The position numbers were made by a program, and so were the translations under genes. Source: an uncultured Chloroflexia bacterium (GTDB taxonomy: Bacteria > Chloroflexota > Limnocylindria > Limnocylindrales > CSP1-4). From it: DNA of 64,000 nucleotides. Below, one piece after another: positions 1 to 64,000 of the stretch (positions within the stretch are counted from its first letter, which is position 1; each line of letters opens with the position of its first letter). The notes beneath the pieces were generated by a model. That model saw only the letters and a program-made list of their open reading frames with translations. It was not told the DNA's origin and did no database searches. The stretch covers positions 864,001-928,000 of the forward strand of contig OY970218.1 of NCBI GenBank assembly GCA_963713975.1. The letters run 5' to 3'.

Positions 1-137
1 TTGGGGTCTGCGGCAACCGCGGTCAATGGCAGCGCCGCCGCTGCCACGAGGGCCGCGGCCGACCCGGCGGCGGCCGTGAGCAACGCGCGTCTCGTGCCCG
101 CCATGGATCCGTCCCGATGAGCCTTCTGATCCGCCAT
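1..137 (-). CDS. 5' part of a Tat-exported protein (runs off the window start)
   Basis: Not in the ORF track. ATG at 137 is preceded by GGGAGG and translates MADQKAHRDGSMAGTRRALLTAAAGSAAALVAAAALPLTAVAADP: a twin-arginine TRRALL motif, an h-region and a VAA-D cleavage-like site. Confidence 0.7.
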   Translation of the reverse strand, partial: MADQKAHRDGSMAGTRRALLTAAAGSAAALVAAAALPLTAVAADP

Positions 138-301
138 GTCTGCCTCCCGGTGCCGGCAATACCGCCGTATCGCGCAAAGAGTAGCGCGGTGCGCCTCCGC
201 CGCCACGGCCTGCCAACACGTCGCGGGAGGCGTCGCCGACCCCCGTGCGGGGCCCACCGCGGATCGGCAGCATCTGCACCGCGGGCATCGGATACTGGCG
301 C

Positions 302-1414
302 ATGCCCTCCCCTGCATTCACGACCGATCGCAGACGCTTGGCCTCGATGCGCCTGGCCGCCCAGGGCATCCGTGGGGAGCGACACCGGTCGCCGGGCGGC
401 GTCGTCCGTTCGATGCTGGCGATCCAGGGGCAGGACTTCCAAAGTGCTCGGTGGTCCATCGGCCTCCGCAGTCGCGTGACCGATCGCGAGGTGGGGGCGG
501 CCTTCGACGCGGGTGACATCGTCAGGTCCTGGCCGATGCGGGGCACGCTGCACGTCGTCGCCGCCGAGGACATCGGCTGGATGCTGGAGCTGATGGCATC
601 CCGCGTGGCCGCCGCCGCTGCCACCCGGCGGGCGCAGCTCGGGATCACCGAGGACGACCTCCGGCTGGCCCATGACGCCGCCGTCGCGGCGCTCGATGGC
701 AGTCGCGCCCTCACCCGTGAGGCCCTGCTGTCGGCGCTCGCCGCGAGCGGCATCGTCATCGACGGCCAGCGCGGGTACCACTTCCTGGGGTACCTGGCCC
801 AGACCGGTGTGATCGTGCTGGGACCGGTCACCGGCAGGCAGCAGGCGTTCGTGCTCCTCGGCGAGTGGGTGCGCTCGCCGAGGCAGCTGGACCGCGACGA
901 GGCGCTGGGGGAGCTTGCCTACCGCTACTTCCGGAGCCATGGGCCCGCCACGGACCGCGACCTGGCGCGCTGGTCTGGCCTGCCGCTGGGCGACGTGCGG
1001 CGTGGGCTGGCCGTCCACGGTGGTGGGCTCTCGCGCCTGGAGGTCGGCGGGACGACATACCACCTCGCGCCCGAGATCCTGGAGGGGGGGCCTGCCAATT
1101 CGCCCGTGTTGCCGCGACAGGACGTTCGCCTCCTGCCGGGGTTCGACGAGTACCTCCTGGGCTACGGGGACCGGACCGCCGCCCTCGCGCCGGAGCACGC
1201 CCAGGCCGTGGTCCCCGGCAACAACGGGATGTTCCTGCCGACGATCGTCATCGACGGAGCGGTCGTGGGCACCTGGAAGCGGACCACGAGGGCCCGCGAG
1301 GTGGTCATCGACCTGTCGCCGTTCGCCCCGCTCCCCGACACCGCCCGTGCAGGCCTCACGGCTGCCGCTCGGGCGTACGGGGAGTTCCTGGGCACCCCTG
1401 CCCGGATCGGGTGA
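302..1414 (+). CDS. HTH_42 (AlkZ/YcaQ family) winged-helix DNA glycosylase-like protein
   Basis: LAIQGQD (QxQ), RSWPMRGTLH, YFRSHGPAT..DLARWSGL and LLPGFDEYLLGY motifs. The start (ATG 302) is uncertain. Confidence 0.85.
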   Translation: MPSPAFTTDRRRLASMRLAAQGIRGERHRSPGGVVRSMLAIQGQDFQSARWSIGLRSRVTDREVGAAFDAGDIVRSWPMRGTLHVVAAEDIGWMLELMASRVAAAAATRRAQLGITEDDLRLAHDAAVAALDGSRALTREALLSALAASGIVIDGQRGYHFLGYLAQTGVIVLGPVTGRQQAFVLLGEWVRSPRQLDRDEALGELAYRYFRSHGPATDRDLARWSGLPLGDVRRGLAVHGGGLSRLEVGGTTYHLAPEILEGGPANSPVLPRQDVRLLPGFDEYLLGYGDRTAALAPEHAQAVVPGNNGMFLPTIVIDGAVVGTWKRTTRAREVVIDLSPFAPLPDTARAGLTAAARAYGEFLGTPARIG

Positions 1415-1468
1415 TCGGGCCCTACGACGCCGAACCAGGCCCGGGATCGCCGAACCGGGCCCGCGACG

Positions 1469-1990
1469 CTACCTGTGCGGGTGCGACATCTGGTCGATGA
1501 CGATCGTGACCGCCAGCACGATGGCATCGTCCTGACCCGGGGCGACCTGGACGCCGTACGTGTCCCGGACGCGGAACCACTTCTTGCCGATCTCGGCGAT
1601 CTTGGCGTCGTCGGCCTTGATCTCGTACTTGTGGTCCACGATGTTGCCGTGGGTGGACCACGTGCCGCCGGCTTCGAAGTCGACGTCGTAGCGCTCGTGC
1701 AGCGGCGTGAACAGCGCCTTCTTGACGGTGGCGACCTTCCCCGCCGGCCCGTCGATCGTCATGACGTCCCGGACGGTGGCCAGCTTCTCCTTGATCGTGA
1801 AGAGCGTGCGCCCGGCGCCATCCTGGAGCTCAAGCGTCTTGCGGATCCGCAGCGCCTTGCCATCCACCTTGAACACTCGCTGGCCGGCGCCGTTCTCGAT
1901 CCAGAAGTCGTCACCGATCGAGAACATGCGCTGGTGCATCTGGTAGGTGCTGGGACCCGCTCCGTGGCCCTCGTCGCGATGTCCGAACAT
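1469..1990 (-). CDS. LURP-one-related (Tubby C-like) protein
   Basis: QRMFSIGDDFWIEN..FKVDGKALR and KKWFRVRDTYGVQV motifs; GGAGG RBS. Confidence 0.85.
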   Translation of the reverse strand: MFGHRDEGHGAGPSTYQMHQRMFSIGDDFWIENGAGQRVFKVDGKALRIRKTLELQDGAGRTLFTIKEKLATVRDVMTIDGPAGKVATVKKALFTPLHERYDVDFEAGGTWSTHGNIVDHKYEIKADDAKIAEIGKKWFRVRDTYGVQVAPGQDDAIVLAVTIVIDQMSHPHR

Positions 1991-2045
1991 GCCGTTCCTC
2001 CGATGGCCGCGGCGGGGGCAATGGCCCGCGCCGGTCAGCTGGATC

Positions 2046-2693
2046 CTATTGCGCCGCGAGAATCGTCCGCAGCAGCGGGGTCATGCGCCTCGCCGCCCGC
2101 GAGCGGTGCGAGACCGCGTGCTTCTCGGCGGCGGACCACTGGCCCAGCGTGCGCCCGCCGGGCGGCTCCCCGGGAGGCTCGAACAGCGGGTCGTACCCGA
2201 AGCCGCCGTCGCCGCGGAGCCCGGTGGCGATCCGGCCGCGACAGGTCCCCCTTCGGGTCACGATCCGCAGCGCCCCCCGCGGTCCCCGCTCCTCCGGCAG
2301 CGCCACGGCCAGGACGCAGACGTAGCGGGCCCCCCGTCTCGCGGCCGGCAGGCCATCCAGCTCGCGGAGCAGCAGCTCGTTGTTGGACGCGTCGGTGGCG
2401 TCCAGCCCCGAATAGCGCCGTGTCCGCACGCCGGGCCCACCGCCCAGCGCATCGACCTCGAGGCCGGAGTCGTCGGCCAGCGTCGGCAGGCCGGAGCGCG
2501 CCGCGTAGAAGCGGGCCTTGATCCGCGCGTTGGTCTCGAAGGTCTCGCCGGTCTCCTCCGGCTCGTCCGGGATGCCCACGTCGTCCGGCGAGAGCAGCTC
2601 TACGTCCGAGGGCAGCGCCAGCAGCTCGCGGAGCTCGCGCAGCTTGTGGCGCGATCTCGTGGCGACCAGGAGGCGCCGGGGTGCGTCCCCCAC
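2046..2693 (-). CDS. rdgB: Non-canonical purine NTP pyrophosphatase (RdgB/HAM1)
   Basis: EETGETFETNA.IKA, ADDSGLEVDALGGGPGV, GFGYDPLF and KHAVSHR motifs; lies downstream of rph. Confidence 0.95.
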   Translation of the reverse strand: MGDAPRRLLVATRSRHKLRELRELLALPSDVELLSPDDVGIPDEPEETGETFETNARIKARFYAARSGLPTLADDSGLEVDALGGGPGVRTRRYSGLDATDASNNELLLRELDGLPAARRGARYVCVLAVALPEERGPRGALRIVTRRGTCRGRIATGLRGDGGFGYDPLFEPPGEPPGGRTLGQWSAAEKHAVSHRSRAARRMTPLLRTILAAQ

Positions 2694-3427
2694 TAGCGCC
2701 GGACCGTGGAGATCGCCTGGGTCTGCGCCTCGAACAGCCGGCCCAGGCCCACGTTGGCGAGGTCGAGCAGCTGGTCCAGCGACGCCCGATCGAAGGGCTT
2801 GCCCTCGGCCGTGCCCTGGAGCTCGACGTACGCGCCCGCATCCGTGCCCACGACGTTGAAGTCCACCTCGGCGCGGGAGTCCTCGGGGTAGTCCAGGTCC
2901 AGGAGGTGCACCCCGTCGATGATGCCCACGCTGACCGCGGCGACGTGCCCCGTGAGGTGGCGCTCCATGCCGTAGGTGATCAGCGCGGCAGCAAGCGCCA
3001 CGTACCCGCCGGTGATCGAGGCCGTCCGGGTGCCGCCGTCCGCGACGATGACGTCGCAGTCCACGGTGACCGTGCGCTCGCCGAGGCGCGAGAGGTCCAC
3101 GACGCCCCGCAGGGAGCGGCCCACCAGGCGCTGGATCTCGTGGGTCCGGCCGCCGATCTTCCCCTTGGCCGACTCACGCTCGGAGCGCTCCGCGGTGGCC
3201 CGGGGAAGCATCTCGTAGGTGCCGGTGACCCAGCCCGTGCCCTTGCCACGCAGGTGCGGTGGGACGCGATCCTCGATGGTGGCCGCGCACAGGACCTGCG
3301 TGTCGCCGAAGCGGATCATGCACGAGCCCTCGGCCCACTTCTGGACCCCGAGCGTGATCTCGATGGGCCGGATGTCGTTGGGCCCGCGTCCATCTGCACG
3401 GACGTGTGGGCGGTTGCCGATGCTCAT
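2693..3427 (-). CDS. rph: Ribonuclease PH
   Basis: [23 protein letters not shown] and [18 protein letters not shown] motifs. ATG 3427 overlaps the mazG stop. Confidence 0.97.
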
Positions 3428-4584
3428 GCCGTCGCCTCCCCGCGCTCGAACGCCTTGGCGGCGTCCCAGAACGCATCCAGCTCCTCGAAGGAGCAATCAC
3501 GGAGGGCGACGCCCCGTTCGGCGGCCGCCAGCTCCACGTGCCGGAACCGCCGGCGGAACTTGTCGTTGGCCGAGCGCAGCGCGCCCTCGACCTCGATGCC
3601 GGTCTTGCGACCGACGTTGACGAGGACGAACAGCAGGTCGCCCAGCTCCTCTGCGCGATGATCCTGGTCCTCGGCCTCGGCCAGCTCCACGACCTCCTCG
3701 TGCACCTTGTCCAGGACGCCGTCGATGGACGGCCAGTCGTAGCCGATATGCGCCGCGCGCTCCTGCATCTCCTGGCTGGCAGCGAGCGCCGGCAGGGACC
3801 GGCTGATCCCGTCCAGCGCGCTCTTCGGAACCTCGGCGCCGGCATCGCCCGCGGCCGCCGCCCGCTCGCCCTGCTTGATCCGCTCCCACTGGCGGTTGAC
3901 GTCGGCGGCGGTGCGGGCCTCGGACTCCCCGAAGACATGGGGGTGGCGGCGGACGATCTTGGTGGCGATGGCAGACCACACGTCGGTCATGTCAAACGTG
4001 CCCGCCTCCGCGGCAAGCTGAGCGTGCAGCACGACCTGGAGCAGGAGGTCGCCGAGTTCGCCCGCCAGCTCCGGCGTGGCGCCGGCCTCGAGGGCGTCAT
4101 AGACCTCGTACGCCTCCTCGAGCAGGTGGTTGCGCAGGGACTGGTGCGTCTGCTCGCGATCCCAGGGACAGCCGTCCGGGGCGCGCAGCCGGTCCGAGAT
4201 CCAGGGCATGCCCCACGGCGAGGCGCTGTTGAGCACGGGGGCCACTGGCGCGAGGTACAGCGGCACGTCGAGGTCCGCCTCGGTGAGCGCCCCGACGGTC
4301 GTAGCCTCCACTTCGCCGAGCCGTCCGACGGGGTGCCCCGCAGGGTAGAGGCGCCGCAGCACCGCGACGGGGTCCCTTCCTGCGTCACCGTGGCGCCCAG
4401 GGAGCGGTGCGACGGCACCATCGACCGGGGCCGTGACCCGCAGGCGGGCCGCCGGCACGACGAGGACCGGGAGCGACGGCTCGACCGGCGTCGCGAAGAG
4501 CCGCTCCGACACCACGATCGCGAGCCCGGTGCCAGGATCCAGGCCCCATCGGACCCGGGCCTCGGCGAGGAGCGCGTCCAGCAT
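3424..4584 (-). CDS. mazG: Nucleoside triphosphate pyrophosphohydrolase MazG with a degenerate YabN-like N-terminal region
   Basis: [38 protein letters not shown] and a second EELGDLLF repeat. Confidence 0.93.
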
Positions 4585-4607
4585 CGGCCCGCCCGTCCCC
4601 GCCAGCG

Positions 4608-6326
4608 TCAGCTCGTGGCCTGGCCGGTAACCGTCGGGTCGCGGGTGATCTCGACGGCGGCCTTCTCCTTGGAGTACCAGAGCGGGAAGGCGGAGGTCTC
4701 CAGCGACGCCTTCTGCGCGGCGTCGGGCTCCCGGTTCTGCTCGGCGCTCACCAGGAACAGGTAGATCCCCTCGCCGGGAACGACCAGCGGCTCGCTCACC
4801 TCGCCGATCGGCGCCGCGAAGATCGCCGCCTCGCGGGCCTCGTCGACCTGGCCCCGGCCGATCCAGCCAAGCTCTCCACCGTTCGCGGCCTCCGCGCTGT
4901 CCGAGTTGTCGCGCGCCGCGTCGGCGAAGGTCAGCGTCCCCGCGTCGATGTCCGTCGTGAGCTTGGCCGCCCATTCCTCGTCGGTGGGTCCGTGCATGAC
5001 CTGGATCACGTGCCACCCGAACTCCGTCTTGACGGGATCGAGGAGCTGGCCCGGCTGGAGGCCGGGCTCGAAGATCGCGTCGGCGAACGCCTGTGTGAGC
5101 TGATCGTCCGTCGAGAAGTACGGCAGCTTGCCGCCGGTGATCTCGACCTGGTCCTCGTCGCTCTCGGCGCGCGCGATGGCATCGAACTGCGACGGGTCCG
5201 CCTTCAACTTCTCCCAGGTGGCCTTCGCCTCGAGCTCCGCCTTGGCCCAGGCCGGGTCCGTGTCCGGGACGGGCGTGGTCGGTCGCGGCGTGTCGTTGGG
5301 CGAGTAGAGGATGTGCCGCACGCGGATGGCACCCGGACCGGACTCGCTGGTGCCTTCCTGCATGAAGATCTCGGAGGTCTGGCGCTGCGGACCTGGGGCC
5401 AGGTACTGGGCCAGGATCGCGTCGCTCAGCTTGGTGCGGGTCACGTCGCGGCGCAGGGCGGCGCGGAAGTCGTCCATGCCCACGCCGTTCTCGCCGAGCT
5501 GCGCGGCCAGGGTGGCATCCACGACCGGCGCGATGATCTCGGTCACCCGACCGATCCGGAAGCTCCCGTCGGCGCCCTCGATGACGTCGGTCGGGGCATC
5601 AATCTGCGCTGCCATCAGCGCCGCGAGCAGAGCCGGGTCCAGCGCCGAGTTGGCGTCGATGAAGGAGATGTCGCCGGCCTGCTCCTTGGACGCGTCCGTG
5701 GAGACGTCCTTGGCGGTGGTCTCCCAGTCCTGGCCGCCCTTGAGGTCGGTGAGCGCCTTGGTGGCCGACGCCCTGGCGGCCGCGATCGCCGCCGGCGTGG
5801 GCGTGCTTGCCCCTTCGGCGAGCTCGGGCTCGACCTCGATCATCCACGCGTGACGGAGCTCGGGCGTGGTCGCCTCTTCTGTGAAGCGCGCATCCACGTC
5901 GGCGTCCGTGACGATGACGCCCTGCTTGGCGGCGAGATCGGCCTGCACGGCGCCATCGATCAGCTGCTCCAGCGAGAGTGCATCGTTCTGCGCCAGGCGC
6001 TGCTGGATGACCGAGATCCTGGCGTCGGCATCCGCGCTGCGGATCTGGCCCGCCGCGAGGAGCGTGCGGAGGCGCCGCTGCTGGTAGTCCGCCCGGAACT
6101 CGTTGACGGCGACCTGTTGCTTCCAGGTGGCCGTGCTGATCGACTGGCCGTTCACCGTGCCGGCGGTGCTCAGGTTGTCCCCGAAGAAGGAGGCGCCGGC
6201 CGCGACCAGGAGCAGCACGAGCGCGATCACGATCGTGAGCCCGAAACCGATGTTGAGCAGCATGGAACGCCGCTCGCGGTCGTCCCAGGTCCGGGAGTGC
6301 TTCGTGGGGCGGGAGCGTGACGTCAT
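4608..6326 (-). CDS. Membrane-anchored SurA/PrsA-like peptidyl-prolyl isomerase with multiple parvulin domains
   Basis: N-terminal TM, SurA-N-like region, and VRHIL, FDAIARAES, PVKTEFGWHVI and GGELGW parvulin motifs. Confidence 0.88.
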   Translation of the reverse strand: MTSRSRPTKHSRTWDDRERRSMLLNIGFGLTIVIALVLLLVAAGASFFGDNLSTAGTVNGQSISTATWKQQVAVNEFRADYQQRRLRTLLAAGQIRSADADARISVIQQRLAQNDALSLEQLIDGAVQADLAAKQGVIVTDADVDARFTEEATTPELRHAWMIEVEPELAEGASTPTPAAIAAARASATKALTDLKGGQDWETTAKDVSTDASKEQAGDISFIDANSALDPALLAALMAAQIDAPTDVIEGADGSFRIGRVTEIIAPVVDATLAAQLGENGVGMDDFRAALRRDVTRTKLSDAILAQYLAPGPQRQTSEIFMQEGTSESGPGAIRVRHILYSPNDTPRPTTPVPDTDPAWAKAELEAKATWEKLKADPSQFDAIARAESDEDQVEITGGKLPYFSTDDQLTQAFADAIFEPGLQPGQLLDPVKTEFGWHVIQVMHGPTDEEWAAKLTTDIDAGTLTFADAARDNSDSAEAANGGELGWIGRGQVDEAREAAIFAAPIGEVSEPLVVPGEGIYLFLVSAEQNREPDAAQKASLETSAFPLWYSKEKAAVEITRDPTVTGQATS

Positions 6327-6468
6327 GGTGGTCGGAGCGTCCTCGTGGTGGAGCGGTCGTCGCCAGGTAGCGGAAGGAGTGCGAACGGATGCGGCGGACG
6401 ACGCCGGGCGGATGGTACCCCATGCGCGCGCGAGGCCGGAGCAGCGGCCTCGTGCTACCCTCCCGGCC

Positions 6469-7338
6469 GTGACTGCCAGATCCGAGGTGTCCTCCTCGTA
6501 CCGGTCGTCGTCGATACGTCCTGGCTCGCTGGCGCTCATCCGCATCGGCATCAAGGAGACGCTGTCGCGGCGGCGCCTGATTGCGTACCTCGTCCGAGCC
6601 GACCTCAAGAAGAGCGGCGCCGACACCTTGCTGGGGAACGTCTGGTGGGTGCTCGACCCGCTCCTCCAGATGCTTGTCTACTACGTGCTGGTCGGCGTCA
6701 TCCTCAAGCGCAACACCTACGAGGACTACCCGCTCTTCATCTTCGCGGCCATCCTGCCCTGGAAGTGGTTCGACGCCACGGTGAAGGACGGTGTCAGCTC
6801 CGTCGTCAGCCAAGAGCGGCTGATCAAGCAGATCTACTTCCCGAAGCTCGTCCTGCCGGTGGCCAGCACGTTCTCGGGCGTCGTGGGCTTCGCATTCGGC
6901 CTGATCCCGCTGCTCGGGATGCTCGCGCTCTTCTATCCGAACCACCTGTCGGCCTGGGTCCTGCTGATCCCGGTCATCGCGGTCGTGCAGTTCCTGTTCT
7001 CGCTCGGGGTGGCGGTCGGCGTTGCCGCCATCAACGTCTTCTACCGCGACGTCGGCAACCTCTCGCGGCACCTCCTGCGCTTCTGGTTCTTCCTGTCGCC
7101 GACGCTGTACGGGCTCGACAAGGTCGAGGACATCGTCGGATCGAACGAGATCGTCAAGGTCTGGTACGCGATCAACCCGTTCTCGTATCTGCTCACCGCC
7201 TACCGGGACGTCATCTACTACGGACGACCGCCTGAATGGCTCGGCCTGGTGGTGGTTGGACTCCTGTCCCTCGTGCTCATCGCCTTGGCGATCCTCGGCT
7301 TCAAGCGTGTCGAGCCCACATTCGCGAAGGTCCTGTGA
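6469..7338 (+). CDS. ABC-2 polysaccharide/teichoic acid exporter permease (Wzm/TagG-like)
   Basis: LGNVWWVLDPLLQMLVY, LIKQIYFPK, FYRDV, WFFLSP and INPF motifs. GTG 6469 sits 7 nt after TACCCT. Confidence 0.9.
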   Translation: MTARSEVSSSYRSSSIRPGSLALIRIGIKETLSRRRLIAYLVRADLKKSGADTLLGNVWWVLDPLLQMLVYYVLVGVILKRNTYEDYPLFIFAAILPWKWFDATVKDGVSSVVSQERLIKQIYFPKLVLPVASTFSGVVGFAFGLIPLLGMLALFYPNHLSAWVLLIPVIAVVQFLFSLGVAVGVAAINVFYRDVGNLSRHLLRFWFFLSPTLYGLDKVEDIVGSNEIVKVWYAINPFSYLLTAYRDVIYYGRPPEWLGLVVVGLLSLVLIALAILGFKRVEPTFAKVL

Positions 7339-8165
7339 GCGCACCGCCTGACCTTGATCCGAAGGTCGCCATCAGGACCCAGGACCTGGGTGTCAGGTAC
7401 AGCCTGCACCTGACCAGGAAGCAGACCGTCAAGCAGTCGGTCGTCCGCCGGGTCCGCCGTGAGGGCGATGCGGAGTTCTGGGCCCTGCGCAGGGTGTCGT
7501 TCACCGTGTCGCACGGTGAGTCGCTCGGGGTCATCGGACCCAACGGGGCCGGCAAGAGCACGCTGCTCCAGGTCCTCGCCGGGATCATCACCCCGTCCGA
7601 AGGCGAGGTCGCCGTCGATGGCCACGTCTCCAGCCTGCTCACCCTGGGGGTCGGCTTCGACCAGGATCTCAGCGGCACGGACAACATCCGGCTCGCGGGC
7701 GCATTCATGGGGATCGACCACAAGCTGGTCGAGGAGCGGCTGCCGGGCATCGTGGACTACGCCGACCTCGGCGCGTTCATCGACGCCCCGATCAAGACCT
7801 ACTCATCCGGCATGCGGGCCCGGCTCGGGTTCGCAATCGCGACGTCGGTCGAACCCGACATCCTGCTCCTGGACGAGGTCCTGTCCACGGGCGACGCCGC
7901 GTTCCGGGCCAAGTCCAAGCAGCGCGTCGGCGAGCTCGTCCATGAGGCCAAGGCCATCGTGCTCGTGACCCACGACATGAACTGGGTCACCGAGTACTGC
8001 AACCGCGCCATGCTGATCGAGAAGGGCAACATCGTCGCCGAGGGTGCCCCCGCGGACGTGGTCCTGCAGCACCAGGAGCGCTCCGCCCAGCGCCGGGCCG
8101 AACAGCTCGCCGCGGGCGTCTTCGCGACCAGGAACCAGCCGCTGCGCCCCCGACGCCGGCGCTGA
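7335..8165 (+). CDS. ABC polysaccharide exporter ATPase (Wzt/TagH-like), no C-terminal carbohydrate-binding domain
   Basis: Walker A GPNGAGKS, YSSGM signature, LLLDE; GTGA overlap with the permease stop. Confidence 0.92.
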   Translation: MSAPPDLDPKVAIRTQDLGVRYSLHLTRKQTVKQSVVRRVRREGDAEFWALRRVSFTVSHGESLGVIGPNGAGKSTLLQVLAGIITPSEGEVAVDGHVSSLLTLGVGFDQDLSGTDNIRLAGAFMGIDHKLVEERLPGIVDYADLGAFIDAPIKTYSSGMRARLGFAIATSVEPDILLLDEVLSTGDAAFRAKSKQRVGELVHEAKAIVLVTHDMNWVTEYCNRAMLIEKGNIVAEGAPADVVLQHQERSAQRRAEQLAAGVFATRNQPLRPRRRR

Positions 8166-8261
8166 AGCACACGCGCCGACGCAGGGGCTCCCCCGTCGTG
8201 ACCGGTCGCGCGGGCTGACGCGCCGCCCACCGGCTCAACGGTCGGGTCAACCGAGGTTTCA

Positions 8262-8327
8262 GCCGCTGAGCGGCACGTTTGTCGCTCCGGCGACCCTATC
8301 CGGCCGACAGGTGTGCCGCTGAGCGGC
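8262..8327. repeat. Nested palindrome / long inverted repeat between convergent genes
   Basis: GCCGCTGAGCGGC at 8262-8274 and 8315-8327, each self-palindromic and mutually near-complementary; internal GTCGC-TCCG-GCGAC at 8281-8294. Confidence 0.6.
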
Positions 8328-8403
8328 GCAAACGACACCGCACCCGACGGTTGGACCGCCAGCCGGCACGCACCTCGGGCCATCTGACCGGGATCGGTTG
8401 GTC

Positions 8404-9018
8404 CTAGCGCCTCTCGCGCAGCAGCCGGCCGAGCACCGTGACCACGCCAAACGCGGCGCCGGCGACGATGGCGCCGCGCCAGTCGAGCAGGGGCTTGACC
8501 TCGCCCGAGACATGCTGGGCGATCATCACCAGCACGGCCGACGGCCGCGTGACGGTCACCCGCTGGGCGATCACCGTACGGGCGAGCGCCTGCTCCAGCG
8601 TCACCTCACCGGCGAGCACGGTGCCGGCGAATCCCTGCGTGACGCGCAGCTCGCCTGCCAGCGCCGCGCCGACGCCGCCGAACTCGACCCCGATGCGGTC
8701 TGCCTTCGCCGCGCCAACGCCGCCCCACTGGACGAACACCTCCTCGGCGTCGAGGGCACCGATGCCGCCCATCCGGACTTCGACGGTCCCTGCGCTCGCC
8801 TTGCCGGTGCCGCTGCGCTCGATGCTCAGGCTGCCGACGGAGACGCGGTTGGCGGCCGGCTGGGGAGTGGTCTCATCGTGCCCCGCAGCGACCGCGACGG
8901 CGGGGGCGTCGGCGGGCGCAGGAACCTCCACAGGCGTAGTGGCGTCAGCCGGCGACGGGTCGGCCGCCGCTGTTGCCTTCCGGCGGCGTTTCGGCGTGGC
9001 GGGCGTCTCGTCGGTCAT
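8404..9018 (-). CDS. Hypothetical protein with 15-aa tandem beta-repeats and a C-terminal TM helix
   Basis: GGIGALDAEEVFVQW / GGVGAAKADRIGVEF / GGVGAALAGELRVTQ repeats; hydrophobic C-terminus followed by RERR; GAGGA RBS. Confidence 0.75.
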   Translation of the reverse strand: MTDETPATPKRRRKATAAADPSPADATTPVEVPAPADAPAVAVAAGHDETTPQPAANRVSVGSLSIERSGTGKASAGTVEVRMGGIGALDAEEVFVQWGGVGAAKADRIGVEFGGVGAALAGELRVTQGFAGTVLAGEVTLEQALARTVIAQRVTVTRPSAVLVMIAQHVSGEVKPLLDWRGAIVAGAAFGVVTVLGRLLRERR

Positions 9019-9246
9019 GGCGGTCCTCGGGTTCGGCTCGGCAGGTCCGGGCAGCCTACCGCAGTCACCCGGGATCGACCATGGCCGGAGGTCCCGTCCC
9101 TGGCCTGCCTACGGCCGCGACCTGCGCCGATACCGGCTATGCTCCGCGCGGATCCGGACCCATCGGGACGCGGGGCAGACACGCCGGACGCGACCCGGCG
9201 ATCGGAGCCGTGACCTGACCGCGATCGTTCCTCACCCGGAGCCCAG

Positions 9247-10476
9247 ATGAGCCGTACCGCCACCGCCCTGCTTGCCGCCCTCGTGCTAGCCGCAGGGATC
9301 GCGATCGGCATCGCCGGCTGCGACCTTGCCCAGCCCGCGCCATCGGAACCCACCGCGGTCGTCGCGTCAGGGTCACCGAGCGATGGGCCGGCCGGGAGCG
9401 AGCCGACAGCCGAGACCCCGGCCGGCACGGTGGCGCCGCTCGCCACGCCATCCCCCACGCCGACGCCTGAGCCCACGCCCACGCCAGAGCCCACGCCGGT
9501 GCTGGTGCCTGCGCCGCTCACCGGCATTCCCGTCAAGGAGGCCGTGGCCGCGCGCCACGTCGTCGCCGTGATGGTCGATGACCAGTTCGCGGCCCGACCC
9601 CAGTCCGGGCTGTCGCAGGCCGACGTCGTGTGGCAGGCGCCCGCGGAGGGTGGCATTCCGCGCTACGAGGCCTGGTTCCAGAGCATCCTCCCCACCTCGG
9701 TGGGTCCGATCCGCAGCGCTCGCCTCTACTTCGTCGCCTGGGCTGCCGAGTGGAAGGCCGTCTACGTGCACGCCGGTGGCTCGCCCCAGGCCCTGGCCCT
9801 GCTCAACTCCTCCAAGGGCCGGGGCAAGGTCGTCTACAACGCGGACCAGTTCCGCTACAGCAAGTACCTGTACCGCGTCTCGTACCGCTACGCCCCCCAC
9901 AACGTGTACAGCGATGCGAAGAGCCTGCGACAGCTGACCAAGGTCGTGGGCGCGAAACCCGTCACGGGGCAGGCGCCGGTGTGGTCATTCGCGCCCGACG
10001 CCCCGCTCGACCAGCGGCCGGTCGGCGGCAAGATCACGGTCCCGTACCTCGCCAACCGGATCTCCTACAGCTACGACCGCAAGACGAACACCTACCTGCG
10101 CAGCGTGTCCGTGGAGGGCAAGCAGTTCGACGTCGGGACCAAGCCCAAGAAGCGGATCGCACCCAAGAACGTGGTCGTGATGGCCGTCCGGTTCGTCCCG
10201 CTGAACGACAAGAAGCATCGCCTGGACGGCCAGGTCACCGGCACCGGGACGGCATGGATTGCGACCAACGGCAAGACCGTGAAGGGCACCTGGAAGAAGA
10301 AGTCGTTCACGGCTCCCACGCGCTTCTTCGGCCCGGACGGCAAGGCCGTCACGCTTACGATGGGCCAGACCTTCGTGCAGGTGGTGCCGCGCGGGACGAA
10401 GATCACCATCAAGGACGGCAAGGTGGCGGCGCCGGCGGCGCCGGCGCCCTCCCCCTCCCCGTCTCCGGCGGTCTGA
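9247..10476 (+). CDS. DUF3048 (YerB-like) lipoprotein
   Basis: Lipobox IAGC, a PT/PE linker, and APLTG, ARPQSGL..AD, EGGIPR, GPIRSAR, HAGGS and APHNVY motifs. Confidence 0.88.
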   Translation: MSRTATALLAALVLAAGIAIGIAGCDLAQPAPSEPTAVVASGSPSDGPAGSEPTAETPAGTVAPLATPSPTPTPEPTPTPEPTPVLVPAPLTGIPVKEAVAARHVVAVMVDDQFAARPQSGLSQADVVWQAPAEGGIPRYEAWFQSILPTSVGPIRSARLYFVAWAAEWKAVYVHAGGSPQALALLNSSKGRGKVVYNADQFRYSKYLYRVSYRYAPHNVYSDAKSLRQLTKVVGAKPVTGQAPVWSFAPDAPLDQRPVGGKITVPYLANRISYSYDRKTNTYLRSVSVEGKQFDVGTKPKKRIAPKNVVVMAVRFVPLNDKKHRLDGQVTGTGTAWIATNGKTVKGTWKKKSFTAPTRFFGPDGKAVTLTMGQTFVQVVPRGTKITIKDGKVAAPAAPAPSPSPSPAV

Positions 10477-10482
10477 CAGGAT

Positions 10483-11796
10483 CTAGAGGAGCGGAGCGGG
10501 CCGGGCGGCGTCCGCCCACACGACCCTGGTCTCCCGGGCGACATGTGCCCATGTCCGGCCGGAGAGCGATCGCTCCCGCGCGGCCGCGACCAGCGTCGGG
10601 TATGGCTCGGCGTCGGACCATACGGCCCGGATCGCGGCGGCCAGCCGTGGTGCGTCACCCGGCTCCACGAGGATCCCTGCCGCACCCACGACCTCCGGCA
10701 GCGTCCCGACCGCGCTCGCGATCACGGGCACGCCAGCGGCGAGCGCTTCCATCGCCGCCAGGCCGGTGAGCTCGGATCGGACGGGCTGCAGCAGCACCCT
10801 CGCCCCGGCGACGAGCCCGGCAAGCCGGTTGTCCGGGAGGCCCGGGGCATAGGCGAGCTGCTCCGCGACGCCGGCGCGTGCGGCAGCACGCGACAGGGCC
10901 GCCCGATCGTCCGGGGTCGCCCCAACGAGGCACACCCGCGGGGGCCATGCGTCTGCAGGGATGCCGATCGGAGCCGGCTCCCCGCCGAGGCGGGCGAGGG
11001 CGGATAGCAGGGTCGTCAGGTCCTGGCGAGCGTCGTAGCGACCGGCGTAGACCGCGTACAGGCTCCCGAGACCCAGGCGGGATCGCTCCACGCTGCCATC
11101 CGCGACGGCCTCCGGGCGAAAGGCGGGCCGCGGCGCGAGGGCGATCACGCGCAGGCGGTCCTTGCGGATCCGCAGCAGGCGCCGGGCATCCGTGGCGGCG
11201 GCGCGGCCGGGCACGATCACGGCCGCCGCGTCCTTGAGGATGCGCGCTCGCAGCCGCTGCCCGAAGCGGGCGGCCGTCCCGCGCTGGTACTCCTGCGGCA
11301 TCGCCCACGGGGCGAGATCCATGAGCGCGGCGACCACGGGCACGCCCGACCCGATGGGCAACGCACCGGCCGCGGCGTGGTACACGGAACCCGACGCGCC
11401 GCGCCGCTCCGCACGCCATCCGGCACCCGCGGAGACCCCGCGCAGCAGCAGGGGGTCCACGGTCAGGGCCCCAGACCTCAGGAACCGCGTCGGCGGCAGG
11501 CGTCGGCGGCCGGCAACGTCGAGGTTCGCCCAGCGTGCGGTGGGATCATCCTGATCCAGCGCCAGCAGGAACGAGTACGACTCACCCTCGACCGGATCGG
11601 CATCGAGGGCATCGAGGAGCGCCTCGAGATACAGGGCCGTCAGCGGCGCACGGTCCGGATCCTGGAGCGGCCGCGCGTCGAGGATGACGCGGACGCCCGG
11701 CGCCGCGGGAGGGAGGCCGGTCCCGGCGCCTGGACGCCAGCCAGCACGCGCCGCGCCGGTCACGGGGCCCTGCCGGTCATCGTCGGGGCCGGTCAT
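10483..11796 (-). CDS. Glycosyltransferase family 4 (GT-B)
   Basis: ILDARPLQ; E.TGLAAMEALAAGVPVIAS and LPEVVGAAGILV motifs. Confidence 0.85.
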   Translation of the reverse strand: MTGPDDDRQGPVTGAARAGWRPGAGTGLPPAAPGVRVILDARPLQDPDRAPLTALYLEALLDALDADPVEGESYSFLLALDQDDPTARWANLDVAGRRRLPPTRFLRSGALTVDPLLLRGVSAGAGWRAERRGASGSVYHAAAGALPIGSGVPVVAALMDLAPWAMPQEYQRGTAARFGQRLRARILKDAAAVIVPGRAAATDARRLLRIRKDRLRVIALAPRPAFRPEAVADGSVERSRLGLGSLYAVYAGRYDARQDLTTLLSALARLGGEPAPIGIPADAWPPRVCLVGATPDDRAALSRAAARAGVAEQLAYAPGLPDNRLAGLVAGARVLLQPVRSELTGLAAMEALAAGVPVIASAVGTLPEVVGAAGILVEPGDAPRLAAAIRAVWSDAEPYPTLVAAARERSLSGRTWAHVARETRVVWADAARPAPLL

Positions 11797-12617
11797 CGTC
11801 CGGGCCGGACGGGTCCGCGACCGCGCAGCTCGTCCCAGCGAAGGGTCAGCACCACGAGCAGCGCCTCCACGATGATCCGGCGGCTCATCTTGGACTGTCC
11901 GAGGCGCCGGTCACGGAAGGTGATCGGAACCTCCGTGACACGGGCGCCGAGCCGCGACGCGCGGTAGGTCATCTCGATCTGGAACACGTAGCCGCCGGCG
12001 CGGATCCCCGCGAACGGGACGGCCTCGAGCGTGGGCGCCCTCCACGCCTTGAAGCCGCCGGTGAGGTCGTGCGGTGCAAGGCCCAGGACGATCCGGGCGA
12101 ACGTGGAGCCGCCCCGGGAGATCACCCGCCGGATGATGCCCCAGTCCTCGACGCCGCCGCCCACCGTATAGCGTGAGCCGATGACGAGGTCAGCGCGGTC
12201 CTCCACGACCGGTGCGACCAGCGAGGGCAGCGCCACGGGGTCGTGGGACCAGTCTGCGTCCATCTGGATGACGATGGAGGCGCCGCCGCCGAGGGCCATG
12301 CCGAACCCGTCCAGGTAGGCACGACCAAGCCCCTGCTTTGCCCGGCGGTGGAGGACCCGGATCCGGGCGTCCGTGGCGGCCAGCGTCTCTGCGAGGTCGC
12401 CGGTGCCGTCGGGGGAGCTGTCATCCACGACGAGCAGGGTTGCGCCCGGGAGCGCCTCCAGGATCGCCGCCGAGATGGCCTCCAGGTTCTCGCGCTCGTT
12501 GTACGTGGGCAGCACGACCCAGGCACCGGCCCCCACCACGGGGCCGGGCTGCGTCCCCTGACCACCGTCAGTCAAGGGCCGCGCAGCGGTCTCGGCGGGC
12601 TCTTCGTGGGTACTCAC
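11793..12617 (-). CDS. Polyprenol monophosphomannose synthase (GT2, Ppm1/DPM1-like)
   Basis: LPTYNEREN, VVDDSSPDGTG, QMDADWSHDP, DLTGGFK and GYVFQIEM motifs. GTG 12617 sits 8 nt after TACACT. Confidence 0.92.
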   Translation of the reverse strand: MSTHEEPAETAARPLTDGGQGTQPGPVVGAGAWVVLPTYNERENLEAISAAILEALPGATLLVVDDSSPDGTGDLAETLAATDARIRVLHRRAKQGLGRAYLDGFGMALGGGASIVIQMDADWSHDPVALPSLVAPVVEDRADLVIGSRYTVGGGVEDWGIIRRVISRGGSTFARIVLGLAPHDLTGGFKAWRAPTLEAVPFAGIRAGGYVFQIEMTYRASRLGARVTEVPITFRDRRLGQSKMSRRIIVEALLVVLTLRWDELRGRGPVRPGR

Positions 12618-12685
12618 TGGCGGCCAGTGTACGGCGCTCCTCGATGCCCCGGTCCCGACGGGCCACTCTCCGGTCCGCGCCGGAC

Positions 12686-15600
12686 TCACCGCGAGCCGAT
12701 CCGGATGGGGATCGTGGTCGTGTTGGTCCCCCCACCGCTGTCCTTCGCCCTGATCCGGACGTTGCCCGTGCCGGCTGCCCCGGCGGCGACCTTGAACGTG
12801 GCGCGATACGTGCCGTCCGCCCGCCGCGTCGCGGTCACCTTCACCGCCGTGCGACCGGGCTGCGAGAACACGACCGTCGGCCGGGTCGACAGTGGCTCCA
12901 GGGTGGCAAAGCGGATGCGGAGGGCCTGGCCCGGGACCACCGTTGCGGGCGACGGCGAGACCGAGAACCCGGCCGCCCAGACCGGCCGGTCCAGCATCTG
13001 TTTTCCCACGGAGGAGGTCAGCGTGAGGCGGGCCATGTACCGTCCCTGCGGCGCCCATGACCCGTTCGCAAGTCGTCCGTCCCAGGTCCAGGAGTGCGAT
13101 CCCGCAGCCTGGCTCTTGCGGATCCACGCGGTTCGGACCAGGTTGCCCCCGGCATCGTAGAGGCGCAGGGTCGTCCGTCCGGAGCGGGTTGACCGCCACG
13201 TGAGCTCGGCGCGAGGACGGAGCGTGTCGGCATCCTGGGGGAAGAACCCGCCGGACCAGCGCAGGCTGCGCACCGTGCGGTCCACGACCACGCCCCTGCT
13301 CGTGACCCGCGTGTTGCCGACGGCGTCCCGGGTGCTCACCTTGACCGTGTACCTGCCGTCGGCGACCGCCTTGCCTGCTGCCGTGCGGCCGTCCCAGGTG
13401 GTGGACCAGTCGGTGGTGGCCCTGAACGTCCACGACCGGATCCTGGTGGCTCCCTTGTAGATGCGGACGGTGCCGCTCGCCTCCTCGTTGCTACTCCAGG
13501 CGAGGGCGGCGGCATCGGTGGCACCGTCACCATCGGGCGAGAAGGTGGCCGGGGAGACCCTGACCGCCAGCACGGGCCCCGTGGTATCCACGGTGACCGG
13601 GAAGCTGCGCGATGCCGGGTTGCCGACGCTGTCGAACAAGGAGAGCCTCACCGTGTAGTGACCGTCGGCCACTCGCTTGCCGGCGGCGCTCGTCCCGGAC
13701 CACGTGAGGGCGGCGGTCGCGCCTGTCCCATCGGCTGTCCGGACGGTGGAGCCGGCCGCGTTCGTCACCCGCGCCGTCCACCGGGTGGCCCCGCGGCCCC
13801 TGAGGGTCAGCTTGACCAAGTCCGTCGTCCCGTCGCCGTTGGGCGACAGCACCGTGGACGAGGCCGACATGGACACGACCTCGGGCGCCACGGTGTCGAC
13901 GGTGACGGCGTAAGTGGCCACCTGGGCTCCGGTCACGGGCCGGGCCGACGGCGCCGAATAGGTCTTCCCCGATGCCGTTCCCACCAGCTGTAGGACGTAG
14001 CGTCCGTCGGGCACGCGTGAGCCGCCGATCCTGCCATTCCACGACCATGCCCGGGCACCGGACGCACGCGCCGGCACGGCGACGGTGCCGGCAAGCGAAC
14101 CGTCCGCGCGATGGACCTTGAGCGTGAGCTTGTCCATCGTCCGGGTGCTGGTCCAGCGCAGCCGGATCGAATCACGGGAGCCGTCGCCATTCGGAGAGAG
14201 TGAGCGCCCGGCGATGGCCGGACCCGATGCACCGAGGAGGGACTTCCCGGCGCCGAAGTCCAGTCCGACCAGCCCCGCCTGGACGCGCGTGCTGTTGGGG
14301 GCGCGGTGGGCCGTCACGTGCGTCCCGGACGGCGATCGGGCCGCGATCCACACGCCGCGCTCCACGAAGGACACGGGGTTCCATTCCTTCACCGGCTGGG
14401 TGACCTCGTACCAGGCGTAGCCGCCGGAGACGACGGGGCCGCGGGTGATGGCCACGACGGTGGCCGCCGCCAGCGAGCCCAGCTTCGCGGCCGATGACCT
14501 GGGACCCGTCCGGTAGGCGAGACCGTTCGTCTTCACGATGCCGAAGCCGCCGGTCGCCAGGGACGGCGTGCCGTCCCAGCGGCTGGTGACGTTCCAGGCG
14601 CCGCTGTTGCCCCTGCCGTCCCGTGCGCGGACCCGGAAGGCATAGCCGACTCCGTCCTTGCCCAGCCACACGTTCGACGTGGCCCTGGTCGCGGTGAGCC
14701 ACGTCTTCCACGCTCCCCCGTTGGCAGAGACCTGGACGTCGTAGCTCACGACCTCGCCGGCTTCCTCGGCTCCCCAGGCGACGACGAAGCCCTCGTCGGG
14801 CTGCGCCGGACCGAGCAGCCGGATGCCCGCCTGCGGAGCGGACTTGTCGGGGAGAAACGCCTCGGCGAAGGCCCGGTAGAGCTCCGGGTGACCGCCGTCG
14901 TAGCCAAGGGCCCAGATGCCGGCGCCACGCAATCCGTAGTCGTTGACCATGGACAGGCGCAGCTTCATGGACTGGCCGTCGTCGTAGTAGACCTGGCGCC
15001 AGCTGGTCACGCACCCGTAGGTGCTGGTGCAGTTCTGGCGCCGGTACACGATGTACGGGCTCTGCTCTGCCGAGTCCCAGCGGCGGCCGTACTTGTCCAC
15101 CAGGGCGGTGAGGCTCTCGTAGTTGACGGCGGTGCTGTAGCCGTACTTCAAGCCACTCTGGCTGGTGGAGCGCGCGGCATCGGTCTTGGTCGACCAGGCT
15201 CGGCCGTACCAGGGAAGGCCCAGGATCAAGCGCGACGGACTCACCCGTGCCGTGTACGAGCGCACGGTGTCGGCCAGGTCGTACGTGGACCCCGACAGCG
15301 GGTCGATGGAGCCCGCCGTCCCGGAGCCCGAGATGCGGTAGTCGTAGCCCATGACGAAGATCGCATCGGCTGCCCCGGGTTTCACGGAGGCCTCCAGCGG
15401 ATAGTTCCCGATGTACCCCGTCGTGTCGTAGGTCAGCTGGTAGCCGCGCTTGACCTTGTTCAGCTCGCTGCGCACGGCCCTCAGGAGGAGCACGAACTCG
15501 TCGGCATAGCCCGAGGCGAGGGGCTCGAAGTCCAGGTTGACACCGTCGGCGCCGCGGTCCCGGACGGCGGCCGCGACCTGCCTCGCCAGGTTGCGTCGCG

Positions 15601-16468
15601 CAGCGGAGCTGCCCAGGATCGACCTCTGGACCGCCGCCTGGGACGAGGTCCAGGCAAAGGCGGACACGGTCAGGACGACCCTGGTGCCGCGCTGGTGCGC
15701 GGCGTTGATCACGGACGTCATGTTGGAGCTGGTCCAGCCGCCCCATCCCGTGGTGGTGCTGCCGTCGGCGGACTTCTTCTTGAGGTCGCCCTTGCCGTTG
15801 GCGCCCACGGAGAAGTAGGCGATAGTCGAGAGGACGTCGTAGTTGAGCTTGGTCGAAGCGCCGGAGAGCTCCCAGTAGGGCAGGAACCCGAAGACCTGGC
15901 GGCGGAGCCCGGCGGCGGCCGCAAGGTCGACGGCGTCATCGACCGGCGCGGTGTAGCCGACGGCGGACGCCGGCGCCGCCACCTCGGCGGCCGGGGCATC
16001 AACCGGCGAGGACGCCGGGGCCGCAAGCATCAGCGGGCCTACCGGAAGGCGATTGTCGCCGGCCGCCCCGGGGACGACGTCGCTGCCGTCGGGCCCCGCA
16101 TCGCTGCGAGTCACACCTGCCCAGCTGCTCCCCTGGGCGCTGGCTGCCATCTCGCGACCGGTGGCACGTCCACCGGGAAGGGCAGCCGGGGCGCGGCCAT
16201 CGACCGGCCAGCGGTCGGCGGAGCGCGGCTTGAAGCCCACCGAGACGATCCCGCCGGGCCGGAAGACGATCTTGTCGCCCTCATGCGCCACGGCCTCCTC
16301 GTAGGCGATGGACGGGACGAGCCCGGGTGCGCTCGCGTCGGGACCGGCGGGAGCCGGGTCGCCTGCGACGGCGACGGGCGGCGGCAGCAGGCCGGCGAGC
16401 AGCGTCGCGGCGAGGATCGCGGCGGCGATGGCGGAGAAGCGACGGGCTTCCGATCGGGATCCGGACAC
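12686..16468 (-). CDS. Secreted GH18 glycoside hydrolase with Fn3, SH3-like and FlgD-Ig repeats
   Basis: Signal peptide; VFGFLPYW, DGVNLDFE, MGYDY, LGLPWYGR and GAGIWALGYD; repeated SPNGDG..D...WDG...DGRY modules. Confidence 0.88.
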   Translation of the reverse strand: MSGSRSEARRFSAIAAAILAATLLAGLLPPPVAVAGDPAPAGPDASAPGLVPSIAYEEAVAHEGDKIVFRPGGIVSVGFKPRSADRWPVDGRAPAALPGGRATGREMAASAQGSSWAGVTRSDAGPDGSDVVPGAAGDNRLPVGPLMLAAPASSPVDAPAAEVAAPASAVGYTAPVDDAVDLAAAAGLRRQVFGFLPYWELSGASTKLNYDVLSTIAYFSVGANGKGDLKKKSADGSTTTGWGGWTSSNMTSVINAAHQRGTRVVLTVSAFAWTSSQAAVQRSILGSSAARRNLARQVAAAVRDRGADGVNLDFEPLASGYADEFVLLLRAVRSELNKVKRGYQLTYDTTGYIGNYPLEASVKPGAADAIFVMGYDYRISGSGTAGSIDPLSGSTYDLADTVRSYTARVSPSRLILGLPWYGRAWSTKTDAARSTSQSGLKYGYSTAVNYESLTALVDKYGRRWDSAEQSPYIVYRRQNCTSTYGCVTSWRQVYYDDGQSMKLRLSMVNDYGLRGAGIWALGYDGGHPELYRAFAEAFLPDKSAPQAGIRLLGPAQPDEGFVVAWGAEEAGEVVSYDVQVSANGGAWKTWLTATRATSNVWLGKDGVGYAFRVRARDGRGNSGAWNVTSRWDGTPSLATGGFGIVKTNGLAYRTGPRSSAAKLGSLAAATVVAITRGPVVSGGYAWYEVTQPVKEWNPVSFVERGVWIAARSPSGTHVTAHRAPNSTRVQAGLVGLDFGAGKSLLGASGPAIAGRSLSPNGDGSRDSIRLRWTSTRTMDKLTLKVHRADGSLAGTVAVPARASGARAWSWNGRIGGSRVPDGRYVLQLVGTASGKTYSAPSARPVTGAQVATYAVTVDTVAPEVVSMSASSTVLSPNGDGTTDLVKLTLRGRGATRWTARVTNAAGSTVRTADGTGATAALTWSGTSAAGKRVADGHYTVRLSLFDSVGNPASRSFPVTVDTTGPVLAVRVSPATFSPDGDGATDAAALAWSSNEEASGTVRIYKGATRIRSWTFRATTDWSTTWDGRTAAGKAVADGRYTVKVSTRDAVGNTRVTSRGVVVDRTVRSLRWSGGFFPQDADTLRPRAELTWRSTRSGRTTLRLYDAGGNLVRTAWIRKSQAAGSHSWTWDGRLANGSWAPQGRYMARLTLTSSVGKQMLDRPVWAAGFSVSPSPATVVPGQALRIRFATLEPLSTRPTVVFSQPGRTAVKVTATRRADGTYRATFKVAAGAAGTGNVRIRAKDSGGGTNTTTIPIRIGSR

Positions 16469-16753
16469 GGCGCTCCTCGACAGCAGGACCTCGCGCCGCC
16501 CGCCTGACCGCGGGGCCGCAAGCCGGCCGGGTGCTCCACGCTGCGGAGCGGTTGCGTACCGGCAGGACCCTCAACGTACGGTCGGCGCCGCCGGACGCCC
16601 ACCCCTCCATGGTCCCGGTGGCACCCGGTACGGTGGGGTGACGGATGGTCTGGTGCGGTCAGGTCGAGTCGGTGGCCACGCGACCACGGGACCGCTGGAC
16701 CCAGGTGGACGCGGAGTCCGCGACCGGTCCCGGTCAGCCCGCGATGGCGCCCG

Positions 16754-19045
16754 TCAGTGGAGCGGCAGGTAGCGGTTCGACGCCTGCGTCGAGCGGTGGC
16801 TGTCCACGGCCGTCACGCGGAGTCGAATGGTCCCGGCCTTGCTGCTCTTCAGCGTCACCGTGGCCCGGTAGACCCGCGTGCCCACCTTCTTCATCGTCAC
16901 GCTCCATGCATTGGCGCCGGGCTGGTAGATGCGCAGCTTGGGGGTTCCGCCCAGGGCCTCGGCGCTGGTCGCGGTCACGGTCAGCCGCTGCCGCCGTCCC
17001 GGGGTCGTGTCGGAGACGACGATCTTGAACGCATCGGCGAGCACGTCGACGCGCTGCGTGGCGCTGAAGGTGCCGTCCGTGGCGGTCACGACCGAGCGGT
17101 ACGTGCCGCGCGGGACCACGGCGCCGGCATCGTTCCTGCCGCTCCACGTGAAGGTCTGGGTGCCTGCAGCCAGCGCCTGTCCGACCTTGATCGTCCGCAC
17201 GACGAGGCCCTTCGAGTCCTGGACGGTCCAGTCCACGGTGGCCGCAGACCGCAACCGGAAGGTAAGCGAGGTCGAGCGCGCGAGTGAGTCGCCGTCCTGC
17301 GGGAAGAAGGCGGACCTGGAGGCTGCCACGTAGCCCAGCGCGCCGAACACCGCGACCGCGCGGGTCTGTGTATCGCTCCGATTGCCTGCCCGGTCCTCCG
17401 CCACGAACGACACCTTGTACGTGCCGTCGCCCACCACGGCCCCGCCCGTGTCGCGACCGTCCCAGGTCAGCGTGGCCGGAGCCGTGCCGGTCGTGATCGA
17501 GACGCGATCGACGACCGTGCCGTCGGCGTCCTTCACGGTCGCGATGACCGAGCCAGGCTCGCTGGCCCGCACCGCAAACCCGATCGTGTCGCCGGCCTTG
17601 TCGCCGTTCGGCGAGAACTGCGGCGTGGGTCCGTCCGCGTCCGCCACGGAGACGTCCGGGGCGGTCGTGTCGACCGCGATCTCGCCGGTGGTCTCGAGCG
17701 GGCCGTTGTCCCAGCCGTCGACTGCCTCGAGCTCCCACCGGTATCGACCGTCCACAACAGCGCCGGCCGCGGGTGACCAGGTGAGCGACGCGGTGTCCGA
17801 GGAGCCGGTCTTCGACGCGAGCTTGTTGCCGTCGGCGTCCACGATCTGGAGCTTCCACGCCGCCGACTCCGACATGCGGATCGAGAGCGGAAGGGTGTCC
17901 TGGGCGCCGTCGCCGTTGGGCGAGAACGTACCTGCGGCATCGTCGACCTCCCAGACCCTCGGTGCCGCGCTATCGCGCGGGATCAGGGCTGCGCCGGTCA
18001 TCCAGCCCGCGATGTCGCCGCTGTGCACCCGGTAGACGGGCGAGCCATCGACCGCCGATGTCGCCGGCTCGACGGAGTCGACGCGAACCCTGGCGGTGTT
18101 GGGGAGCGTGGCCACCGGGTCCGCGCCGGCGACCGCCGACTCCACGGACCCGTACACCGGGGAGCCGTCCGGGAGCGGGCTGGCGTTGCCCGGGACGAGC
18201 AGCGTCGCCGGATCGACGGACGTGTCAGCGTAGGGGGCGCCCGTGACGTCCTGGGTCCGCAGCGACATCTTCCCCGCGATGGACCGGTAGTAGCTGCCGG
18301 CCTTCTCCGGATCCATCTGGAACGTGGAGCCCGGATTCCGCGCGGACGCGTACGTCGACACGTTGTCGTTGGCGTCCGGGGCGTTGCGCCAGTACTCGTC
18401 GATGGTCTGGCGAGCCGTGAACAGGGCGCGGATGTAGTACGGATCGTGGCTGTGACCGTTGGCGACCACCGCGCGGGCTCCCGCCTGCAGGAACGCGGCA
18501 GCGTAGTTGTCCACCCGCTGCTTGGCCTTCGACAGCGACGGCTCGGAGGCCCCGGACTCCGGGTTGCCGGACGCATAGCAGAGGTGGAACAGGAGCACCA
18601 CCGCGTTGGGGGCCGGTCGCAGGTCACGGATCCACGGCTCGCCGTAGTACTTGTTCTCGGAGTCCGTGGTCTTGCCGTCGCCGTTGAGGTCGGCGTTGAG
18701 CCCGAAGCCGTCCTTGGTCGTGTAGTTCGGATCGAACGTGTACGGGCTTGGCCAGCCATTGCCGTGACCCAGGTACACGATGATCGAGGCACCGGCGACC
18801 GCAGCCTTCACCTTCGAGGCCGTCGCGCCGGGGCTGTACACGCGCACGACGGAGCTCGTGTACTTGATCGCCTCCTTGTAGACCTGGTCCGCGTAGGAGC
18901 GGTAGGTGGGCGTCGTGCCGTGGGTCGCGCCCACGATGATGGCCACCTTGACGCCGGATGCGGCGTTCGCCGCCGGGGCTGTCGGGGTGACGGTGCCGAG
19001 ACCGGCGATCAGGACGGCAGCGAGGGCGATCAGGGGCTTGCGCAA
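16754..19045 (-). CDS. Secreted protein: putative clan-CD (gingipain/caspase-fold) catalytic domain, SH3-like domain and FlgD-Ig repeats
   Basis: TTG 19045 with GGAG RBS; signal peptide ending ANA-A; IIVYLGHGNG and VLLFHLCYASG; FSPNGD/FFPQDGD repeats. Confidence 0.75.
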   Translation of the reverse strand: MRKPLIALAAVLIAGLGTVTPTAPAANAASGVKVAIIVGATHGTTPTYRSYADQVYKEAIKYTSSVVRVYSPGATASKVKAAVAGASIIVYLGHGNGWPSPYTFDPNYTTKDGFGLNADLNGDGKTTDSENKYYGEPWIRDLRPAPNAVVLLFHLCYASGNPESGASEPSLSKAKQRVDNYAAAFLQAGARAVVANGHSHDPYYIRALFTARQTIDEYWRNAPDANDNVSTYASARNPGSTFQMDPEKAGSYYRSIAGKMSLRTQDVTGAPYADTSVDPATLLVPGNASPLPDGSPVYGSVESAVAGADPVATLPNTARVRVDSVEPATSAVDGSPVYRVHSGDIAGWMTGAALIPRDSAAPRVWEVDDAAGTFSPNGDGAQDTLPLSIRMSESAAWKLQIVDADGNKLASKTGSSDTASLTWSPAAGAVVDGRYRWELEAVDGWDNGPLETTGEIAVDTTAPDVSVADADGPTPQFSPNGDKAGDTIGFAVRASEPGSVIATVKDADGTVVDRVSITTGTAPATLTWDGRDTGGAVVGDGTYKVSFVAEDRAGNRSDTQTRAVAVFGALGYVAASRSAFFPQDGDSLARSTSLTFRLRSAATVDWTVQDSKGLVVRTIKVGQALAAGTQTFTWSGRNDAGAVVPRGTYRSVVTATDGTFSATQRVDVLADAFKIVVSDTTPGRRQRLTVTATSAEALGGTPKLRIYQPGANAWSVTMKKVGTRVYRATVTLKSSKAGTIRLRVTAVDSHRSTQASNRYLPLH

Positions 19046-19272
19046 TGGATCAGCTCCGGAGTGGGCGACGGCCGGAGGACGATGACCAGTCGCCGGATGA
19101 GTGCCCACCCAGACTCGTCGCGCCCGTGCGCAAGCTCAATCGCGGGATGGTCAGGGCGGTCGTGGCCCTTTCGACCCGCCTTTGGTGGAGTAGAGGTGGG
19201 TCAGGCCCAGAACGGGGCGGTTCGACCCGGCCCCGTGCGGTGCCGGCGTGGTGCCAGCACGAACCGGACCGG

Positions 19273-20199
19273 TCAGTCCCGCGGCAGGGAGCGGAGAAGG
19301 GCCGGCACCGCGTGGGCGAACGCCTCGCGCCAGTCGCGCATTGGCTGGCCCGAGGGAAGCGGCGTAGGCTCGAGGACTCCCCAGGCCGGCGGCGTCGACG
19401 CGCGTGACCAGGCGCTGCCCGGGACCTCGACCAGCTCGACATCGATCCCGGTCGCGCGGATCACCTCGCGCGCCCACTCGGCACGGGAGGCGTGGCCGGC
19501 ATTGACCAGGTGGTGGATACGAGGCGGCGCGCCGTCGGGGCACAGCTCGTCCTCTGCGATCAGCTCCACGATGGCCTCGGCGACATCCGGGGCATACGTC
19601 GGGCAGCCGATCTCGTCCCCCACCACGCGCAACGGCTCGCCCGCCGCCCTGGCCCGCATGGCCGCGCCCGCGATCCTCACCGGGAAGTCGTTGCCGGGCG
19701 GCCCATGGAGCCACGAGGTGCGGATGATCGCAAACGGCGAGCCGCCGTCCTCGAACATGGCGTCGTAGGCGAGCTCCTCGCCCTCGAGCTTGCTCACGCC
19801 GTAGGCGTTGATGGGGTCCGGCGGATCGTGGGGCGCATAGCCGCGGCCGTCGGTCCGGCGGCCATCGAACACCTCGTTGGTGGAGACGAGGGCGAGGCTC
19901 ACTCCCTGGTCGGCGCAGGCCTTGGCGATCCTGCCGCTCGCATGCCCGTTGCGGAGCATGGCGAGGGCGGGGTCGAGGGCACAGCCGTCGACGTCCGTCC
20001 AGGCGGCGGCGTGGATGACGAGCTCCGGCCGATCGATCTCGATCAGGCGGACGATCGAGTCGACCGTCACGCTGTCGAGGTCCAGGTCAGGCCTCGACCA
20101 CCCGATGGGACCGAACGCCCCCGTGAACGGCGCCTCCTCCAGCGCCTCGACCAGCGCCCGGCCCAACCGTCCGCGGGCTCCCGTGACGGCGACACGCAT
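19273..20199 (-). CDS. rfbD: dTDP-4-dehydrorhamnose reductase
   Basis: TGARGRLG, HAAAWTDVD, STNEVFDG, YGVSK and DEIGCPT motifs. Confidence 0.9.
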   Translation of the reverse strand: MRVAVTGARGRLGRALVEALEEAPFTGAFGPIGWSRPDLDLDSVTVDSIVRLIEIDRPELVIHAAAWTDVDGCALDPALAMLRNGHASGRIAKACADQGVSLALVSTNEVFDGRRTDGRGYAPHDPPDPINAYGVSKLEGEELAYDAMFEDGGSPFAIIRTSWLHGPPGNDFPVRIAGAAMRARAAGEPLRVVGDEIGCPTYAPDVAEAIVELIAEDELCPDGAPPRIHHLVNAGHASRAEWAREVIRATGIDVELVEVPGSAWSRASTPPAWGVLEPTPLPSGQPMRDWREAFAHAVPALLRSLPRD

Positions 20200-20202
20200 C
20201 GG

Positions 20203-21297
20203 TCAGGCCCCGGTTACCGCGCGACCGGCCGTCAGGCGCTGCCCGTACTGCCGCGCGTAGTACGCGTCCCAGTCGCCGCTGCGCGCGCCTGCCACCCACG
20301 CCGCATGGTCGCGATACCAGGAGACGGTCGCCTCGAGCCCGTGCTCGAACGTGGTGCGCGGCCTCCAGCCCAGGGCCGCCAGCTTCGAGCCGTCCATCGC
20401 GTACCGTCGGTCGTGCCCGGGTCGATCCGGAACCGTGCGGACCAGCGACCAGTCCCGACCGGCGGCGGCAAGCAAGCGCCCGATGACCTCGCGGTTGGGC
20501 AGCTCCGTGCCTCCGGCGACGTTGTAGACCTCGCCCGGATCGCCGTTCCGGAGCACGAACTCGATCGCAACCGCGTGATCGGATACGTGGAGCCAGTCGC
20601 GAACCTGCATCCCGTCGCCATACATGGGAAGGGGTTCCCCCGCGAGGGCGTTCGTGGTGAACAGCGGCACCAGCTTCTCGGGATGCTGGTAGGGGCCGTA
20701 GGTATTGGAGCCTCGCGTGGTCACGACGTCAAGACCGTAGGTCACGTGGTAAGCCCGCACGAGGAGCTCGCCCGCGGCCTTGGCGGCGGCGTACGGGCTG
20801 CGCGGGGCCAGGACATCCGACTCCACGCTGCGGCCGACCGGGATGTCGCCGTACACCTCGTCCGTGCTGACCTGGAGGAAGCGTGGGGCGGTCGACCGCT
20901 CTCCCGCCGCCGCTCGCGCGGCCTCATGGCGGGCAGCCTCCAGCAGCACGTGCACGCCGATGACGCCCGTCCGCAGGAACGCCTCCGGGTCCAGGATCGA
21001 GCGGTCGACATGGGTCTCGGCGGCCACGTTGAGGATCGCGTCCGCACGTGCCGCCAGGGGCGCCACGCTCTCGGCGTCCGCGATGTCCCCGTGGACGAAC
21101 GCAAACCGCGCGGCCTGCTCCTCGTCGGCCTCGACCGAGGCCAGGTTGGCGCGGTTGCCGGCATAGGTGAGCAGGTCCAGGACCGTGATCCGCGTCCCAT
21201 CGCGGCGGGCCATGATCCCGCGGACCAGCTCCGAGCCGATGAACCCGGCACCGCCCGTGACCAGCAGGTGCGCGCCCGCGCCGATGCGGTCGGTCAT
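20203..21297 (-). CDS. rfbB: dTDP-glucose 4,6-dehydratase
   Basis: TGGAGFIGS, LTYAGN, AAETHVDRSI, STDEVYG and DRPGHDRRYA motifs. Confidence 0.95.
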   Translation of the reverse strand: MTDRIGAGAHLLVTGGAGFIGSELVRGIMARRDGTRITVLDLLTYAGNRANLASVEADEEQAARFAFVHGDIADAESVAPLAARADAILNVAAETHVDRSILDPEAFLRTGVIGVHVLLEAARHEAARAAAGERSTAPRFLQVSTDEVYGDIPVGRSVESDVLAPRSPYAAAKAAGELLVRAYHVTYGLDVVTTRGSNTYGPYQHPEKLVPLFTTNALAGEPLPMYGDGMQVRDWLHVSDHAVAIEFVLRNGDPGEVYNVAGGTELPNREVIGRLLAAAGRDWSLVRTVPDRPGHDRRYAMDGSKLAALGWRPRTTFEHGLEATVSWYRDHAAWVAGARSGDWDAYYARQYGQRLTAGRAVTGA

Positions 21298-22061
21298 GCC
21301 GGATCGCCGGGGCGACCCACGGGGGGCGGCAGGGTGCCGGCGAGGTCCTCGGCCTCGGCCAGCTCCGCTGCGCGCAGCAGGCTGGAGACCGTTCCGGCAT
21401 CCGTCCACTGGCCCTCGTACACCTCGGTGAACAGGCCGCCGCCGGGGATGTAGTGGTTGAGCACGTCGGTGATCTCGAACTCGCCGCGACCCGACGGGGC
21501 CAGGCCCTCGATGACGTCGAACGCCCCGGGGCGCAGGAAGTAGACGCCGATCGGGATCAGGTCGCTCTTGGGGTGCTCGGGCTTCTCCTCGAACCCCAGC
21601 ACGCGACCGCGGGCATCGAGTTCGGCGACGCCGAACCGCCCGGGGTCAGGCACACGGTAGAGGAGCGTTCCGGCGCCCCACGGACCCGCTTCGAAGGAGC
21701 GTGCCGTGGCCTCCTGCGGCGCGCCACGGAGGATGTTGTCGCCGAGGACGACGCAGAACGCGTCATCGCCGATGAAGTCCCGCGCGAGACCAATCCCGTG
21801 CGCGATCCCCAGGGCGCCGCGCTGGTAGCGGTAGGTGAGGTCGAGACCGAACTGGCGGCCGTCGCCCAGCAGCTCCACGATATCGCCCACGCTCTTGCCG
21901 CCGACGATGACCATGACCTCCCGGATCCCCATCCCCGCCAGCGTGTCCAGCGGGTAGTAGATCATCGGCCGGTCGTAGATCGGCAGCAGGTGCTTGTTGG
22001 TGACGATCGTGAGCGGGAACAGCCGCGTGGCCGTGCCACCCGCAAGGACAAGGCCCTTCAT
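21294..22061 (-). CDS. rfbA: Glucose-1-phosphate thymidylyltransferase (short form)
   Basis: LAGGTATRLFPLT..NKHLLPIYDRPMIYYPL, LGDN, EEKP, SGRGEFEITD and WTDAGT motifs. Confidence 0.93.
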   Translation of the reverse strand: MKGLVLAGGTATRLFPLTIVTNKHLLPIYDRPMIYYPLDTLAGMGIREVMVIVGGKSVGDIVELLGDGRQFGLDLTYRYQRGALGIAHGIGLARDFIGDDAFCVVLGDNILRGAPQEATARSFEAGPWGAGTLLYRVPDPGRFGVAELDARGRVLGFEEKPEHPKSDLIPIGVYFLRPGAFDVIEGLAPSGRGEFEITDVLNHYIPGGGLFTEVYEGQWTDAGTVSSLLRAAELAEAEDLAGTLPPPVGRPGDPA

Positions 22062-22115
22062 CGGGCAGAGCGTAGCAGGGCACGTGCCGGCCCCCGCGGC
22101 GGGTGCGCCTCCGCC

Positions 22116-23075
22116 CTAGGGCTTGGGCGTGACCTTCGAGGTCGGGGCGGGCGTGAAGCAGGGGACCTCGCCGTCCGGCACCGCCCCTCCCTCGCCGCAC
22201 GGAACCGGCTGCTGGTCCACGGGCGGCAGCCCGCCGGCATAGTCCGTGATCACCAGCGCGAGCTCGAAGGTCTCGAGGTCGGCAGCCGGCGCCAGGAACG
22301 CGGTCTGGACCACGCTGTTCGCGTCACGCTCCACGTCCACCACGGAGCCCACCACGAGGCCGGGCGGGTATGGCGAGCGGATGTCGCCGCCGAGCTCCAG
22401 GCCCGCGGTGAACACCTCTTCGTCGATGCCGATCTCGACCGCCGAATCGACGTTGCGCATGATCAGCACGTCGCCGGCCTGGCCGACGATGTCGCCGGTC
22501 GCGCCCGACGCGAGCAGCCTGCCGACCACGGTGGACGTCGCATCGCTGATCAGGGTCACCTTGGCGAAGCTCGGCCCGACCTCCGTCACCTTCCCGGCCA
22601 GCGCTCCGCCCTGGACAACGACGACATCGCCCATCTCGATCCCGTCGTCGGTGCCCTTGTCCACGGTCACCAGGCGCCGGGTCTCGAGCGTCTCGCGGCC
22701 GATCACGCGCACGGCGATCGTCTGGTGGTCGAAATCACCCTGGAGCTGGAGCAGCCCCGTGAGCTCGTCGTTCTGCTGCTTGAACAGCTGCAGGCGCGAG
22801 TTCTCGTTCCGGAGCCGCTCGTTCTCGTCCGTCAGGGCGGCGTTGTCGGTCCGGAGCTGATCGATCTCCGAGATGGCCTGGAACACCCCGGCGACGGAAT
22901 CGGCGGTGCCCGAGATCGCGTCCTGGAACGGTGTGAGCGCGAACTGGAGCCCGCGCTGGACCTCGCGGACGATCGGGTTGCCGGAGAACGCCATAAGCAG
23001 CAACGTGAACGCGATCAACCCGGCGAACACGATGCCCCGGCGGCGGGCCCGGCGGTTGGTGGCGGAAGTGGTCAT
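22116..23075 (-). CDS. mreC: Rod shape-determining protein MreC
   Basis: N-terminal TM, coiled coil, VDKGTDDGI, LAGKV and YPPGLVVG; follows mreB. Confidence 0.93.
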   Translation of the reverse strand: MTTSATNRRARRRGIVFAGLIAFTLLLMAFSGNPIVREVQRGLQFALTPFQDAISGTADSVAGVFQAISEIDQLRTDNAALTDENERLRNENSRLQLFKQQNDELTGLLQLQGDFDHQTIAVRVIGRETLETRRLVTVDKGTDDGIEMGDVVVVQGGALAGKVTEVGPSFAKVTLISDATSTVVGRLLASGATGDIVGQAGDVLIMRNVDSAVEIGIDEEVFTAGLELGGDIRSPYPPGLVVGSVVDVERDANSVVQTAFLAPAADLETFELALVITDYAGGLPPVDQQPVPCGEGGAVPDGEVPCFTPAPTSKVTPKP

Positions 23076-23127
23076 GGCGCGAGCTCCGGGTGCGTGACCG
23101 GGCCGGCCGGCGACACGCGAGGCGCTG

Positions 23128-24186
23128 TCAGCGCGGGGGACGGACGTAGGTGTCGGCGACGAGCACTCGCTCCATCGACGGGTTGGTCAGCTGCTGGAGC
23201 ACGACGCCGGTTCCCCGGGCCACGCAGGTCAGCGGATCGTCCGCGATGTGGACCGGCATCTGCGTGGCTTCGGCGACCCGCCGGTCCAGACCCGCGAGGA
23301 GCGCGCCGCCACCGGCGAGCACGATGCCCTGGTCCATGATGTCGGCCACCAGCTCGGGCGGCGTCTCCTCGATCGTGTCCTTGATGGTGTCGACGATCTG
23401 GGCAACCGAGACCTCGATGGCGTCGCGGATCTGGTCCGCGCCAACCTCCACCGAGCGCGGCAGGCCCGTCAGCAGGTCCCGCCCGCGGAGCGTGACCCGT
23501 TGCGCATCCCAGTCACCCGGGTACGCGGACCCGATGGCGATCTTGATGTCCTCGGCCGTGCGCTCGCCCAGGAACAGGTTGTACTCGCGTCGGGCATAGG
23601 CAACGATGTCGGTGTCCATCTCGTCGCCGCCGATGCGGATCGAGCGCGATACGACGATGCCGCCGAGCGAGAGGACCGCGACCTCCGTGGTGCCACCACC
23701 GATGTCGACGATGAGGGAACCCGAGGGCTCGGACACGGGCAGCCCGGCGCCGATCGCGGCGGCCATCGGCTCCTCGATCAGGCGGGCCCAGCGGGCGCCG
23801 GCGTTGAGGGCGGCGTCACGGACGGCGCGCTTCTCCACCTCGGTGACGCCGGACGGGACGCCGAGCAGCATGCGCGGGCGCGGGATCAGGCCAACCCGGT
23901 CGTGCACCTTGTTCACGAAGTACTTGATCATCTGCTCGGTCACGTCGAAGTCGCTGATGACCCCATCGCGCAGCGGGCGGACGGCGATGATCGAGGCGGG
24001 AGTGCGGCCGACCATCCGCTTGGCCTCGGCGCCGATCGCCAGGACCCGCTTGGTCTTGGCGTCGATCGCCACCACGGACGGCTCCGAGATCACGATCCCG
24101 CGGTCGCGGACGTGGACCAGCGTGTTCGCGGTGCCGAGGTCGATCCCGATGTCGCGGGAGAAGAGGCCGAGGATCCGGTCGAGCAT
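23128..24186 (-). CDS. mreB: Rod shape-determining protein MreB
   Basis: IGIDLGTANT, PLRDGVISDF, EEPMAAAIGAG, DIGGGTTE and GGGALL motifs; GGGAGG-like RBS context. Confidence 0.97.
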   Translation of the reverse strand: MLDRILGLFSRDIGIDLGTANTLVHVRDRGIVISEPSVVAIDAKTKRVLAIGAEAKRMVGRTPASIIAVRPLRDGVISDFDVTEQMIKYFVNKVHDRVGLIPRPRMLLGVPSGVTEVEKRAVRDAALNAGARWARLIEEPMAAAIGAGLPVSEPSGSLIVDIGGGTTEVAVLSLGGIVVSRSIRIGGDEMDTDIVAYARREYNLFLGERTAEDIKIAIGSAYPGDWDAQRVTLRGRDLLTGLPRSVEVGADQIRDAIEVSVAQIVDTIKDTIEETPPELVADIMDQGIVLAGGGALLAGLDRRVAEATQMPVHIADDPLTCVARGTGVVLQQLTNPSMERVLVADTYVRPPR

Positions 24187-24363
24187 GCTTGGGAGGTCGT
24201 TCCTTGCTGGTGGCGCGGGGCCGGCGGGCGGCCCTTGGGAGCGTGCGGCCGAGCGCCGCGGAGAGATCGGGTCGTGGGAGCCCACCCACGTGCCTGGCGG
24301 GCGGGCCCGTGCAGTATACCGGCCGTCGCGAACGACCCCTGACGGCGGTATCCGCCGACGGGA

Positions 24364-25530
24364 CTACCGCCAGATCAGCTCCTCGCCGTGCTCGCCGACA
24401 AGGTGCCGGCCCGCGGCAAAGCGACCGGGGTCGAACGGGGCGATGTCCACCGAGCCCGCGGAGCCGTCGAGAATCAGCTCCGCCATCCCGAGGCCCACGG
24501 CTGGCGCGGTCTTGAAGCCGGTGCCGCTGTGTCCGCAGTCAAGGAAGAAGCCGTCCGGGCCTGCCGGGCCGAGCATCGGTCGCTGGTCAGGGGTCAGGCC
24601 GTCCTGGCCGCTGTGCGAGGTGCGGAAGGTGCCATCGACCAGCGCCGGCACGCGACGGATGATGCGCTCGGCGGCACGCTCTCGGAAGTCGGCGGCGGCC
24701 TCCGATGTGTCGCGATCAGGGGCGCCGCCGATCTGGTTGTCGTCCTCGAGGCCGATCAGCACCATGTCCGAGCCCTCGGGCCGAAAGTACATGCTGTTCG
24801 CGTTGTCGATCACCACCGGGATCGGCCGGGCGACGGAATCCGGGACGCCGAGGTAGCCGGTGTCATGGCGCCAGACGCTCACCGGGATGTCCACGCCGAC
24901 GAGCCCCGCCACGGATCCTGCCCAGGCGCCCGCGGCATCGACGACCACGGGTGCGCTCAACGCGCCCCGGGTCGTCTCGACACCGGTCACGTGGCCGCCC
25001 GCAACGGGGATCGCGGTGACCTCGGCACCCGGCACCAGGCGGGCGCCCCGGGTCTTCGCCGCGGCGAGGAAGCCGGCCGCGGTCATGAACGGGTCCGCAT
25101 ATCCGGACTCCGGTTCCCATGCGGCAACCTCGTCACCGATCTCGAGCGATGGCGCCAGGCGCAGGATGTCCTCGGCGCCCACCACGCTGGAATCGACGCC
25201 CAGCGCACAATGCGACGCGCTGTTCGCGCGCACGCGCTCGAGACGGGCCGCGGGCTCGATCCACAGGAAGCCCGTGCGGGTGAAGCCGCACTCCCCGCCG
25301 ACGCGCTCGGCCCAGTCCCGGAACCATCCGAAGGATGCCCAAGCCAGCTTCGACTCCGCGAGGAGGTCGTAGTAGACGCGCACGAGACCGCTCGACCGGC
25401 CGGTAGCGCCGGCCGCCACGGACGAGCGTTCCACGACGGCCACGCGTGCGCCACGCGAGGCGAGATGGAACGCCAGGCTGGCGCCCTGGACACCCGCGCC
25501 GATGACGATGACGTCGGCCGTGTCGGTCAT
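24364..25530 (-). CDS. FAD-dependent oxidoreductase (DAO/sarcosine oxidase beta family)
   Basis: IGAGVQG, GATGRSSG, DAAGAW, TPDQRP and GHSGTGFK motifs. Confidence 0.9.
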   Translation of the reverse strand: MTDTADVIVIGAGVQGASLAFHLASRGARVAVVERSSVAAGATGRSSGLVRVYYDLLAESKLAWASFGWFRDWAERVGGECGFTRTGFLWIEPAARLERVRANSASHCALGVDSSVVGAEDILRLAPSLEIGDEVAAWEPESGYADPFMTAAGFLAAAKTRGARLVPGAEVTAIPVAGGHVTGVETTRGALSAPVVVDAAGAWAGSVAGLVGVDIPVSVWRHDTGYLGVPDSVARPIPVVIDNANSMYFRPEGSDMVLIGLEDDNQIGGAPDRDTSEAAADFRERAAERIIRRVPALVDGTFRTSHSGQDGLTPDQRPMLGPAGPDGFFLDCGHSGTGFKTAPAVGLGMAELILDGSAGSVDIAPFDPGRFAAGRHLVGEHGEELIWR

Positions 25531-25610
25531 GTGCGATCCCTCTCTCATGCGCTGCGAGGGTCCAGTATCCGGTACCCCATCGGGCGGCGCCGCCCCCGTC
25601 CCGTCCGCCG

Positions 25611-26366
25611 TCACGCGGCGCGCGCGGGCCCCGGCCGGTCGAAGGTGACGCCGCGGTCCCGCAGCGAGATCCAGGCGTCATGCCCGATCACGACGTGGTC
25701 CAGCACATCGACGTCCAGCAGCCGCCCGGCCGCGATCGCCTCCGCGGTGAGGTGGAGGTCGTCCGGTGAGGGTGTCGGATCGCCACTCGGATGGTTGTGC
25801 ACGAGCACGACCCCGCTGGCGTCGAGGCGCACGGCATCCCGGAACAGCTCGCCGACCCGGACCAGCGACGCGGACACGTTGCCCACGTACACGCTGGACA
25901 CGCGCTGGACCACGTTTTTCGCGTTAAGGCTGAGCACGCGCAGCTCCTCTCGCTCCAGGCGGCCCATCTCGAGCTGCAGCCGGTCCGCGACGTCCTGTGG
26001 CGAGCGGATCGTCCAGCGACCCACCGGCCAGTCCGCCATGGACCGCCGGCCGAGCTCGAACGCGGCCGCCAGCCGTGCGGCCTTGGCCGCTCCGACCCCG
26101 GGGATCGCGGACAGCTCCACGTCCGTGGCGCGTGCCAGCGCTCCGACGCTCGCGTGCCGGGCGAGCGCCTCCTCTGCCAGGTCCACGGCGCTGCGCCCGC
26201 CGGCGCCAGTGCCCCAGATCACGGCGATCAGCTCCGCCGCCGAGAGACCCCCGGGCCCACGCATGGCGAGCCGCTCGCGGGGCCGCTCGGCGGCGGGGAG
26301 GTCGCGCACGGAACGAGAGGCCGGCCGGTGTGCCGAGGCGGCCACGAGGTCGTTGCCGGTCGCCAT
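25611..26366 (-). CDS. radC: RadC family JAB-domain protein
   Basis: ERPRERL, LSAAELIA, HhH GVGAAKA, HNHPSGDPTPS..D and LDHVVIG; AGGAGGT RBS. Confidence 0.95.
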   Translation of the reverse strand: MATGNDLVAASAHRPASRSVRDLPAAERPRERLAMRGPGGLSAAELIAVIWGTGAGGRSAVDLAEEALARHASVGALARATDVELSAIPGVGAAKAARLAAAFELGRRSMADWPVGRWTIRSPQDVADRLQLEMGRLEREELRVLSLNAKNVVQRVSSVYVGNVSASLVRVGELFRDAVRLDASGVVLVHNHPSGDPTPSPDDLHLTAEAIAAGRLLDVDVLDHVVIGHDAWISLRDRGVTFDRPGPARAA

Positions 26367-26402
26367 GACCCACCTCCTGAATGCGGGCCGGCGGGCCGCC
26401 AT

Positions 26403-26481
26403 GGACGCCCTCGCGAGTCGAGGCGTCCCCGGGGCCCGGACGACGGAAGCCCGCCGATTTCCCCCGCCGTCCGGACCCGGG
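26403..26481 (-). promoter_or_regulatory. Structured 5' leader of radC (two hairpins)
   Basis: Stems 26403-26428 and 26428-26481; mismatches resolve as G-U pairs on the minus strand; a TAGCCT -10-like element lies just upstream. Confidence 0.45.
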
Positions 26482-26587
26482 AACACGACGAAGGCTACGC
26501 AGGGCCCCTTACCGGTCGCTCATCGGGGGCTTGCACGCGGCTTTGGCGGACTCAAGGCCGTCGCGGGCAGGAGGGTCCGACGCGGGG

Positions 26588-27655
26588 TCAGACGAGCCCC
26601 GCGGCAAGCGCCAGGACGATCACCTGGAGCGCGTTGAACGTCCCGTGGAGCCCGATTGCCGCATACAGCGAGCGGCGGGCCAGGAACACCCAGCCAAGGG
26701 TCAGGCTCACCGGCATCAGCGCCACGAACGAGAACAGCGCCCGCTGCGCGCCGGTCGAGAAGGACGCGTCGAACAGGGTCACGACATGCGCCAGCGCAAA
26801 GAACACGGCGCCCCGCGCAACGGCTGAACGGGCCCCGCCGGTCCGTGCCCACGCCGTGGTCGTGAACCCACGGAAGAACAGCTCCTCCCCGATGGGTGCG
26901 AGGATCGCGGCCGTCAACAGGTTCAGGACCAGCCCCGGGACGTCCCCGGCCTCCGGCAGCGCGCTCGGTGCGGGCTCCAGGAACATGGCCAGCAGCCCGC
27001 CCAGCGCCAGCGTCACCACGAGGACAGGCACGGCAAGCAGGGCGCCCGCAAGAAGGTTGCGCAAGGCTGCCGCATCGGGCCGCACCACGCCCATCTCCCG
27101 CCAGCCCAGAGCGCCGGGCCCCACGACCAGCAGGCGGATGACCGCGATATAGAGCAGCGTCGTGAGGGCCAGGTTGAGGGTCGTGGCAGCAGGGGATCGG
27201 GCGTCCAGCCCGAGCGCCGAGAGCGGGGCGAGGAGGACGATCAGCCCGACCACGGTCAGCACGACGACCACCACGAACGCGAGCACGGGGGACGGCCCGC
27301 GATAGGCAAGCTCCGGGCGTCGGCCCCGCTCCACCGCCTGGGATCCGGCGGCCGCGATCAGCCCGAGGCCGAGCACCACCATGCCCGCGAGGAACAGCCA
27401 GGGCGATGCCGCCGTGCCGGCCGCCATGAGCGAGACGAACACGAGCGCCGCACCCGCAAGCGTCGCGACCCAGCCGGCGAGATACAGGCCCGGGACCGCG
27501 CGGCCCGCGAGGCTGAATATGGAGATGGCGGCTGCCTCGTCTGGGACAGGCAACGCGGCGTCAGGATCCTCCGGTCCGGGGCCCTGCGGCGCCCGTGCGC
27601 CAGGCTCGTCGCCGTCGGCGGGCCCGTGCCGCTCCCCGTCCGACGCCTCGGTCAA
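26588..27655 (-). CDS. CPBP family intramembrane glutamic endopeptidase
   Basis: APIGEELFFRG, FFALAH and AIGLHGTFN motifs; multiple TMs. Confidence 0.9.
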   Translation of the reverse strand: MTEASDGERHGPADGDEPGARAPQGPGPEDPDAALPVPDEAAAISIFSLAGRAVPGLYLAGWVATLAGAALVFVSLMAAGTAASPWLFLAGMVVLGLGLIAAAGSQAVERGRRPELAYRGPSPVLAFVVVVVLTVVGLIVLLAPLSALGLDARSPAATTLNLALTTLLYIAVIRLLVVGPGALGWREMGVVRPDAAALRNLLAGALLAVPVLVVTLALGGLLAMFLEPAPSALPEAGDVPGLVLNLLTAAILAPIGEELFFRGFTTTAWARTGGARSAVARGAVFFALAHVVTLFDASFSTGAQRALFSFVALMPVSLTLGWVFLARRSLYAAIGLHGTFNALQVIVLALAAGLV

Positions 27656-28296
27656 GGCTCCGAAACGGATCCGGAGGTGCCCCGGGAGGCGGTGGTGGAC
27701 CGGGGCGGCTGACGCACCGATCCGCCGCGGCTCCCGGACCGCGTGGTCCTGGCCGGCGCTTCCAGCCGGTCCAGGTCAGCGGGTCCGGCCGAGATTGGCT
27801 CGTAGGCGGCGATGTCCGCCCGCTCGAAGTCCTTGCCGCACCAGGCGCAGAGCGACCAGTCGAGGCCGACCAGACGTCCGCAGTTCGCGCAGACGCGGCT
27901 CAGGCGCGTGCGACACGTGGGGCAGATGATCCATTCGTCGCTGATCCGGCGGTGGCAGGCCGGGCATGACTTGACCGCCTCGACCTCGGCCAGGAGCGCC
28001 TCCTCCGCCAGGTTCCGCTCGTATACCTCGCCGATCTTCTCCTGGGGTCGGACGATCCTGTAGACGATGACGCCGAACAGGAACAGCACCGGCGTGAACA
28101 GCACGATGAGGGCCGCGGCAAGGTACGGCAGGACCGGGTTCTCGCTCCGCAGCTGCATGTCGCGAAACGCCCAGTACGCCGCCGCCAGCCAGAGGATGAC
28201 GATGTAGACGGACATGCCCTGAATGGCGAGTTGGACGATCGGGCTCGAGAAGAAGCCGCCGATCGCGTCCGTGATCGGGGTGAGAATCTGATCCAT
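27652..28296 (-). CDS. Membrane protein with double zinc ribbon
   Basis: 2-3 TMs followed by CPAC, CPTC, CANC and CAWC. Confidence 0.85.
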   Translation of the reverse strand: MDQILTPITDAIGGFFSSPIVQLAIQGMSVYIVILWLAAAYWAFRDMQLRSENPVLPYLAAALIVLFTPVLFLFGVIVYRIVRPQEKIGEVYERNLAEEALLAEVEAVKSCPACHRRISDEWIICPTCRTRLSRVCANCGRLVGLDWSLCAWCGKDFERADIAAYEPISAGPADLDRLEAPARTTRSGSRGGSVRQPPRSTTASRGTSGSVSEP

Positions 28297-28404
28297 GCGG
28301 TGGCGTGTGGCCTCCGAGCGGGCGGGGCGCGCGTGGGCGCGCAGCGAGCGGGAGTGTAACAGGGGAACCCTTGTGATCCGGGCCGCGGCATGACGCGCAG
28401 GAGG

Positions 28405-29400
28405 TCAGTCGCGTGACGGGCCACCGGGCGACCGCCGCCGCGCAACCTCCAGCGTCCACGCCGCGGCGCGGATAGCGGCACCCACTCCGGCCAGCACCAG
28501 GCCGCCCGCGAAGACGGCCACCCAGATGAACAGGGCAAGGGTCGTGATGACCGGATCGCGACCGCCGACGACGATGTCGCGCAGCCGGTCCCAGCCGATC
28601 GCGGCCGCGGCCAGCGTGGGGCCTGCCAGCAGCAGGAGCACGGCCAACCCCAGGAGCGCCGTCGGGAGGACGCGAAGGGGCCGCCGCACGAGGTCGGTCC
28701 ACCCCAGGAGCCACGACGACGGGACCGAGCGACGCTCGAGGACCAGGTGCCGGATCCCGACGGCGCCCGCCGCATCGCTGAGCAGCCACACGAGGGCGAT
28801 GCCGGCCACGAGCCACGGAACGTCCCCGATCACCCGGATCGGTAGCGGCGTCACCAGGTCCTGGGGCAGGACGAGCTGGCGGTACGCGGCGTCGTAGACC
28901 GGCGTCCAGGCGAGGCCCGCCGCGATCACGACCGGCACCAGCGACAGGAGGCGCAGGACGGCGACAGGACCCGTGCCCGGCGCGCCTTCGATCGAGGTGG
29001 CCTCGAGCCCGAGGCCGTCGTCCTCGGCGGCGTCGAGCACGACGGCGATCCCCTCCCGCTCGGCCCACGCGCCTGCAACCGTTCCGGCGGTCACGAGCAG
29101 GAGGGCGACCGCGAGACCAGTGGCGATCAGCGAGATCAGGCCGATCGACGGCGTCCCGACCACCATCGAGCTTACGGGTCCGCCCAGGGCGTTCTGGAGA
29201 CCGGTGGGCGTCGGCAGCACCAGGATCGGCCACGCCACGACGATCACGCCGCCCCCGGCCAGGAACCCGGCCAGCCCCAGGAGCCAGGACAGCGGCCGCA
29301 TCAGGGTCACGGCCACGGCACCCGTCACGACGGAGCCCAGGCCCCAGCGCTCCCCCACCCCGCGCTCCTCCGACGGCGTCGCGGAGGACGCCGCGATCAC
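28405..29400 (-). CDS. Hypothetical multi-pass membrane protein
   Basis: About 6-7 hydrophobic segments; GTGA overlap with the UPF0182 stop. Confidence 0.75.
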   Translation of the reverse strand: MIAASSATPSEERGVGERWGLGSVVTGAVAVTLMRPLSWLLGLAGFLAGGGVIVVAWPILVLPTPTGLQNALGGPVSSMVVGTPSIGLISLIATGLAVALLLVTAGTVAGAWAEREGIAVVLDAAEDDGLGLEATSIEGAPGTGPVAVLRLLSLVPVVIAAGLAWTPVYDAAYRQLVLPQDLVTPLPIRVIGDVPWLVAGIALVWLLSDAAGAVGIRHLVLERRSVPSSWLLGWTDLVRRPLRVLPTALLGLAVLLLLAGPTLAAAAIGWDRLRDIVVGGRDPVITTLALFIWVAVFAGGLVLAGVGAAIRAAAWTLEVARRRSPGGPSRD

Positions 29401-32400
29401 GGATTGACGGATGGTACCGGCGTGCCGGTCAGCTCCCCGAGTCGCACCAGAGCGGTCTCCACCAGGTCCATCTCCGTGCCGTAGGTCGCGAAGTCCCCCG
29501 CCCGGAGCGCGGCCTGCGCCAGCTCGAAGTGCGTGTTCGCGTAATCGACGAGGGCTCCGACGTCCGCCGGCAACGGGCCGACGGGTCCCGGTGTGGCGGT
29601 CGGGCCGGCGGTGGCTCCGGGCGACGGCGTCGCGGTCGGCTCGGGCGTCGACCCGGGCGGGGTGCCGCCGTCCTGCTTCACGAGGAGCTCGTTGAGGGCC
29701 TCACCCAGGGTGTCGGCCCACACGATCGTGGTGGGGCTGGCCACGACGATCTTCTGGAACTCCGGGAAGGCGGCCGAGGTCGATTGCAGGTAGACGGGCT
29801 GGAGATACAGCAGCGACTCGCCCACCGGGATCACGATCAGGTTGCCGCGGATCACCTGCGACCCACTCTGGTTCCAGAGCGAGACCTGCTGGCTGATCTG
29901 GGGATCCTGGTCGATCCGGGCCTCGATCTGGGCCGGGCCGAAGATGGTGGTGTCCGCCGGGAACCGGTACGAGACGACCTCGCCGTAATTGGGGGCGTCG
30001 CTCCGGGCGGCGACCCACGCGATCATGTTGGGCCGGTTCTGCGCGATCATCGGCTGGAGCAGCAGGAACTCCACACCGCGCTCCTCCGGCATGCGCATCA
30101 CCACGTAGTAGGCCTCGGTGGGAAGGCTCTGCTCGTTGGTCTGGGCATCCGGGATGGTCCAGCGGTCCGTGTTGTTGAAGAACGTGAGCGACTGCGTGAC
30201 GTGGTAGCGGCCGTACATCCGGGTCTGGACGTTGAACAGCTCCTCGGGCACGCGCAGGTGCGAGACGAGGCCGGCCGGCATCTCCGACAGCGGCCTGAAG
30301 ACGTCGGGGAACACGCCTTCCCAGGCCTGGATGATGGGGTCCGACGGATCCGCGATGTAGAACGTCATCGTGCCGTCGTAGGCGTCAATCGTGACCTTGA
30401 CGCTGTTCCGGATGTAGTTGAACCGGTCTCCGGCCAGGCCCGAATCGCCCCCTAGGTCGGCGCCCTGGAACCCGTTCGCGTTGGGGAAGGCGTTGCTGAG
30501 CGTATAGGCGTCCTGGACATACACGAGGCGTCCGTCGTCGTCGACGACAAGGTAGGGGTCCTTGTCGTACCGCAGGAACGGGGCGACGCGCTGTAGGCGG
30601 TCGTTGATGGTCCGGTGGAACAGGAGCTGGCTCTCGGCCGTGATCTGGTCCGAGATCAGGAGGTCCAGGTCACGGAACCGGAGCGCGAACAGCAGCCGTG
30701 AGAGGGTCGTGTCCAGCGGGATGCCGGTCGTGCCGGTCCACCGCGTGGTCTCGTCGACCGTTGTCCTGCCGGCCGTCCTCGGGTAGTCGAACTCGGCCTG
30801 GCGTGCCCGGACGACCACGTAGTGGTTGTCGCTCTCGCCAAAGTAGATCCGGGGCTCGGTGATCTCGGGCACCCCGGCCGCCGAGACCGGCGGCAGGTCG
30901 CGCACCCACAGGCGCGGCTGGCCCTCGGCCGTGACCTCGTTCACCGGGACCATGGCCATGCCGATGCCGTGCGTGTAGATGACGCGCTGGTTCACCCAGC
31001 CCGTCGCCTCGGGGTTCTTCTCGATCGCCAGCTCTCGCCCGGACAGCATCACCTGGCGCTGCAGGCCATCCACCGTATAGCGGTCGGTGTCCACGTCGTG
31101 GAACTGGTAGTACTGGCGGATCTGCTGCAGCTGGTCCAGCGTGACCTTGAGCGGACGGTAGTCCCACAGGCGCGCGTTGGCGAAGGTTCCAACCTCGGTC
31201 TTGAGCGCCGTCTCGGTGATCGGCGCCGTGCCCGAGTAGTCCCGGTTGCGCCAGTCGTCCAGCCCGAAGGCCTGCCGGGTCATCGCGATGTTGAACCCGA
31301 TGTAGGGCTCCTCCTGGGCGTACTGATTCGGATCCACCGTCAGCCGCTGGATCGCCTCGGGGTAGATCCGGCCCAGCACCAGGGACGCGGACAGCCAGAC
31401 GATGACGATCAGGCCCAGCGGCCAGATCCACCGGGTGAAGGCTCCGCCGACCAGCAGGGCGGCGGCAATGCCGGACAGGAGCGTCAGGACGTCGTAGGCC
31501 ATGAATCGTGCGTTCGCGTCCGTGTACGAGACACCGGTGGCCACGCCGGCCGTGCCGTACACCAGCTCGTACTTGTCCAGCTGGTAGCCGAACGCGATCG
31601 ACAGCAGGTAGATGCCGCCCAGGATGGCCAGGTGGACTCGGACGCGGGTCACGAAGACCTCGCCGCCCCTGGTCGCCTCGGCCAGGTAGCGGGCCCCTGC
31701 CACGGCCAGGGACGCCAGCAGCACGCTGTTGAGGAGTGCCTGGGCGAACCGCAGGAATGGCAGGTCGAACAGGAAGAAGCTGATGCCGCGGCCGAAGACA
31801 GGATCCGTGACCGCCGCGGCGTTGGCGTAGGGGACCTGGTTGACCCACAGCAGGAGCGTCTCCCACGCACCCGAGACGGTGCCGGCGAACGCCAGCGCGA
31901 TCAGCACCGAGACGGCCGCGATGACCCATTTCGCGATCGGGACGAGGTCCGGTACGTCGTCCGCGTCGAAGAACGCCGCGAATTCACCGGTCGCGGATCG
32001 CCCCGGGAACGGTCCACCAGCAGATCGTCCGGGGCCGCCCATGCGGGCCGCCTGCTCGGCCTGGCGCTGCGCCTCGCCGAGACGGCCGAGGATGCCGCGC
32101 AGCTGGCCCGGCTTCTCCGGATCGGCCGGCGGCGCCAGGCGCCCGGCGAGGTACAGGTTGAGCAGCAGGATCACGAGCACGGCGATGAACGCGGCCCCGA
32201 ACAGCCCGAGCTGGGCGCCGAGACGGGTCCAGAAGACGCTGTCGAAGCCGACGCTCTGGTACCAGATCGCGTCGGTCCAGAGGTCGATGCCGGTACCGGC
32301 CAGGAACACGATGAACGCGATGGCGACGACCACGAGCCCGAACCCGACGCGGCGCAGGATCATGCGGAGTGACGGGGGCTGCGCGCCATCGCTGGGCCCA

Positions 32401-32696
32401 CCCGCAGCGGTGCCAGCCTGCGGGCCCTTCGGCGGCGCACCGGCCTTCGACCGTGCGCCGCGGGCGCGTCGGCGGATCGGGGTCGGCTCCTCGGCGGCAG
32501 AGCTGCCGCCCGCGTCTGCTGCGTCATCCGCGTCGGGCGCGGCCCGGCCGCCACGCTCCTCGCCATCTCCTCGACCGGCGTCATCGGCCGACGGGTGCTT
32601 GTCCCCGTCGCCGGCACCCGGACCCGGATCGCGGCCCTCGGCCTCGGCGCGCCGGCGTTCCAACTCGCGCATGAACTCGTCGAACAGGTCACCCAT
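29397..32696 (-). CDS. UPF0182 family membrane protein
   Basis: WYQSVGFDSVF, DPVFGRGISFFLFDLP, RLWDYRPL, YTHGIG, NYIRNSVK and GNLIVIP motifs. ATG 32696 sits 7 nt after TAGACT. Confidence 0.93.
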   Translation of the reverse strand: MGDLFDEFMRELERRRAEAEGRDPGPGAGDGDKHPSADDAGRGDGEERGGRAAPDADDAADAGGSSAAEEPTPIRRRARGARSKAGAPPKGPQAGTAAGGPSDGAQPPSLRMILRRVGFGLVVVAIAFIVFLAGTGIDLWTDAIWYQSVGFDSVFWTRLGAQLGLFGAAFIAVLVILLLNLYLAGRLAPPADPEKPGQLRGILGRLGEAQRQAEQAARMGGPGRSAGGPFPGRSATGEFAAFFDADDVPDLVPIAKWVIAAVSVLIALAFAGTVSGAWETLLLWVNQVPYANAAAVTDPVFGRGISFFLFDLPFLRFAQALLNSVLLASLAVAGARYLAEATRGGEVFVTRVRVHLAILGGIYLLSIAFGYQLDKYELVYGTAGVATGVSYTDANARFMAYDVLTLLSGIAAALLVGGAFTRWIWPLGLIVIVWLSASLVLGRIYPEAIQRLTVDPNQYAQEEPYIGFNIAMTRQAFGLDDWRNRDYSGTAPITETALKTEVGTFANARLWDYRPLKVTLDQLQQIRQYYQFHDVDTDRYTVDGLQRQVMLSGRELAIEKNPEATGWVNQRVIYTHGIGMAMVPVNEVTAEGQPRLWVRDLPPVSAAGVPEITEPRIYFGESDNHYVVVRARQAEFDYPRTAGRTTVDETTRWTGTTGIPLDTTLSRLLFALRFRDLDLLISDQITAESQLLFHRTINDRLQRVAPFLRYDKDPYLVVDDDGRLVYVQDAYTLSNAFPNANGFQGADLGGDSGLAGDRFNYIRNSVKVTIDAYDGTMTFYIADPSDPIIQAWEGVFPDVFRPLSEMPAGLVSHLRVPEELFNVQTRMYGRYHVTQSLTFFNNTDRWTIPDAQTNEQSLPTEAYYVVMRMPEERGVEFLLLQPMIAQNRPNMIAWVAARSDAPNYGEVVSYRFPADTTIFGPAQIEARIDQDPQISQQVSLWNQSGSQVIRGNLIVIPVGESLLYLQPVYLQSTSAAFPEFQKIVVASPTTIVWADTLGEALNELLVKQDGGTPPGSTPEPTATPSPGATAGPTATPGPVGPLPADVGALVDYANTHFELAQAALRAGDFATYGTEMDLVETALVRLGELTGTPVPSVNP

Positions 32697-32744
32697 CGGC
32701 ATGAGTCTAGGCGAGACTGCACGAACTGGCGCAGGCCGTTCGGC

Positions 32745-33203
32745 TCAGGGCCGGTGCATTGACTCCACCGAGCGCCTGAATCCGGCAAGGACCTGCTCGG
32801 CGAGCTGGTTGGGGCGCAGCGTGGCAGCGAGGGCGGGTTCCCATCGGAACGCGGCCCTGATGGCCAGCGGACACCGCCACGGCTGCGTGTCGTCCTCCGG
32901 CGGAACGAGCGGTACGAGGCGGATCGCGAGGCGCCCGTCCTCTTCGCGAATCATCCCGGACAGTGAGCCGGCGAGTGAGGGGCCAAGGCGCATTAACGGG
33001 GGCTCGGGAGGCGGACCGGCGGCCGGGCCGATCTCGCGAAAGCTCACGATGCCCTCGTCGTCCGCCACCCACAGGACGGCGAGCCACCAGTCATCAGGAC
33101 CGTCGACCGGCTTCGCCATGCCGGCCTGGAGCCGACGATCGCCGATCCGGACCTCCTGCTCGCGCAGGAAGGACGGGCCGGGGTGGGGAAGTCGCTCGGA
33201 CAC
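32745..33203 (-). CDS. Hypothetical protein
   Basis: Globular-looking ORF; GTG 33203 sits 7 nt after TATCCT. Confidence 0.65.
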   Translation of the reverse strand: MSERLPHPGPSFLREQEVRIGDRRLQAGMAKPVDGPDDWWLAVLWVADDEGIVSFREIGPAAGPPPEPPLMRLGPSLAGSLSGMIREEDGRLAIRLVPLVPPEDDTQPWRCPLAIRAAFRWEPALAATLRPNQLAEQVLAGFRRSVESMHRP

Positions 33204-33287
33204 GCAGCCGAGGATACCGGCCCGGACGGCCGGAGCCATTGCCACCTGCGGGCGTCGTGCGCCGCGGCCTGGGTTCGCGCTACCCGG

Positions 33288-33863
33288 TCAGCCGGGGATG
33301 GGCGGCTCCGCCGCCGCGGGAGCTCCATCCGGGTCCACCTCCGGTGGCCATTCCGCCTCGGGTTCCCCGGTCTCGGGGGCCTCCGGCTCGCCGCCGGCGG
33401 GCGCAGCGCCGGCCGCCGGCTCCGCCTCGGCGTCGGTCACTGCCTCCGGGGCGGCCAGCTGCGACAGCGGGATCCCGTACTTGGCCAGCACGTCCGCCTT
33501 GAGGGCGACGGTCTCGGCCGTCAGGTCCGCACGCTCCGCCTCCAGCTGCAGGCGGAGCATCTCCCGCCGCACCTCGACGTCCGGCGGAGCGAGCGAATCC
33601 GGGCTGGCGGGACCGCCGCCGGTATCCGGCATGGTCTCGCCCGTGATGAACGAGAGGATCCCGCCGCGGGGACGGCCCGCATCGGAACGAGCCCGCAGGA
33701 TCGCCTCCGGGTCCAGCGTCGTGACGCCCTTGATCTCCGCGTCTGCGCCTGAGGTGCCAACCAGCGTGGCAAGACATGAGGGACACTGCTCGACTGGTGC
33801 GTCGGGCAGGACAGCCGAGCACCACGGGCAACGGGTGATCGGACCGTTCATCGAATTGGCCAT
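33288..33863 (-). CDS. Hypothetical protein with N-terminal zinc ribbon, short coiled coil and acidic tail
   Basis: CPWC..CPSC; ATG 33863 follows TGCAAAAT. Confidence 0.7.
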   Translation of the reverse strand: MANSMNGPITRCPWCSAVLPDAPVEQCPSCLATLVGTSGADAEIKGVTTLDPEAILRARSDAGRPRGGILSFITGETMPDTGGGPASPDSLAPPDVEVRREMLRLQLEAERADLTAETVALKADVLAKYGIPLSQLAAPEAVTDAEAEPAAGAAPAGGEPEAPETGEPEAEWPPEVDPDGAPAAAEPPIPG

Positions 33864-33921
33864 GTGCGCATTTTGCACCCTCGCGGCTGCGTGCCAACCA
33901 CCTATTCGGCCTATGCCGCCG

Positions 33922-35712
33922 CTACTCCCACTCGATGGTGGCCGGCGGCTTGCTGCTGATGTCGTAGACGACCCGGTTGACGCCCGGAACCTCGTTGACG
34001 ATCCGGGACGAGATCTTGCCCAGCACGTCGTAAGGCAGCTTTGCCCAGTCAGCGGTCATCCCGTCCTCGGAGGTCACCGCGCGTATCGCCACGACATTCG
34101 CATAGGTGCGCCCGTCACCCATGACGCCCACGGACCGGACCGGTGTGAGGATCGCGAACGACTGCCACACGTTGCGGTACAGGCCGGCGGCCTTGATCTC
34201 GTCGATCACGATCCAGTCCGCGTCCCGGAGCGTGTCCAGGCGCTCGGCCGTGACCTCACCGATGATCCGGATCGCGAGGCCCGGGCCGGGGAAGGGCTGA
34301 CGCTGGACCATCGCGTCGGGCAGGCCCATCGCCGTGCCCACGTTGCGCACCTCGTCCTTGAACAGGTAGCGCAGCGGCTCGATCAGCTGGAACCGGAGGT
34401 CGGCCGGCAGCCCGCCGACGTTGTGGTGGGTCTTGATCTTCTGGGCGGTCTTCGTCTCGGGTGTCGTGGACTCGATGACGTCCGGGTAGAGCGTCCCCTG
34501 GGTGAGGAAGTCGATCTGGCCGATCCTCGCCGCCTCCTCCTCGAACACGCGGATGAACTCGTCGCCGATGATCCGGCGCTTCTGCTCGGGGTCGGTGATG
34601 CCGGCGAGGCGTGCCAGGAATTGCTGCCGCGCGTCCACCATGACCAGCCTCATGCCCAGGTTGGCCTCGAACGTGACACGCAGGAGCTCCGACTCCTTCT
34701 TGCGCATGAGTCCGTGGTCCACGTAGATGCAGGTCAGGCGGTCGCCGACGGCCCGGTGCACGAGCGCCGCCGCGACCGCGGAGTCCACGCCGCCCGAGAG
34801 CGCACAGATCACCTGTCCGGTGGATCCCGTCTCGCGGGCGTGCCTGTCGACGCGGGTCCTGATCTCCTCGACGGTGGTCTCGATGAAGTTGGCCGGGGTC
34901 CACGAGGGCGAGATCCCGGCGATACCGGTCACGAAGTTGCGCAGGACGTCCCTGCCCCGTGGTGTGTGCGCGACCTCCGGGTGGAACTGGATCCCGTACA
35001 GGTGGCGCGTCGGGTCCGCGAGCCCGGCGTAGGGCGTTGAATCCGTCTGCGCGGTGGCGTGGAAGCCATCCGGGATGCGGGTGATGGAGTCGCCGTGGCT
35101 CATCCAGACCGGCTGCTCGCGGTCGATCCCCGCAAAGAGGCCGTCATCCCGCGTCACCTGGACGGTCGCCGGCCCGTACTCGCGCCTGTCGGCCGGCATC
35201 ACGTCACCGCCCAGCTCGATCGCCATCAGCTGGGCGCCGTAGCAGATGCCCAGGACAGGCAGCCGGCCGGACCAGATCGAGGCGTCAGCCCTCGGAGCGG
35301 CTCCGTCGTAGACCGAGTTGGGACCGCCGGAGAGGATGATCGCCCGCACGCCGCGCCGCTCGAGCTCGGCCAGGGGCGTGTCGTGGGGCAGGAGCTCCGA
35401 GTAGACGTTGAGCTCCCGGACGCGGCGGGCGATCAGCTGGGCGAACTGGGAGCCGAAGTCCAGGATGGCGACCACGCCGGGCTCGGGCTGCACGGCCGCG
35501 ATCGGGGGATCGGTAGGGGCGCGGTCCGGGGCCGGGGCATCGAGCGCGACCTCGAGATATGCCTCGACCTCCGCGTCGTCCGGGGCGAGAACCCGGTGAC
35601 CGGCGTTGGCGGCCTCGCCGTGCACGGTCTTGCCGCGGTCCTTCACGGGCTCGTTCGCGGCCGTCGCGTCGACCCCCGATTCGGTCGCCCCCTGGTCCTC
35701 CGGCTCGGCCAA
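33922..35712 (-). CDS. guaA: GMP synthase (glutamine-hydrolyzing)
   Basis: [42 protein letters not shown] and [10 protein letters not shown] motifs. Confidence 0.98.
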
Positions 35713-35762
35713 CGGCCCCTCCCGCCTGTCGTTCGATGGTCCTGGCAGAGTCTACCCGGCAC

Positions 35763-37817
35763 CTATGGCTTGACGGGCGCCCCCCGGAACGTGCCCGTGA
35801 CCTTCGCGTCCGCTGCCCCGTCACCCTCGTAGCGAAGGTCGCCGTCGGGGATCGTCACCTTGAGGGTCACGACGCCGCTCTCGTCGTCGATGGCGCCGGT
35901 ACCCGTCACGGGCACGCCATCGGTCAGCTCGCACGCGTCGAGCCGAAGGCCCGTACCGGCATCGCCGGGGGTGTAGGAGAGCACGCCGCCGTAGTCGCAG
36001 CCCATCGCGATCGGCTTCTCGTCGAGCTCGTAGACGTAGTCGTCGGTGTTGAGGACCTGGGTCACGAGCGATGTCATGAAGTCGACGCCGCCGGTGTAGG
36101 CCGCCTCCGTGTCCTTCGCGAGCGCCACGTAGTCGTCGGCGACATAGCCTTCGCAGGCGAGGACCGGGGGCAGCGCCTTGCCCTTGACCATCCAGTCCGC
36201 AACCGGCTTGTCCGGGCAGTCCAGGCCCCAGCCGAAGATGACGTGGGGGCCACCGGCCTGGATGATCACGTGGGCGTCGCGGAGCCGGTTCGCGATGCGG
36301 ATGGCGTTCGCCACGGGCGTGATCGGATCGGTCGTCGCGACCATGACGACGGTGGGGTAGGGGGCGTCGACGATCGGCGCGGGCCGCTCCCCGGACGCGG
36401 GATGGTTCGGCCAGTACAGGCACGGCATGTCGTCGTAGTAGATGCCGCCGAAGCGGGCGTCGGCCACGCCGAGCGTTCGCGCGTCGTCGAGGAACCCGGC
36501 GAGCCGCTCCTCGTCGGTGGCGGCGTCCGCCTGGTAGACGTAGTCCTGGCACTCGACGGCGTAGTACATGGCGTCCGAGTAGGTGGGGTCGGGTACGGCC
36601 TTGAGCGTGTCGGGGTCCACGGCGATCGCGGCGTACGAGATCCGGGCCAGCGGGACGAGGTTGCCGTCCGAGGCCGCGGCGAGCGCGCGCAGCAACAGGA
36701 ACCGGTCGGTGGGCGCGTAGAGATAGCCGACAACCGCGTTCACGAGCGCGGCGGCCGTGAAGGTCCGCGGCTGGATCGTGCCATTCCCCATCGGGAAGTC
36801 GAAGGTGATCCCACCGGCCCCGGCGCGTGTCTCGAGGTCCCGGTACACGGCCTCGGGGTCGCGCCCCCCGAAGTCGCCGAGGCACACGGGGTCGGCCGCA
36901 CAGGCGTTGAGCGTTGCGAACAGCGTGTCCTCGAAGGTGCGGGCCGCCTCGGCGTAGTACTCCGCCCCGTCGAGCGTCAGGTCCACGGGGCCGTCCAGGT
37001 AGAGCGTGGCGATCCGATCGGGGTGGGCGGTCGCGTACGTCTGCACGTACTGCGTGCCGTAGCTCTCGCCGTAGAGGTGCATCGTCTCGACGCCCAGGTA
37101 CTCGCGGATCGCCTCGAGGTCCTCAACCGCCTGGCGGGTCGCGTAGTAGGGCAGGTCCGCCGGATCGGCCCCCGACTCGCCGAGGCAGGCCTCGACATAG
37201 GTCCGCGCGGCGTCGCCGGCAGCCCGGGCCTGGGCGAGGTCCGCCGGATCGACGGTGCTCGCGTAGAAGGTTGCCGTGGCGTTCGGACACGCGATCGGAT
37301 GCGACATCCCGATGCCGCGCTGGTCCAGGAACACGATGTCGAAGTGCTCCGGGATGGAGGCCGGGTAGTAGCCCGTGTAGTTGTCGGCCGAGGCGATGCC
37401 GCTCGAGCCGGGGCCTCCGGTGATGACCACGTAGGTGCCGAGCCGCTTCCCGGTGGCCCGCCGGACCCCGAACTCGACGTCCCACCTCGGCCCGTCGGCG
37501 GTGAAGTGATCGCGTGGCACGGCCAGCGTGATGCACTCGAACTCGCTCTCGTCGGGGCATGGGCGCCGGCCCACGTAGGACCAGCCACCGGGGACGGCGG
37601 CAGCGGCCGGAGTCGCCGTTGGGGACGCGGTGGCGGAAGGCGCGGGCTCCGAGGGCTGGGGCGCGGACGGGGCGGCAACCGCGCTCGACGGGGATGGCGT
37701 GGTGGCGGCGACGGTCGGCGTCGCGGGCTCAGGCGCAGGCGCGCACCCGGCCACGACAAACGCCATGGCCAGGAGGCCGGCCGTGCCGGCACGAGCGATC
37801 CGTCCACCGGTCAGCAT
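35763..37817 (-). CDS. Alpha/beta-hydrolase lipoprotein (TAP-like peptidase family)
   Basis: Lipobox VAGC, GGPGSSG, DQRGIG, nucleophile GESYG, and DPITP..H. Confidence 0.85.
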   Translation of the reverse strand: MLTGGRIARAGTAGLLAMAFVVAGCAPAPEPATPTVAATTPSPSSAVAAPSAPQPSEPAPSATASPTATPAAAAVPGGWSYVGRRPCPDESEFECITLAVPRDHFTADGPRWDVEFGVRRATGKRLGTYVVITGGPGSSGIASADNYTGYYPASIPEHFDIVFLDQRGIGMSHPIACPNATATFYASTVDPADLAQARAAGDAARTYVEACLGESGADPADLPYYATRQAVEDLEAIREYLGVETMHLYGESYGTQYVQTYATAHPDRIATLYLDGPVDLTLDGAEYYAEAARTFEDTLFATLNACAADPVCLGDFGGRDPEAVYRDLETRAGAGGITFDFPMGNGTIQPRTFTAAALVNAVVGYLYAPTDRFLLLRALAAASDGNLVPLARISYAAIAVDPDTLKAVPDPTYSDAMYYAVECQDYVYQADAATDEERLAGFLDDARTLGVADARFGGIYYDDMPCLYWPNHPASGERPAPIVDAPYPTVVMVATTDPITPVANAIRIANRLRDAHVIIQAGGPHVIFGWGLDCPDKPVADWMVKGKALPPVLACEGYVADDYVALAKDTEAAYTGGVDFMTSLVTQVLNTDDYVYELDEKPIAMGCDYGGVLSYTPGDAGTGLRLDACELTDGVPVTGTGAIDDESGVVTLKVTIPDGDLRYEGDGAADAKVTGTFRGAPVKP

Positions 37818-37951
37818 CGGTTGATCCTACGCCGTTGGTGAACGGGTGATCACGACGGTCGCGGACGGTGCGAGTGCCGGGCCCGGCGACCAGGGTCGCG
37901 CGCCGTCCGAGTGGGACGCGCGGCGCTGGCCCGACGTCCCGTGGCTTCCGG

Positions 37952-39118
37952 CTACCGGCCGCGAAGCTGCCAGGACTTCCCCTCGGTCACCACGGACGGC
38001 GCGTACACGATCTCCACGTCGTGCATGTCCGCGATCGTCCGCGCACCCAGGGCCGCCATCGACTGGCGCAGCGCGCCGACCAGATTCTGCGTGCCATCCG
38101 TGACGTGCGATGGACCGTTGAGGACCTGGTCCAGCGGCCCCGAGGTGCCGACCCTGATCCGCGTGCCCCGCGGCAGCACCGGCGAGGGAGCCGCCATGCC
38201 CCAGTTGGTGCCGCGGCCGGGTGCCTCGGCAGCGCGCGCCAGTGGCGTGCCCAGCATCACGACGTCCGCGCCGGCGGCGATCGCCTTGGCGAGGTCGCCG
38301 CCACGCTTCATGCCGCCGTCTGCGACGACGGGCACGTAGCGACCGGTCTCGGCGAGGTAGAGGTTCCTGGCCGCAGTCACGTCCGCGATCGCCGTCACCT
38401 GGGGGATGCCGATCCCCAGGACCTCGCGCGTGGTGCACGCGGCACCCGGACCGACGCCCACGAAGATCGCCGCCGCACCCTGCTCCATCAGCTGGTAGGC
38501 CGCTTCGGCGTTGGTGGTGTTGCCCACCGCGACCGGGATGGGCATGAGCCTCGTGAACTCCGCGAGGGAGAGGGGCTCGTAGCCCGTGGCCAGGTGGCGG
38601 GCGGAGGACACCTGGCTCTGGACCAGGAACAGGTCGGCGCCGTGCTCCGCGCTGAACTGGCCGTACCGGCGGGCAATGCCGGGCGTCGCGGAGAGCGCGG
38701 CAGGCGACCCCGCCGCGTGCAGCTCACCGATCCGACGGGCGATCAGCTCCTCGCGGATGGGTGCAGCGTAGACATCCGCCAGCACGTCCTGGACGCGGTC
38801 GTCGGGGGCGGTGATGATGCGTTCGAGGATGTCGGCCGGGTCGTCATAGCGGAACTGCACGCCCTCGAGGTTCAGGATCGAGAGTCCACCGAGGCGCGCC
38901 AGCTCGCCCGAGAGGCGCACGTCGGCCACCGCGTCCATCGCGGCCGCGAGCACCGGCGTCTCCAGGCGGATGCCGCAGAAGTCCTGGGCCAGGACGACGT
39001 CGGCCGGGTCGACCGTGTCGGTGCCGGGAGCCAGGGACACGTCCTCGAACCCGTAGGTCGGTCGGATGCTGTCCACCTTGGAGCGGAAGACCCGCCGGTT
39101 CGCCAGGGTCTCGGTCAT
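37952..39118 (-). CDS. guaB3: GuaB3-family IMP dehydrogenase-related protein (no CBS domains)
   Basis: [31 protein letters not shown] and WGMAAP...LPRGTR motifs. Confidence 0.9.
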
Positions 39119-39250
39119 GGCCTCGTCCTCACCCGCAATCGTCCACTCCTCCAAAGCGTCGGCACAGTCTACCCGGCAGCCGGGCCGCGCCATACTGGCG
39201 GGGTTCGATCAACTTCGGTCGAGCTGCAGCATGGGTGAGGTGGTCGCACG

Positions 39251-40078
39251 ATGGCCAAGGAGAGTCCCCGGGCGAGGTCGGTCGGCAGCACGCCCGCCCG
39301 TGCAAAGCTCACCAACAAGGTCTACCAGAAGGAGCTATCCGGGCTCCAGGTGGAGCTTTCCAGGCTCCAGGAGTGGGTCAAGGCACGTGGCCTCAAGGTG
39401 GTGGTGGTCTTCGAGGGCCGCGACGCCGCGGGAAAGGGTGGCGCCATCAAGACGATCACCCTGGGCCTCAACCCGCGCATCGCGCGCATCGTCGCCCTGC
39501 CGGCTCCGACCGAGCGCGAGCGGGGCCAGTGGTACTTCCAGCGCTACACGGCCCACCTCCCTGCCGCCGGCGAGATGGTCCTGCTGGACCGCAGCTGGTA
39601 CAACCGCGCCGGCGTGGAGCGCGTGATGGGGTTCGCCACGGCGGAGGAGGTCGAGGAGTTCTACCGCTCCTGTCCCGAGTTCGAGCGGATGCTGGTCCGG
39701 TCCGGGGTCATCCTGATCAAGTACTGGTTCAGCGTGAGCGACGCGGAGCAGGAACGGCGGTTCCAGGCACGGATCGAGAACCCGACCAAGCGCTGGAAGC
39801 TCTCGCCGATGGACCTCATGTCCCGGACACGCTGGGTCGAGTACTCGATCGCCAAGGACGAGATGTTCCGCTACACGGACATCAAGCAGGCACCCTGGTA
39901 CGTGGTGAATGGCGACGATAAGCGACGGGCCCGCTTGAACGTGATCCACCACCTTCTGTCGCTGGTCCCCTACGAGGACCTCACGCCGGAGCCCATCGTG
40001 CTGCCCCCGCGCGAACCCGATCGTGGCTATGTCCGCCCGCCGATGGACGAGCAGACGTTCGTGCCCGAGGTCTACTGA
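39251..40078 (+). CDS. ppk2: Polyphosphate kinase 2
   Basis: FEGRDAAGKGG, DRSWYNRAGVERVMG and KRWKLSPMD motifs. Confidence 0.96.
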   Translation: MAKESPRARSVGSTPARAKLTNKVYQKELSGLQVELSRLQEWVKARGLKVVVVFEGRDAAGKGGAIKTITLGLNPRIARIVALPAPTERERGQWYFQRYTAHLPAAGEMVLLDRSWYNRAGVERVMGFATAEEVEEFYRSCPEFERMLVRSGVILIKYWFSVSDAEQERRFQARIENPTKRWKLSPMDLMSRTRWVEYSIAKDEMFRYTDIKQAPWYVVNGDDKRRARLNVIHHLLSLVPYEDLTPEPIVLPPREPDRGYVRPPMDEQTFVPEVY

Positions 40079-40105
40079 CCCTGCGCCGTGGCCGCGTGGC
40101 TGAGA

Positions 40106-40642
40106 TCAGCCCGATGTCGGCCGGCGGGCGATACGACGGCCATCGGCGTCGAGGGCGAACCAGCGGGCCAGCTCCGGGACAAGCAGCTGCTCGCGGACGC
40201 GCCGGACGGATTCCGTGTAGGACGGCCAGACGGCGAGCGTGGGCGCCTCTGCCGCGGGAACCCAGCGCAGGCTGTCGTGCTCCCAGCTCTTGTGGGGCTC
40301 GGCATCGGGGCGCACCCGGGCAGCGAAGATCGCGCTCACAACCACCGCATCGGCGCCTTCGTCGTAGAACGGCGCGACCTGGTCCAGGTCGAAGAAGGTC
40401 TCGATCTCGTCTGGGCCCAGGCCGGTCTCCTCCCGAACCTCGCGCATGGCCGCGGACGGGATCCGCTCACCCGGCTCCACGCCGCCGGTCACGCACTGCC
40501 ACAGCCCCGGGAAGATCCGGTGCGGGGCCCGGCGGATGAGCAGGATCTCGAGACGCTCGGCATCCGGGCGGACGTCGGACGGACCGGCGGGTGGCACGAC
40601 GCGGAAGACCCAGCACTCGACGAGATCGGGGCGCAGGCTCAC
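40106..40642 (-). CDS. NUDIX hydrolase (NudB-like)
   Basis: WQCVTGGVEPGE...AAMREVREETGL Nudix box; SWEH. Confidence 0.9.
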   Translation of the reverse strand: MSLRPDLVECWVFRVVPPAGPSDVRPDAERLEILLIRRAPHRIFPGLWQCVTGGVEPGERIPSAAMREVREETGLGPDEIETFFDLDQVAPFYDEGADAVVVSAIFAARVRPDAEPHKSWEHDSLRWVPAAEAPTLAVWPSYTESVRRVREQLLVPELARWFALDADGRRIARRPTSG

Positions 40643-41217
40643 CGGATCGACTCCTCCAGCGTCTCGAGCTGCGCGAGATGCATCAGATCATGGACGCCTG
40701 CAAAGAGCAGCCACTCCCCACACCGCAGCCGCCCAACCTGGGGGTGGTCGAGCGGACACGGGTCCAGCTCGTGGCCATCGATGCTTCGGGCGGCGCGCTC
40801 GATGATCCGCTGGCTGGTGGCCAGTCGCCGTAGCAGACCATCCCGGGCATCGTCGGCCGCGCCCGGGACCCCGGGCACCACGGTGGGCGCGTCGGTGGGC
40901 CAGCGATCCGACGCCGCCAGCGACGCGGCCATCACCAGCCCCGCCCGGGCGCTCGCCGTGTGGCCGATCGCCTGCGCCACGTTCCAGTCGCCCTCGCCGC
41001 CCGGCATGGCGAACGCCCGCTCCGGCAGCCCCTCCACCACGCTCGCGAGCGCCGCGGCCACCGCCGCCAGCTGCGGGACGATCCGTGCGGCACTCCCCTC
41101 GCCGGCCCGACGACGGACCTCGCGGCGCACGCTGATCAGCTTTCCCTGGTCGATGCCGCGCCAGGCACCAACGACATCGGGTGCATCGACGGCAAGGCTC
41201 TCGAAACGTGCGCTCAT
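40639..41217 (-). CDS. DinB family protein
   Basis: WNVAQAIGH, HPQVG and HDLMH motifs. Confidence 0.85.
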   Translation of the reverse strand: MSARFESLAVDAPDVVGAWRGIDQGKLISVRREVRRRAGEGSAARIVPQLAAVAAALASVVEGLPERAFAMPGGEGDWNVAQAIGHTASARAGLVMAASLAASDRWPTDAPTVVPGVPGAADDARDGLLRRLATSQRIIERAARSIDGHELDPCPLDHPQVGRLRCGEWLLFAGVHDLMHLAQLETLEESIR

Positions 41218-41261
41218 CGAGTCCGAGCGTACAGCGCCCGGGCCGGCCCGAACGCGATCGG

Positions 41262-42194
41262 TCAGGGGAGGAGCTGCCGAAGCGCGAACAGCACGTTCGC
41301 GGGCCGCTCTGCGAGGCGGCGCATGTACCAGCGGTACCAGGCACCGCCGTACGCGATCAGGGTCTCGACACGGTACCCGGATCGGGCGAGGCGACGCTGC
41401 TCCTTCGCCCGGATGCCGTAGAGCATCTGGACCTCGAAGGCGTCGCGGGCAATGCCGGCGGCGGCGGCATGGACGGCGATCTGCTCGATCAGCTCCACGT
41501 CATGCGTCCCGAGGCCGACCCGCATCGAACGCGTGCGGCTCTCCCGGAGCAGGGTGATGGCGAGACCCAGGAAGTTGGCGTCGACCTCCTTCTTCGACTT
41601 GAAGGCGACCGACTTCGACTCGTCGTAGGCGCCCTTGACGAGGCGGATCGCCGGACCGACAGGCAGCAGCCGCTCGACGTCCTTGGCCGTGCGCCGGAGG
41701 TAGGCCTGGAGACAGATGCCGGTGTTCGCGTGCGATGCGCGCAGCCGCTGGTACAGGTCCAGCGTGCGATCGACGTACGTGCTGTCCTCCATGTCGATCC
41801 AGAGGTACGAGCCCTGCGCCTCGGCCGCGGCCGCGAGCACGCGCAGGTGGCCGAAGCAGATGTCCTCGTCGATGTCGAGGCCGAGCTGGGTCGGCTTGAC
41901 GCTGATCTCGCCATCGATCTGGGCGTCCTTGATCTGTGCCAGCAGCTCCAGGTAGTGGTCCACCACGGCCTGTGCGCCTGCGGCCTCCGTGATCGCCTCG
42001 CCGAGCTTCGTGTACAGCGTGCCGATGCCCAGCAGCTGCAGGTCGATGGCAGCGCCCAGCGCGTCCTCGATCCGATCGCCCGGCATGAACCGGTGCACGG
42101 CCCGCCGCATGAAGGGGAGGTTGGGCAGGCGCTCGCCAAGCCAGGGGTTCCGGGCAGCCCAGAGCAGAGCCCTACGAAGCAGTCGGTTGATCAC
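41262..42194 (-). CDS. Monofunctional proline dehydrogenase
   Basis: SVKPTQLGL, IDMED, LQAYLRR, RLVKGAY, THD, QMLYGIR and YMRRLAERPAN motifs. Confidence 0.95.
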   Translation of the reverse strand: MINRLLRRALLWAARNPWLGERLPNLPFMRRAVHRFMPGDRIEDALGAAIDLQLLGIGTLYTKLGEAITEAAGAQAVVDHYLELLAQIKDAQIDGEISVKPTQLGLDIDEDICFGHLRVLAAAAEAQGSYLWIDMEDSTYVDRTLDLYQRLRASHANTGICLQAYLRRTAKDVERLLPVGPAIRLVKGAYDESKSVAFKSKKEVDANFLGLAITLLRESRTRSMRVGLGTHDVELIEQIAVHAAAAGIARDAFEVQMLYGIRAKEQRRLARSGYRVETLIAYGGAWYRWYMRRLAERPANVLFALRQLLP

Positions 42195-42520
42195 AGGCGT
42201 TCGAAGCGCTCCACGGGCACGACGAAGACGGTGGCACCACCCATCTCCACCTCGAGCGGATAGGGCATGAAGAACTCACCGGGCTCCATGATCGGCGGCA
42301 TCGGGTTGACGACCTGGGTCCTCGAGTGGCAGGTATCGCGGATGATGCCCATGACCTCCTCGACCTCGTCGTCCTCGACGCCCAGCATCACCGTGGCGTT
42401 GGACTGCTTGAGGAAGCCGCCCGAGGACTGGAGGCGGGTCGCGCGGAAGTCCCGCTCGAGAAGGGCCTCGACGAGGTTGCCCGCGTCTTCGTGGTGCACG
42501 ATGGCGGTGACAAGCTTCAC
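42191..42520 (-). CDS. darA: Cyclic di-AMP receptor, PII-like (DarA/PstA/YaaQ)
   Basis: MKLVTAIV..ED, TRLQSSGGFL..NAT...GV and GGATVFV motifs. GTG 42520 sits 7 nt after TATGCT. Confidence 0.92.
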   Translation of the reverse strand: MKLVTAIVHHEDAGNLVEALLERDFRATRLQSSGGFLKQSNATVMLGVEDDEVEEVMGIIRDTCHSRTQVVNPMPPIMEPGEFFMPYPLEVEMGGATVFVVPVERFERL

Positions 42521-42683
42521 GCCGCGGAGCATAGCCCACGCCCAACGGCCGTGACCCGCTCCGCGCACACATGGCGGCCGGCAGGCTGGAGGCGGTGTAG
42601 GATGCGGACTCGCCCGGGTCGGGTGGAGGACGCCGTCCGGAGGTCCGGATGGGCACCCCGGCCGGGCTGACCCGGAGGAATTC

Positions 42684-43703
42684 GTGGCGGACGCGATCGA
42701 GGGTGCCGGCATCGGGCCGCTCAACGTGCTGACGGCCGGTGCGGCTGCCCTGGCGCGCGCCAGGGACCTGGACATGGCGCTCGCGGTGATCGTGGAGGCC
42801 GGGGCCGCCGCGACGGGCGCGACGATGGCGGCCGTCTTCGCGCAGGATCCGGACATCGACGGCCTGGAGCTGCTGATGACGCTCGGGATCGAAGAGAGCG
42901 CGGTCGATGCCTTCGGCACGGAGGTGGCGTCGAACCCCGAGCATCCGATCCACCACGCGGCGCTGGACAGGACGGGCACGCTGGGCCGCACGGGCGAGGC
43001 GGCGGACGGCAGCGCGATGACCGGCGCGGACCTGCCGCTGGTGGTGGCGGACGGCAACGGCGTCGAGGCCTGCGTGGGCGTGCTCTCGTTCGGATGGGCC
43101 GGCGATCACGACATGGACACCGCCGAGGAGTCGCTGCTCGTCGCGGTGGCTGACCTGGCGGCTGCCGCCATCGCCACGTTCCGCACGTCATCCATGGCCG
43201 CCGAACGTGCCGAGTGGCTCGAGCGCGTCGCCCTCACGGATCCCCTCACCGGTCTCGCCAACGCCCGGACCCTGGCCCGCGTCCTGGACCTGGAGGTCGC
43301 ACGAGCGCAGCGGCAGGGCACGGAGGTGTCGATCGCGCTGTTCGACGTGGACGACTTCGGGGAGCTGAACGCGGCGGCCGGCTCGCTCGCCGGGGACGCT
43401 GTCCTGCGCAGGGTGGCGAGCGTGCTCTCGGAGAGCGTGCGGCTCGTGGACACGATCGCCCGGACCGGCAGCGACGAGTTCGTGCTCGTGGCGCCTGGTT
43501 CCGCCGGGGTGATGGTGGCACGTCGGGTCATGGACGGGATTGCTGCGCTCGAGCCCGTGGAGGGACGGGCATTCAGCCTGAGCGCGGCCGTGGCGCGGTT
43601 CCCACAGGATGGGGCGGACGCGGCATCGCTGCTCACCGCCGCTCGGGCCGCCTTCTCGGGATCCGAGGGCCCAGCCGCGATCACCGAGGTGGGTGGGTCC
43701 TAG
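42684..43703 (+). CDS. GAF-GGDEF domain protein with degenerate active site
   Basis: GAF-like N-terminus; TDPLTGLAN, FDVDDF and RLVD-TIART-GSDEF. Confidence 0.85.
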   Translation: MADAIEGAGIGPLNVLTAGAAALARARDLDMALAVIVEAGAAATGATMAAVFAQDPDIDGLELLMTLGIEESAVDAFGTEVASNPEHPIHHAALDRTGTLGRTGEAADGSAMTGADLPLVVADGNGVEACVGVLSFGWAGDHDMDTAEESLLVAVADLAAAAIATFRTSSMAAERAEWLERVALTDPLTGLANARTLARVLDLEVARAQRQGTEVSIALFDVDDFGELNAAAGSLAGDAVLRRVASVLSESVRLVDTIARTGSDEFVLVAPGSAGVMVARRVMDGIAALEPVEGRAFSLSAAVARFPQDGADAASLLTAARAAFSGSEGPAAITEVGGS

Positions 43704-44374
43704 CCACCGGACGAGCCCAGGGCGGCCGCCAGGCACGGCAGGCGGTCGGCCACCCGTCGCACCGCCTCGAGCGCACCCGCCAGCACCGCGTCCGGATCGC
43801 CGATGGCATCGACGATCGCGTAGCGATCCGGCTCGGCGGCCGCGAACGCGAGGAATGCCGCGCGGACGCGTTCGTGGTAGGCAGCGTCCTGGAACGCCTC
43901 GAAACGCGTGATCTCCGCCGACTTGCGCCGGAGGCCCACCTCCACGGGCAGATCCAGCAGGATCGTCAGGTCCGGAGCGAGGCCTCCGGTGGCGAAGTGC
44001 TGGACCGCGCGCAGCTCGTCCATCGGCACGCCCGAGCCGGCTCCCTGGTAGGCCAGCGACGAATCGGCGTAGCGATCGCAGACCACGACGGCTCCCCGAG
44101 CGAGCGCCGGGCCGATGACGTCCTCCACGTGCTGGGCGCGGGACGCGGCGAACAGCAGCGCGTCCGCACGTCCACCCCGGTCGATGGGCGGATCCGTATC
44201 CAGCACCAGCCGGCGGACCTGCTCGCCGAACGGGGTGGAGCCGGGTTCCCGTGTCGCGACGACATCGCAGCCCCCCGCCGCCAGCACCGAGGTCAGGCGC
44301 GTCAGGAGACTGGACTTGCCCGAGCCATCGGGACCTTCGAGCGTGATGAACACGCCGGCGGGTGAGTCGGCCAC
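43700..44374 (-). CDS. tmk: Thymidylate kinase
   Basis: FITLEGPDGSGKS, TREPG, CDRYADSSLAYQG and PDLT motifs. Confidence 0.96.
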   Translation of the reverse strand: MADSPAGVFITLEGPDGSGKSSLLTRLTSVLAAGGCDVVATREPGSTPFGEQVRRLVLDTDPPIDRGGRADALLFAASRAQHVEDVIGPALARGAVVVCDRYADSSLAYQGAGSGVPMDELRAVQHFATGGLAPDLTILLDLPVEVGLRRKSAEITRFEAFQDAAYHERVRAAFLAFAAAEPDRYAIVDAIGDPDAVLAGALEAVRRVADRLPCLAAALGSSGG

Positions 44375-44527
44375 GTGGCGAGTGTAGGCGATGGACCGGG
44401 CCCAGCCGGGTTCGCCGCGAGGCACGAGTCCGCGACCTGGCACCCGGGCGCTCCCGGACGCTCCCGGACGCCATACGCCGATCGTCCTAGCGTCATGCGC
44501 GTCGTGCCCGCGCTACCCTCGGCCCGT

Positions 44528-45970
44528 ATGCGTGATCTGACGAGCCGTGCCCTCGACACGGCCACTGCCCTGGGGGCCACCTACGCCGACGTGCGCGTGG
44601 TCCGACGGCTCGAGGAATCGATCAACATCAAGTCCGGCCGGGTCGAAGGCGTCGCCGGTGGCGAGAGCGAGGGCTTTGGCGTCCGCGTGATCGTTGGCGG
44701 AGCCTGGGGATTCGCGGCCAGCCACGATCTCACGACCGCCGAGGCGGATCGGATCGCGGCGGAGGCGGTCCGGATCGCCCGCGCCAGCGCCACCGCGATC
44801 CGCATGCCCGTCACGCTGGACGACCGCCCCCCTGCCCAGGGCCGCTTCGAGTCACCGGTGGATGAGGACCCGTTCGACGTACCGCTGGACCGCAAGATCG
44901 CGGATCTCCTCGCCGCGGACAGGGCCATGAACGCCGTAAGGGGCATCGCCTGGACGGAGACCGTGTACGGCGCACAGCGCGAGTGGAAGACGTTCGCCGC
45001 GAGCGACGGGTCGTACACGGAGCAGGTGATCACCCACATCGGCGCCGGCCTCGAGGCCAACGCGATCGCCGGTGACGAGCACCAGCGGCGCAGCTACCCG
45101 GACAATGGAGGAGCCTGGGCCTCGGCCGGCTACGAGTACGTCCGGGCGATGGACCTGGCGGGCAACGCCGAGCGTGTCGCCAGCGAGGCCGTGGAGCTCC
45201 TCTCGGCCCCGCCCCTCCCTGCCGGAATGCGCACGATCCTCCTCCATCCATCGCAGCTGTACATGCAGGTGCACGAGAGCTGCGGCCACCCGACGGAGCT
45301 CGACCGCGCCTTCGGCACCGAGGCCAGCTACGCGGGCACCAGCTTCCTGACGCCGGACATGCTGGGGACCTTCCGCTACGGCTCCGACCTCTGTGACATC
45401 GTGGCTGACGCGACGGTTCCGGGCGGCCTGGGATCCTTCGGCTGGGACGACGAGGGCGTCGTGGCCCAGCGCGTCCCGCTGGTCACGGAGGGGATCTTCA
45501 CCGGCTACCTCAGCTCGCGCGAGACGGCCCCCCGCATCGGTCGGGCCTCCGGCGGCGCGATGCGCGCGGACGGCTGGAACCGGATCCCGCTGATCCGGAT
45601 GACCAACGTCAACCTGTTGCCGAGGCCCGGCATGAGCTTCGACCAGATCGTGGCCGACACCGACGACGGGCTCCTGTTCGAGACCAACCGCTCCTGGTCG
45701 ATCGATGATCGCCGCCTCAACTTCCAGTTCTCGACCGAGATCTGCCGCGAGGTCAAGGGCGGCAGGGTCGGCCGGCTCTACCGGAATGCGACGTACACGG
45801 GCATCACGTACGAACTGTGGCGATCGATGGACGCCGTCGGCGATGCCTCCTCGTGGGCGATGTGGGGGACCCCGAACTGCGGCAAGGGCGAGCCTCCCCA
45901 GTCGGGTCACGTGGGCCACGGGGTCTCGGGCGCCCGGTTCCGCAACGTGCGCGTGGGGGTCGTGGCATGA
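44528..45970 (+). CDS. tldD: TldD metalloprotease subunit
   Basis: HESCGHPTELDR zinc motif, GWDDEG, RMTN and CGKGEP. Confidence 0.93.
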   Translation: MRDLTSRALDTATALGATYADVRVVRRLEESINIKSGRVEGVAGGESEGFGVRVIVGGAWGFAASHDLTTAEADRIAAEAVRIARASATAIRMPVTLDDRPPAQGRFESPVDEDPFDVPLDRKIADLLAADRAMNAVRGIAWTETVYGAQREWKTFAASDGSYTEQVITHIGAGLEANAIAGDEHQRRSYPDNGGAWASAGYEYVRAMDLAGNAERVASEAVELLSAPPLPAGMRTILLHPSQLYMQVHESCGHPTELDRAFGTEASYAGTSFLTPDMLGTFRYGSDLCDIVADATVPGGLGSFGWDDEGVVAQRVPLVTEGIFTGYLSSRETAPRIGRASGGAMRADGWNRIPLIRMTNVNLLPRPGMSFDQIVADTDDGLLFETNRSWSIDDRRLNFQFSTEICREVKGGRVGRLYRNATYTGITYELWRSMDAVGDASSWAMWGTPNCGKGEPPQSGHVGHGVSGARFRNVRVGVVA

Positions 45971-47337
45971 GCGGTCCGCACGGTATCGGCGGCAATCCTG
46001 AGGCGGCGCTGGGCCTGGCCGAGGAGGTCGTCCGCCAGGCCCTTGCGGCGGGCGCCGGCGAGGCCGAGGTGCTCGTCGTCGGTGACGACTCGGCCCTGAC
46101 GCGGTTTGCCAACAGCGAGATCCACCAGAACGTTGCCAGCAGCGAGGTCCTCGTCAACCTGAGGTTCGTTACGGGCCGGCGGGTCGGGGTCGCGAGCTCC
46201 GGCCGGGTGGACCCGGACGGGATCCGCGCCCTTGTCGAGCGCGCCGCGGCGATCACCGCGAACGTGGAGGAGCTCGAGGACTGGGCGGGACTCCCGGATT
46301 CCGGACCCGCCGAGGCACTCCCCGCGGCATGGTCCGATGGCACGGCGACCGCAAGCCCGGAGCTGCGTGCCGAGGGCGCCCGGGCAGTGATCGCGGCCGC
46401 GGACAAGGCCGGAGTCATGGCCTTCGGCTCGTTCTCCACGGAGGTCGAGGCCGTGGCCGTGGCCACCTCGAAGGGGATCCGCGTCGCCGAGCGGCGGACC
46501 TCCTCGCAGCTGCTGACCGTGACGATGGGCCCCGACAACGGAACCGGCTATGCAGAGCAGGTCGCCGTGGACGCGACGACCGTCGATGCCCCGGCCATCG
46601 GGCGCGAGGCCGCCGAGCGAGCACGGGCATCCGCGAACCCGGTCGACATCGCGCCCGGCGACTACCCCGTGGTGCTCCATCACTACGCCGTCGTGGACCT
46701 CGTGGACATGCTCGGGTACCTGGGCTTCTCCGCCCTGTCGGTTGCCGAGGACCGGTCCTTCTGGGAGCCCGGGCGCCGCGTCGCATCGCCCCTGGTCAGC
46801 CTGGTTGACGACGGCCGGGATCCGGCGGGCGTGCCTACGGGCTTCGACGCGGAGGGCGTTCCCAAGCAGCGGCTCGAGCTGCTGGACGCCGGCGTCTGTC
46901 GTGACCTCGTGTTCGATGCCCAGACGGCTGCGCGGGCCGGCCGGACGTCCACGGGCCACGGACTCCCCGCGCCGAACCCGTACGGTCCGTTCCCCACCAA
47001 CATGGTGATGGCCGCGGGCGACACCCCCATGGACGAGCTGCTCGGCGGTCTCGATCGGGGCCTGCTCGTGACCCGCTTCCACTACACGAACCCGGTCCAC
47101 TCCAAGAGGGTGATCATCACGGGCATGACCCGCGACGGGACGTTCCTGGTGGAGGGAGGCAGGATCGTGGGGCCAGTGCGCAACCTCCGGTTCACGATGT
47201 CCTACCTGGACGCACTCGCCAACGTCGAGGCGGTCAGCCGGGAGCGGCGGTGCGTGCGTGGGTTCCTGGGTGCGAGCGTCGTGCCGTCCCTGCGGCTGTC
47301 CTCGTACTCGTTCACCGGCGCCACGGCGGCCGGGTAG
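45967..47337 (+). CDS. TldE/PmbA family subunit
   Basis: TRFANSEIHQN, FDAEG, STGH and TGMTRDG; no HExxH; ATGA overlap with tldD. Confidence 0.9.
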   Translation: MSGPHGIGGNPEAALGLAEEVVRQALAAGAGEAEVLVVGDDSALTRFANSEIHQNVASSEVLVNLRFVTGRRVGVASSGRVDPDGIRALVERAAAITANVEELEDWAGLPDSGPAEALPAAWSDGTATASPELRAEGARAVIAAADKAGVMAFGSFSTEVEAVAVATSKGIRVAERRTSSQLLTVTMGPDNGTGYAEQVAVDATTVDAPAIGREAAERARASANPVDIAPGDYPVVLHHYAVVDLVDMLGYLGFSALSVAEDRSFWEPGRRVASPLVSLVDDGRDPAGVPTGFDAEGVPKQRLELLDAGVCRDLVFDAQTAARAGRTSTGHGLPAPNPYGPFPTNMVMAAGDTPMDELLGGLDRGLLVTRFHYTNPVHSKRVIITGMTRDGTFLVEGGRIVGPVRNLRFTMSYLDALANVEAVSRERRCVRGFLGASVVPSLRLSSYSFTGATAAG

Positions 47338-47357
47338 GCGACGGGCGGGAGGCGACG

Positions 47358-47648
47358 ATGGGGATCAGCGACCGGACGACCGCGGACCTGACGCTCTACG
47401 CGGAACCCGACGGCTCCGTGTCCGTCGACACGGGGGCGCGGTTCGTGGCCGTCGGCGGCGACGACCTCGAGCGCATCCTGGACCGCCTCGCCGCGGACGG
47501 CGGCACGCTGCGTCTGCTGGGTGGCACCGGCCGCGCGGACGACGGCGACGAGGCTCCGGAGCTCGAGAGCGATCCGGCGATGGGCGCGGCGGGCTGGGTG
47601 CTGGCCCTCGCCCATGAGCGCGGCCTCACGGTCATCCGCGAGGCGTAG
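47358..47648 (+). CDS. Small acidic hypothetical protein (96 aa)
   Basis: GGGAGG RBS before ATG 47358; fills the gap after tldE. Confidence 0.6.
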   Translation: MGISDRTTADLTLYAEPDGSVSVDTGARFVAVGGDDLERILDRLAADGGTLRLLGGTGRADDGDEAPELESDPAMGAAGWVLALAHERGLTVIREA

Positions 47649-47661
47649 CCGGGCGACGGCG

Positions 47662-47700
47662 CGTAACGGATCCGTAGCGGCGATCCATGACGCTGTGGTC
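47662..47700 (+). promoter_or_regulatory. Direct-repeat activator site plus weak -10, leaderless promoter (copy 1)
   Basis: CGTAACG(47662-68)-N4-CGTAGCG(47673-79)-N9-GACGCT(47689-94)-N6-ATG(47701). Confidence 0.65.
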
Positions 47701-49158
47701 ATGAAGCGTTCGACCGTTGCCATGTTCGTCCTCGCGATTGCCGCCGGAGCCTGCACCTCCCAGGCTCCGTCACCCTCGACTGCCGCCGCATCGCCTGCCC
47801 CGGCATCGCCCACGCCGGCGGCCTCCGGCAAACGCCCGGTCGTCTTCGACACCGACATGGGCATGGACGACCTGCTCGCGCTGTATGTCATCCTGCGCGA
47901 CCCGACGCTCGATGTTCGTGCGATCGCCATCGACGGCACCGGCCTCATCCACTGTGGCGCCGGTATCCGGAACATGCGCCGAATCCTCGGTGCGTTCGAC
48001 CGGCTCGATATCCCGTTCGGCTGCGGCCGCGAAGAGCCCGGACCGAACGGCCGGTCGTTCCCCAATGAGTGGCGCGCCACGAGCGATGCGATGTATGGCG
48101 TCGTCGTGCCACCGGTCGTGGCATCCGAGTTCCCGCCCGATGCGGTCACGATCCTCCATGACGCCCTCGCCGCCTCGGCGGACCCGGTGACGATCCTGGC
48201 GCTTGGCCCCTGGACGAACCTCCAGGACCTGTTCGTCGCAAACCCGGACACCATCGCGAAGGTCGCCGGCATTCACGCGATGGCCGGCACCATCGATGCC
48301 CCGGGCAACGTCGAGCTGGGCGGGACCACTGCGGCCAAAAAGGTCGAGTGGAACGTCGGCGCGGACCCCGATGCGTTTGCCGCCGTGATGGCGCTCGACG
48401 TGCCCGTGTCACTGGTGCCTCTCGATGCCACGAACGACGTCCCGACCCCGGCCGACATCGTCGAGACCCTGGACGCGGACCACGCCGCGGCGGGCGCGGA
48501 TCTCGCGTTCGAGACCTACGTCCGGAGCCCCTTCCTGCACGAGGCGGGCAACTACTGGTGGGACAGCGCCGCCGCCGTTGCCCTGACGAACCCGGAGCTT
48601 TTCACCTGGGAGGACGCGACGACCAGCGTCACGCTCGATGGACCTGCCACGGGCCGGATCAACCGCGATCCCGCGGGCCGGCCGACCCGGATCGCCGTCG
48701 GGGCTGACACGGCGCGCGTCACGGAGGCCGTCCTCGCGGGCCTCCGCCGCGGGGCGCCGCGCCCGGAGCCCTTCGCGACCATCGGCGCAATGCGGGTGGT
48801 GTTCGACGGGGCCACGTGCCGGCTCGAGGGCGAGCCCCCGACGAAGGCGGGCCTCGTGCGCATCGACTTCGCCAACCGGTCAAGCCTGCCGGCCGGCCTG
48901 CTGGCGGCCGGCGCCCGTCCTCCGAAGACGTGGGCCGACGCGCTCAACCTGATCGAGACCATCGAGCTCGACGATCCGGCCCTCGTGATCCCGGACTGGA
49001 TCGTCCAGGTGGACGGACCGGGCCCGTTCGCCGAGCCCGGCAAGGACGCGCTCGCCCTGGTCACGCTCCCGCCCGGGTCGCTGGGCGTGGCCTGCGCGAC
49101 CGGGCAATGGCCCGACCTCGCCTTCGTCGACGGCGGCTCGTTCACGCTCGCTGAGTAG
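47701..49158 (+). CDS. Nucleoside hydrolase (IUNH family) lipoprotein with an extra C-terminal domain
   Basis: Lipobox AGAC; FDTDMGMDD (DxDxxxDD), LGPWTNL, GNV, EWN..ADP, PLDAT and WWD motifs. Confidence 0.88.
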   Translation: MKRSTVAMFVLAIAAGACTSQAPSPSTAAASPAPASPTPAASGKRPVVFDTDMGMDDLLALYVILRDPTLDVRAIAIDGTGLIHCGAGIRNMRRILGAFDRLDIPFGCGREEPGPNGRSFPNEWRATSDAMYGVVVPPVVASEFPPDAVTILHDALAASADPVTILALGPWTNLQDLFVANPDTIAKVAGIHAMAGTIDAPGNVELGGTTAAKKVEWNVGADPDAFAAVMALDVPVSLVPLDATNDVPTPADIVETLDADHAAAGADLAFETYVRSPFLHEAGNYWWDSAAAVALTNPELFTWEDATTSVTLDGPATGRINRDPAGRPTRIAVGADTARVTEAVLAGLRRGAPRPEPFATIGAMRVVFDGATCRLEGEPPTKAGLVRIDFANRSSLPAGLLAAGARPPKTWADALNLIETIELDDPALVIPDWIVQVDGPGPFAEPGKDALALVTLPPGSLGVACATGQWPDLAFVDGGSFTLAE

Positions 49159-49166
49159 CGGTCCTC

Positions 49167-52007
49167 CTACCAGGACACCAGCTTCCAGATCTCGGGCTCC
49201 AGCTCGCCCGGGCGGCCACCGATCTCAGCGAACAGGCTCACCGCGTGCTTGAGGTGCTCCATCGCCTCCTCGTGCCGGCCGGCGGCCTGCAGCTGGTCGG
49301 CAAGGTTGTTCTCCACGGCCGCCTCGAGATGCAGCTCCCCGGTCCGGCGACATTCGGCCAACGCGTCCTCCAGGAGCCCGATGGCGGACTCCCGATCGCC
49401 CGCCGCCGCCTCGACCAGGGCGAGGGCATTGGAGGCCGCGATCGCGGCCCCGGGGTCACGGTCGTTGCCCGTCCCTGCGGTGTCGAGCGCCCGGCCCAGC
49501 TCGAGGCGCGCCGAATCCGGGTCGCCCCGCCGGAGTGCCACGAGGCCGGAGAGACGGCTGGCCGCTCCGATCGTCCGAAGGTCACGCGCGCTGTCGAGCG
49601 CCTCGGCCGCAAGCGCCGCGGCGAGACCGAGATCCCCGGCCCGGAGCGCGACCGTGCCGCGTTCCACCTGCGCCGCCGAGGCAACCTTCTCGTCGCCTCC
49701 GGCGATCGCCGCGTCGAGGTGGCTCGCCGCCGTCGCCACGTCGCCGCGGCGAGCGTGGACCCGGCCCAGTCGTAGCTCGATCTCCGGAAGCTGCGCCTCG
49801 GACACGACCGCGGCCGCCGCCTCCAGCGCCGTGGCCGCCGCCGCGTAGTCGCCCAGGGCCGTCCGAACCTCGGCGATGGCGACCTGCAGCCCGGCCACGT
49901 CCGGGTGGCCCAGGGCCAGCGCCGTCTCGAGGTGCCCGAGCGCCTCGCGGTTCGCGTGCACAGGTCGCGACGCCAGCCCCGCCTCGCGATATGCCTCCGC
50001 TGCCGCCGCGTCGCGACCCGCCGCATGCTCGTGACCGGCGATCTGGGCGAGACGCCCGGGGTCGTCCCGGCTCGTCGGGGCTGCGCGGAGGATCTCGGCG
50101 ACCCTCCGGTGGAGCAGGCGCCGGCGGGCAAGGCCCGTGTCGTCATACGCCGCGTCCCGGAGCCGCGCGTGGCTGAAGTCGAATGCCGATTCGCCGGCGC
50201 TCGCGACCTCGCGAACAACTCCTCGGCGCACGAGCTCCTCGAGTGCGGTCACCGTCTCGTCATCCGAGCGACCGCTCGCGGCGCGGACGGTCGTGAAGTC
50301 GAAGGAGCGGCCGATGACGGCAGCCGCAGCGAGCACCTGGGACGCGATCCCACCCACAGTCGACAGGCGCTCGTGAAGCAGCGCCCGCACGCCGCGCGGT
50401 GGTGCGTGGCGGTCGGCCCCCGGGCCCGCCAGGAGTGCCTCGACGACGTAGAGCGGAAGCCCCTCGGACTCCGCTGCAAGCGCCGCCGCATCCCAGGACG
50501 GCTGGCCCGCAGCAGCAGCCGACTCGACCAGCGCCCCGACCACGACATCGTCCAGCCGCTCCAGCCGTACCGACGTCGCTCCGGGCAGCCCCTGCACTGC
50601 ACTCGCAAGCGCCGTGGCTCCGCCCTCCATGTCCTCGGGACGCCACGTGAGGCACAGGAGCATCGGCCGGTCCGCAAGCCGCCGGGCGAGGTACAGCAGC
50701 GCCTCACGCGACGCATCATCCGCCCACTGCAGGTCCTCGAGCACCAAGATGCCCGGCACGGGCCCGCGGACGAGCGCCGTGAGGACGCTCGCGATTGCCT
50801 CGAGCAAGCGCGCGCGCGCGGCGGGCGAGTCCGACTGCCCGGCGGCAGCGACCCCGGCGGTGACGCCATCGGGCAGGGGCACAAGCCGCTCGACCTCCGC
50901 GAGGCCGGCCGTTGGGACATGGGCGAGACGCTCGGCGGCTCCCGACATCGCGAACCCTGCACGAAGCAGCTCCACGATCGGGCCGTAGGCGATTGACCCT
51001 TCGGCCGGGAATGCGCGCGCCTCAAGGGCCGCTGCCCCATCGGCGGCAGCGGCGGTGACAAGCGTCCCCACGAGGCGGGACTTGCCGATCCCGGCCTCGC
51101 CCGTGACCGAGGCGACACGACCGTCGGGCGACGACGAGAGGAACGCGGCACGGAGCGATGCCAGCTCCTGGCGCCGACCCATCATAGGCAGCCGTGCCGG
51201 CGCATCTGGATGGCCGGGGGGGGTCGCTTCGGCCGGCGGCGGCATCGACGGCGCCTCGAACCGCTCGTCCCGGATCGCCTCGTACAACTCCGTTGTCTCC
51301 GCGAGCGGCGCCACGCCGAGCTCCCGCTCCAGCACGGCCACGGTCGCGCGGTACTGGCGGATGGCGCCGGCGCGGTCGCCGCTGCCCGCCAGCGCGGTCA
51401 TCAGGCGGCGGCGCGCAGGCTCGTCGAGTGGGTCCAGCTCCACGAGCCGCATGACCGCGGACACGGCAGTCTCCGTGTCACCCGCGGCCCCTGCCGCCGT
51501 TGCCAGCCGGCCGAGGACGTCCACGATACGGCGCTCGATGGACACGGCCCGGGTAGCGCGCCAGTCATCGAAGTCCGGGCTGTCGCGGAGCGCGAAGCCG
51601 GCCAGGAACGGGCCGCGCGCAAGGTCCGCGGCGGTTGCGAGCACCACGGCGTCGGAGGTGTCGGCAGCGACGGCAGCCTCCAGGCCGGCGAGATCGAAGC
51701 TGACACCGTCGCCGGCCATCTCGAGGGCAACAGTGAAGCGATCCACCCGCAGCCACCGGTCGCCGAGCGCCGTCCGGAGGACCGACAACGTCCGGCGGAG
51801 CGCGCCGCGAGCCGACTCGTCGTCCGATTCCGGCCAGAACAACGCCGCGAGCTCGTCCCGCGCGTAGGGCCGTCCCTCCACCGCCAGCAGGGCAACGATG
51901 GCGAGCGCTTTCCTCGTGTCAACGTGGATCGGCTTGCGGTCGACCAGCACCTCGAGCGGGCCGAGGACGCGGACCTCAAGCATGGCGTCAGGGGACGACT
52001 GCGGCAT
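49167..52007 (-). CDS. SARP-type (wHTH-BTAD) STAND AAA-ATPase/TPR transcriptional regulator
   Basis: LEVRVLGPL, FWPE, GPFLAGF, DPLDE, ELGVAP; Walker A GEAGIGKS; Walker B LVLEDLQWAD; TPR-like C-terminus. ATG 52007 sits 8 nt after TACCGT. Confidence 0.92.
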   Translation of the reverse strand: MPQSSPDAMLEVRVLGPLEVLVDRKPIHVDTRKALAIVALLAVEGRPYARDELAALFWPESDDESARGALRRTLSVLRTALGDRWLRVDRFTVALEMAGDGVSFDLAGLEAAVAADTSDAVVLATAADLARGPFLAGFALRDSPDFDDWRATRAVSIERRIVDVLGRLATAAGAAGDTETAVSAVMRLVELDPLDEPARRRLMTALAGSGDRAGAIRQYRATVAVLERELGVAPLAETTELYEAIRDERFEAPSMPPPAEATPPGHPDAPARLPMMGRRQELASLRAAFLSSSPDGRVASVTGEAGIGKSRLVGTLVTAAAADGAAALEARAFPAEGSIAYGPIVELLRAGFAMSGAAERLAHVPTAGLAEVERLVPLPDGVTAGVAAAGQSDSPAARARLLEAIASVLTALVRGPVPGILVLEDLQWADDASREALLYLARRLADRPMLLCLTWRPEDMEGGATALASAVQGLPGATSVRLERLDDVVVGALVESAAAAGQPSWDAAALAAESEGLPLYVVEALLAGPGADRHAPPRGVRALLHERLSTVGGIASQVLAAAAVIGRSFDFTTVRAASGRSDDETVTALEELVRRGVVREVASAGESAFDFSHARLRDAAYDDTGLARRRLLHRRVAEILRAAPTSRDDPGRLAQIAGHEHAAGRDAAAAEAYREAGLASRPVHANREALGHLETALALGHPDVAGLQVAIAEVRTALGDYAAAATALEAAAAVVSEAQLPEIELRLGRVHARRGDVATAASHLDAAIAGGDEKVASAAQVERGTVALRAGDLGLAAALAAEALDSARDLRTIGAASRLSGLVALRRGDPDSARLELGRALDTAGTGNDRDPGAAIAASNALALVEAAAGDRESAIGLLEDALAECRRTGELHLEAAVENNLADQLQAAGRHEEAMEHLKHAVSLFAEIGGRPGELEPEIWKLVSW

Positions 52008-52011
52008 GGCG

Positions 52012-52081
52012 CGTAACGGTACAACTTCGGCGCGCAATGTCGTAACGTTCTGCGAACGGCGTCTCCGCATCATCCGGTGCC
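52012..52081 (+). promoter_or_regulatory. Divergent promoter region with direct-repeat site (copy 2) and an extra half-site over the regulator's own -10
   Basis: CGTAACG(52041-47)-N4-GCGAACG(52052-58)-N9-CATCAT(52068-73)-N8-ATG(52082); a lone CGTAACG at 52012-18. Confidence 0.65.
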
Positions 52082-53257
52082 ATGACCGCGTCCCGCGTTC
52101 GACCGGCCCTCGTCGCCTGGCTGCTCGCCATCCTCGTGATCGCGCTGAGCGGCTGGGTGCTGTTGCCGTTCCCGCGCCCTCCCACGGGCTGGGAGGAGGT
52201 CGCGTGGATCATTGGGTTCGGCGTCGGGTTCACGACCATTGGCGCGCTCCTCGTCGATCGTCGTCCCCACGAACCGGTCTCCCGGATCACGCTTGGCATC
52301 GGCTTGATCGTCGTCGCGGCGGTTGGGCTGCGGGCGCTGGCCGTGGCGCTCGATGCGCGGCCCGGAGACCTGCCGGCAGCCGGAGCGCTGGCAGCCGCCC
52401 TGTCCGCGGTGCTCCAGGCCATCGCGTTCCTCGCATCGGGCAGCTTTCTGCTGGTCCGTTTCCCAAACGGGCGCGAGCGCGGCCGCCTGTCAGCTTCGGT
52501 TGATGCGCTGGTCGTGCTGATCGGGACTGCGGCAGTGCTCAACGTATTCGCCCCAGGCCGGATCGCCGTGGACTACCTGTCCCCGACGGAGAACCCGATC
52601 GGCATCGAGCGGCTCGATCCCGCGCTGTTCAAGGCGATCGGGACCCTCGCCCTCGCCGCCTACGCCGTGAGCCTGGTGCTCGCGGTCGTCGTCGTCGCTC
52701 GCCGCTACCGGCGTTCCGACCCGGTCGCCCGTGCCCAGATTCGATGGGTCGCGGCGGCGGGCCTCCTGCCCGTGGTGCTCGCGCCGCTCATCTTCACGTC
52801 CGAGTGGATGTGGACGGTCTGGCTCCTCTCGACCGCCCTGCTGCCCGTTGCGATCGGCATTTCGATCCTGCGCTACCACCTGTTCGACATCGACCGGATC
52901 GTCAGCCGCTCGCTCGCGTACGCGATCGTGACCGCCGTCCTGGCCGTGACGTTCCTCGGCACGAACCTCGTCCTCCAGGCGCTGATCGCGGACACCCTCG
53001 CGGCCGGCACGTTCGCGGTCGCCGCGTCCACGCTCGTGGTGGCGGCGCTGTTCCAGCCTGTGCGGGGCCGGGTCCAGGCGCTGCTGGACCGACGGTTCAA
53101 CCGGCGTCGGGTCGACGGCGACCGTATCGCCCGCGCGTTTGCCACCGGTCTCCGCGACCGCGTCGACCTCGACGAGGTCCGGGCGGCGATGCTCGCCGCG
53201 GCGGACGAGGCCGTCGCCCCCGCGTCGCACGGCCTGTGGATCCGGAGCGCCGGATGA
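52082..53257 (+). CDS. Multi-TM sensor-type membrane protein 1, ending in an N-terminal GAF fragment
   Basis: About 9 TMs; FPNGR, ENPIG, RAQIRW, ILRYHLFDID, FQPVR..LDRRFNR and LRDRVDL..AVAPASHGLWIR-stop. Confidence 0.85.
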   Translation: MTASRVRPALVAWLLAILVIALSGWVLLPFPRPPTGWEEVAWIIGFGVGFTTIGALLVDRRPHEPVSRITLGIGLIVVAAVGLRALAVALDARPGDLPAAGALAAALSAVLQAIAFLASGSFLLVRFPNGRERGRLSASVDALVVLIGTAAVLNVFAPGRIAVDYLSPTENPIGIERLDPALFKAIGTLALAAYAVSLVLAVVVVARRYRRSDPVARAQIRWVAAAGLLPVVLAPLIFTSEWMWTVWLLSTALLPVAIGISILRYHLFDIDRIVSRSLAYAIVTAVLAVTFLGTNLVLQALIADTLAAGTFAVAASTLVVAALFQPVRGRVQALLDRRFNRRRVDGDRIARAFATGLRDRVDLDEVRAAMLAAADEAVAPASHGLWIRSAG

Positions 53258-54408
53258 TGCCGCGTGGCCTGACGCTCGTGCTCGCGTCGATCTCGCTGCT
53301 CACGCTCGGCGCCAGCGTGGTCCTGTTCGCCGCCGTCGATTACGCGAGCGCCGAGCTACTCATCTTCACGCCATCGGTCGCGGCCTTCGTCGTCATCGGT
53401 GCGTTCGTGCTGCAACGGCAGCCGTCGAGCGTCGTCGGCGTGCTGCTGCTCGTGTTCGGCGTGGGCGGGAGCGTCATCTACCCGCTGGCTGCCATCGGCG
53501 CGGCGCCAGCCGGCACGCCCTCGGCGGACGTCGCCGGCGCCTTCGTCCAGGCACTGGACCCGATGACCTACGCGACCGTCTCGCTCCTCCTGCTCGTGTT
53601 CCCCGATGGCCGTCTGCCATCGGCGCGCTGGCGACCCCTCGTCGCGATGGTCGCGGTCGGGTTCGCCCTCAGCGTGGTGGGCAACCTGACGACGCCGGGG
53701 GCGCTGCTCGTCTTCCCGCAGCATGAGAACCCCGTCGGGGTGGCGTCGCCGGTGCTCACCGCCGCGGGAGCGGTCGGGTACATCCTCGCGACCGTCTCGA
53801 TGCTCGCTGCCGCGGCCTCGCTCGTCGTCCGCTGGCGGCGCGGCTCGGCCCTCGAGCGGGCGCAACTCAAGTGGATCGCCGCGTCGGGGCTGCTCCTGGC
53901 GTTCGTCTCGGCCCTGTACTTGATCTCGTTCTTCCTATGGGCGGTCGCGCTCCTCCCGCTCGTCGCGTCCTCGATCTCGTTCACGCTGTTCCCGGCGACG
54001 GTCGCGATCGCGGTCCTCCGCTACCGGCTGTTCGAGATCGACCGGATCTTGAGCCGGACGATCGGATGGGCGATCGTGACCGGACTCCTGCTGGCCGTGT
54101 TCGCGGGTGCCGTCGTCGGGCTGCAGGCCGTCCTTGCGCCGGTGACGGCGAACAACACCCTTGCGGTCGCCGCGTCCACGCTCGTCGCGGCGGCGCTGTT
54201 CCAGCCGCTGCGCGCCCGTGTCCAGCACGGCGTCGACCGCCGCTTCAACCGGTCCCGGGTTGACGCGGACCGGGCGGTGGCAAGGTTCGTGGACCACGCC
54301 CGGAACGAGGTTGACCTGGCCCGGCTCAGAGCGGCCCTCGTCGCCACCGCCGATGACGCCGTCCATCCGTCCGACGGGGCAGTCTGGCTCCGGGGGGTCG
54401 CTCAATGA
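53254..54408 (+). CDS. Multi-TM sensor-type membrane protein 2 (paralogue)
   Basis: ATGA overlap; FPDGRLPSARW, ENPVG, RAQLKW, LRYRLFEID and ARNEVDL..AVHPSDGAVWLR-stop. Confidence 0.85.
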   Translation: MMPRGLTLVLASISLLTLGASVVLFAAVDYASAELLIFTPSVAAFVVIGAFVLQRQPSSVVGVLLLVFGVGGSVIYPLAAIGAAPAGTPSADVAGAFVQALDPMTYATVSLLLLVFPDGRLPSARWRPLVAMVAVGFALSVVGNLTTPGALLVFPQHENPVGVASPVLTAAGAVGYILATVSMLAAAASLVVRWRRGSALERAQLKWIAASGLLLAFVSALYLISFFLWAVALLPLVASSISFTLFPATVAIAVLRYRLFEIDRILSRTIGWAIVTGLLLAVFAGAVVGLQAVLAPVTANNTLAVAASTLVAAALFQPLRARVQHGVDRRFNRSRVDADRAVARFVDHARNEVDLARLRAALVATADDAVHPSDGAVWLRGVAQ

Positions 54409-55646
54409 ATGCACGTCCGACCCCGACCAGGACCCACGTCGCGAGGCCTGGGCTCCGGCTGCTCATAGTCGTGGTGATCGCGATCTCGGTGGTGGCCACG
54501 GTCTCACAGCTCGTGACGGAGCCACGCACGCGGATCAACAGCGTCCTGTTCCTGGTGGCGACCCTGAGCTACCTGGGCGTTGGGCTGGTGCTCGCGGAGC
54601 GCCGGCGCGGCAATCTCGTCGGCGCCCTGGTCCTGCTCCTCGGCGTGTTCTTCGCGAGCTACGTCACGATCGATGCCTACCTTCGCCAGGCGGACCGTCC
54701 CGAAGGCGCCGTTGCGGTGAGCCTTGCGTTGGGCGTGAGCCTCATCGACGGACCCATGTTCTTCGCCGTCGCGATGCTGTTCCTGGTGTTTCCGGACGGA
54801 CGCCTTCCGTCATCGAGATGGCGTGCGCTCGTCGTCGCCTCTGGGGTGTTCGCAAGCCTCACGTTCCTCGGGGCACTCCTCCGGCCGGGCGCGTTCCTGT
54901 TCTACACCTGGTTCGATAACCCGCTCGATCCTCCGCCGAACCTCCTCACCGACACCTGGGATCCGATGTACGGGCTCACGGTGGGCTGCGTCGTGCTGGC
55001 TGCGTTGTCCCTGGTCAGCAGATGGCGACGCGCCGGCGCCGTCGAACGTGCCCAGCTCAAGTGGGTGGCAGCCGCGGCATCGCTCGTCGGGCTTGCCATG
55101 GTGACCTATGGGCTCGGTGCCGGACCTACCAACTACTCAGACGTCGGTGACATGACCGTCGGCGCGGCCTTCTCCCTGTTCCCGATCGCAATTGGCATTG
55201 CCGTGCTCCGCTATCGCCTGTTCGAGATCGACCGGCTCATCAGCAGGACGCTGGGCTGGGCGATCGTGACGGCGATCCTGGTGGCGTCGTTCGCGGCGAT
55301 TGTCGTCGGCCTCCAGGCGGTGCTGAGCGGCGTCACCCAGGGGGAGACGCTTGCCGTCGCGGCCTCCACGCTTGTTGCCTTCGCGCTCGTCCAGCCGCTC
55401 CATCGCCGCATCCAGCGGACCGTCGATCACAGGTTCAACCGGTCGCGCGTGAATGCCGAACGCACGATCGCCGCGTTCGGCGAGCGGCTGCGCGACGAGG
55501 TTGACCTGGCTGCGATCAGCGCCCAGGTCCCGGCGACTGCCGACGCGGCGGTGCAGCCATCCAGCGTCGGTCTCTGGCTGCGCCGCGGGACGGCTGGCGA
55601 TCTCGTAACGATGTCCGAACGCCCGAGCACGAGCATGCGCACATGA
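54405..55646 (+). CDS. Multi-TM sensor-type membrane protein 3 (paralogue)
   Basis: ATGA overlap; FPDGRLPSSRW, DNPL, RAQLKW, LRYRLFEID and LRDEVDL..AVQPSSVGLWLR plus a short tail. Confidence 0.85.
   Translation: MNARPTPTRTHVARPGLRLLIVVVIAISVVATVSQLVTEPRTRINSVLFLVATLSYLGVGLVLAERRRGNLVGALVLLLGVFFASYVTIDAYLRQADRPEGAVAVSLALGVSLIDGPMFFAVAMLFLVFPDGRLPSSRWRALVVASGVFASLTFLGALLRPGAFLFYTWFDNPLDPPPNLLTDTWDPMYGLTVGCVVLAALSLVSRWRRAGAVERAQLKWVAAAASLVGLAMVTYGLGAGPTNYSDVGDMTVGAAFSLFPIAIGIAVLRYRLFEIDRLISRTLGWAIVTAILVASFAAIVVGLQAVLSGVTQGETLAVAASTLVAFALVQPLHRRIQRTVDHRFNRSRVNAERTIAAFGERLRDEVDLAAISAQVPATADAAVQPSSVGLWLRRGTAGDLVTMSERPSTSMRT
55604..55642 (+). promoter_or_regulatory. Direct-repeat site plus weak -10 inside the sensor-3 coding tail (copy 3)
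   Basis: CGTAACG(55604-10)-N4-CCGAACG(55615-21)-N9-GAGCAT(55631-36)-N6-ATG(55643). Confidence 0.65.
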
Positions 55647-57304
55647 CAGCAATCAGCCGTCCGTTTCGCCGCCTGATCGGCCGTCCTGTGGCCGAGGCCG
55701 TGGCCGCCCCGGTGCCGTCCGCGGCCGCCACGGTGGAGCAGCCCGGCGTGGCGATCGACATCCCCGAGACGGACCCCCTGTTCGCCTACCTCCAGGCCGC
55801 GCCGGGCCCCGTCGACCTGACGAGGCTCGAGCTCGGCTCAGCGGCCCTCGACCACCTCCGTGAAGCCGGCGTCGCGCTCGTCGTGCCGCTGGTGACCCAG
55901 GGCGAGCTGATCGGGACCCTGAACCTCGGGCCGCGCCTGTCCGAGCAGGACTACTCCACCGACGATCGCCGTCTCCTGGCCACCCTCGCCGCTCAGGCGG
56001 CGCCCGCGATCCGCGTCGCCCAGCTGGTCCGCGAGCAGGCAGCCGAGGCCGCCGAGCGCGAGCGATACGAGCAGGAGCTCAAGGTCGCCCAGCTCATCCA
56101 GCAGCAGTTCCTGCCGCGCGAGCTGCCGAACCTGCGCGAATGGCAGATCGCCGCGTACTACGGCCCGGCGCGGGTCGTCGGCGGGGACTTCTACGACTTC
56201 ATCGACCTCGGGGAGGGGCGCATCGGCGTCGTCGTCGGCGACGTCACCGACAAGGGCGTCCCAGCTGCCCTCGTCATGGCCCGCACCCACTCGATCCTCC
56301 GGGCCGAGGCCCCGCGGCTCATCGAGCCCGGCAAGGTGCTCGCCCGCGCCAACGAGCTGCTCACGCCGGAGATGCCCGCCCGGATGTTCGTCACCTGTCT
56401 CTACGGCGTGCTCGAGCCCGAGAGCGGCCGCTTCACCTTCGCAAACGCCGGCCACAACCTGCCGTACCTCAGGACCGCGGATGGCGTCATCGAGCTGCGG
56501 GCGACCGGCCTGCCGCTGGGCCTGATGCCCGGGATCGTCTACGAGGAGACAGACAGCGTCATCGGCCAGGGCGACGCGATGCTGCTCTACTCCGACGGGC
56601 TTGTGGAGCAGCACGGTCCCGGTCGCGAGATGTACGGCTTCCCGCGCCTGCGTGAGGCGATGGCCACCGACGACGCCGGGAGCGTGCTCCTCGACCGCCT
56701 GCTCGATGAGCTGCATGCCTTCACCGGGTCGGCTTGGGAGCAGGAGGACGACATCACGCTCGTCACCCTCCGCCGCTCGGCGGGCGTGGCCGACATGTTC
56801 GCCGCAGACGGCCCGGGCGTGCCCCTCACCCGAGACGATGCCGCCGCCGAGGAGTTCCCCCAGGATGCCGAGCCGCTCATCGCATTCACGGTCGAGGGCG
56901 CCATCGGCAACGAGCGGGGTGCGATGCAGCGGGTTGCCGACGCGGTCGCCCCGCTGGGCCTCGAGCCCGCGCGACTCGAGCGCCTCAAGACCGCGGTCGC
57001 CGAGACTGTGATGAACGCCATCGAGTACGGCTCGCAAGGCAGTCCCGACGTTCCGGTCGACGTCCGGGTCGACGTCGACGACGCGGCCATCCGCGTCCGC
57101 GTGACCGACCGCGCGCTCTCGGGTCCCGTCCCGGACGCCGAGATGCCGGATCTGGACGCGAAGCTCGAGGGTCGCCAGAAGCCCAGGGGCTGGGGCCTGT
57201 TCCTCATCCGCCACATGGTCGACGGCATGGATGTGCACGCCGAGGACGGCCTCCAGACCGTGACCCTCACCATCGCCCGAACCCCCCAAGGAGGTGCGTC
57301 GTGA
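55643..57304 (+). CDS. C-terminal GAF fragment - SpoIIE/RsbU PP2C phosphatase - RsbW-like HATPase fusion
   Basis: LVVPLVTQGELIGTLNLG..YSTDDRRLLATLAAQ; PP2C motifs GGDFYD, GDVTDKG, NAGH, YSDG, DDIT; kinase motifs AETVMNAIEYG, VTDR, RGWGLFLI. Confidence 0.92.
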   Translation: MTAISRPFRRLIGRPVAEAVAAPVPSAAATVEQPGVAIDIPETDPLFAYLQAAPGPVDLTRLELGSAALDHLREAGVALVVPLVTQGELIGTLNLGPRLSEQDYSTDDRRLLATLAAQAAPAIRVAQLVREQAAEAAERERYEQELKVAQLIQQQFLPRELPNLREWQIAAYYGPARVVGGDFYDFIDLGEGRIGVVVGDVTDKGVPAALVMARTHSILRAEAPRLIEPGKVLARANELLTPEMPARMFVTCLYGVLEPESGRFTFANAGHNLPYLRTADGVIELRATGLPLGLMPGIVYEETDSVIGQGDAMLLYSDGLVEQHGPGREMYGFPRLREAMATDDAGSVLLDRLLDELHAFTGSAWEQEDDITLVTLRRSAGVADMFAADGPGVPLTRDDAAAEEFPQDAEPLIAFTVEGAIGNERGAMQRVADAVAPLGLEPARLERLKTAVAETVMNAIEYGSQGSPDVPVDVRVDVDDAAIRVRVTDRALSGPVPDAEMPDLDAKLEGRQKPRGWGLFLIRHMVDGMDVHAEDGLQTVTLTIARTPQGGAS

Positions 57305-57660
57305 CCGACCGCCTGTCCATCGAGATCATCACCGCCATCCCCGGCGAGGCCCGCCTGGCGATGCGTGGAGATGTCGACGTCGCCGCGGACGAAGTCCTCT
57401 CCGCGGCATACACGGAGGCCGCGGCCGCCGGCGCAACCCGCGTGGTCCTCGACTTCGGCAATGTCGACTACATCAACTCGACCGGCATCGCGCTCATCGT
57501 CCGGCTCCTGGCGGAAGCGCGTCGCGACCACCGCGAGGTGATCGCGCTCGGGCTGTCCGAGCACTACCGGGAGATCTTCCGGATCACGCGCCTGTCCGAC
57601 TACCTCACGATCGCCGACGGCCTGCCGGCGACGCCCGTCCCCGAGGAGGCAGCCCGATGA
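57301..57660 (+). CDS. STAS domain anti-anti-sigma-type protein 1
   Basis: GTGA overlap; GDVD, LDFGNVDYINSTGIALI (phospho-Ser position) and FRITRL. Confidence 0.9.
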   Translation: MTDRLSIEIITAIPGEARLAMRGDVDVAADEVLSAAYTEAAAAGATRVVLDFGNVDYINSTGIALIVRLLAEARRDHREVIALGLSEHYREIFRITRLSDYLTIADGLPATPVPEEAAR

Positions 57661-57998
57661 CCGACACCACCGTGGACGAGACCCGGGATGGATCGACCGC
57701 GATCCTGCGGATCCATGGCGAGATCACCGGGGGCAGCGAGCCTCCGATCATGGCGGCCTACGCCGAGGCCGGCGACGCCCGATCGATCGTCCTGGACTTC
57801 AGCGATCTCGACTACATGAACAGCGGTGGGATCGGCCTGCTGGTCACCTTGCTGGTCCGTGCGCAGCGCGCCGGTCAGAAGCTCCTGGCGATCGGTCTGA
57901 GCGACCACTACAAGCAAATCCTCGCCCTCACCCGCCTCGACGAGGCGATCGCGATCCACGACGACGAGACCGCCGCGCTGGCCGCTGCGTCCGCCTGA
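57657..57998 (+). CDS. STAS domain anti-anti-sigma-type protein 2
   Basis: ATGA overlap; GEIT, LDFSDLDYMNSGGIGLL and LTRLD. Confidence 0.9.
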   Translation: MTDTTVDETRDGSTAILRIHGEITGGSEPPIMAAYAEAGDARSIVLDFSDLDYMNSGGIGLLVTLLVRAQRAGQKLLAIGLSDHYKQILALTRLDEAIAIHDDETAALAAASA

Positions 57999-58047
57999 TC
58001 TCCGCGGCCCGCCAGGGCCTGCGCCCCATCGAGAACGGAGAACCGCG

Positions 58048-58791
58048 ATGACCACTCCTGATCCCCGCGCGCCCCGTGACCAGGAATCCTGGGCCCGGCC
58101 CGTCGACCGCCTGACCACCACCGCCACCGGCGCCGGCTCCGACACCGTCACCGGCAAGCGCGTCGCCGGCCCCGTCCAGGGCTTCGGCCAGATGTGGCAG
58201 AAGACGTTCGCGATCCGCGTGCCCGGCGATGAGCACTCGCCCGAGGAGGTGATCTCGCACTGGAAGGAGAGGTTCCCGACGTTCTGGCCGAAGGGCGCGA
58301 CGTTCTACGCGCCGCTCGCCGGTATCTCGCCGGGCGAGGTCGCGCTGCTCGAGATCCCGCCCGTGCCGGGTTCCCCGGTCAAGATGTCCACCGGCGTGAT
58401 GGTGATCTACGCTGACCGCGAGTCGTTCACCTTCATGACCCCGGAAGGGCACGCGCTGGCCGCATGGATCACCTTCTCCGCATACCGGGACGGCGACGAG
58501 ACCGTCGCCCAGGCACAGGCGCTCGAGCGCACCAGCGATCCGCTGATCGAACTGACCTATATCTTCGGCGCGAACCGGTCGAACGACGCGTTCTGGGAGA
58601 AGACGCTGGCCAACCTCGCACGGTCGCTCGGCGTCACGTCGCCGGTCGTCGAGACCACGAAGGTCTGCGTCGACAAGCGACGCCAGTGGAAGCACGCGGG
58701 CAACGTGCGGCACTCGCCGGCGGTGCACATGACGGTGTCCACGATCACGGCGCCGGCGCGCTGGGTCCGGCGTCGGAGGACGACGAGCTGA
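58048..58791 (+). CDS. Conserved-looking hypothetical protein (possible DUF1990/START-like fold)
   Basis: GGAGA RBS; GPVQGFGQMWQKT, TGVMVIYAD..SFTFMTPEGH..AWITFS; last gene of the signalling operon. Confidence 0.75.
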   Translation: MTTPDPRAPRDQESWARPVDRLTTTATGAGSDTVTGKRVAGPVQGFGQMWQKTFAIRVPGDEHSPEEVISHWKERFPTFWPKGATFYAPLAGISPGEVALLEIPPVPGSPVKMSTGVMVIYADRESFTFMTPEGHALAAWITFSAYRDGDETVAQAQALERTSDPLIELTYIFGANRSNDAFWEKTLANLARSLGVTSPVVETTKVCVDKRRQWKHAGNVRHSPAVHMTVSTITAPARWVRRRRTTS

Positions 58792-58822
58792 CCTCGCGGT
58801 GGCGCCGATCGGGCCCTCGTCC

Positions 58823-60247
58823 ATGAGCTCGCTCGACGCGATCGTCGTCGGGGCAGGACCCAACGGCCTCGCGGCCGCCATCGAGCTGGCGCGTGCCGGC
58901 CGGTCGGTCCGGGTCTACGAGGCTTCGGACACGATCGGCGGCGGCACGCGCTCGGCCGAGGTGACGCTGCCGGGGTTCATCCACGACGTCTGTGCCTCGG
59001 TCCACCCGTTGAGCCTGGCATCGCCGTTCCTCCGGTCGCTGGACCTGGAGCGACACGGGCTGGAATGGGTGCACCCCGACGCGCCGGTCGCACACGCCCT
59101 CGCGCCCGGTCGCAGCGTCGTGCTGGAGCGGGATCTCGCGGCGGTCGACGACGCGCTCGAGCGTGATGCGGACGCCTGGCGGCGTCTCTACGGCCCGTAC
59201 GTCCGCGAGTGGAAGCAACTCGTGCCGGCGATCCTGTCGCCGGTCGTCCGGCCCCCTCGGCACCCGATCCTCATGGCACGGTTCGGGCTCCCGGCGCTCC
59301 TCCCCGCGACGTCGCTCGCACGGCTGGCGTTCGCTGAGCCGGCTGCGCGGGCGTTGTTCGCGGGCATGGCCGCCCACTCGATGCTCCGCCTGGGACAGCC
59401 GATGAGCGCGTCCTTCGGCCTGGTCCTGGGCCTGCTCGCCCATGCCGTCGGCTGGCCGATCGCGAGGGGTGGCAGCGGTGCGATCGCCGCAGCGCTCGAG
59501 GCGGAGGCTCGATCCCTTGGCGTGGAGCTCGTGACCGGCCACCGCGTCGATGCCGTCGCAGACCTTCCCCGCGCGGGCGCGTACGTGCTCGACGTGACAC
59601 CCCGCCAGGTCCTGGCCATGGCCGGCGACCGGCTGCCCGCGGGCTATCGCCGCCAGCTCGAGGGCTTCCGCTACGGCCCCGGGGTGTTCAAGGTCGACTG
59701 GGCGCTGGACGGACCGATCCCGTGGGCCGATCCCGCAACGGCCCGTGCCGGGACGGTCCACCTCGGTGGCACCTACCGGGAGATCGCGGCCTCCGAGGAG
59801 GCCGTCGGCCGCGGCAGACACGCGGATCGGCCGTACGTCCTGCTCGTCCAGCCCACGATCGCGGACCGCTCGCGGGCCCCGCAGGGCAAGCACGTGGCGT
59901 GGGCGTACTGCCACGTTCCCAACGGCTCGACGGAGGACATGACCGGCACCATCGAGGCGCAGATCGAGCGGTTCGCACCGGGCTTCCGGGATCTCGTCCT
60001 CGCCCGCGCCACCAAGGACTCGGTCGCAATGGAGGCGTGGGACGCCAACTACGTTGGCGGCGACATCAACGGCGGCATCGGGGACTGGCGCCAGCTGCTG
60101 TTCCGCCCGGTCGTCCGCTGGAACCCTTACACGACGCCAGACCCGGCGATCTTCCTGTGCTCGTCCTCCACGCCACCCGGCGGTGGTGTCCATGGCATGA
60201 GCGGACACCATGCCGCACGCGCGGTGATCGCACGGCGGTATCGTTGA
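58823..60247 (+). CDS. NAD(P)/FAD-dependent oxidoreductase (phytoene dehydrogenase-like)
   Basis: VGAGPNGLAAA, HDVCASVHP, WAYCHVP and STPPGGGVHGM motifs. Confidence 0.9.
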   Translation: MSSLDAIVVGAGPNGLAAAIELARAGRSVRVYEASDTIGGGTRSAEVTLPGFIHDVCASVHPLSLASPFLRSLDLERHGLEWVHPDAPVAHALAPGRSVVLERDLAAVDDALERDADAWRRLYGPYVREWKQLVPAILSPVVRPPRHPILMARFGLPALLPATSLARLAFAEPAARALFAGMAAHSMLRLGQPMSASFGLVLGLLAHAVGWPIARGGSGAIAAALEAEARSLGVELVTGHRVDAVADLPRAGAYVLDVTPRQVLAMAGDRLPAGYRRQLEGFRYGPGVFKVDWALDGPIPWADPATARAGTVHLGGTYREIAASEEAVGRGRHADRPYVLLVQPTIADRSRAPQGKHVAWAYCHVPNGSTEDMTGTIEAQIERFAPGFRDLVLARATKDSVAMEAWDANYVGGDINGGIGDWRQLLFRPVVRWNPYTTPDPAIFLCSSSTPPGGGVHGMSGHHAARAVIARRYR

Positions 60248-60251
60248 GCCA

Positions 60252-60938
60252 ATGGACGACGGGCGCGCGACGGCGACGGCCAGGAAAGCGCGCCGTGCCA
60301 CGCCCCCGAAGGGCTGGCAGTTCTCGCGTCCGGCGATCGTCGCGCGTGAGATCACGGCCCGCCTCATCGGCCCGTTCATCGGCTGGTTTCTGGTGGGGCC
60401 GCGGGTCGTGGGCCGGGAGCACCTCGCCTCCCTGGGGGGTCCGTCCCTGATCTGTCCCAGCCATGCGAGCCATTTCGACTTCTCGGCGCTCCGCCTGGCC
60501 CTCGGCCCCAGGCATCGGCAGCGTCTGACCGCGGCGGCCGCGGCCGACTACTTCGCCACGAAACGCTCCCGCTGGTTCGTCGCCGCCTGGCTCGGCGCGT
60601 TCGCCTTCAACCGGACGGGACGCGGTGCCGATTCGATCGCTGCCGCGGAGGGTCTGCTGCAGGCCGGCTGGCACGTCGTCCTGTTCCCGGAGGGGACGCG
60701 GACCGTGACCGGCGAGATCAACCCGTTCCAACCGGGCATCGGGCTGCTGGCGAGGCACACGGGATGCCAGGTGCTGCCGGTCCGGATCATCGGGATCCGT
60801 GGCGTGCTGCCCAAGGGCGCGCAGAGGCCGAGGCGGTCGCCCGTGGAGGTGCGCTTCGGTGCCCCGCTCCGCGCGCTGCCGGGCGAGGACGCCCGTGCGT
60901 TCACCGCCCGCCTGGAGGCGGCCGTCCGCGCGTTGTGA
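60252..60938 (+). CDS. Lysophospholipid acyltransferase (PlsC family)
   Basis: SHASHFD (HX4D), AAADYF and LFPEGTR motifs. Confidence 0.9.
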   Translation: MDDGRATATARKARRATPPKGWQFSRPAIVAREITARLIGPFIGWFLVGPRVVGREHLASLGGPSLICPSHASHFDFSALRLALGPRHRQRLTAAAAADYFATKRSRWFVAAWLGAFAFNRTGRGADSIAAAEGLLQAGWHVVLFPEGTRTVTGEINPFQPGIGLLARHTGCQVLPVRIIGIRGVLPKGAQRPRRSPVEVRFGAPLRALPGEDARAFTARLEAAVRAL

Positions 60939-60948
60939 CGGAGCATGG

Positions 60949-60983
60949 TTGACGTCTACCCTTGACTGGGTACACTTCTACCC
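60949..60983 (+). promoter_or_regulatory. vapBC promoter and operator
   Basis: TTGACG(60949-54)-N16-TACACT(60971-76)-N7-ATG; inverted repeat GTCTACCC/GGGTACAC (60954-60975) plus a third TTCTACCC. Confidence 0.7.
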
Positions 60984-61250
60984 ATGGGCCTCAACATCAA
61001 GAACGAGGAGACCATCCGGCTGGTGCGCGAGCTGGCGGACGAGCTCCATGTGTCCATGACCGCTGCGATCACGGTGGCAGTCCGGGCGCGCCTCGAGCAG
61101 CTCCGCGAACGGGAGGCTGACGAAGACCTGGCGGCCGACTTCGAGCGCGGACTGGCGATCCTGCGTGAGATGCGCGAACTGATGGGCGAGGAGTACTTGA
61201 GCCAGGACTTCGATGCGCTGCTCTACGACGAGGCAGGGCTGCCGAAATGA
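60984..61250 (+). CDS. vapB: VapB antitoxin (Rv0623/VapB30-like)
   Basis: MGLNIKNEE..LVRELA..SMTAAI..A and C-terminal LYDEAGLPK. Confidence 0.92.
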   Translation: MGLNIKNEETIRLVRELADELHVSMTAAITVAVRARLEQLREREADEDLAADFERGLAILREMRELMGEEYLSQDFDALLYDEAGLPK

Positions 61251-61720
61251 TCATCGACTCATCGGTGCTCGTCGCCACCATGCTGCGCGAGCCGGACGCC
61301 CAGGCGTTCGCGAGGGCGATCCGGGCGGCCGAGAGCCGCCGCATCTCCGCTGCGAGCTACGTCGAGCTGTGCGCTGTGATCGACGGCCGTCGAGACCCCG
61401 TCCTCTCGAGCGGGATCGACCAGGTGCTTCTCGCGTGGCACATCGAGATCGTGCCGTTCACCCCGCAGCAGGCGCGACTCGCCCGGGAGGCCCACCAGCG
61501 GTTCGGGCGCGGCTCAGGGCACCCGGCGCGGCTCAACATGGGCGACTGCTACTCGTACGCGCTGGCACGGGACCTCGGCGAGCCGCTCCTGTTCAAGGGC
61601 AGTGACTTCGCGCTGACCGATATCGAGCTGATCGTGGAGCCCGTGAAGAGCCGGCGCCTGAGCGAGATCGTCGCGGCGTACGCATCCATGTCGGAGGCGG
61701 CGCCGACACTGCAGCCCTAA
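61247..61720 (+). CDS. vapC: VapC PIN-domain toxin (VapC30-like)
   Basis: MIIDSS, FGRGSGHPARLNMGDCYSYALA and LLFKGSDFALTD; ATGA overlap. Confidence 0.95.
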   Translation: MIIDSSVLVATMLREPDAQAFARAIRAAESRRISAASYVELCAVIDGRRDPVLSSGIDQVLLAWHIEIVPFTPQQARLAREAHQRFGRGSGHPARLNMGDCYSYALARDLGEPLLFKGSDFALTDIELIVEPVKSRRLSEIVAAYASMSEAAPTLQP

Positions 61721-61726
61721 GCCTCG

Positions 61727-62086
61727 TCAGCCGCCCGACACGCAGAACTCGTTGCCCTCCGGGTCCGCCATCACGGTCCAGCGGACGCCCTCACCCATGG
61801 CGCGCTCCGCGATGAACGTCGCGCCGAGTGCCGTCAGCCGCTCGACCTCCGCGTCCATCGAGTCGCCCCGCAGGTCCAGGTGGACGCGGTTCTTGACGGT
61901 CTTGGCCTCGGGAACCTTCTGGAACAGGAGGGCCGGCCGCCCGATCGCGCGCTCCGCCGGTGCAATCGCCACGTACTGCTCGTTCACGTCGTGGCGGACG
62001 TAGTCCCCGAGGGCCGCGAGCCAGAAGGCGACGACGACCTCGTGATCCGCACAGTCGATGACGATCTCGCCGAGCTTTAGGGTCAT
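61727..62086 (-). CDS. VOC (glyoxalase-like) family protein
   Basis: IVIDCAD, FW..ALG, KNRVHLDL and MADPEGNEFC; GGAGG RBS. Confidence 0.9.
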   Translation of the reverse strand: MTLKLGEIVIDCADHEVVVAFWLAALGDYVRHDVNEQYVAIAPAERAIGRPALLFQKVPEAKTVKNRVHLDLRGDSMDAEVERLTALGATFIAERAMGEGVRWTVMADPEGNEFCVSGG

Positions 62087-62122
62087 CGTGTGACCTCCTC
62101 CATGTCCAGGCACCGGCGCGCG

Positions 62123-64000
62123 CTACCGCCAGGCGGGCCTCGCGGCGTCGGGATACAGGCGGACACGCCGGTATGGCTCGCGACCCCGTGATCGCGAGAC
62201 CAGGTTCGCCCGCTCCGCCATCTGGTGCTGGAGGCGCCGGATGTAGGCGCTCTGGGGCGCCAGCTCCACCGGCTCCTGCTGCTTGACCACGAGCTCGATC
62301 GCCTGCTCCGTCTCCTGCAGCGCCGCCTCCCGGGGATCCACTTCGAGCGCGAACACGCTTGTCAGGGACAGCTGCATCTGCGCGATGGTGTTGGCCTTGA
62401 GGACGTAGATCGGGATGCCACGGTCCTCGGCGTCACGCAACGCCGGCGGCTTCTGGCGGTACTCGGAGCGCAGGGTCATCGCCACGTCGGCCTCCTCCGG
62501 CTCGCGGGCGATGATCACCGGCAGGCCGGTATCGCGGATGGCCTGCTCGAGGCGCTTGCGGCTGATCCCGTGGGGGAGGACCCGCAGCGTGGGCAGCGTC
62601 CCTCCCTCGACGGTCAGCGACGCGGTCCCAAAGGCAGCATCGTCGTCGTCGGCGTCCCCATACGTGGCGACGGCTTCACCGGGCACCATCAGCGCGATCC
62701 GCTCCTCCTCGGCCTCGAGGTCCGCCGCGTTGACCGGCCGCGTTCCCTCCTCCTCGTGGAGGGCGTTGAGCGCACGTGCCGCCTCGGCCCGCCACGCCTG
62801 CTGACGCGCAAGCTCGCGCGCGTCACGTGCCCGGACCTCCAGCGCCGCCGCAGCGACGCTCTCGGCCCGCTCCAAGGGCCCCCGGTCCGCGATGTCGCCG
62901 GCCACGAACGGCGCGCCGGGCGCGCCGCCCACAGGACCACCGGGCGAGCCACTCGGCCGGACGGCAAACCGCTCCCCCGGCATCGTCCCTACGTGCGCCG
63001 GTCGGTCTCCCTCCTGGCCGCGGGCCGCGCGCTCGGAGCCGCGATCTGATCCGCCACGCCCAGAGCGCCAGCCACCGGACTGTCCGGGCCGGAAGCCGGG
63101 CCGCGCCGGAAGTCGGTCCTCACCCGCGTACCCGCCCGTGCGGTATTGCGAGGCGCCACGCCAGCCCGGCTCCCGCCCCCAGGCTCCAGCTCCCGCCCCC
63201 GTGAGACCGCTGAACCGGTCGCCGGCTCCGGCCACACCACCCTCGCGTGCCGTCGGCCGGGGGCGCGACTGGGAGCGGTGCACGCCCTCCTCGTCGCGCC
63301 AGCGCTGCTCGGGCGAGACCGGCTCGCCCAGGAGCATGGCATCCACGGTCTGGGCGACGTCGGCGTGGACGAGGACCTTCTCCCGGTCCTGGATCTCGAC
63401 GATCACGTCGAACGTCGGGGGCTGCTTCCGCTCCAGGACGCTCTTCTGCGAGCGTCGACGGCGGGCCTCCTCGTCACCCAGGGTCACTGACTGGATGCCG
63501 CCGATCAGATCCGACAGCGTCGGGTTGAGCATCAGGTTGTCGAGGTTGTTGCCGTGCGCGGTCCCGATCAGCTGCACGCCGCGCTCGGCGATCGTCCTGG
63601 CCGCCTGAGCCTCGAGCTCCGTCCCGATCTCGTCGATGACGATCACCTCGGGCATGTGGTTCTCGACCGCCTCGATCATCACCTCGTGCTGGAGGCTGGG
63701 CGTCCGCACCTGCATCCGGCGTGCCTTCCCGATCGCCGGGTGGGGGATGTCCCCGTCGCCCGCGATCTCGTTCGAGGTGTCGACCACCACCACGCGCTTG
63801 CGCTGCTCGTCCGCCAGCACCCGGGCGGCCTCGCGCAGCATCGTGGTCTTGCCGATGCCGGGGCGGCCCATGATCAGGATCGACTTCCCCGTCTCCACGA
63901 AGTCCGAGATGATCTCAATCGTCCCGTAGACCGAGCGTCCGATCCGGCACGTCAGGCCGACGATCTTGCCGCTCCGGTTGCGGATCGCGCTGATCCGGTG
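62123..64000 (-). CDS. SpoIIIAA/Ycf45-like AAA ATPase with C-terminal R3H domain (5' end outside window)
   Basis: The frame stays open to the window end ([22 protein letters not shown]); [22 protein letters not shown] and RRLQH motifs. Confidence 0.92.

Follow-up and report, generated by a model that had tools for sequence, protein, structure and literature searches.

In Bacillus subtilis, the route from the RsbR paralogues of the stressosome through RsbT and RsbU to RsbV and RsbW is a partner-switching pathway in which several alternative sensors converge on one PP2C phosphatase. A fold that is completed by a segment of another polypeptide is encountered in engineered split GAF/phytochrome reporters and in the donor-strand complementation of chaperone-usher pili. 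The former, however, are man-made and the latter serves structural assembly rather than signalling, and we know of no case in which either has many alternative donors per acceptor in a regulatory pathway. According to passages of PMC12143880, RsbU is activated when RsbT binds its N-terminal domain and a helical linker becomes ordered; the same passages present Mycobacterium tuberculosis Rv1364c as a PAS-PP2C-RsbW-like-STAS protein.

The window analysed here (the whole stretch of DNA, 64,000 nucleotides) contains what is probably a partner-switching operon in which gene fission has divided the input GAF domain and sensor tails dock on a single output protein (OUT) by GAF completion. With the first GAF piece on several membrane proteins and the remainder on one phosphatase-kinase, numerous receptors may each complete the shared domain and so feed a common output. 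That such a split-GAF input represents a new form of partner-switching input is well supported by comparative genomics; no published description of such a system was found in the literature, in agreement with the first-pass annotation of this DNA, which was aware of none. The locus comprises the following features:

49167..52073, minus strand: divergent BTAD-AAA_16-TPR regulator (Pfam; homologue in 63 of 80 related loci)
52082..53257, plus strand: sensor S1, 391 aa, polytopic, about 10 transmembrane (TM) segments, tail at the end (ORF; hydropathy count)
53030..53254, plus strand: S1 tail, last 75 aa, N-terminal GAF piece (homology to fused orthologues, hhalign)
53254..54408, plus strand: sensor S2, 384 aa, paralogue of S1 and S3 (ORF)
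54181..54405, plus strand: S2 tail, N-terminal GAF piece (comparison with other tails and fused orthologues)
54405..55646, plus strand: sensor S3, 413 aa, paralogue of S1 and S2 (ORF)
55368..55592, plus strand: S3 tail, N-terminal GAF piece (comparison with other tails and fused orthologues, hhalign)
55643..57304, plus strand: OUT, 553 aa, PP2C phosphatase and RsbW-like kinase (ORF, Pfam)
55643..55684, plus strand: OUT residues 1-14, basic N-terminal peptide MTAISRPFRRLIGR (kept in orthologues, without counterpart in fused proteins)
55685..55747, plus strand: OUT residues 15-35, Ala/Pro-rich linker (length and sequence variable; disordered in the model)
55748..56047, plus strand: OUT residues 36-135, C-terminal GAF piece (Pfam, AF2, Foldseek, hhalign)
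55958..56110, plus strand: OUT residues 106-156, single long helix (AF2)
56213..56776, plus strand: OUT residues 191-378, PP2C/SpoIIE phosphatase domain (PF07228, 166.3 bits, E 1e-48)
56921..57271, plus strand: OUT residues 427-543, HATPase_c_2, RsbW/SpoIIAB-like serine kinase (PF13581, 73.5 bits)
57301..57660, plus strand: STAS1, anti-sigma-factor antagonist (STAS_2 45.8 bits, STAS 42.9 bits, TIGR00377 56.8 bits against a cut-off of 53.45)
57657..57998, plus strand: STAS2, anti-sigma-factor antagonist (Pfam; TIGR00377 54.2 bits, cut-off 53.45)
58048..58791, plus strand: conserved 247-aa protein directly 3' of the STAS pair (75 of 80 loci have a homologue downstream of OUT, at most 1.5 kb away)

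All five junctions in the series S1-S2-S3-OUT-STAS1-STAS2 are 4-nt overlaps (ATGA four times, GTGA once), as had been read at first pass. The promoter motif then attributed to OUT itself is left unconfirmed, because a sigma-70 consensus scan of 51800-58300 returned no promoter-like site (0.3 expected). The flanks, when scanned, encoded no sigma factor or other target. Of the two neighbours, the 247-aa protein matched no Pfam family, and the divergent regulator is, from its recurrence in related loci, a conserved neighbour and only a candidate for membership in the system.

S2, whose frame is nested in a longer stop-to-stop frame of 554 aa, and S3 are paralogous to S1 (38% and 34% identity, respectively). 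The three tandem proteins share a tail motif, ...DRRFNR...LRDEVDL...AVxP...LW(L/I)R, and between the end of this motif and the stop there are 3 aa in S1, 4 aa in S2 and 20 aa (past LWLR) in S3. The common end point claimed by the first-pass annotation is thus borne out, as is the lack of an enzymatic output domain in Pfam and NCBIfam searches; its count of nine TM segments becomes about ten by a crude hydropathy count, with both termini inside. HisKA_7TM matched S1 (17.1 bits) and S3 (21.3 bits) below the cut-off of 28.6; S2 had no Pfam match, and NCBIfam returned none for any sensor. In the S1 tail, the end of the last TM segment is followed by a juxtamembrane helix, another helix and a single beta-strand (..LWIR). 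F23, R25 and W70 are invariant across 143 tails, the same W being invariant in the fused family discussed below. The sensors have an identical tail type and vary in their first ~260 residues, so different receptors would feed one output. As the three tails alone match neither a Pfam family at E<=10 nor a GAF among PDB sequences, their GAF nature is demonstrable through fused relatives only.

OUT is built, in order, of the N-terminal peptide, the variable linker, the C-terminal GAF piece, a coiled-coil linker, PP2C (SpoIIE) and the RsbW-like kinase (HATPase_c_2), the last with sub-threshold NCBIfam matches to RsbW and SpoIIAB. Pfam GAF models match OUT only from model position 39-85 to the model end: PF01590 at 55/56-133 of 133, PF13492 at 39/41-127 of 129 and PF13185 at 84/85-135 of 136. 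The gene therefore opens, as first proposed, with the C-terminal part of a GAF domain followed by PP2C and HATPase domains. The start is aligned in 55 orthologues (54 ATG, 1 GTG), which share the N-terminal consensus M-T-x-x-T-R-P-x-R-R-L-x-G-R; residues 1-36 have no counterpart in fused proteins (hhalign), and the peptide with its variable linker could be the actual docking element. Within residues 36-135, AF2 places helix 45-52, a short strand at 57-58, helix 67-74, strands 79-85 and 88-95, and then the start of the long helix. This helix (106-156) would be the last GAF helix extended as a linker to PP2C, a role suggested by what passages of PMC12143880 report for RsbU.

The relation between the two pieces becomes apparent when they are aligned with the fused family. 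In hhalign, the tails (143 sequences) map to columns 177-255 of that family (probability 98.6%, E 1.1e-15) and OUT residues 37-188 map to columns 262-413 (probability 100%, E 9.9e-47), so that the two segments adjoin without overlap. In all four close fused orthologues, PF01590 extends across the tail end and the OUT-like half (model positions 1/2/8 to 130-133), with scores of 21.4-23.9 bits against a cut-off of 22.4, two of the four lying just below the gathering score. Pfam GAF likewise spans both segments in L089 and L090, two distant fused kinases, and in the HD-GYP protein L095. By sequence homology, the tails and the OUT half correspond to neighbouring, colinear stretches of a single GAF domain in the fused orthologues. 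The structure models agree with this. For OUT 1-190 alone, AF2 gave pLDDT >90 for residues 40-150 with two long strands only, and Foldseek found no match at E<=1e-3 (best E 3.4e-3, TMt 0.34-0.44 against solved GAFs), whereas the fused region (pLDDT 74.6, tail strand at E73-77) yielded 47 such matches, in which TMt reached 0.70 for single GAF domains. The sequence-testable parts of the split-GAF reading put forward at first pass, namely profile matches of both fragments, fused full-length homologues, an OUT N-terminus that is not a complete GAF alone, a recurrent break and several sensors per output, have thus all turned out favourably. Nonetheless, since AF2 models the OUT half alone with high confidence, this half may be a self-sufficient truncated domain or part of a domain-swapped OUT dimer.

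Close fused forms, which occur naturally elsewhere in the Chloroflexota and have a tail, GAF and PP2C with or without HATPase_c_2, include L096-L099 and at least 120 of the best listed proteins, some named Ktedonobacteraceae; for example, P0272, the L097 ORF, bears the NCBI name 'PP2C family protein-serine/threonine phosphatase [Ktedonobacteraceae bacterium]', and L099 is a 1050-aa TM-tail-GAF-PP2C-HATPase_c_2 protein. Tail motif, half-GAF, linker helix and PP2C are all as in the split system, the GAF half is 46-50% identical to that of OUT, and L096 and L099 also have HATPase_c_2, as OUT does. However, these are single polypeptides with a loop of 14-55 aa at the site of the break, and in proteins of the Ktedonobacteraceae type the membrane part is shorter and the kinase domain mostly absent. 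Distant fused forms (L089-L095; tail profile E 1e-5 to 1e-12) have a polytopic HisKA_7TM membrane domain with RYRL..D, then a tail-like juxtamembrane segment running into a complete GAF; L089, for example, has HisKA_7TM at 67.7 bits and GAF over model positions 2-131. Unlike OUT, their outputs, HisKA/HATPase_c, HD-GYP or HisKA_3, are in cis.

Could the two pieces simply result from a frameshift, an assembly error or a recent pseudogenisation that broke one fused gene? Database entries such as P0001 (781 aa) do resemble frameshifted read-throughs of such loci, and 6 of 294 locus ORFs continue past the tail. However, the break is seen in all three genes here and again in 80 species-level related loci, where the other 288 near-complete tails stop within 29 aa; the OUT start codon and N-terminal peptide are conserved; the spacing from the last sensor to OUT ranges from -20 to 1317 nt; and in a tree, split OUTs lie on one side of a branch from the fused forms with SH-aLRT 100 (an unrooted tree of 28 out of 56 split rows plus 24 fused ones). 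The artefact, which the first-pass annotation had also argued against, is already contradicted by these comparative data and is extremely improbable.

The arrangement is conserved across genomes, and sensors and OUT co-occur. Every one of the 80 related loci has at least one tail-ending ORF on the OUT strand, upstream in 75 (1-7 copies) and downstream only in 5. A search of 401 Chloroflexota genomes detected strong tails (E<=1e-20) in 28 genomes of nine families, 26 of which have OUT at E<=1e-19; G052 additionally has an OUT cut by a contig end. It should be noted that the thresholds for 'strong' were fixed after the E-value distributions had been seen and that kin genomes in this count are not independent. 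Three other genomes reached the OUT threshold, all with fused forms, and OUT without a tail in trans or in cis was found in none of the 401. In line with the idea of several receptors per output, a surplus of sensors is the norm, and each of five genomes scored in full has 6-15 sensors per strong OUT match, a ratio of up to about 15:1.

These data also bear on whether the proteins are physically coupled at all. Sensors might act alone, with OUT a soluble PP2C-kinase that uses a degenerate, truncated GAF for dimerisation only and with the adjacency inherited from a fused ancestor. Sensors are indeed often unlinked to OUT (all six in G165, many in G361 and G129), they have no recognised output or family, and in G345 (91% complete) two strong sensors occur with no match to OUT. 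Against this stand the tight co-occurrence (26-27 of 28 genomes), the joint absence of sensors and OUT from three other genomes of the same genus, attributable to joint loss, the translational coupling through 4-nt overlaps here and the synteny in 80 of 80 loci, which together make independent action improbable.

Coupling might also be achieved without GAF completion if the N-terminal peptide, kinase or phosphatase of OUT bound the sensors or the membrane, with tail and half-GAF as remnants folding or dimerising separately. OUT residues 1-14, kept in the 55 orthologues and missing from fused proteins, loosely resemble, in our reading, the sensors' juxtamembrane QPLRRRVQ; the AF2 confidence for the OUT half alone fits this explanation, and co-occurrence is compatible with any coupling. 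However, the second helix and strand of the tail are conserved, the spacing of the invariant W and P is as in fused GAFs, and a three-element remnant retained in thousands of clusters requires a function. Furthermore, when the complex was predicted, the tail came to lie on OUT 1-150, the score being 0.50 (runs 0.50, 0.53, 0.49) against 0.00 for the best of three controls; this is graded as weak support, a class in which, as the tool itself states, predictions fail more often than they succeed unless the pairing was probable to begin with. Of 80 solved complexes, 58 passed the class mark, as did 2 of 110 mismatched pairs; with a score of 0.60 or less, only 7 of the 80 solved complexes passed, along with both of these mismatched pairs. 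Because our own alignments were used, these counts apply only roughly. Contact agreement between the runs was at least 77% and partner pLDDT at least 54, and no interface was reported. Overall, coupling without GAF completion seems unlikely, though somewhat less so than independent action.

In the preferred reading, docking by GAF completion, the N-terminal GAF piece (two helices and the first beta-strand) would lie on the cytoplasmic C-terminus of ~10-TM sensors, three here, and the C-terminal piece (remaining helices, strands and last helix) would open soluble OUT and run through a long helix into PP2C and kinase. A sensor tail would dock onto OUT through the completed fold, a fragment complementation that would recruit OUT to the membrane. 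The completed GAF might then act through the helical linker, its state setting the dimerisation and activity of PP2C and, in turn, STAS phosphorylation, the two STAS proteins being likely substrates; the linker step is modelled on what passages of PMC12143880 propose for RsbU-type phosphatases.

Compared with known systems, Rv1364c, as far as those passages describe it, is similar in that PP2C and an anti-sigma-type kinase share a polypeptide, preceded by a sensor domain of the small-molecule type, but differs in its complete PAS in cis, its fused STAS and its lack of membrane partners. In the B. subtilis Rsb pathway, as here, the switch also includes STAS antagonists and a kinase of the RsbW type. 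In contrast to that pathway, the present locus has integral membrane proteins as sensors and a phosphatase fused to the kinase, and there is no sigma factor nearby. Moreover, whereas RsbT binds a complete domain of RsbU, the partner here would contribute a portion of the sensor domain that belongs to the phosphatase itself.

The three sensor genes (S1-S3), the gene of the output protein (OUT) and two STAS genes lie together, between neighbours that recur in related loci (the best 80 of 156 OUT relatives in one-genome-per-species contigs, 63-91% identity):

49167-52073, minus strand, divergent BTAD-AAA_16-TPR regulator, conserved neighbour in 63/80 loci
52082-53257, plus strand, ORF of membrane sensor S1
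53254-54408, plus strand, ORF of membrane sensor S2
54405-55646, plus strand, ORF of membrane sensor S3
55643-57304, plus strand, ORF of OUT
57301-57660, plus strand, ORF of STAS1
57657-57998, plus strand, ORF of STAS2
58048-58791, plus strand, 247-aa protein immediately downstream of the STAS pair, without any Pfam family at E≤0.01
58799-60247, plus strand, FAD-dependent amine-oxidase/phytoene-desaturase-like oxidoreductase, conserved neighbour in 72/80 loci

The overlap chaining described for 52082-57998 in the first-pass annotation holds at all five junctions, each of which is a 4-nt overlap (four ATGA, one GTGA). A consensus scan of 51800-58300 returned no promoter-like site and no plus-strand terminator, and the promoter motif of its own that had been ascribed to OUT is thus unconfirmed. 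Taken together, the five overlaps and the empty scan suggest that the six genes form one translationally coupled operon. The G+C content around the S1-STAS2 region is 0.67-0.75; the source genome (3.62 Mb, single contig) encodes three tails, one OUT-type protein and no more of either, and the nearest protein relatives carry the name Candidatus Limnocylindrales, Chloroflexota.

OUT combines a SpoIIE/PP2C phosphatase domain (PF07228, 166.3 bits, residues 191-378, model positions 2-191 of 192) with an HATPase_c_2 domain (PF13581, 73.5 bits against a cut-off of 27.4, residues 427-543). Residues D182, D185, D200, D203, D318, D369 and D370, which we take to be the PP2C metal ligands, are invariant in 56 OUT orthologues. 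The protein is not an equivalog-level RsbW or SpoIIAB (NCBIfam RsbW 24.8 and 23.5 bits, SpoIIAB 31.8, cut-offs 135-155). Its N-terminal domain scores above the gathering threshold with three Pfam GAF models (PF01590, 33.3 bits against 22.4; PF13185, 34.3 against 28.6; PF13492, 33.3 against 27), each of which is covered only in part (from position 55/56 to 133 of 133, from 84/85 to 135 of 136 and from 39/41 to 127 of 129, respectively). Likewise, in a search of PDB sequences, OUT 80-131 pairs with positions 99-150 of the DevS GAF domain, which has 153 residues. An AlphaFold2 (AF2) model of OUT 1-190 is confident over residues 40-150 (pLDDT >90 in most) and disordered over residues 1-33; it consists of a helix at 45-52, a two-residue strand, a helix at 67-74, strands at 79-85 and 88-95, and a single long helix at 106-156. 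Foldseek matched this model to GAF domains only, and weakly: no match reaches E≤1e-3, the best has 3.4e-3, and TMt is 0.34-0.44 over 66-102 aligned columns. Partial model coverage, beginning at positions 39-85, the presence of only two long strands and the weak structural matches indicate that OUT carries an incomplete GAF domain, as had been proposed from its sequence.

The three tandem sensors are indeed paralogues, the other two with 38% and 34% identity to S1, and have approximately 10 TM segments by a crude hydropathy count; their basic N-termini and basic even-numbered loops place the C-terminus in the cytoplasm. None of them reaches the curated cut-off of any Pfam or NCBIfam family, and NCBIfam gave no family for S1-S3. 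HisKA_7TM (PF16927) remains below its gathering score of 28.6 bits (S1 17.1, S3 21.3, S2 none), compared with 67.7 bits in L089, a distant fused relative, and the relation of the sensors to this family is therefore distant. Each sensor ends in a tail of approximately 75 aa, which comprises the end of the last TM segment, QPLRRRVQxxVDRRFNRxRVDAxR and then LRDEVDL...AVxP...LW(L/I)R. Across 113 sensors from the window and related loci, residues 1-260 are variable except for three loop motifs, whereas residues 261-360 are the most conserved part; this pattern fits varied sensing parts that would be joined to one common transmitting part.

Tails of this kind are abundant. The tail profile matches 10,551 clusters (50% identity) at E≤1e-3 and 7,500 at E≤1e-10, and such tail-ended membrane proteins are called 'hypothetical protein' in the source databases. 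An Atlas search likewise returned nameless clusters, with Actinomycetota commonest among a few records, which serves as a lead only. By hand count, the tail is C-terminal in about nine-tenths of the 150 best tail-profile representatives, and approximately 12 of these 150 continue for more than 30 aa beyond it. Among six proteins whose extensions were read, five (P0262, P0228, P0194, P0268 and P0255) run on into Arg/Pro/Gly-rich sequence without a GAF-like motif; the sixth, P0124, consists of two sensors in a single frame. A seventh protein, P0219, stops 8 aa past its tail. The one longer protein found with the S3 tail query among 1085 candidates, P0001 (781 aa), was rejected as a true fusion, since we read the sequence between its tail and half-GAF as frameshifted noise. 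Public predictions such as P0001, P0262 and P0228, which run beyond the tail into Arg/Pro-rich sequence and can mimic fused forms, have the look of gene calls that were frameshifted or extended too far in contigs of high G+C.

Whether the tail is itself part of a GAF domain could not be read from the tail alone. At E≤10, none of the three tails matched a Pfam family, and searches of PDB sequences returned no GAF domain but chance matches at E≥1. The isolated tail is therefore not callable as GAF, and fused relatives are needed, i.e., proteins in which tail and half-GAF belong to a single polypeptide. When 401 Chloroflexota genomes were searched with a profile built from 143 tails, distant fused forms appeared as weak matches (E 1e-5 to 1e-12) inside long ORFs, in which a related membrane domain is followed by a tail-like segment, a complete GAF domain and then HisKA/HATPase_c, HD-GYP or HisKA_3. 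In L089, for example, the tail-like segment occupies residues 282-351 and the GAF domain residues 327-463 (model positions 2-131); L090 and L095 have the same layout. A further ORF, L094 (G258:C1, 6771-4255, minus strand), encodes an 839-aa HisKA_3 kinase with N-terminal PDZ domains, in which a tail-like segment (..NRWMYGERDDPYAVLSRL..) leads into a short GAF domain; a tail-GAF junction of this kind may be shared by several classes of kinase.

A search for fused full-length homologues, which the first-pass annotation had suggested, led to three genomes (G138, G156 and G174) with tail, half-GAF and PP2C in a single open frame; these ORFs match the tail profile at E 1e-13 to 1e-17 and the OUT profile at E 5e-36 to 7e-57. 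The close fused orthologues are L096 (817 aa), L097 (558 aa from its ATG), L098 and L099, the last of which (1050 aa) has the full membrane part, tail, GAF, PP2C and HATPase_c_2. In each of these four orthologues, the PF01590 match starts inside the tail-like segment and ends together with the OUT-like half (from model position 1, 2 or 8 to 130-133), at marginal scores of 21.4-23.9 bits against the cut-off of 22.4. With the tail and GAF region of L097 as query, 636 of 8000 candidate proteins were found at E≤1e-3; the 120 best each cover 96-100% of the query region, and some of them are named Ktedonobacteraceae 'GAF domain-containing SpoIIE family protein phosphatase'.

The fused L097 region was also modelled with AF2 (96-row alignment, mean pLDDT 74.6, pTM 0.64; of the five models, two exceed 70 and the other three lie at 44-51). 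The model has helices at 3-47 and 53-68 and a strand at 73-77 in the tail part, then a loop of low confidence and the elements already described for OUT; the second helix and the strand are the GAF segment that corresponds to the tail. Foldseek returned 47 matches at E≤1e-3 for this model (best 1.6e-6, TMt 0.57-0.70, single-domain targets of 153-178 residues), and the modelled fused region thus resembles solved GAF domains much better than OUT alone does. In hhalign, the tail profile falls on columns 177-255 of the fused family (probability 98.6%, E 1.1e-15) and OUT residues 37-188 on columns 262-413 (probability 100%, E 9.9e-47), i.e., on adjacent, non-overlapping columns, and an alignment of eight sequences agrees. 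The same alignment places the break in a loop, which spans 14 to approximately 55 aa in fused proteins. By way of the fused orthologues, the hhalign placement and the fused model, the tail can be equated, indirectly, with the opening helix and first strand of a GAF domain, in line with the earlier reading. From the fused forms, the colinear placement and the likeness of the fused model to solved GAF domains, we conclude that the sensor tail and the N-terminal domain of OUT are two parts of one GAF domain, parted by gene fission.

A clean OUT ORF could be cut for 55 of the 80 loci (21 were dropped by an N-terminal match filter and 4 by a length filter), and these orthologues, which start at the aligned position with ATG (54) or GTG (1), open with M-T-x-x-T-R-P-x-R-R-L-x-G-R and continue through a linker that varies in length into the invariant half-GAF. 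Residues 1-14 are conserved, disordered in the AF2 model and without counterpart in the fused proteins; they might serve as an additional docking element or as a membrane anchor, or might be a relic. The idea that this peptide supplies the missing second strand of the GAF domain was dropped, since the fused proteins pass from the tail strand through the loop to the equivalent of OUT residue 37 and the fused AF2 model has no strand at that place. The peptide (..RPFRRLIGR, 55643-55684) is loosely like the juxtamembrane QPLRRRVQ of the sensors (approximately 55389-55420 and paralogous positions), and MAFFT aligned the two; this may be chance between basic peptides or what remains of a fused ancestor that underwent an internal deletion.

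The related loci speak against an artefact such as a one-off frameshift. All 80 have at least one same-strand ORF with a near-complete tail in the flanks, upstream of OUT in 75 (1-7 copies) and only downstream in 5, and the distance from the last sensor to OUT ranges between -20 and 1317 nt. A stop codon lies within 29 aa of the tail in 288 of 294 near-complete tails; in the other six the stop-to-stop frame continues for 42-797 aa, as in L013, where one frame holds three tail matches. The break is therefore recurrent, as the annotation had argued from three genes. In a quick unrooted tree of the region from the GAF half to PP2C, sampled from 28 of 56 split forms and 24 fused ones (4 from genomes, 20 from the L097 query), a branch with SH-aLRT 100 sets all split forms apart, which fits a single fission event.

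Tails and OUT also occur together. One sample of 401 Chloroflexota genomes was searched with both profiles, and strong tails (E≤1e-20) were found in 28 genomes of 9 families, strong OUT half-GAFs (E≤1e-19) in 29 and both in 26, where the cut-offs were chosen after bimodal E-values were visible and kin genomes are not independent. The unpublished G344 is counted in both 28 and 26 (27 and 25 without it); G145, G173, G227 and G272 enter only the overall tallies (118/401 and 104/401). Of the two genomes with strong tails alone, G052 has its OUT cut by a contig end beside its three sensors, and G345 (91% complete) has no OUT match; the three OUT genomes without strong tails are those with fused forms. 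Within the genus of the window, G079, G301 and G349 (94-97% complete) match neither profile, and in its family strong tails occur in just 2 of the 23 other genomes, both of which have OUT. This patchiness points to loss or transfer of the whole set. Many sensors stand against one output in other genomes, too: five that were scored in full have 14, 15, 14, 10 and 6 tails at E≤1e-10 against one strong OUT match each. G082 has 13 tail-ended sensors in tandem on one contig (C176:481-15404), and G073 has 11 directly upstream of OUT (C52:229551-242841). In the single-contig G165, six sensors at 0.75-3.70 Mb and OUT at 0.21 Mb are all unlinked.

Given the homology and co-occurrence, the best reading is that the sensor tail docks on OUT by completing the GAF fold, which we consider rather probable. 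Prediction of the complex of OUT 1-150 (56-row alignment) with the S3 tail (143-row alignment) gave 'weak support' at 0.50 (runs 0.50, 0.53 and 0.49; best of three controls 0.00). In the calibration of the score, 58 of 80 solved complexes attained the mark, as did 2 of 110 mismatched pairs; the passes at 0.60 or below comprise only 7 of the 80 complexes and both of these mismatched pairs. With own alignments such counts apply roughly. The runs share at least 77% of contacts, with a partner pLDDT of at least 54. The 4-nt overlaps might favour assembly of OUT with the sensor translated just before it.

According to one study, in RsbU-type phosphatases a partner on the N-terminal domain orders the linker into a crossing coiled coil and so yields a dimerised, active phosphatase, and AF2 dimers of GAF-, PAS- and receiver-linked PPM phosphatases, including Rv1364c, follow the same linker plan (PMC12143880). 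In OUT, the last GAF helix runs on in the AF2 model as one helix of approximately 50 residues to PP2C. By analogy, a sensor tail that completes the GAF domain would set this linker and thereby PP2C activity toward phospho-STAS, and the HATPase_c_2 domain would phosphorylate STAS1 and STAS2. Both score above the cut-off of 53.45 for the anti-sigma-factor antagonist family TIGR00377 (56.8 and 54.2 bits), and their N-S-T-G and N-S-G-G motifs contain the serine that is presumably the phosphorylated position. Phosphatase (PP2C), serine kinase and STAS antagonist are thus encoded side by side, as an RsbU/RsbV/RsbW-type set, and the STAS pair lies downstream of OUT in 72/80 related loci. In such a switch the kinase holds a target, which is classically a sigma factor; no sigma factor was found among the ORFs scanned in the flanks (43188-49155 and 58048-63895). 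The 247-aa protein (58048-58791), with a homologue no more than 1.5 kb downstream of OUT in 75/80 loci, may be part of the system or its target. Other flanking genes have no visible link to the system: a TldD/PmbA pair (44375-47337, plus strand), a nucleoside hydrolase (47521-49158, plus strand), a PIN-domain protein (61247-61720, plus strand) and an ATPase with R3H and phosphotyrosine-phosphatase-like domains (62123-63898, minus strand).

These elements could together amount to natural fragment complementation, in which up to 15 or more sensors per genome, all with the same 'plug' of the first GAF helices and strand, compete for one cytoplasmic PP2C-kinase 'socket' that holds the rest of the GAF domain, and the completing sensor picks the partner-switch input; we give this modular many-to-one wiring, undescribed for bacterial signalling, an even chance. 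If the pieces do bind, this would be natural signalling by domain completion, with the hydrophobic core of a single fold as the sensor-effector interface, and the sensors would be exchangeable because all carry the same fragment. It would account for a very large set of unannotated tail-ended membrane proteins, and plug/socket wiring may then reach thousands of such orphans in other lineages. It would also offer a testable model of how polytopic sensors talk to cytoplasmic outputs, as well as an evolution-tested GAF split site ready for protein engineering. Gene fission would have turned a one-sensor protein into a many-sensor network, for which the fused orthologues form a built-in control.

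In a full-text literature collection with few subscription journals, no naturally split GAF or other split sensor domain was found described in bacterial signalling; 'split GAF' there refers to psychiatric scales and 'naturally split' to inteins. We rate the domains and the type of switch as already known, and the way in which sensor and effector are joined as new.
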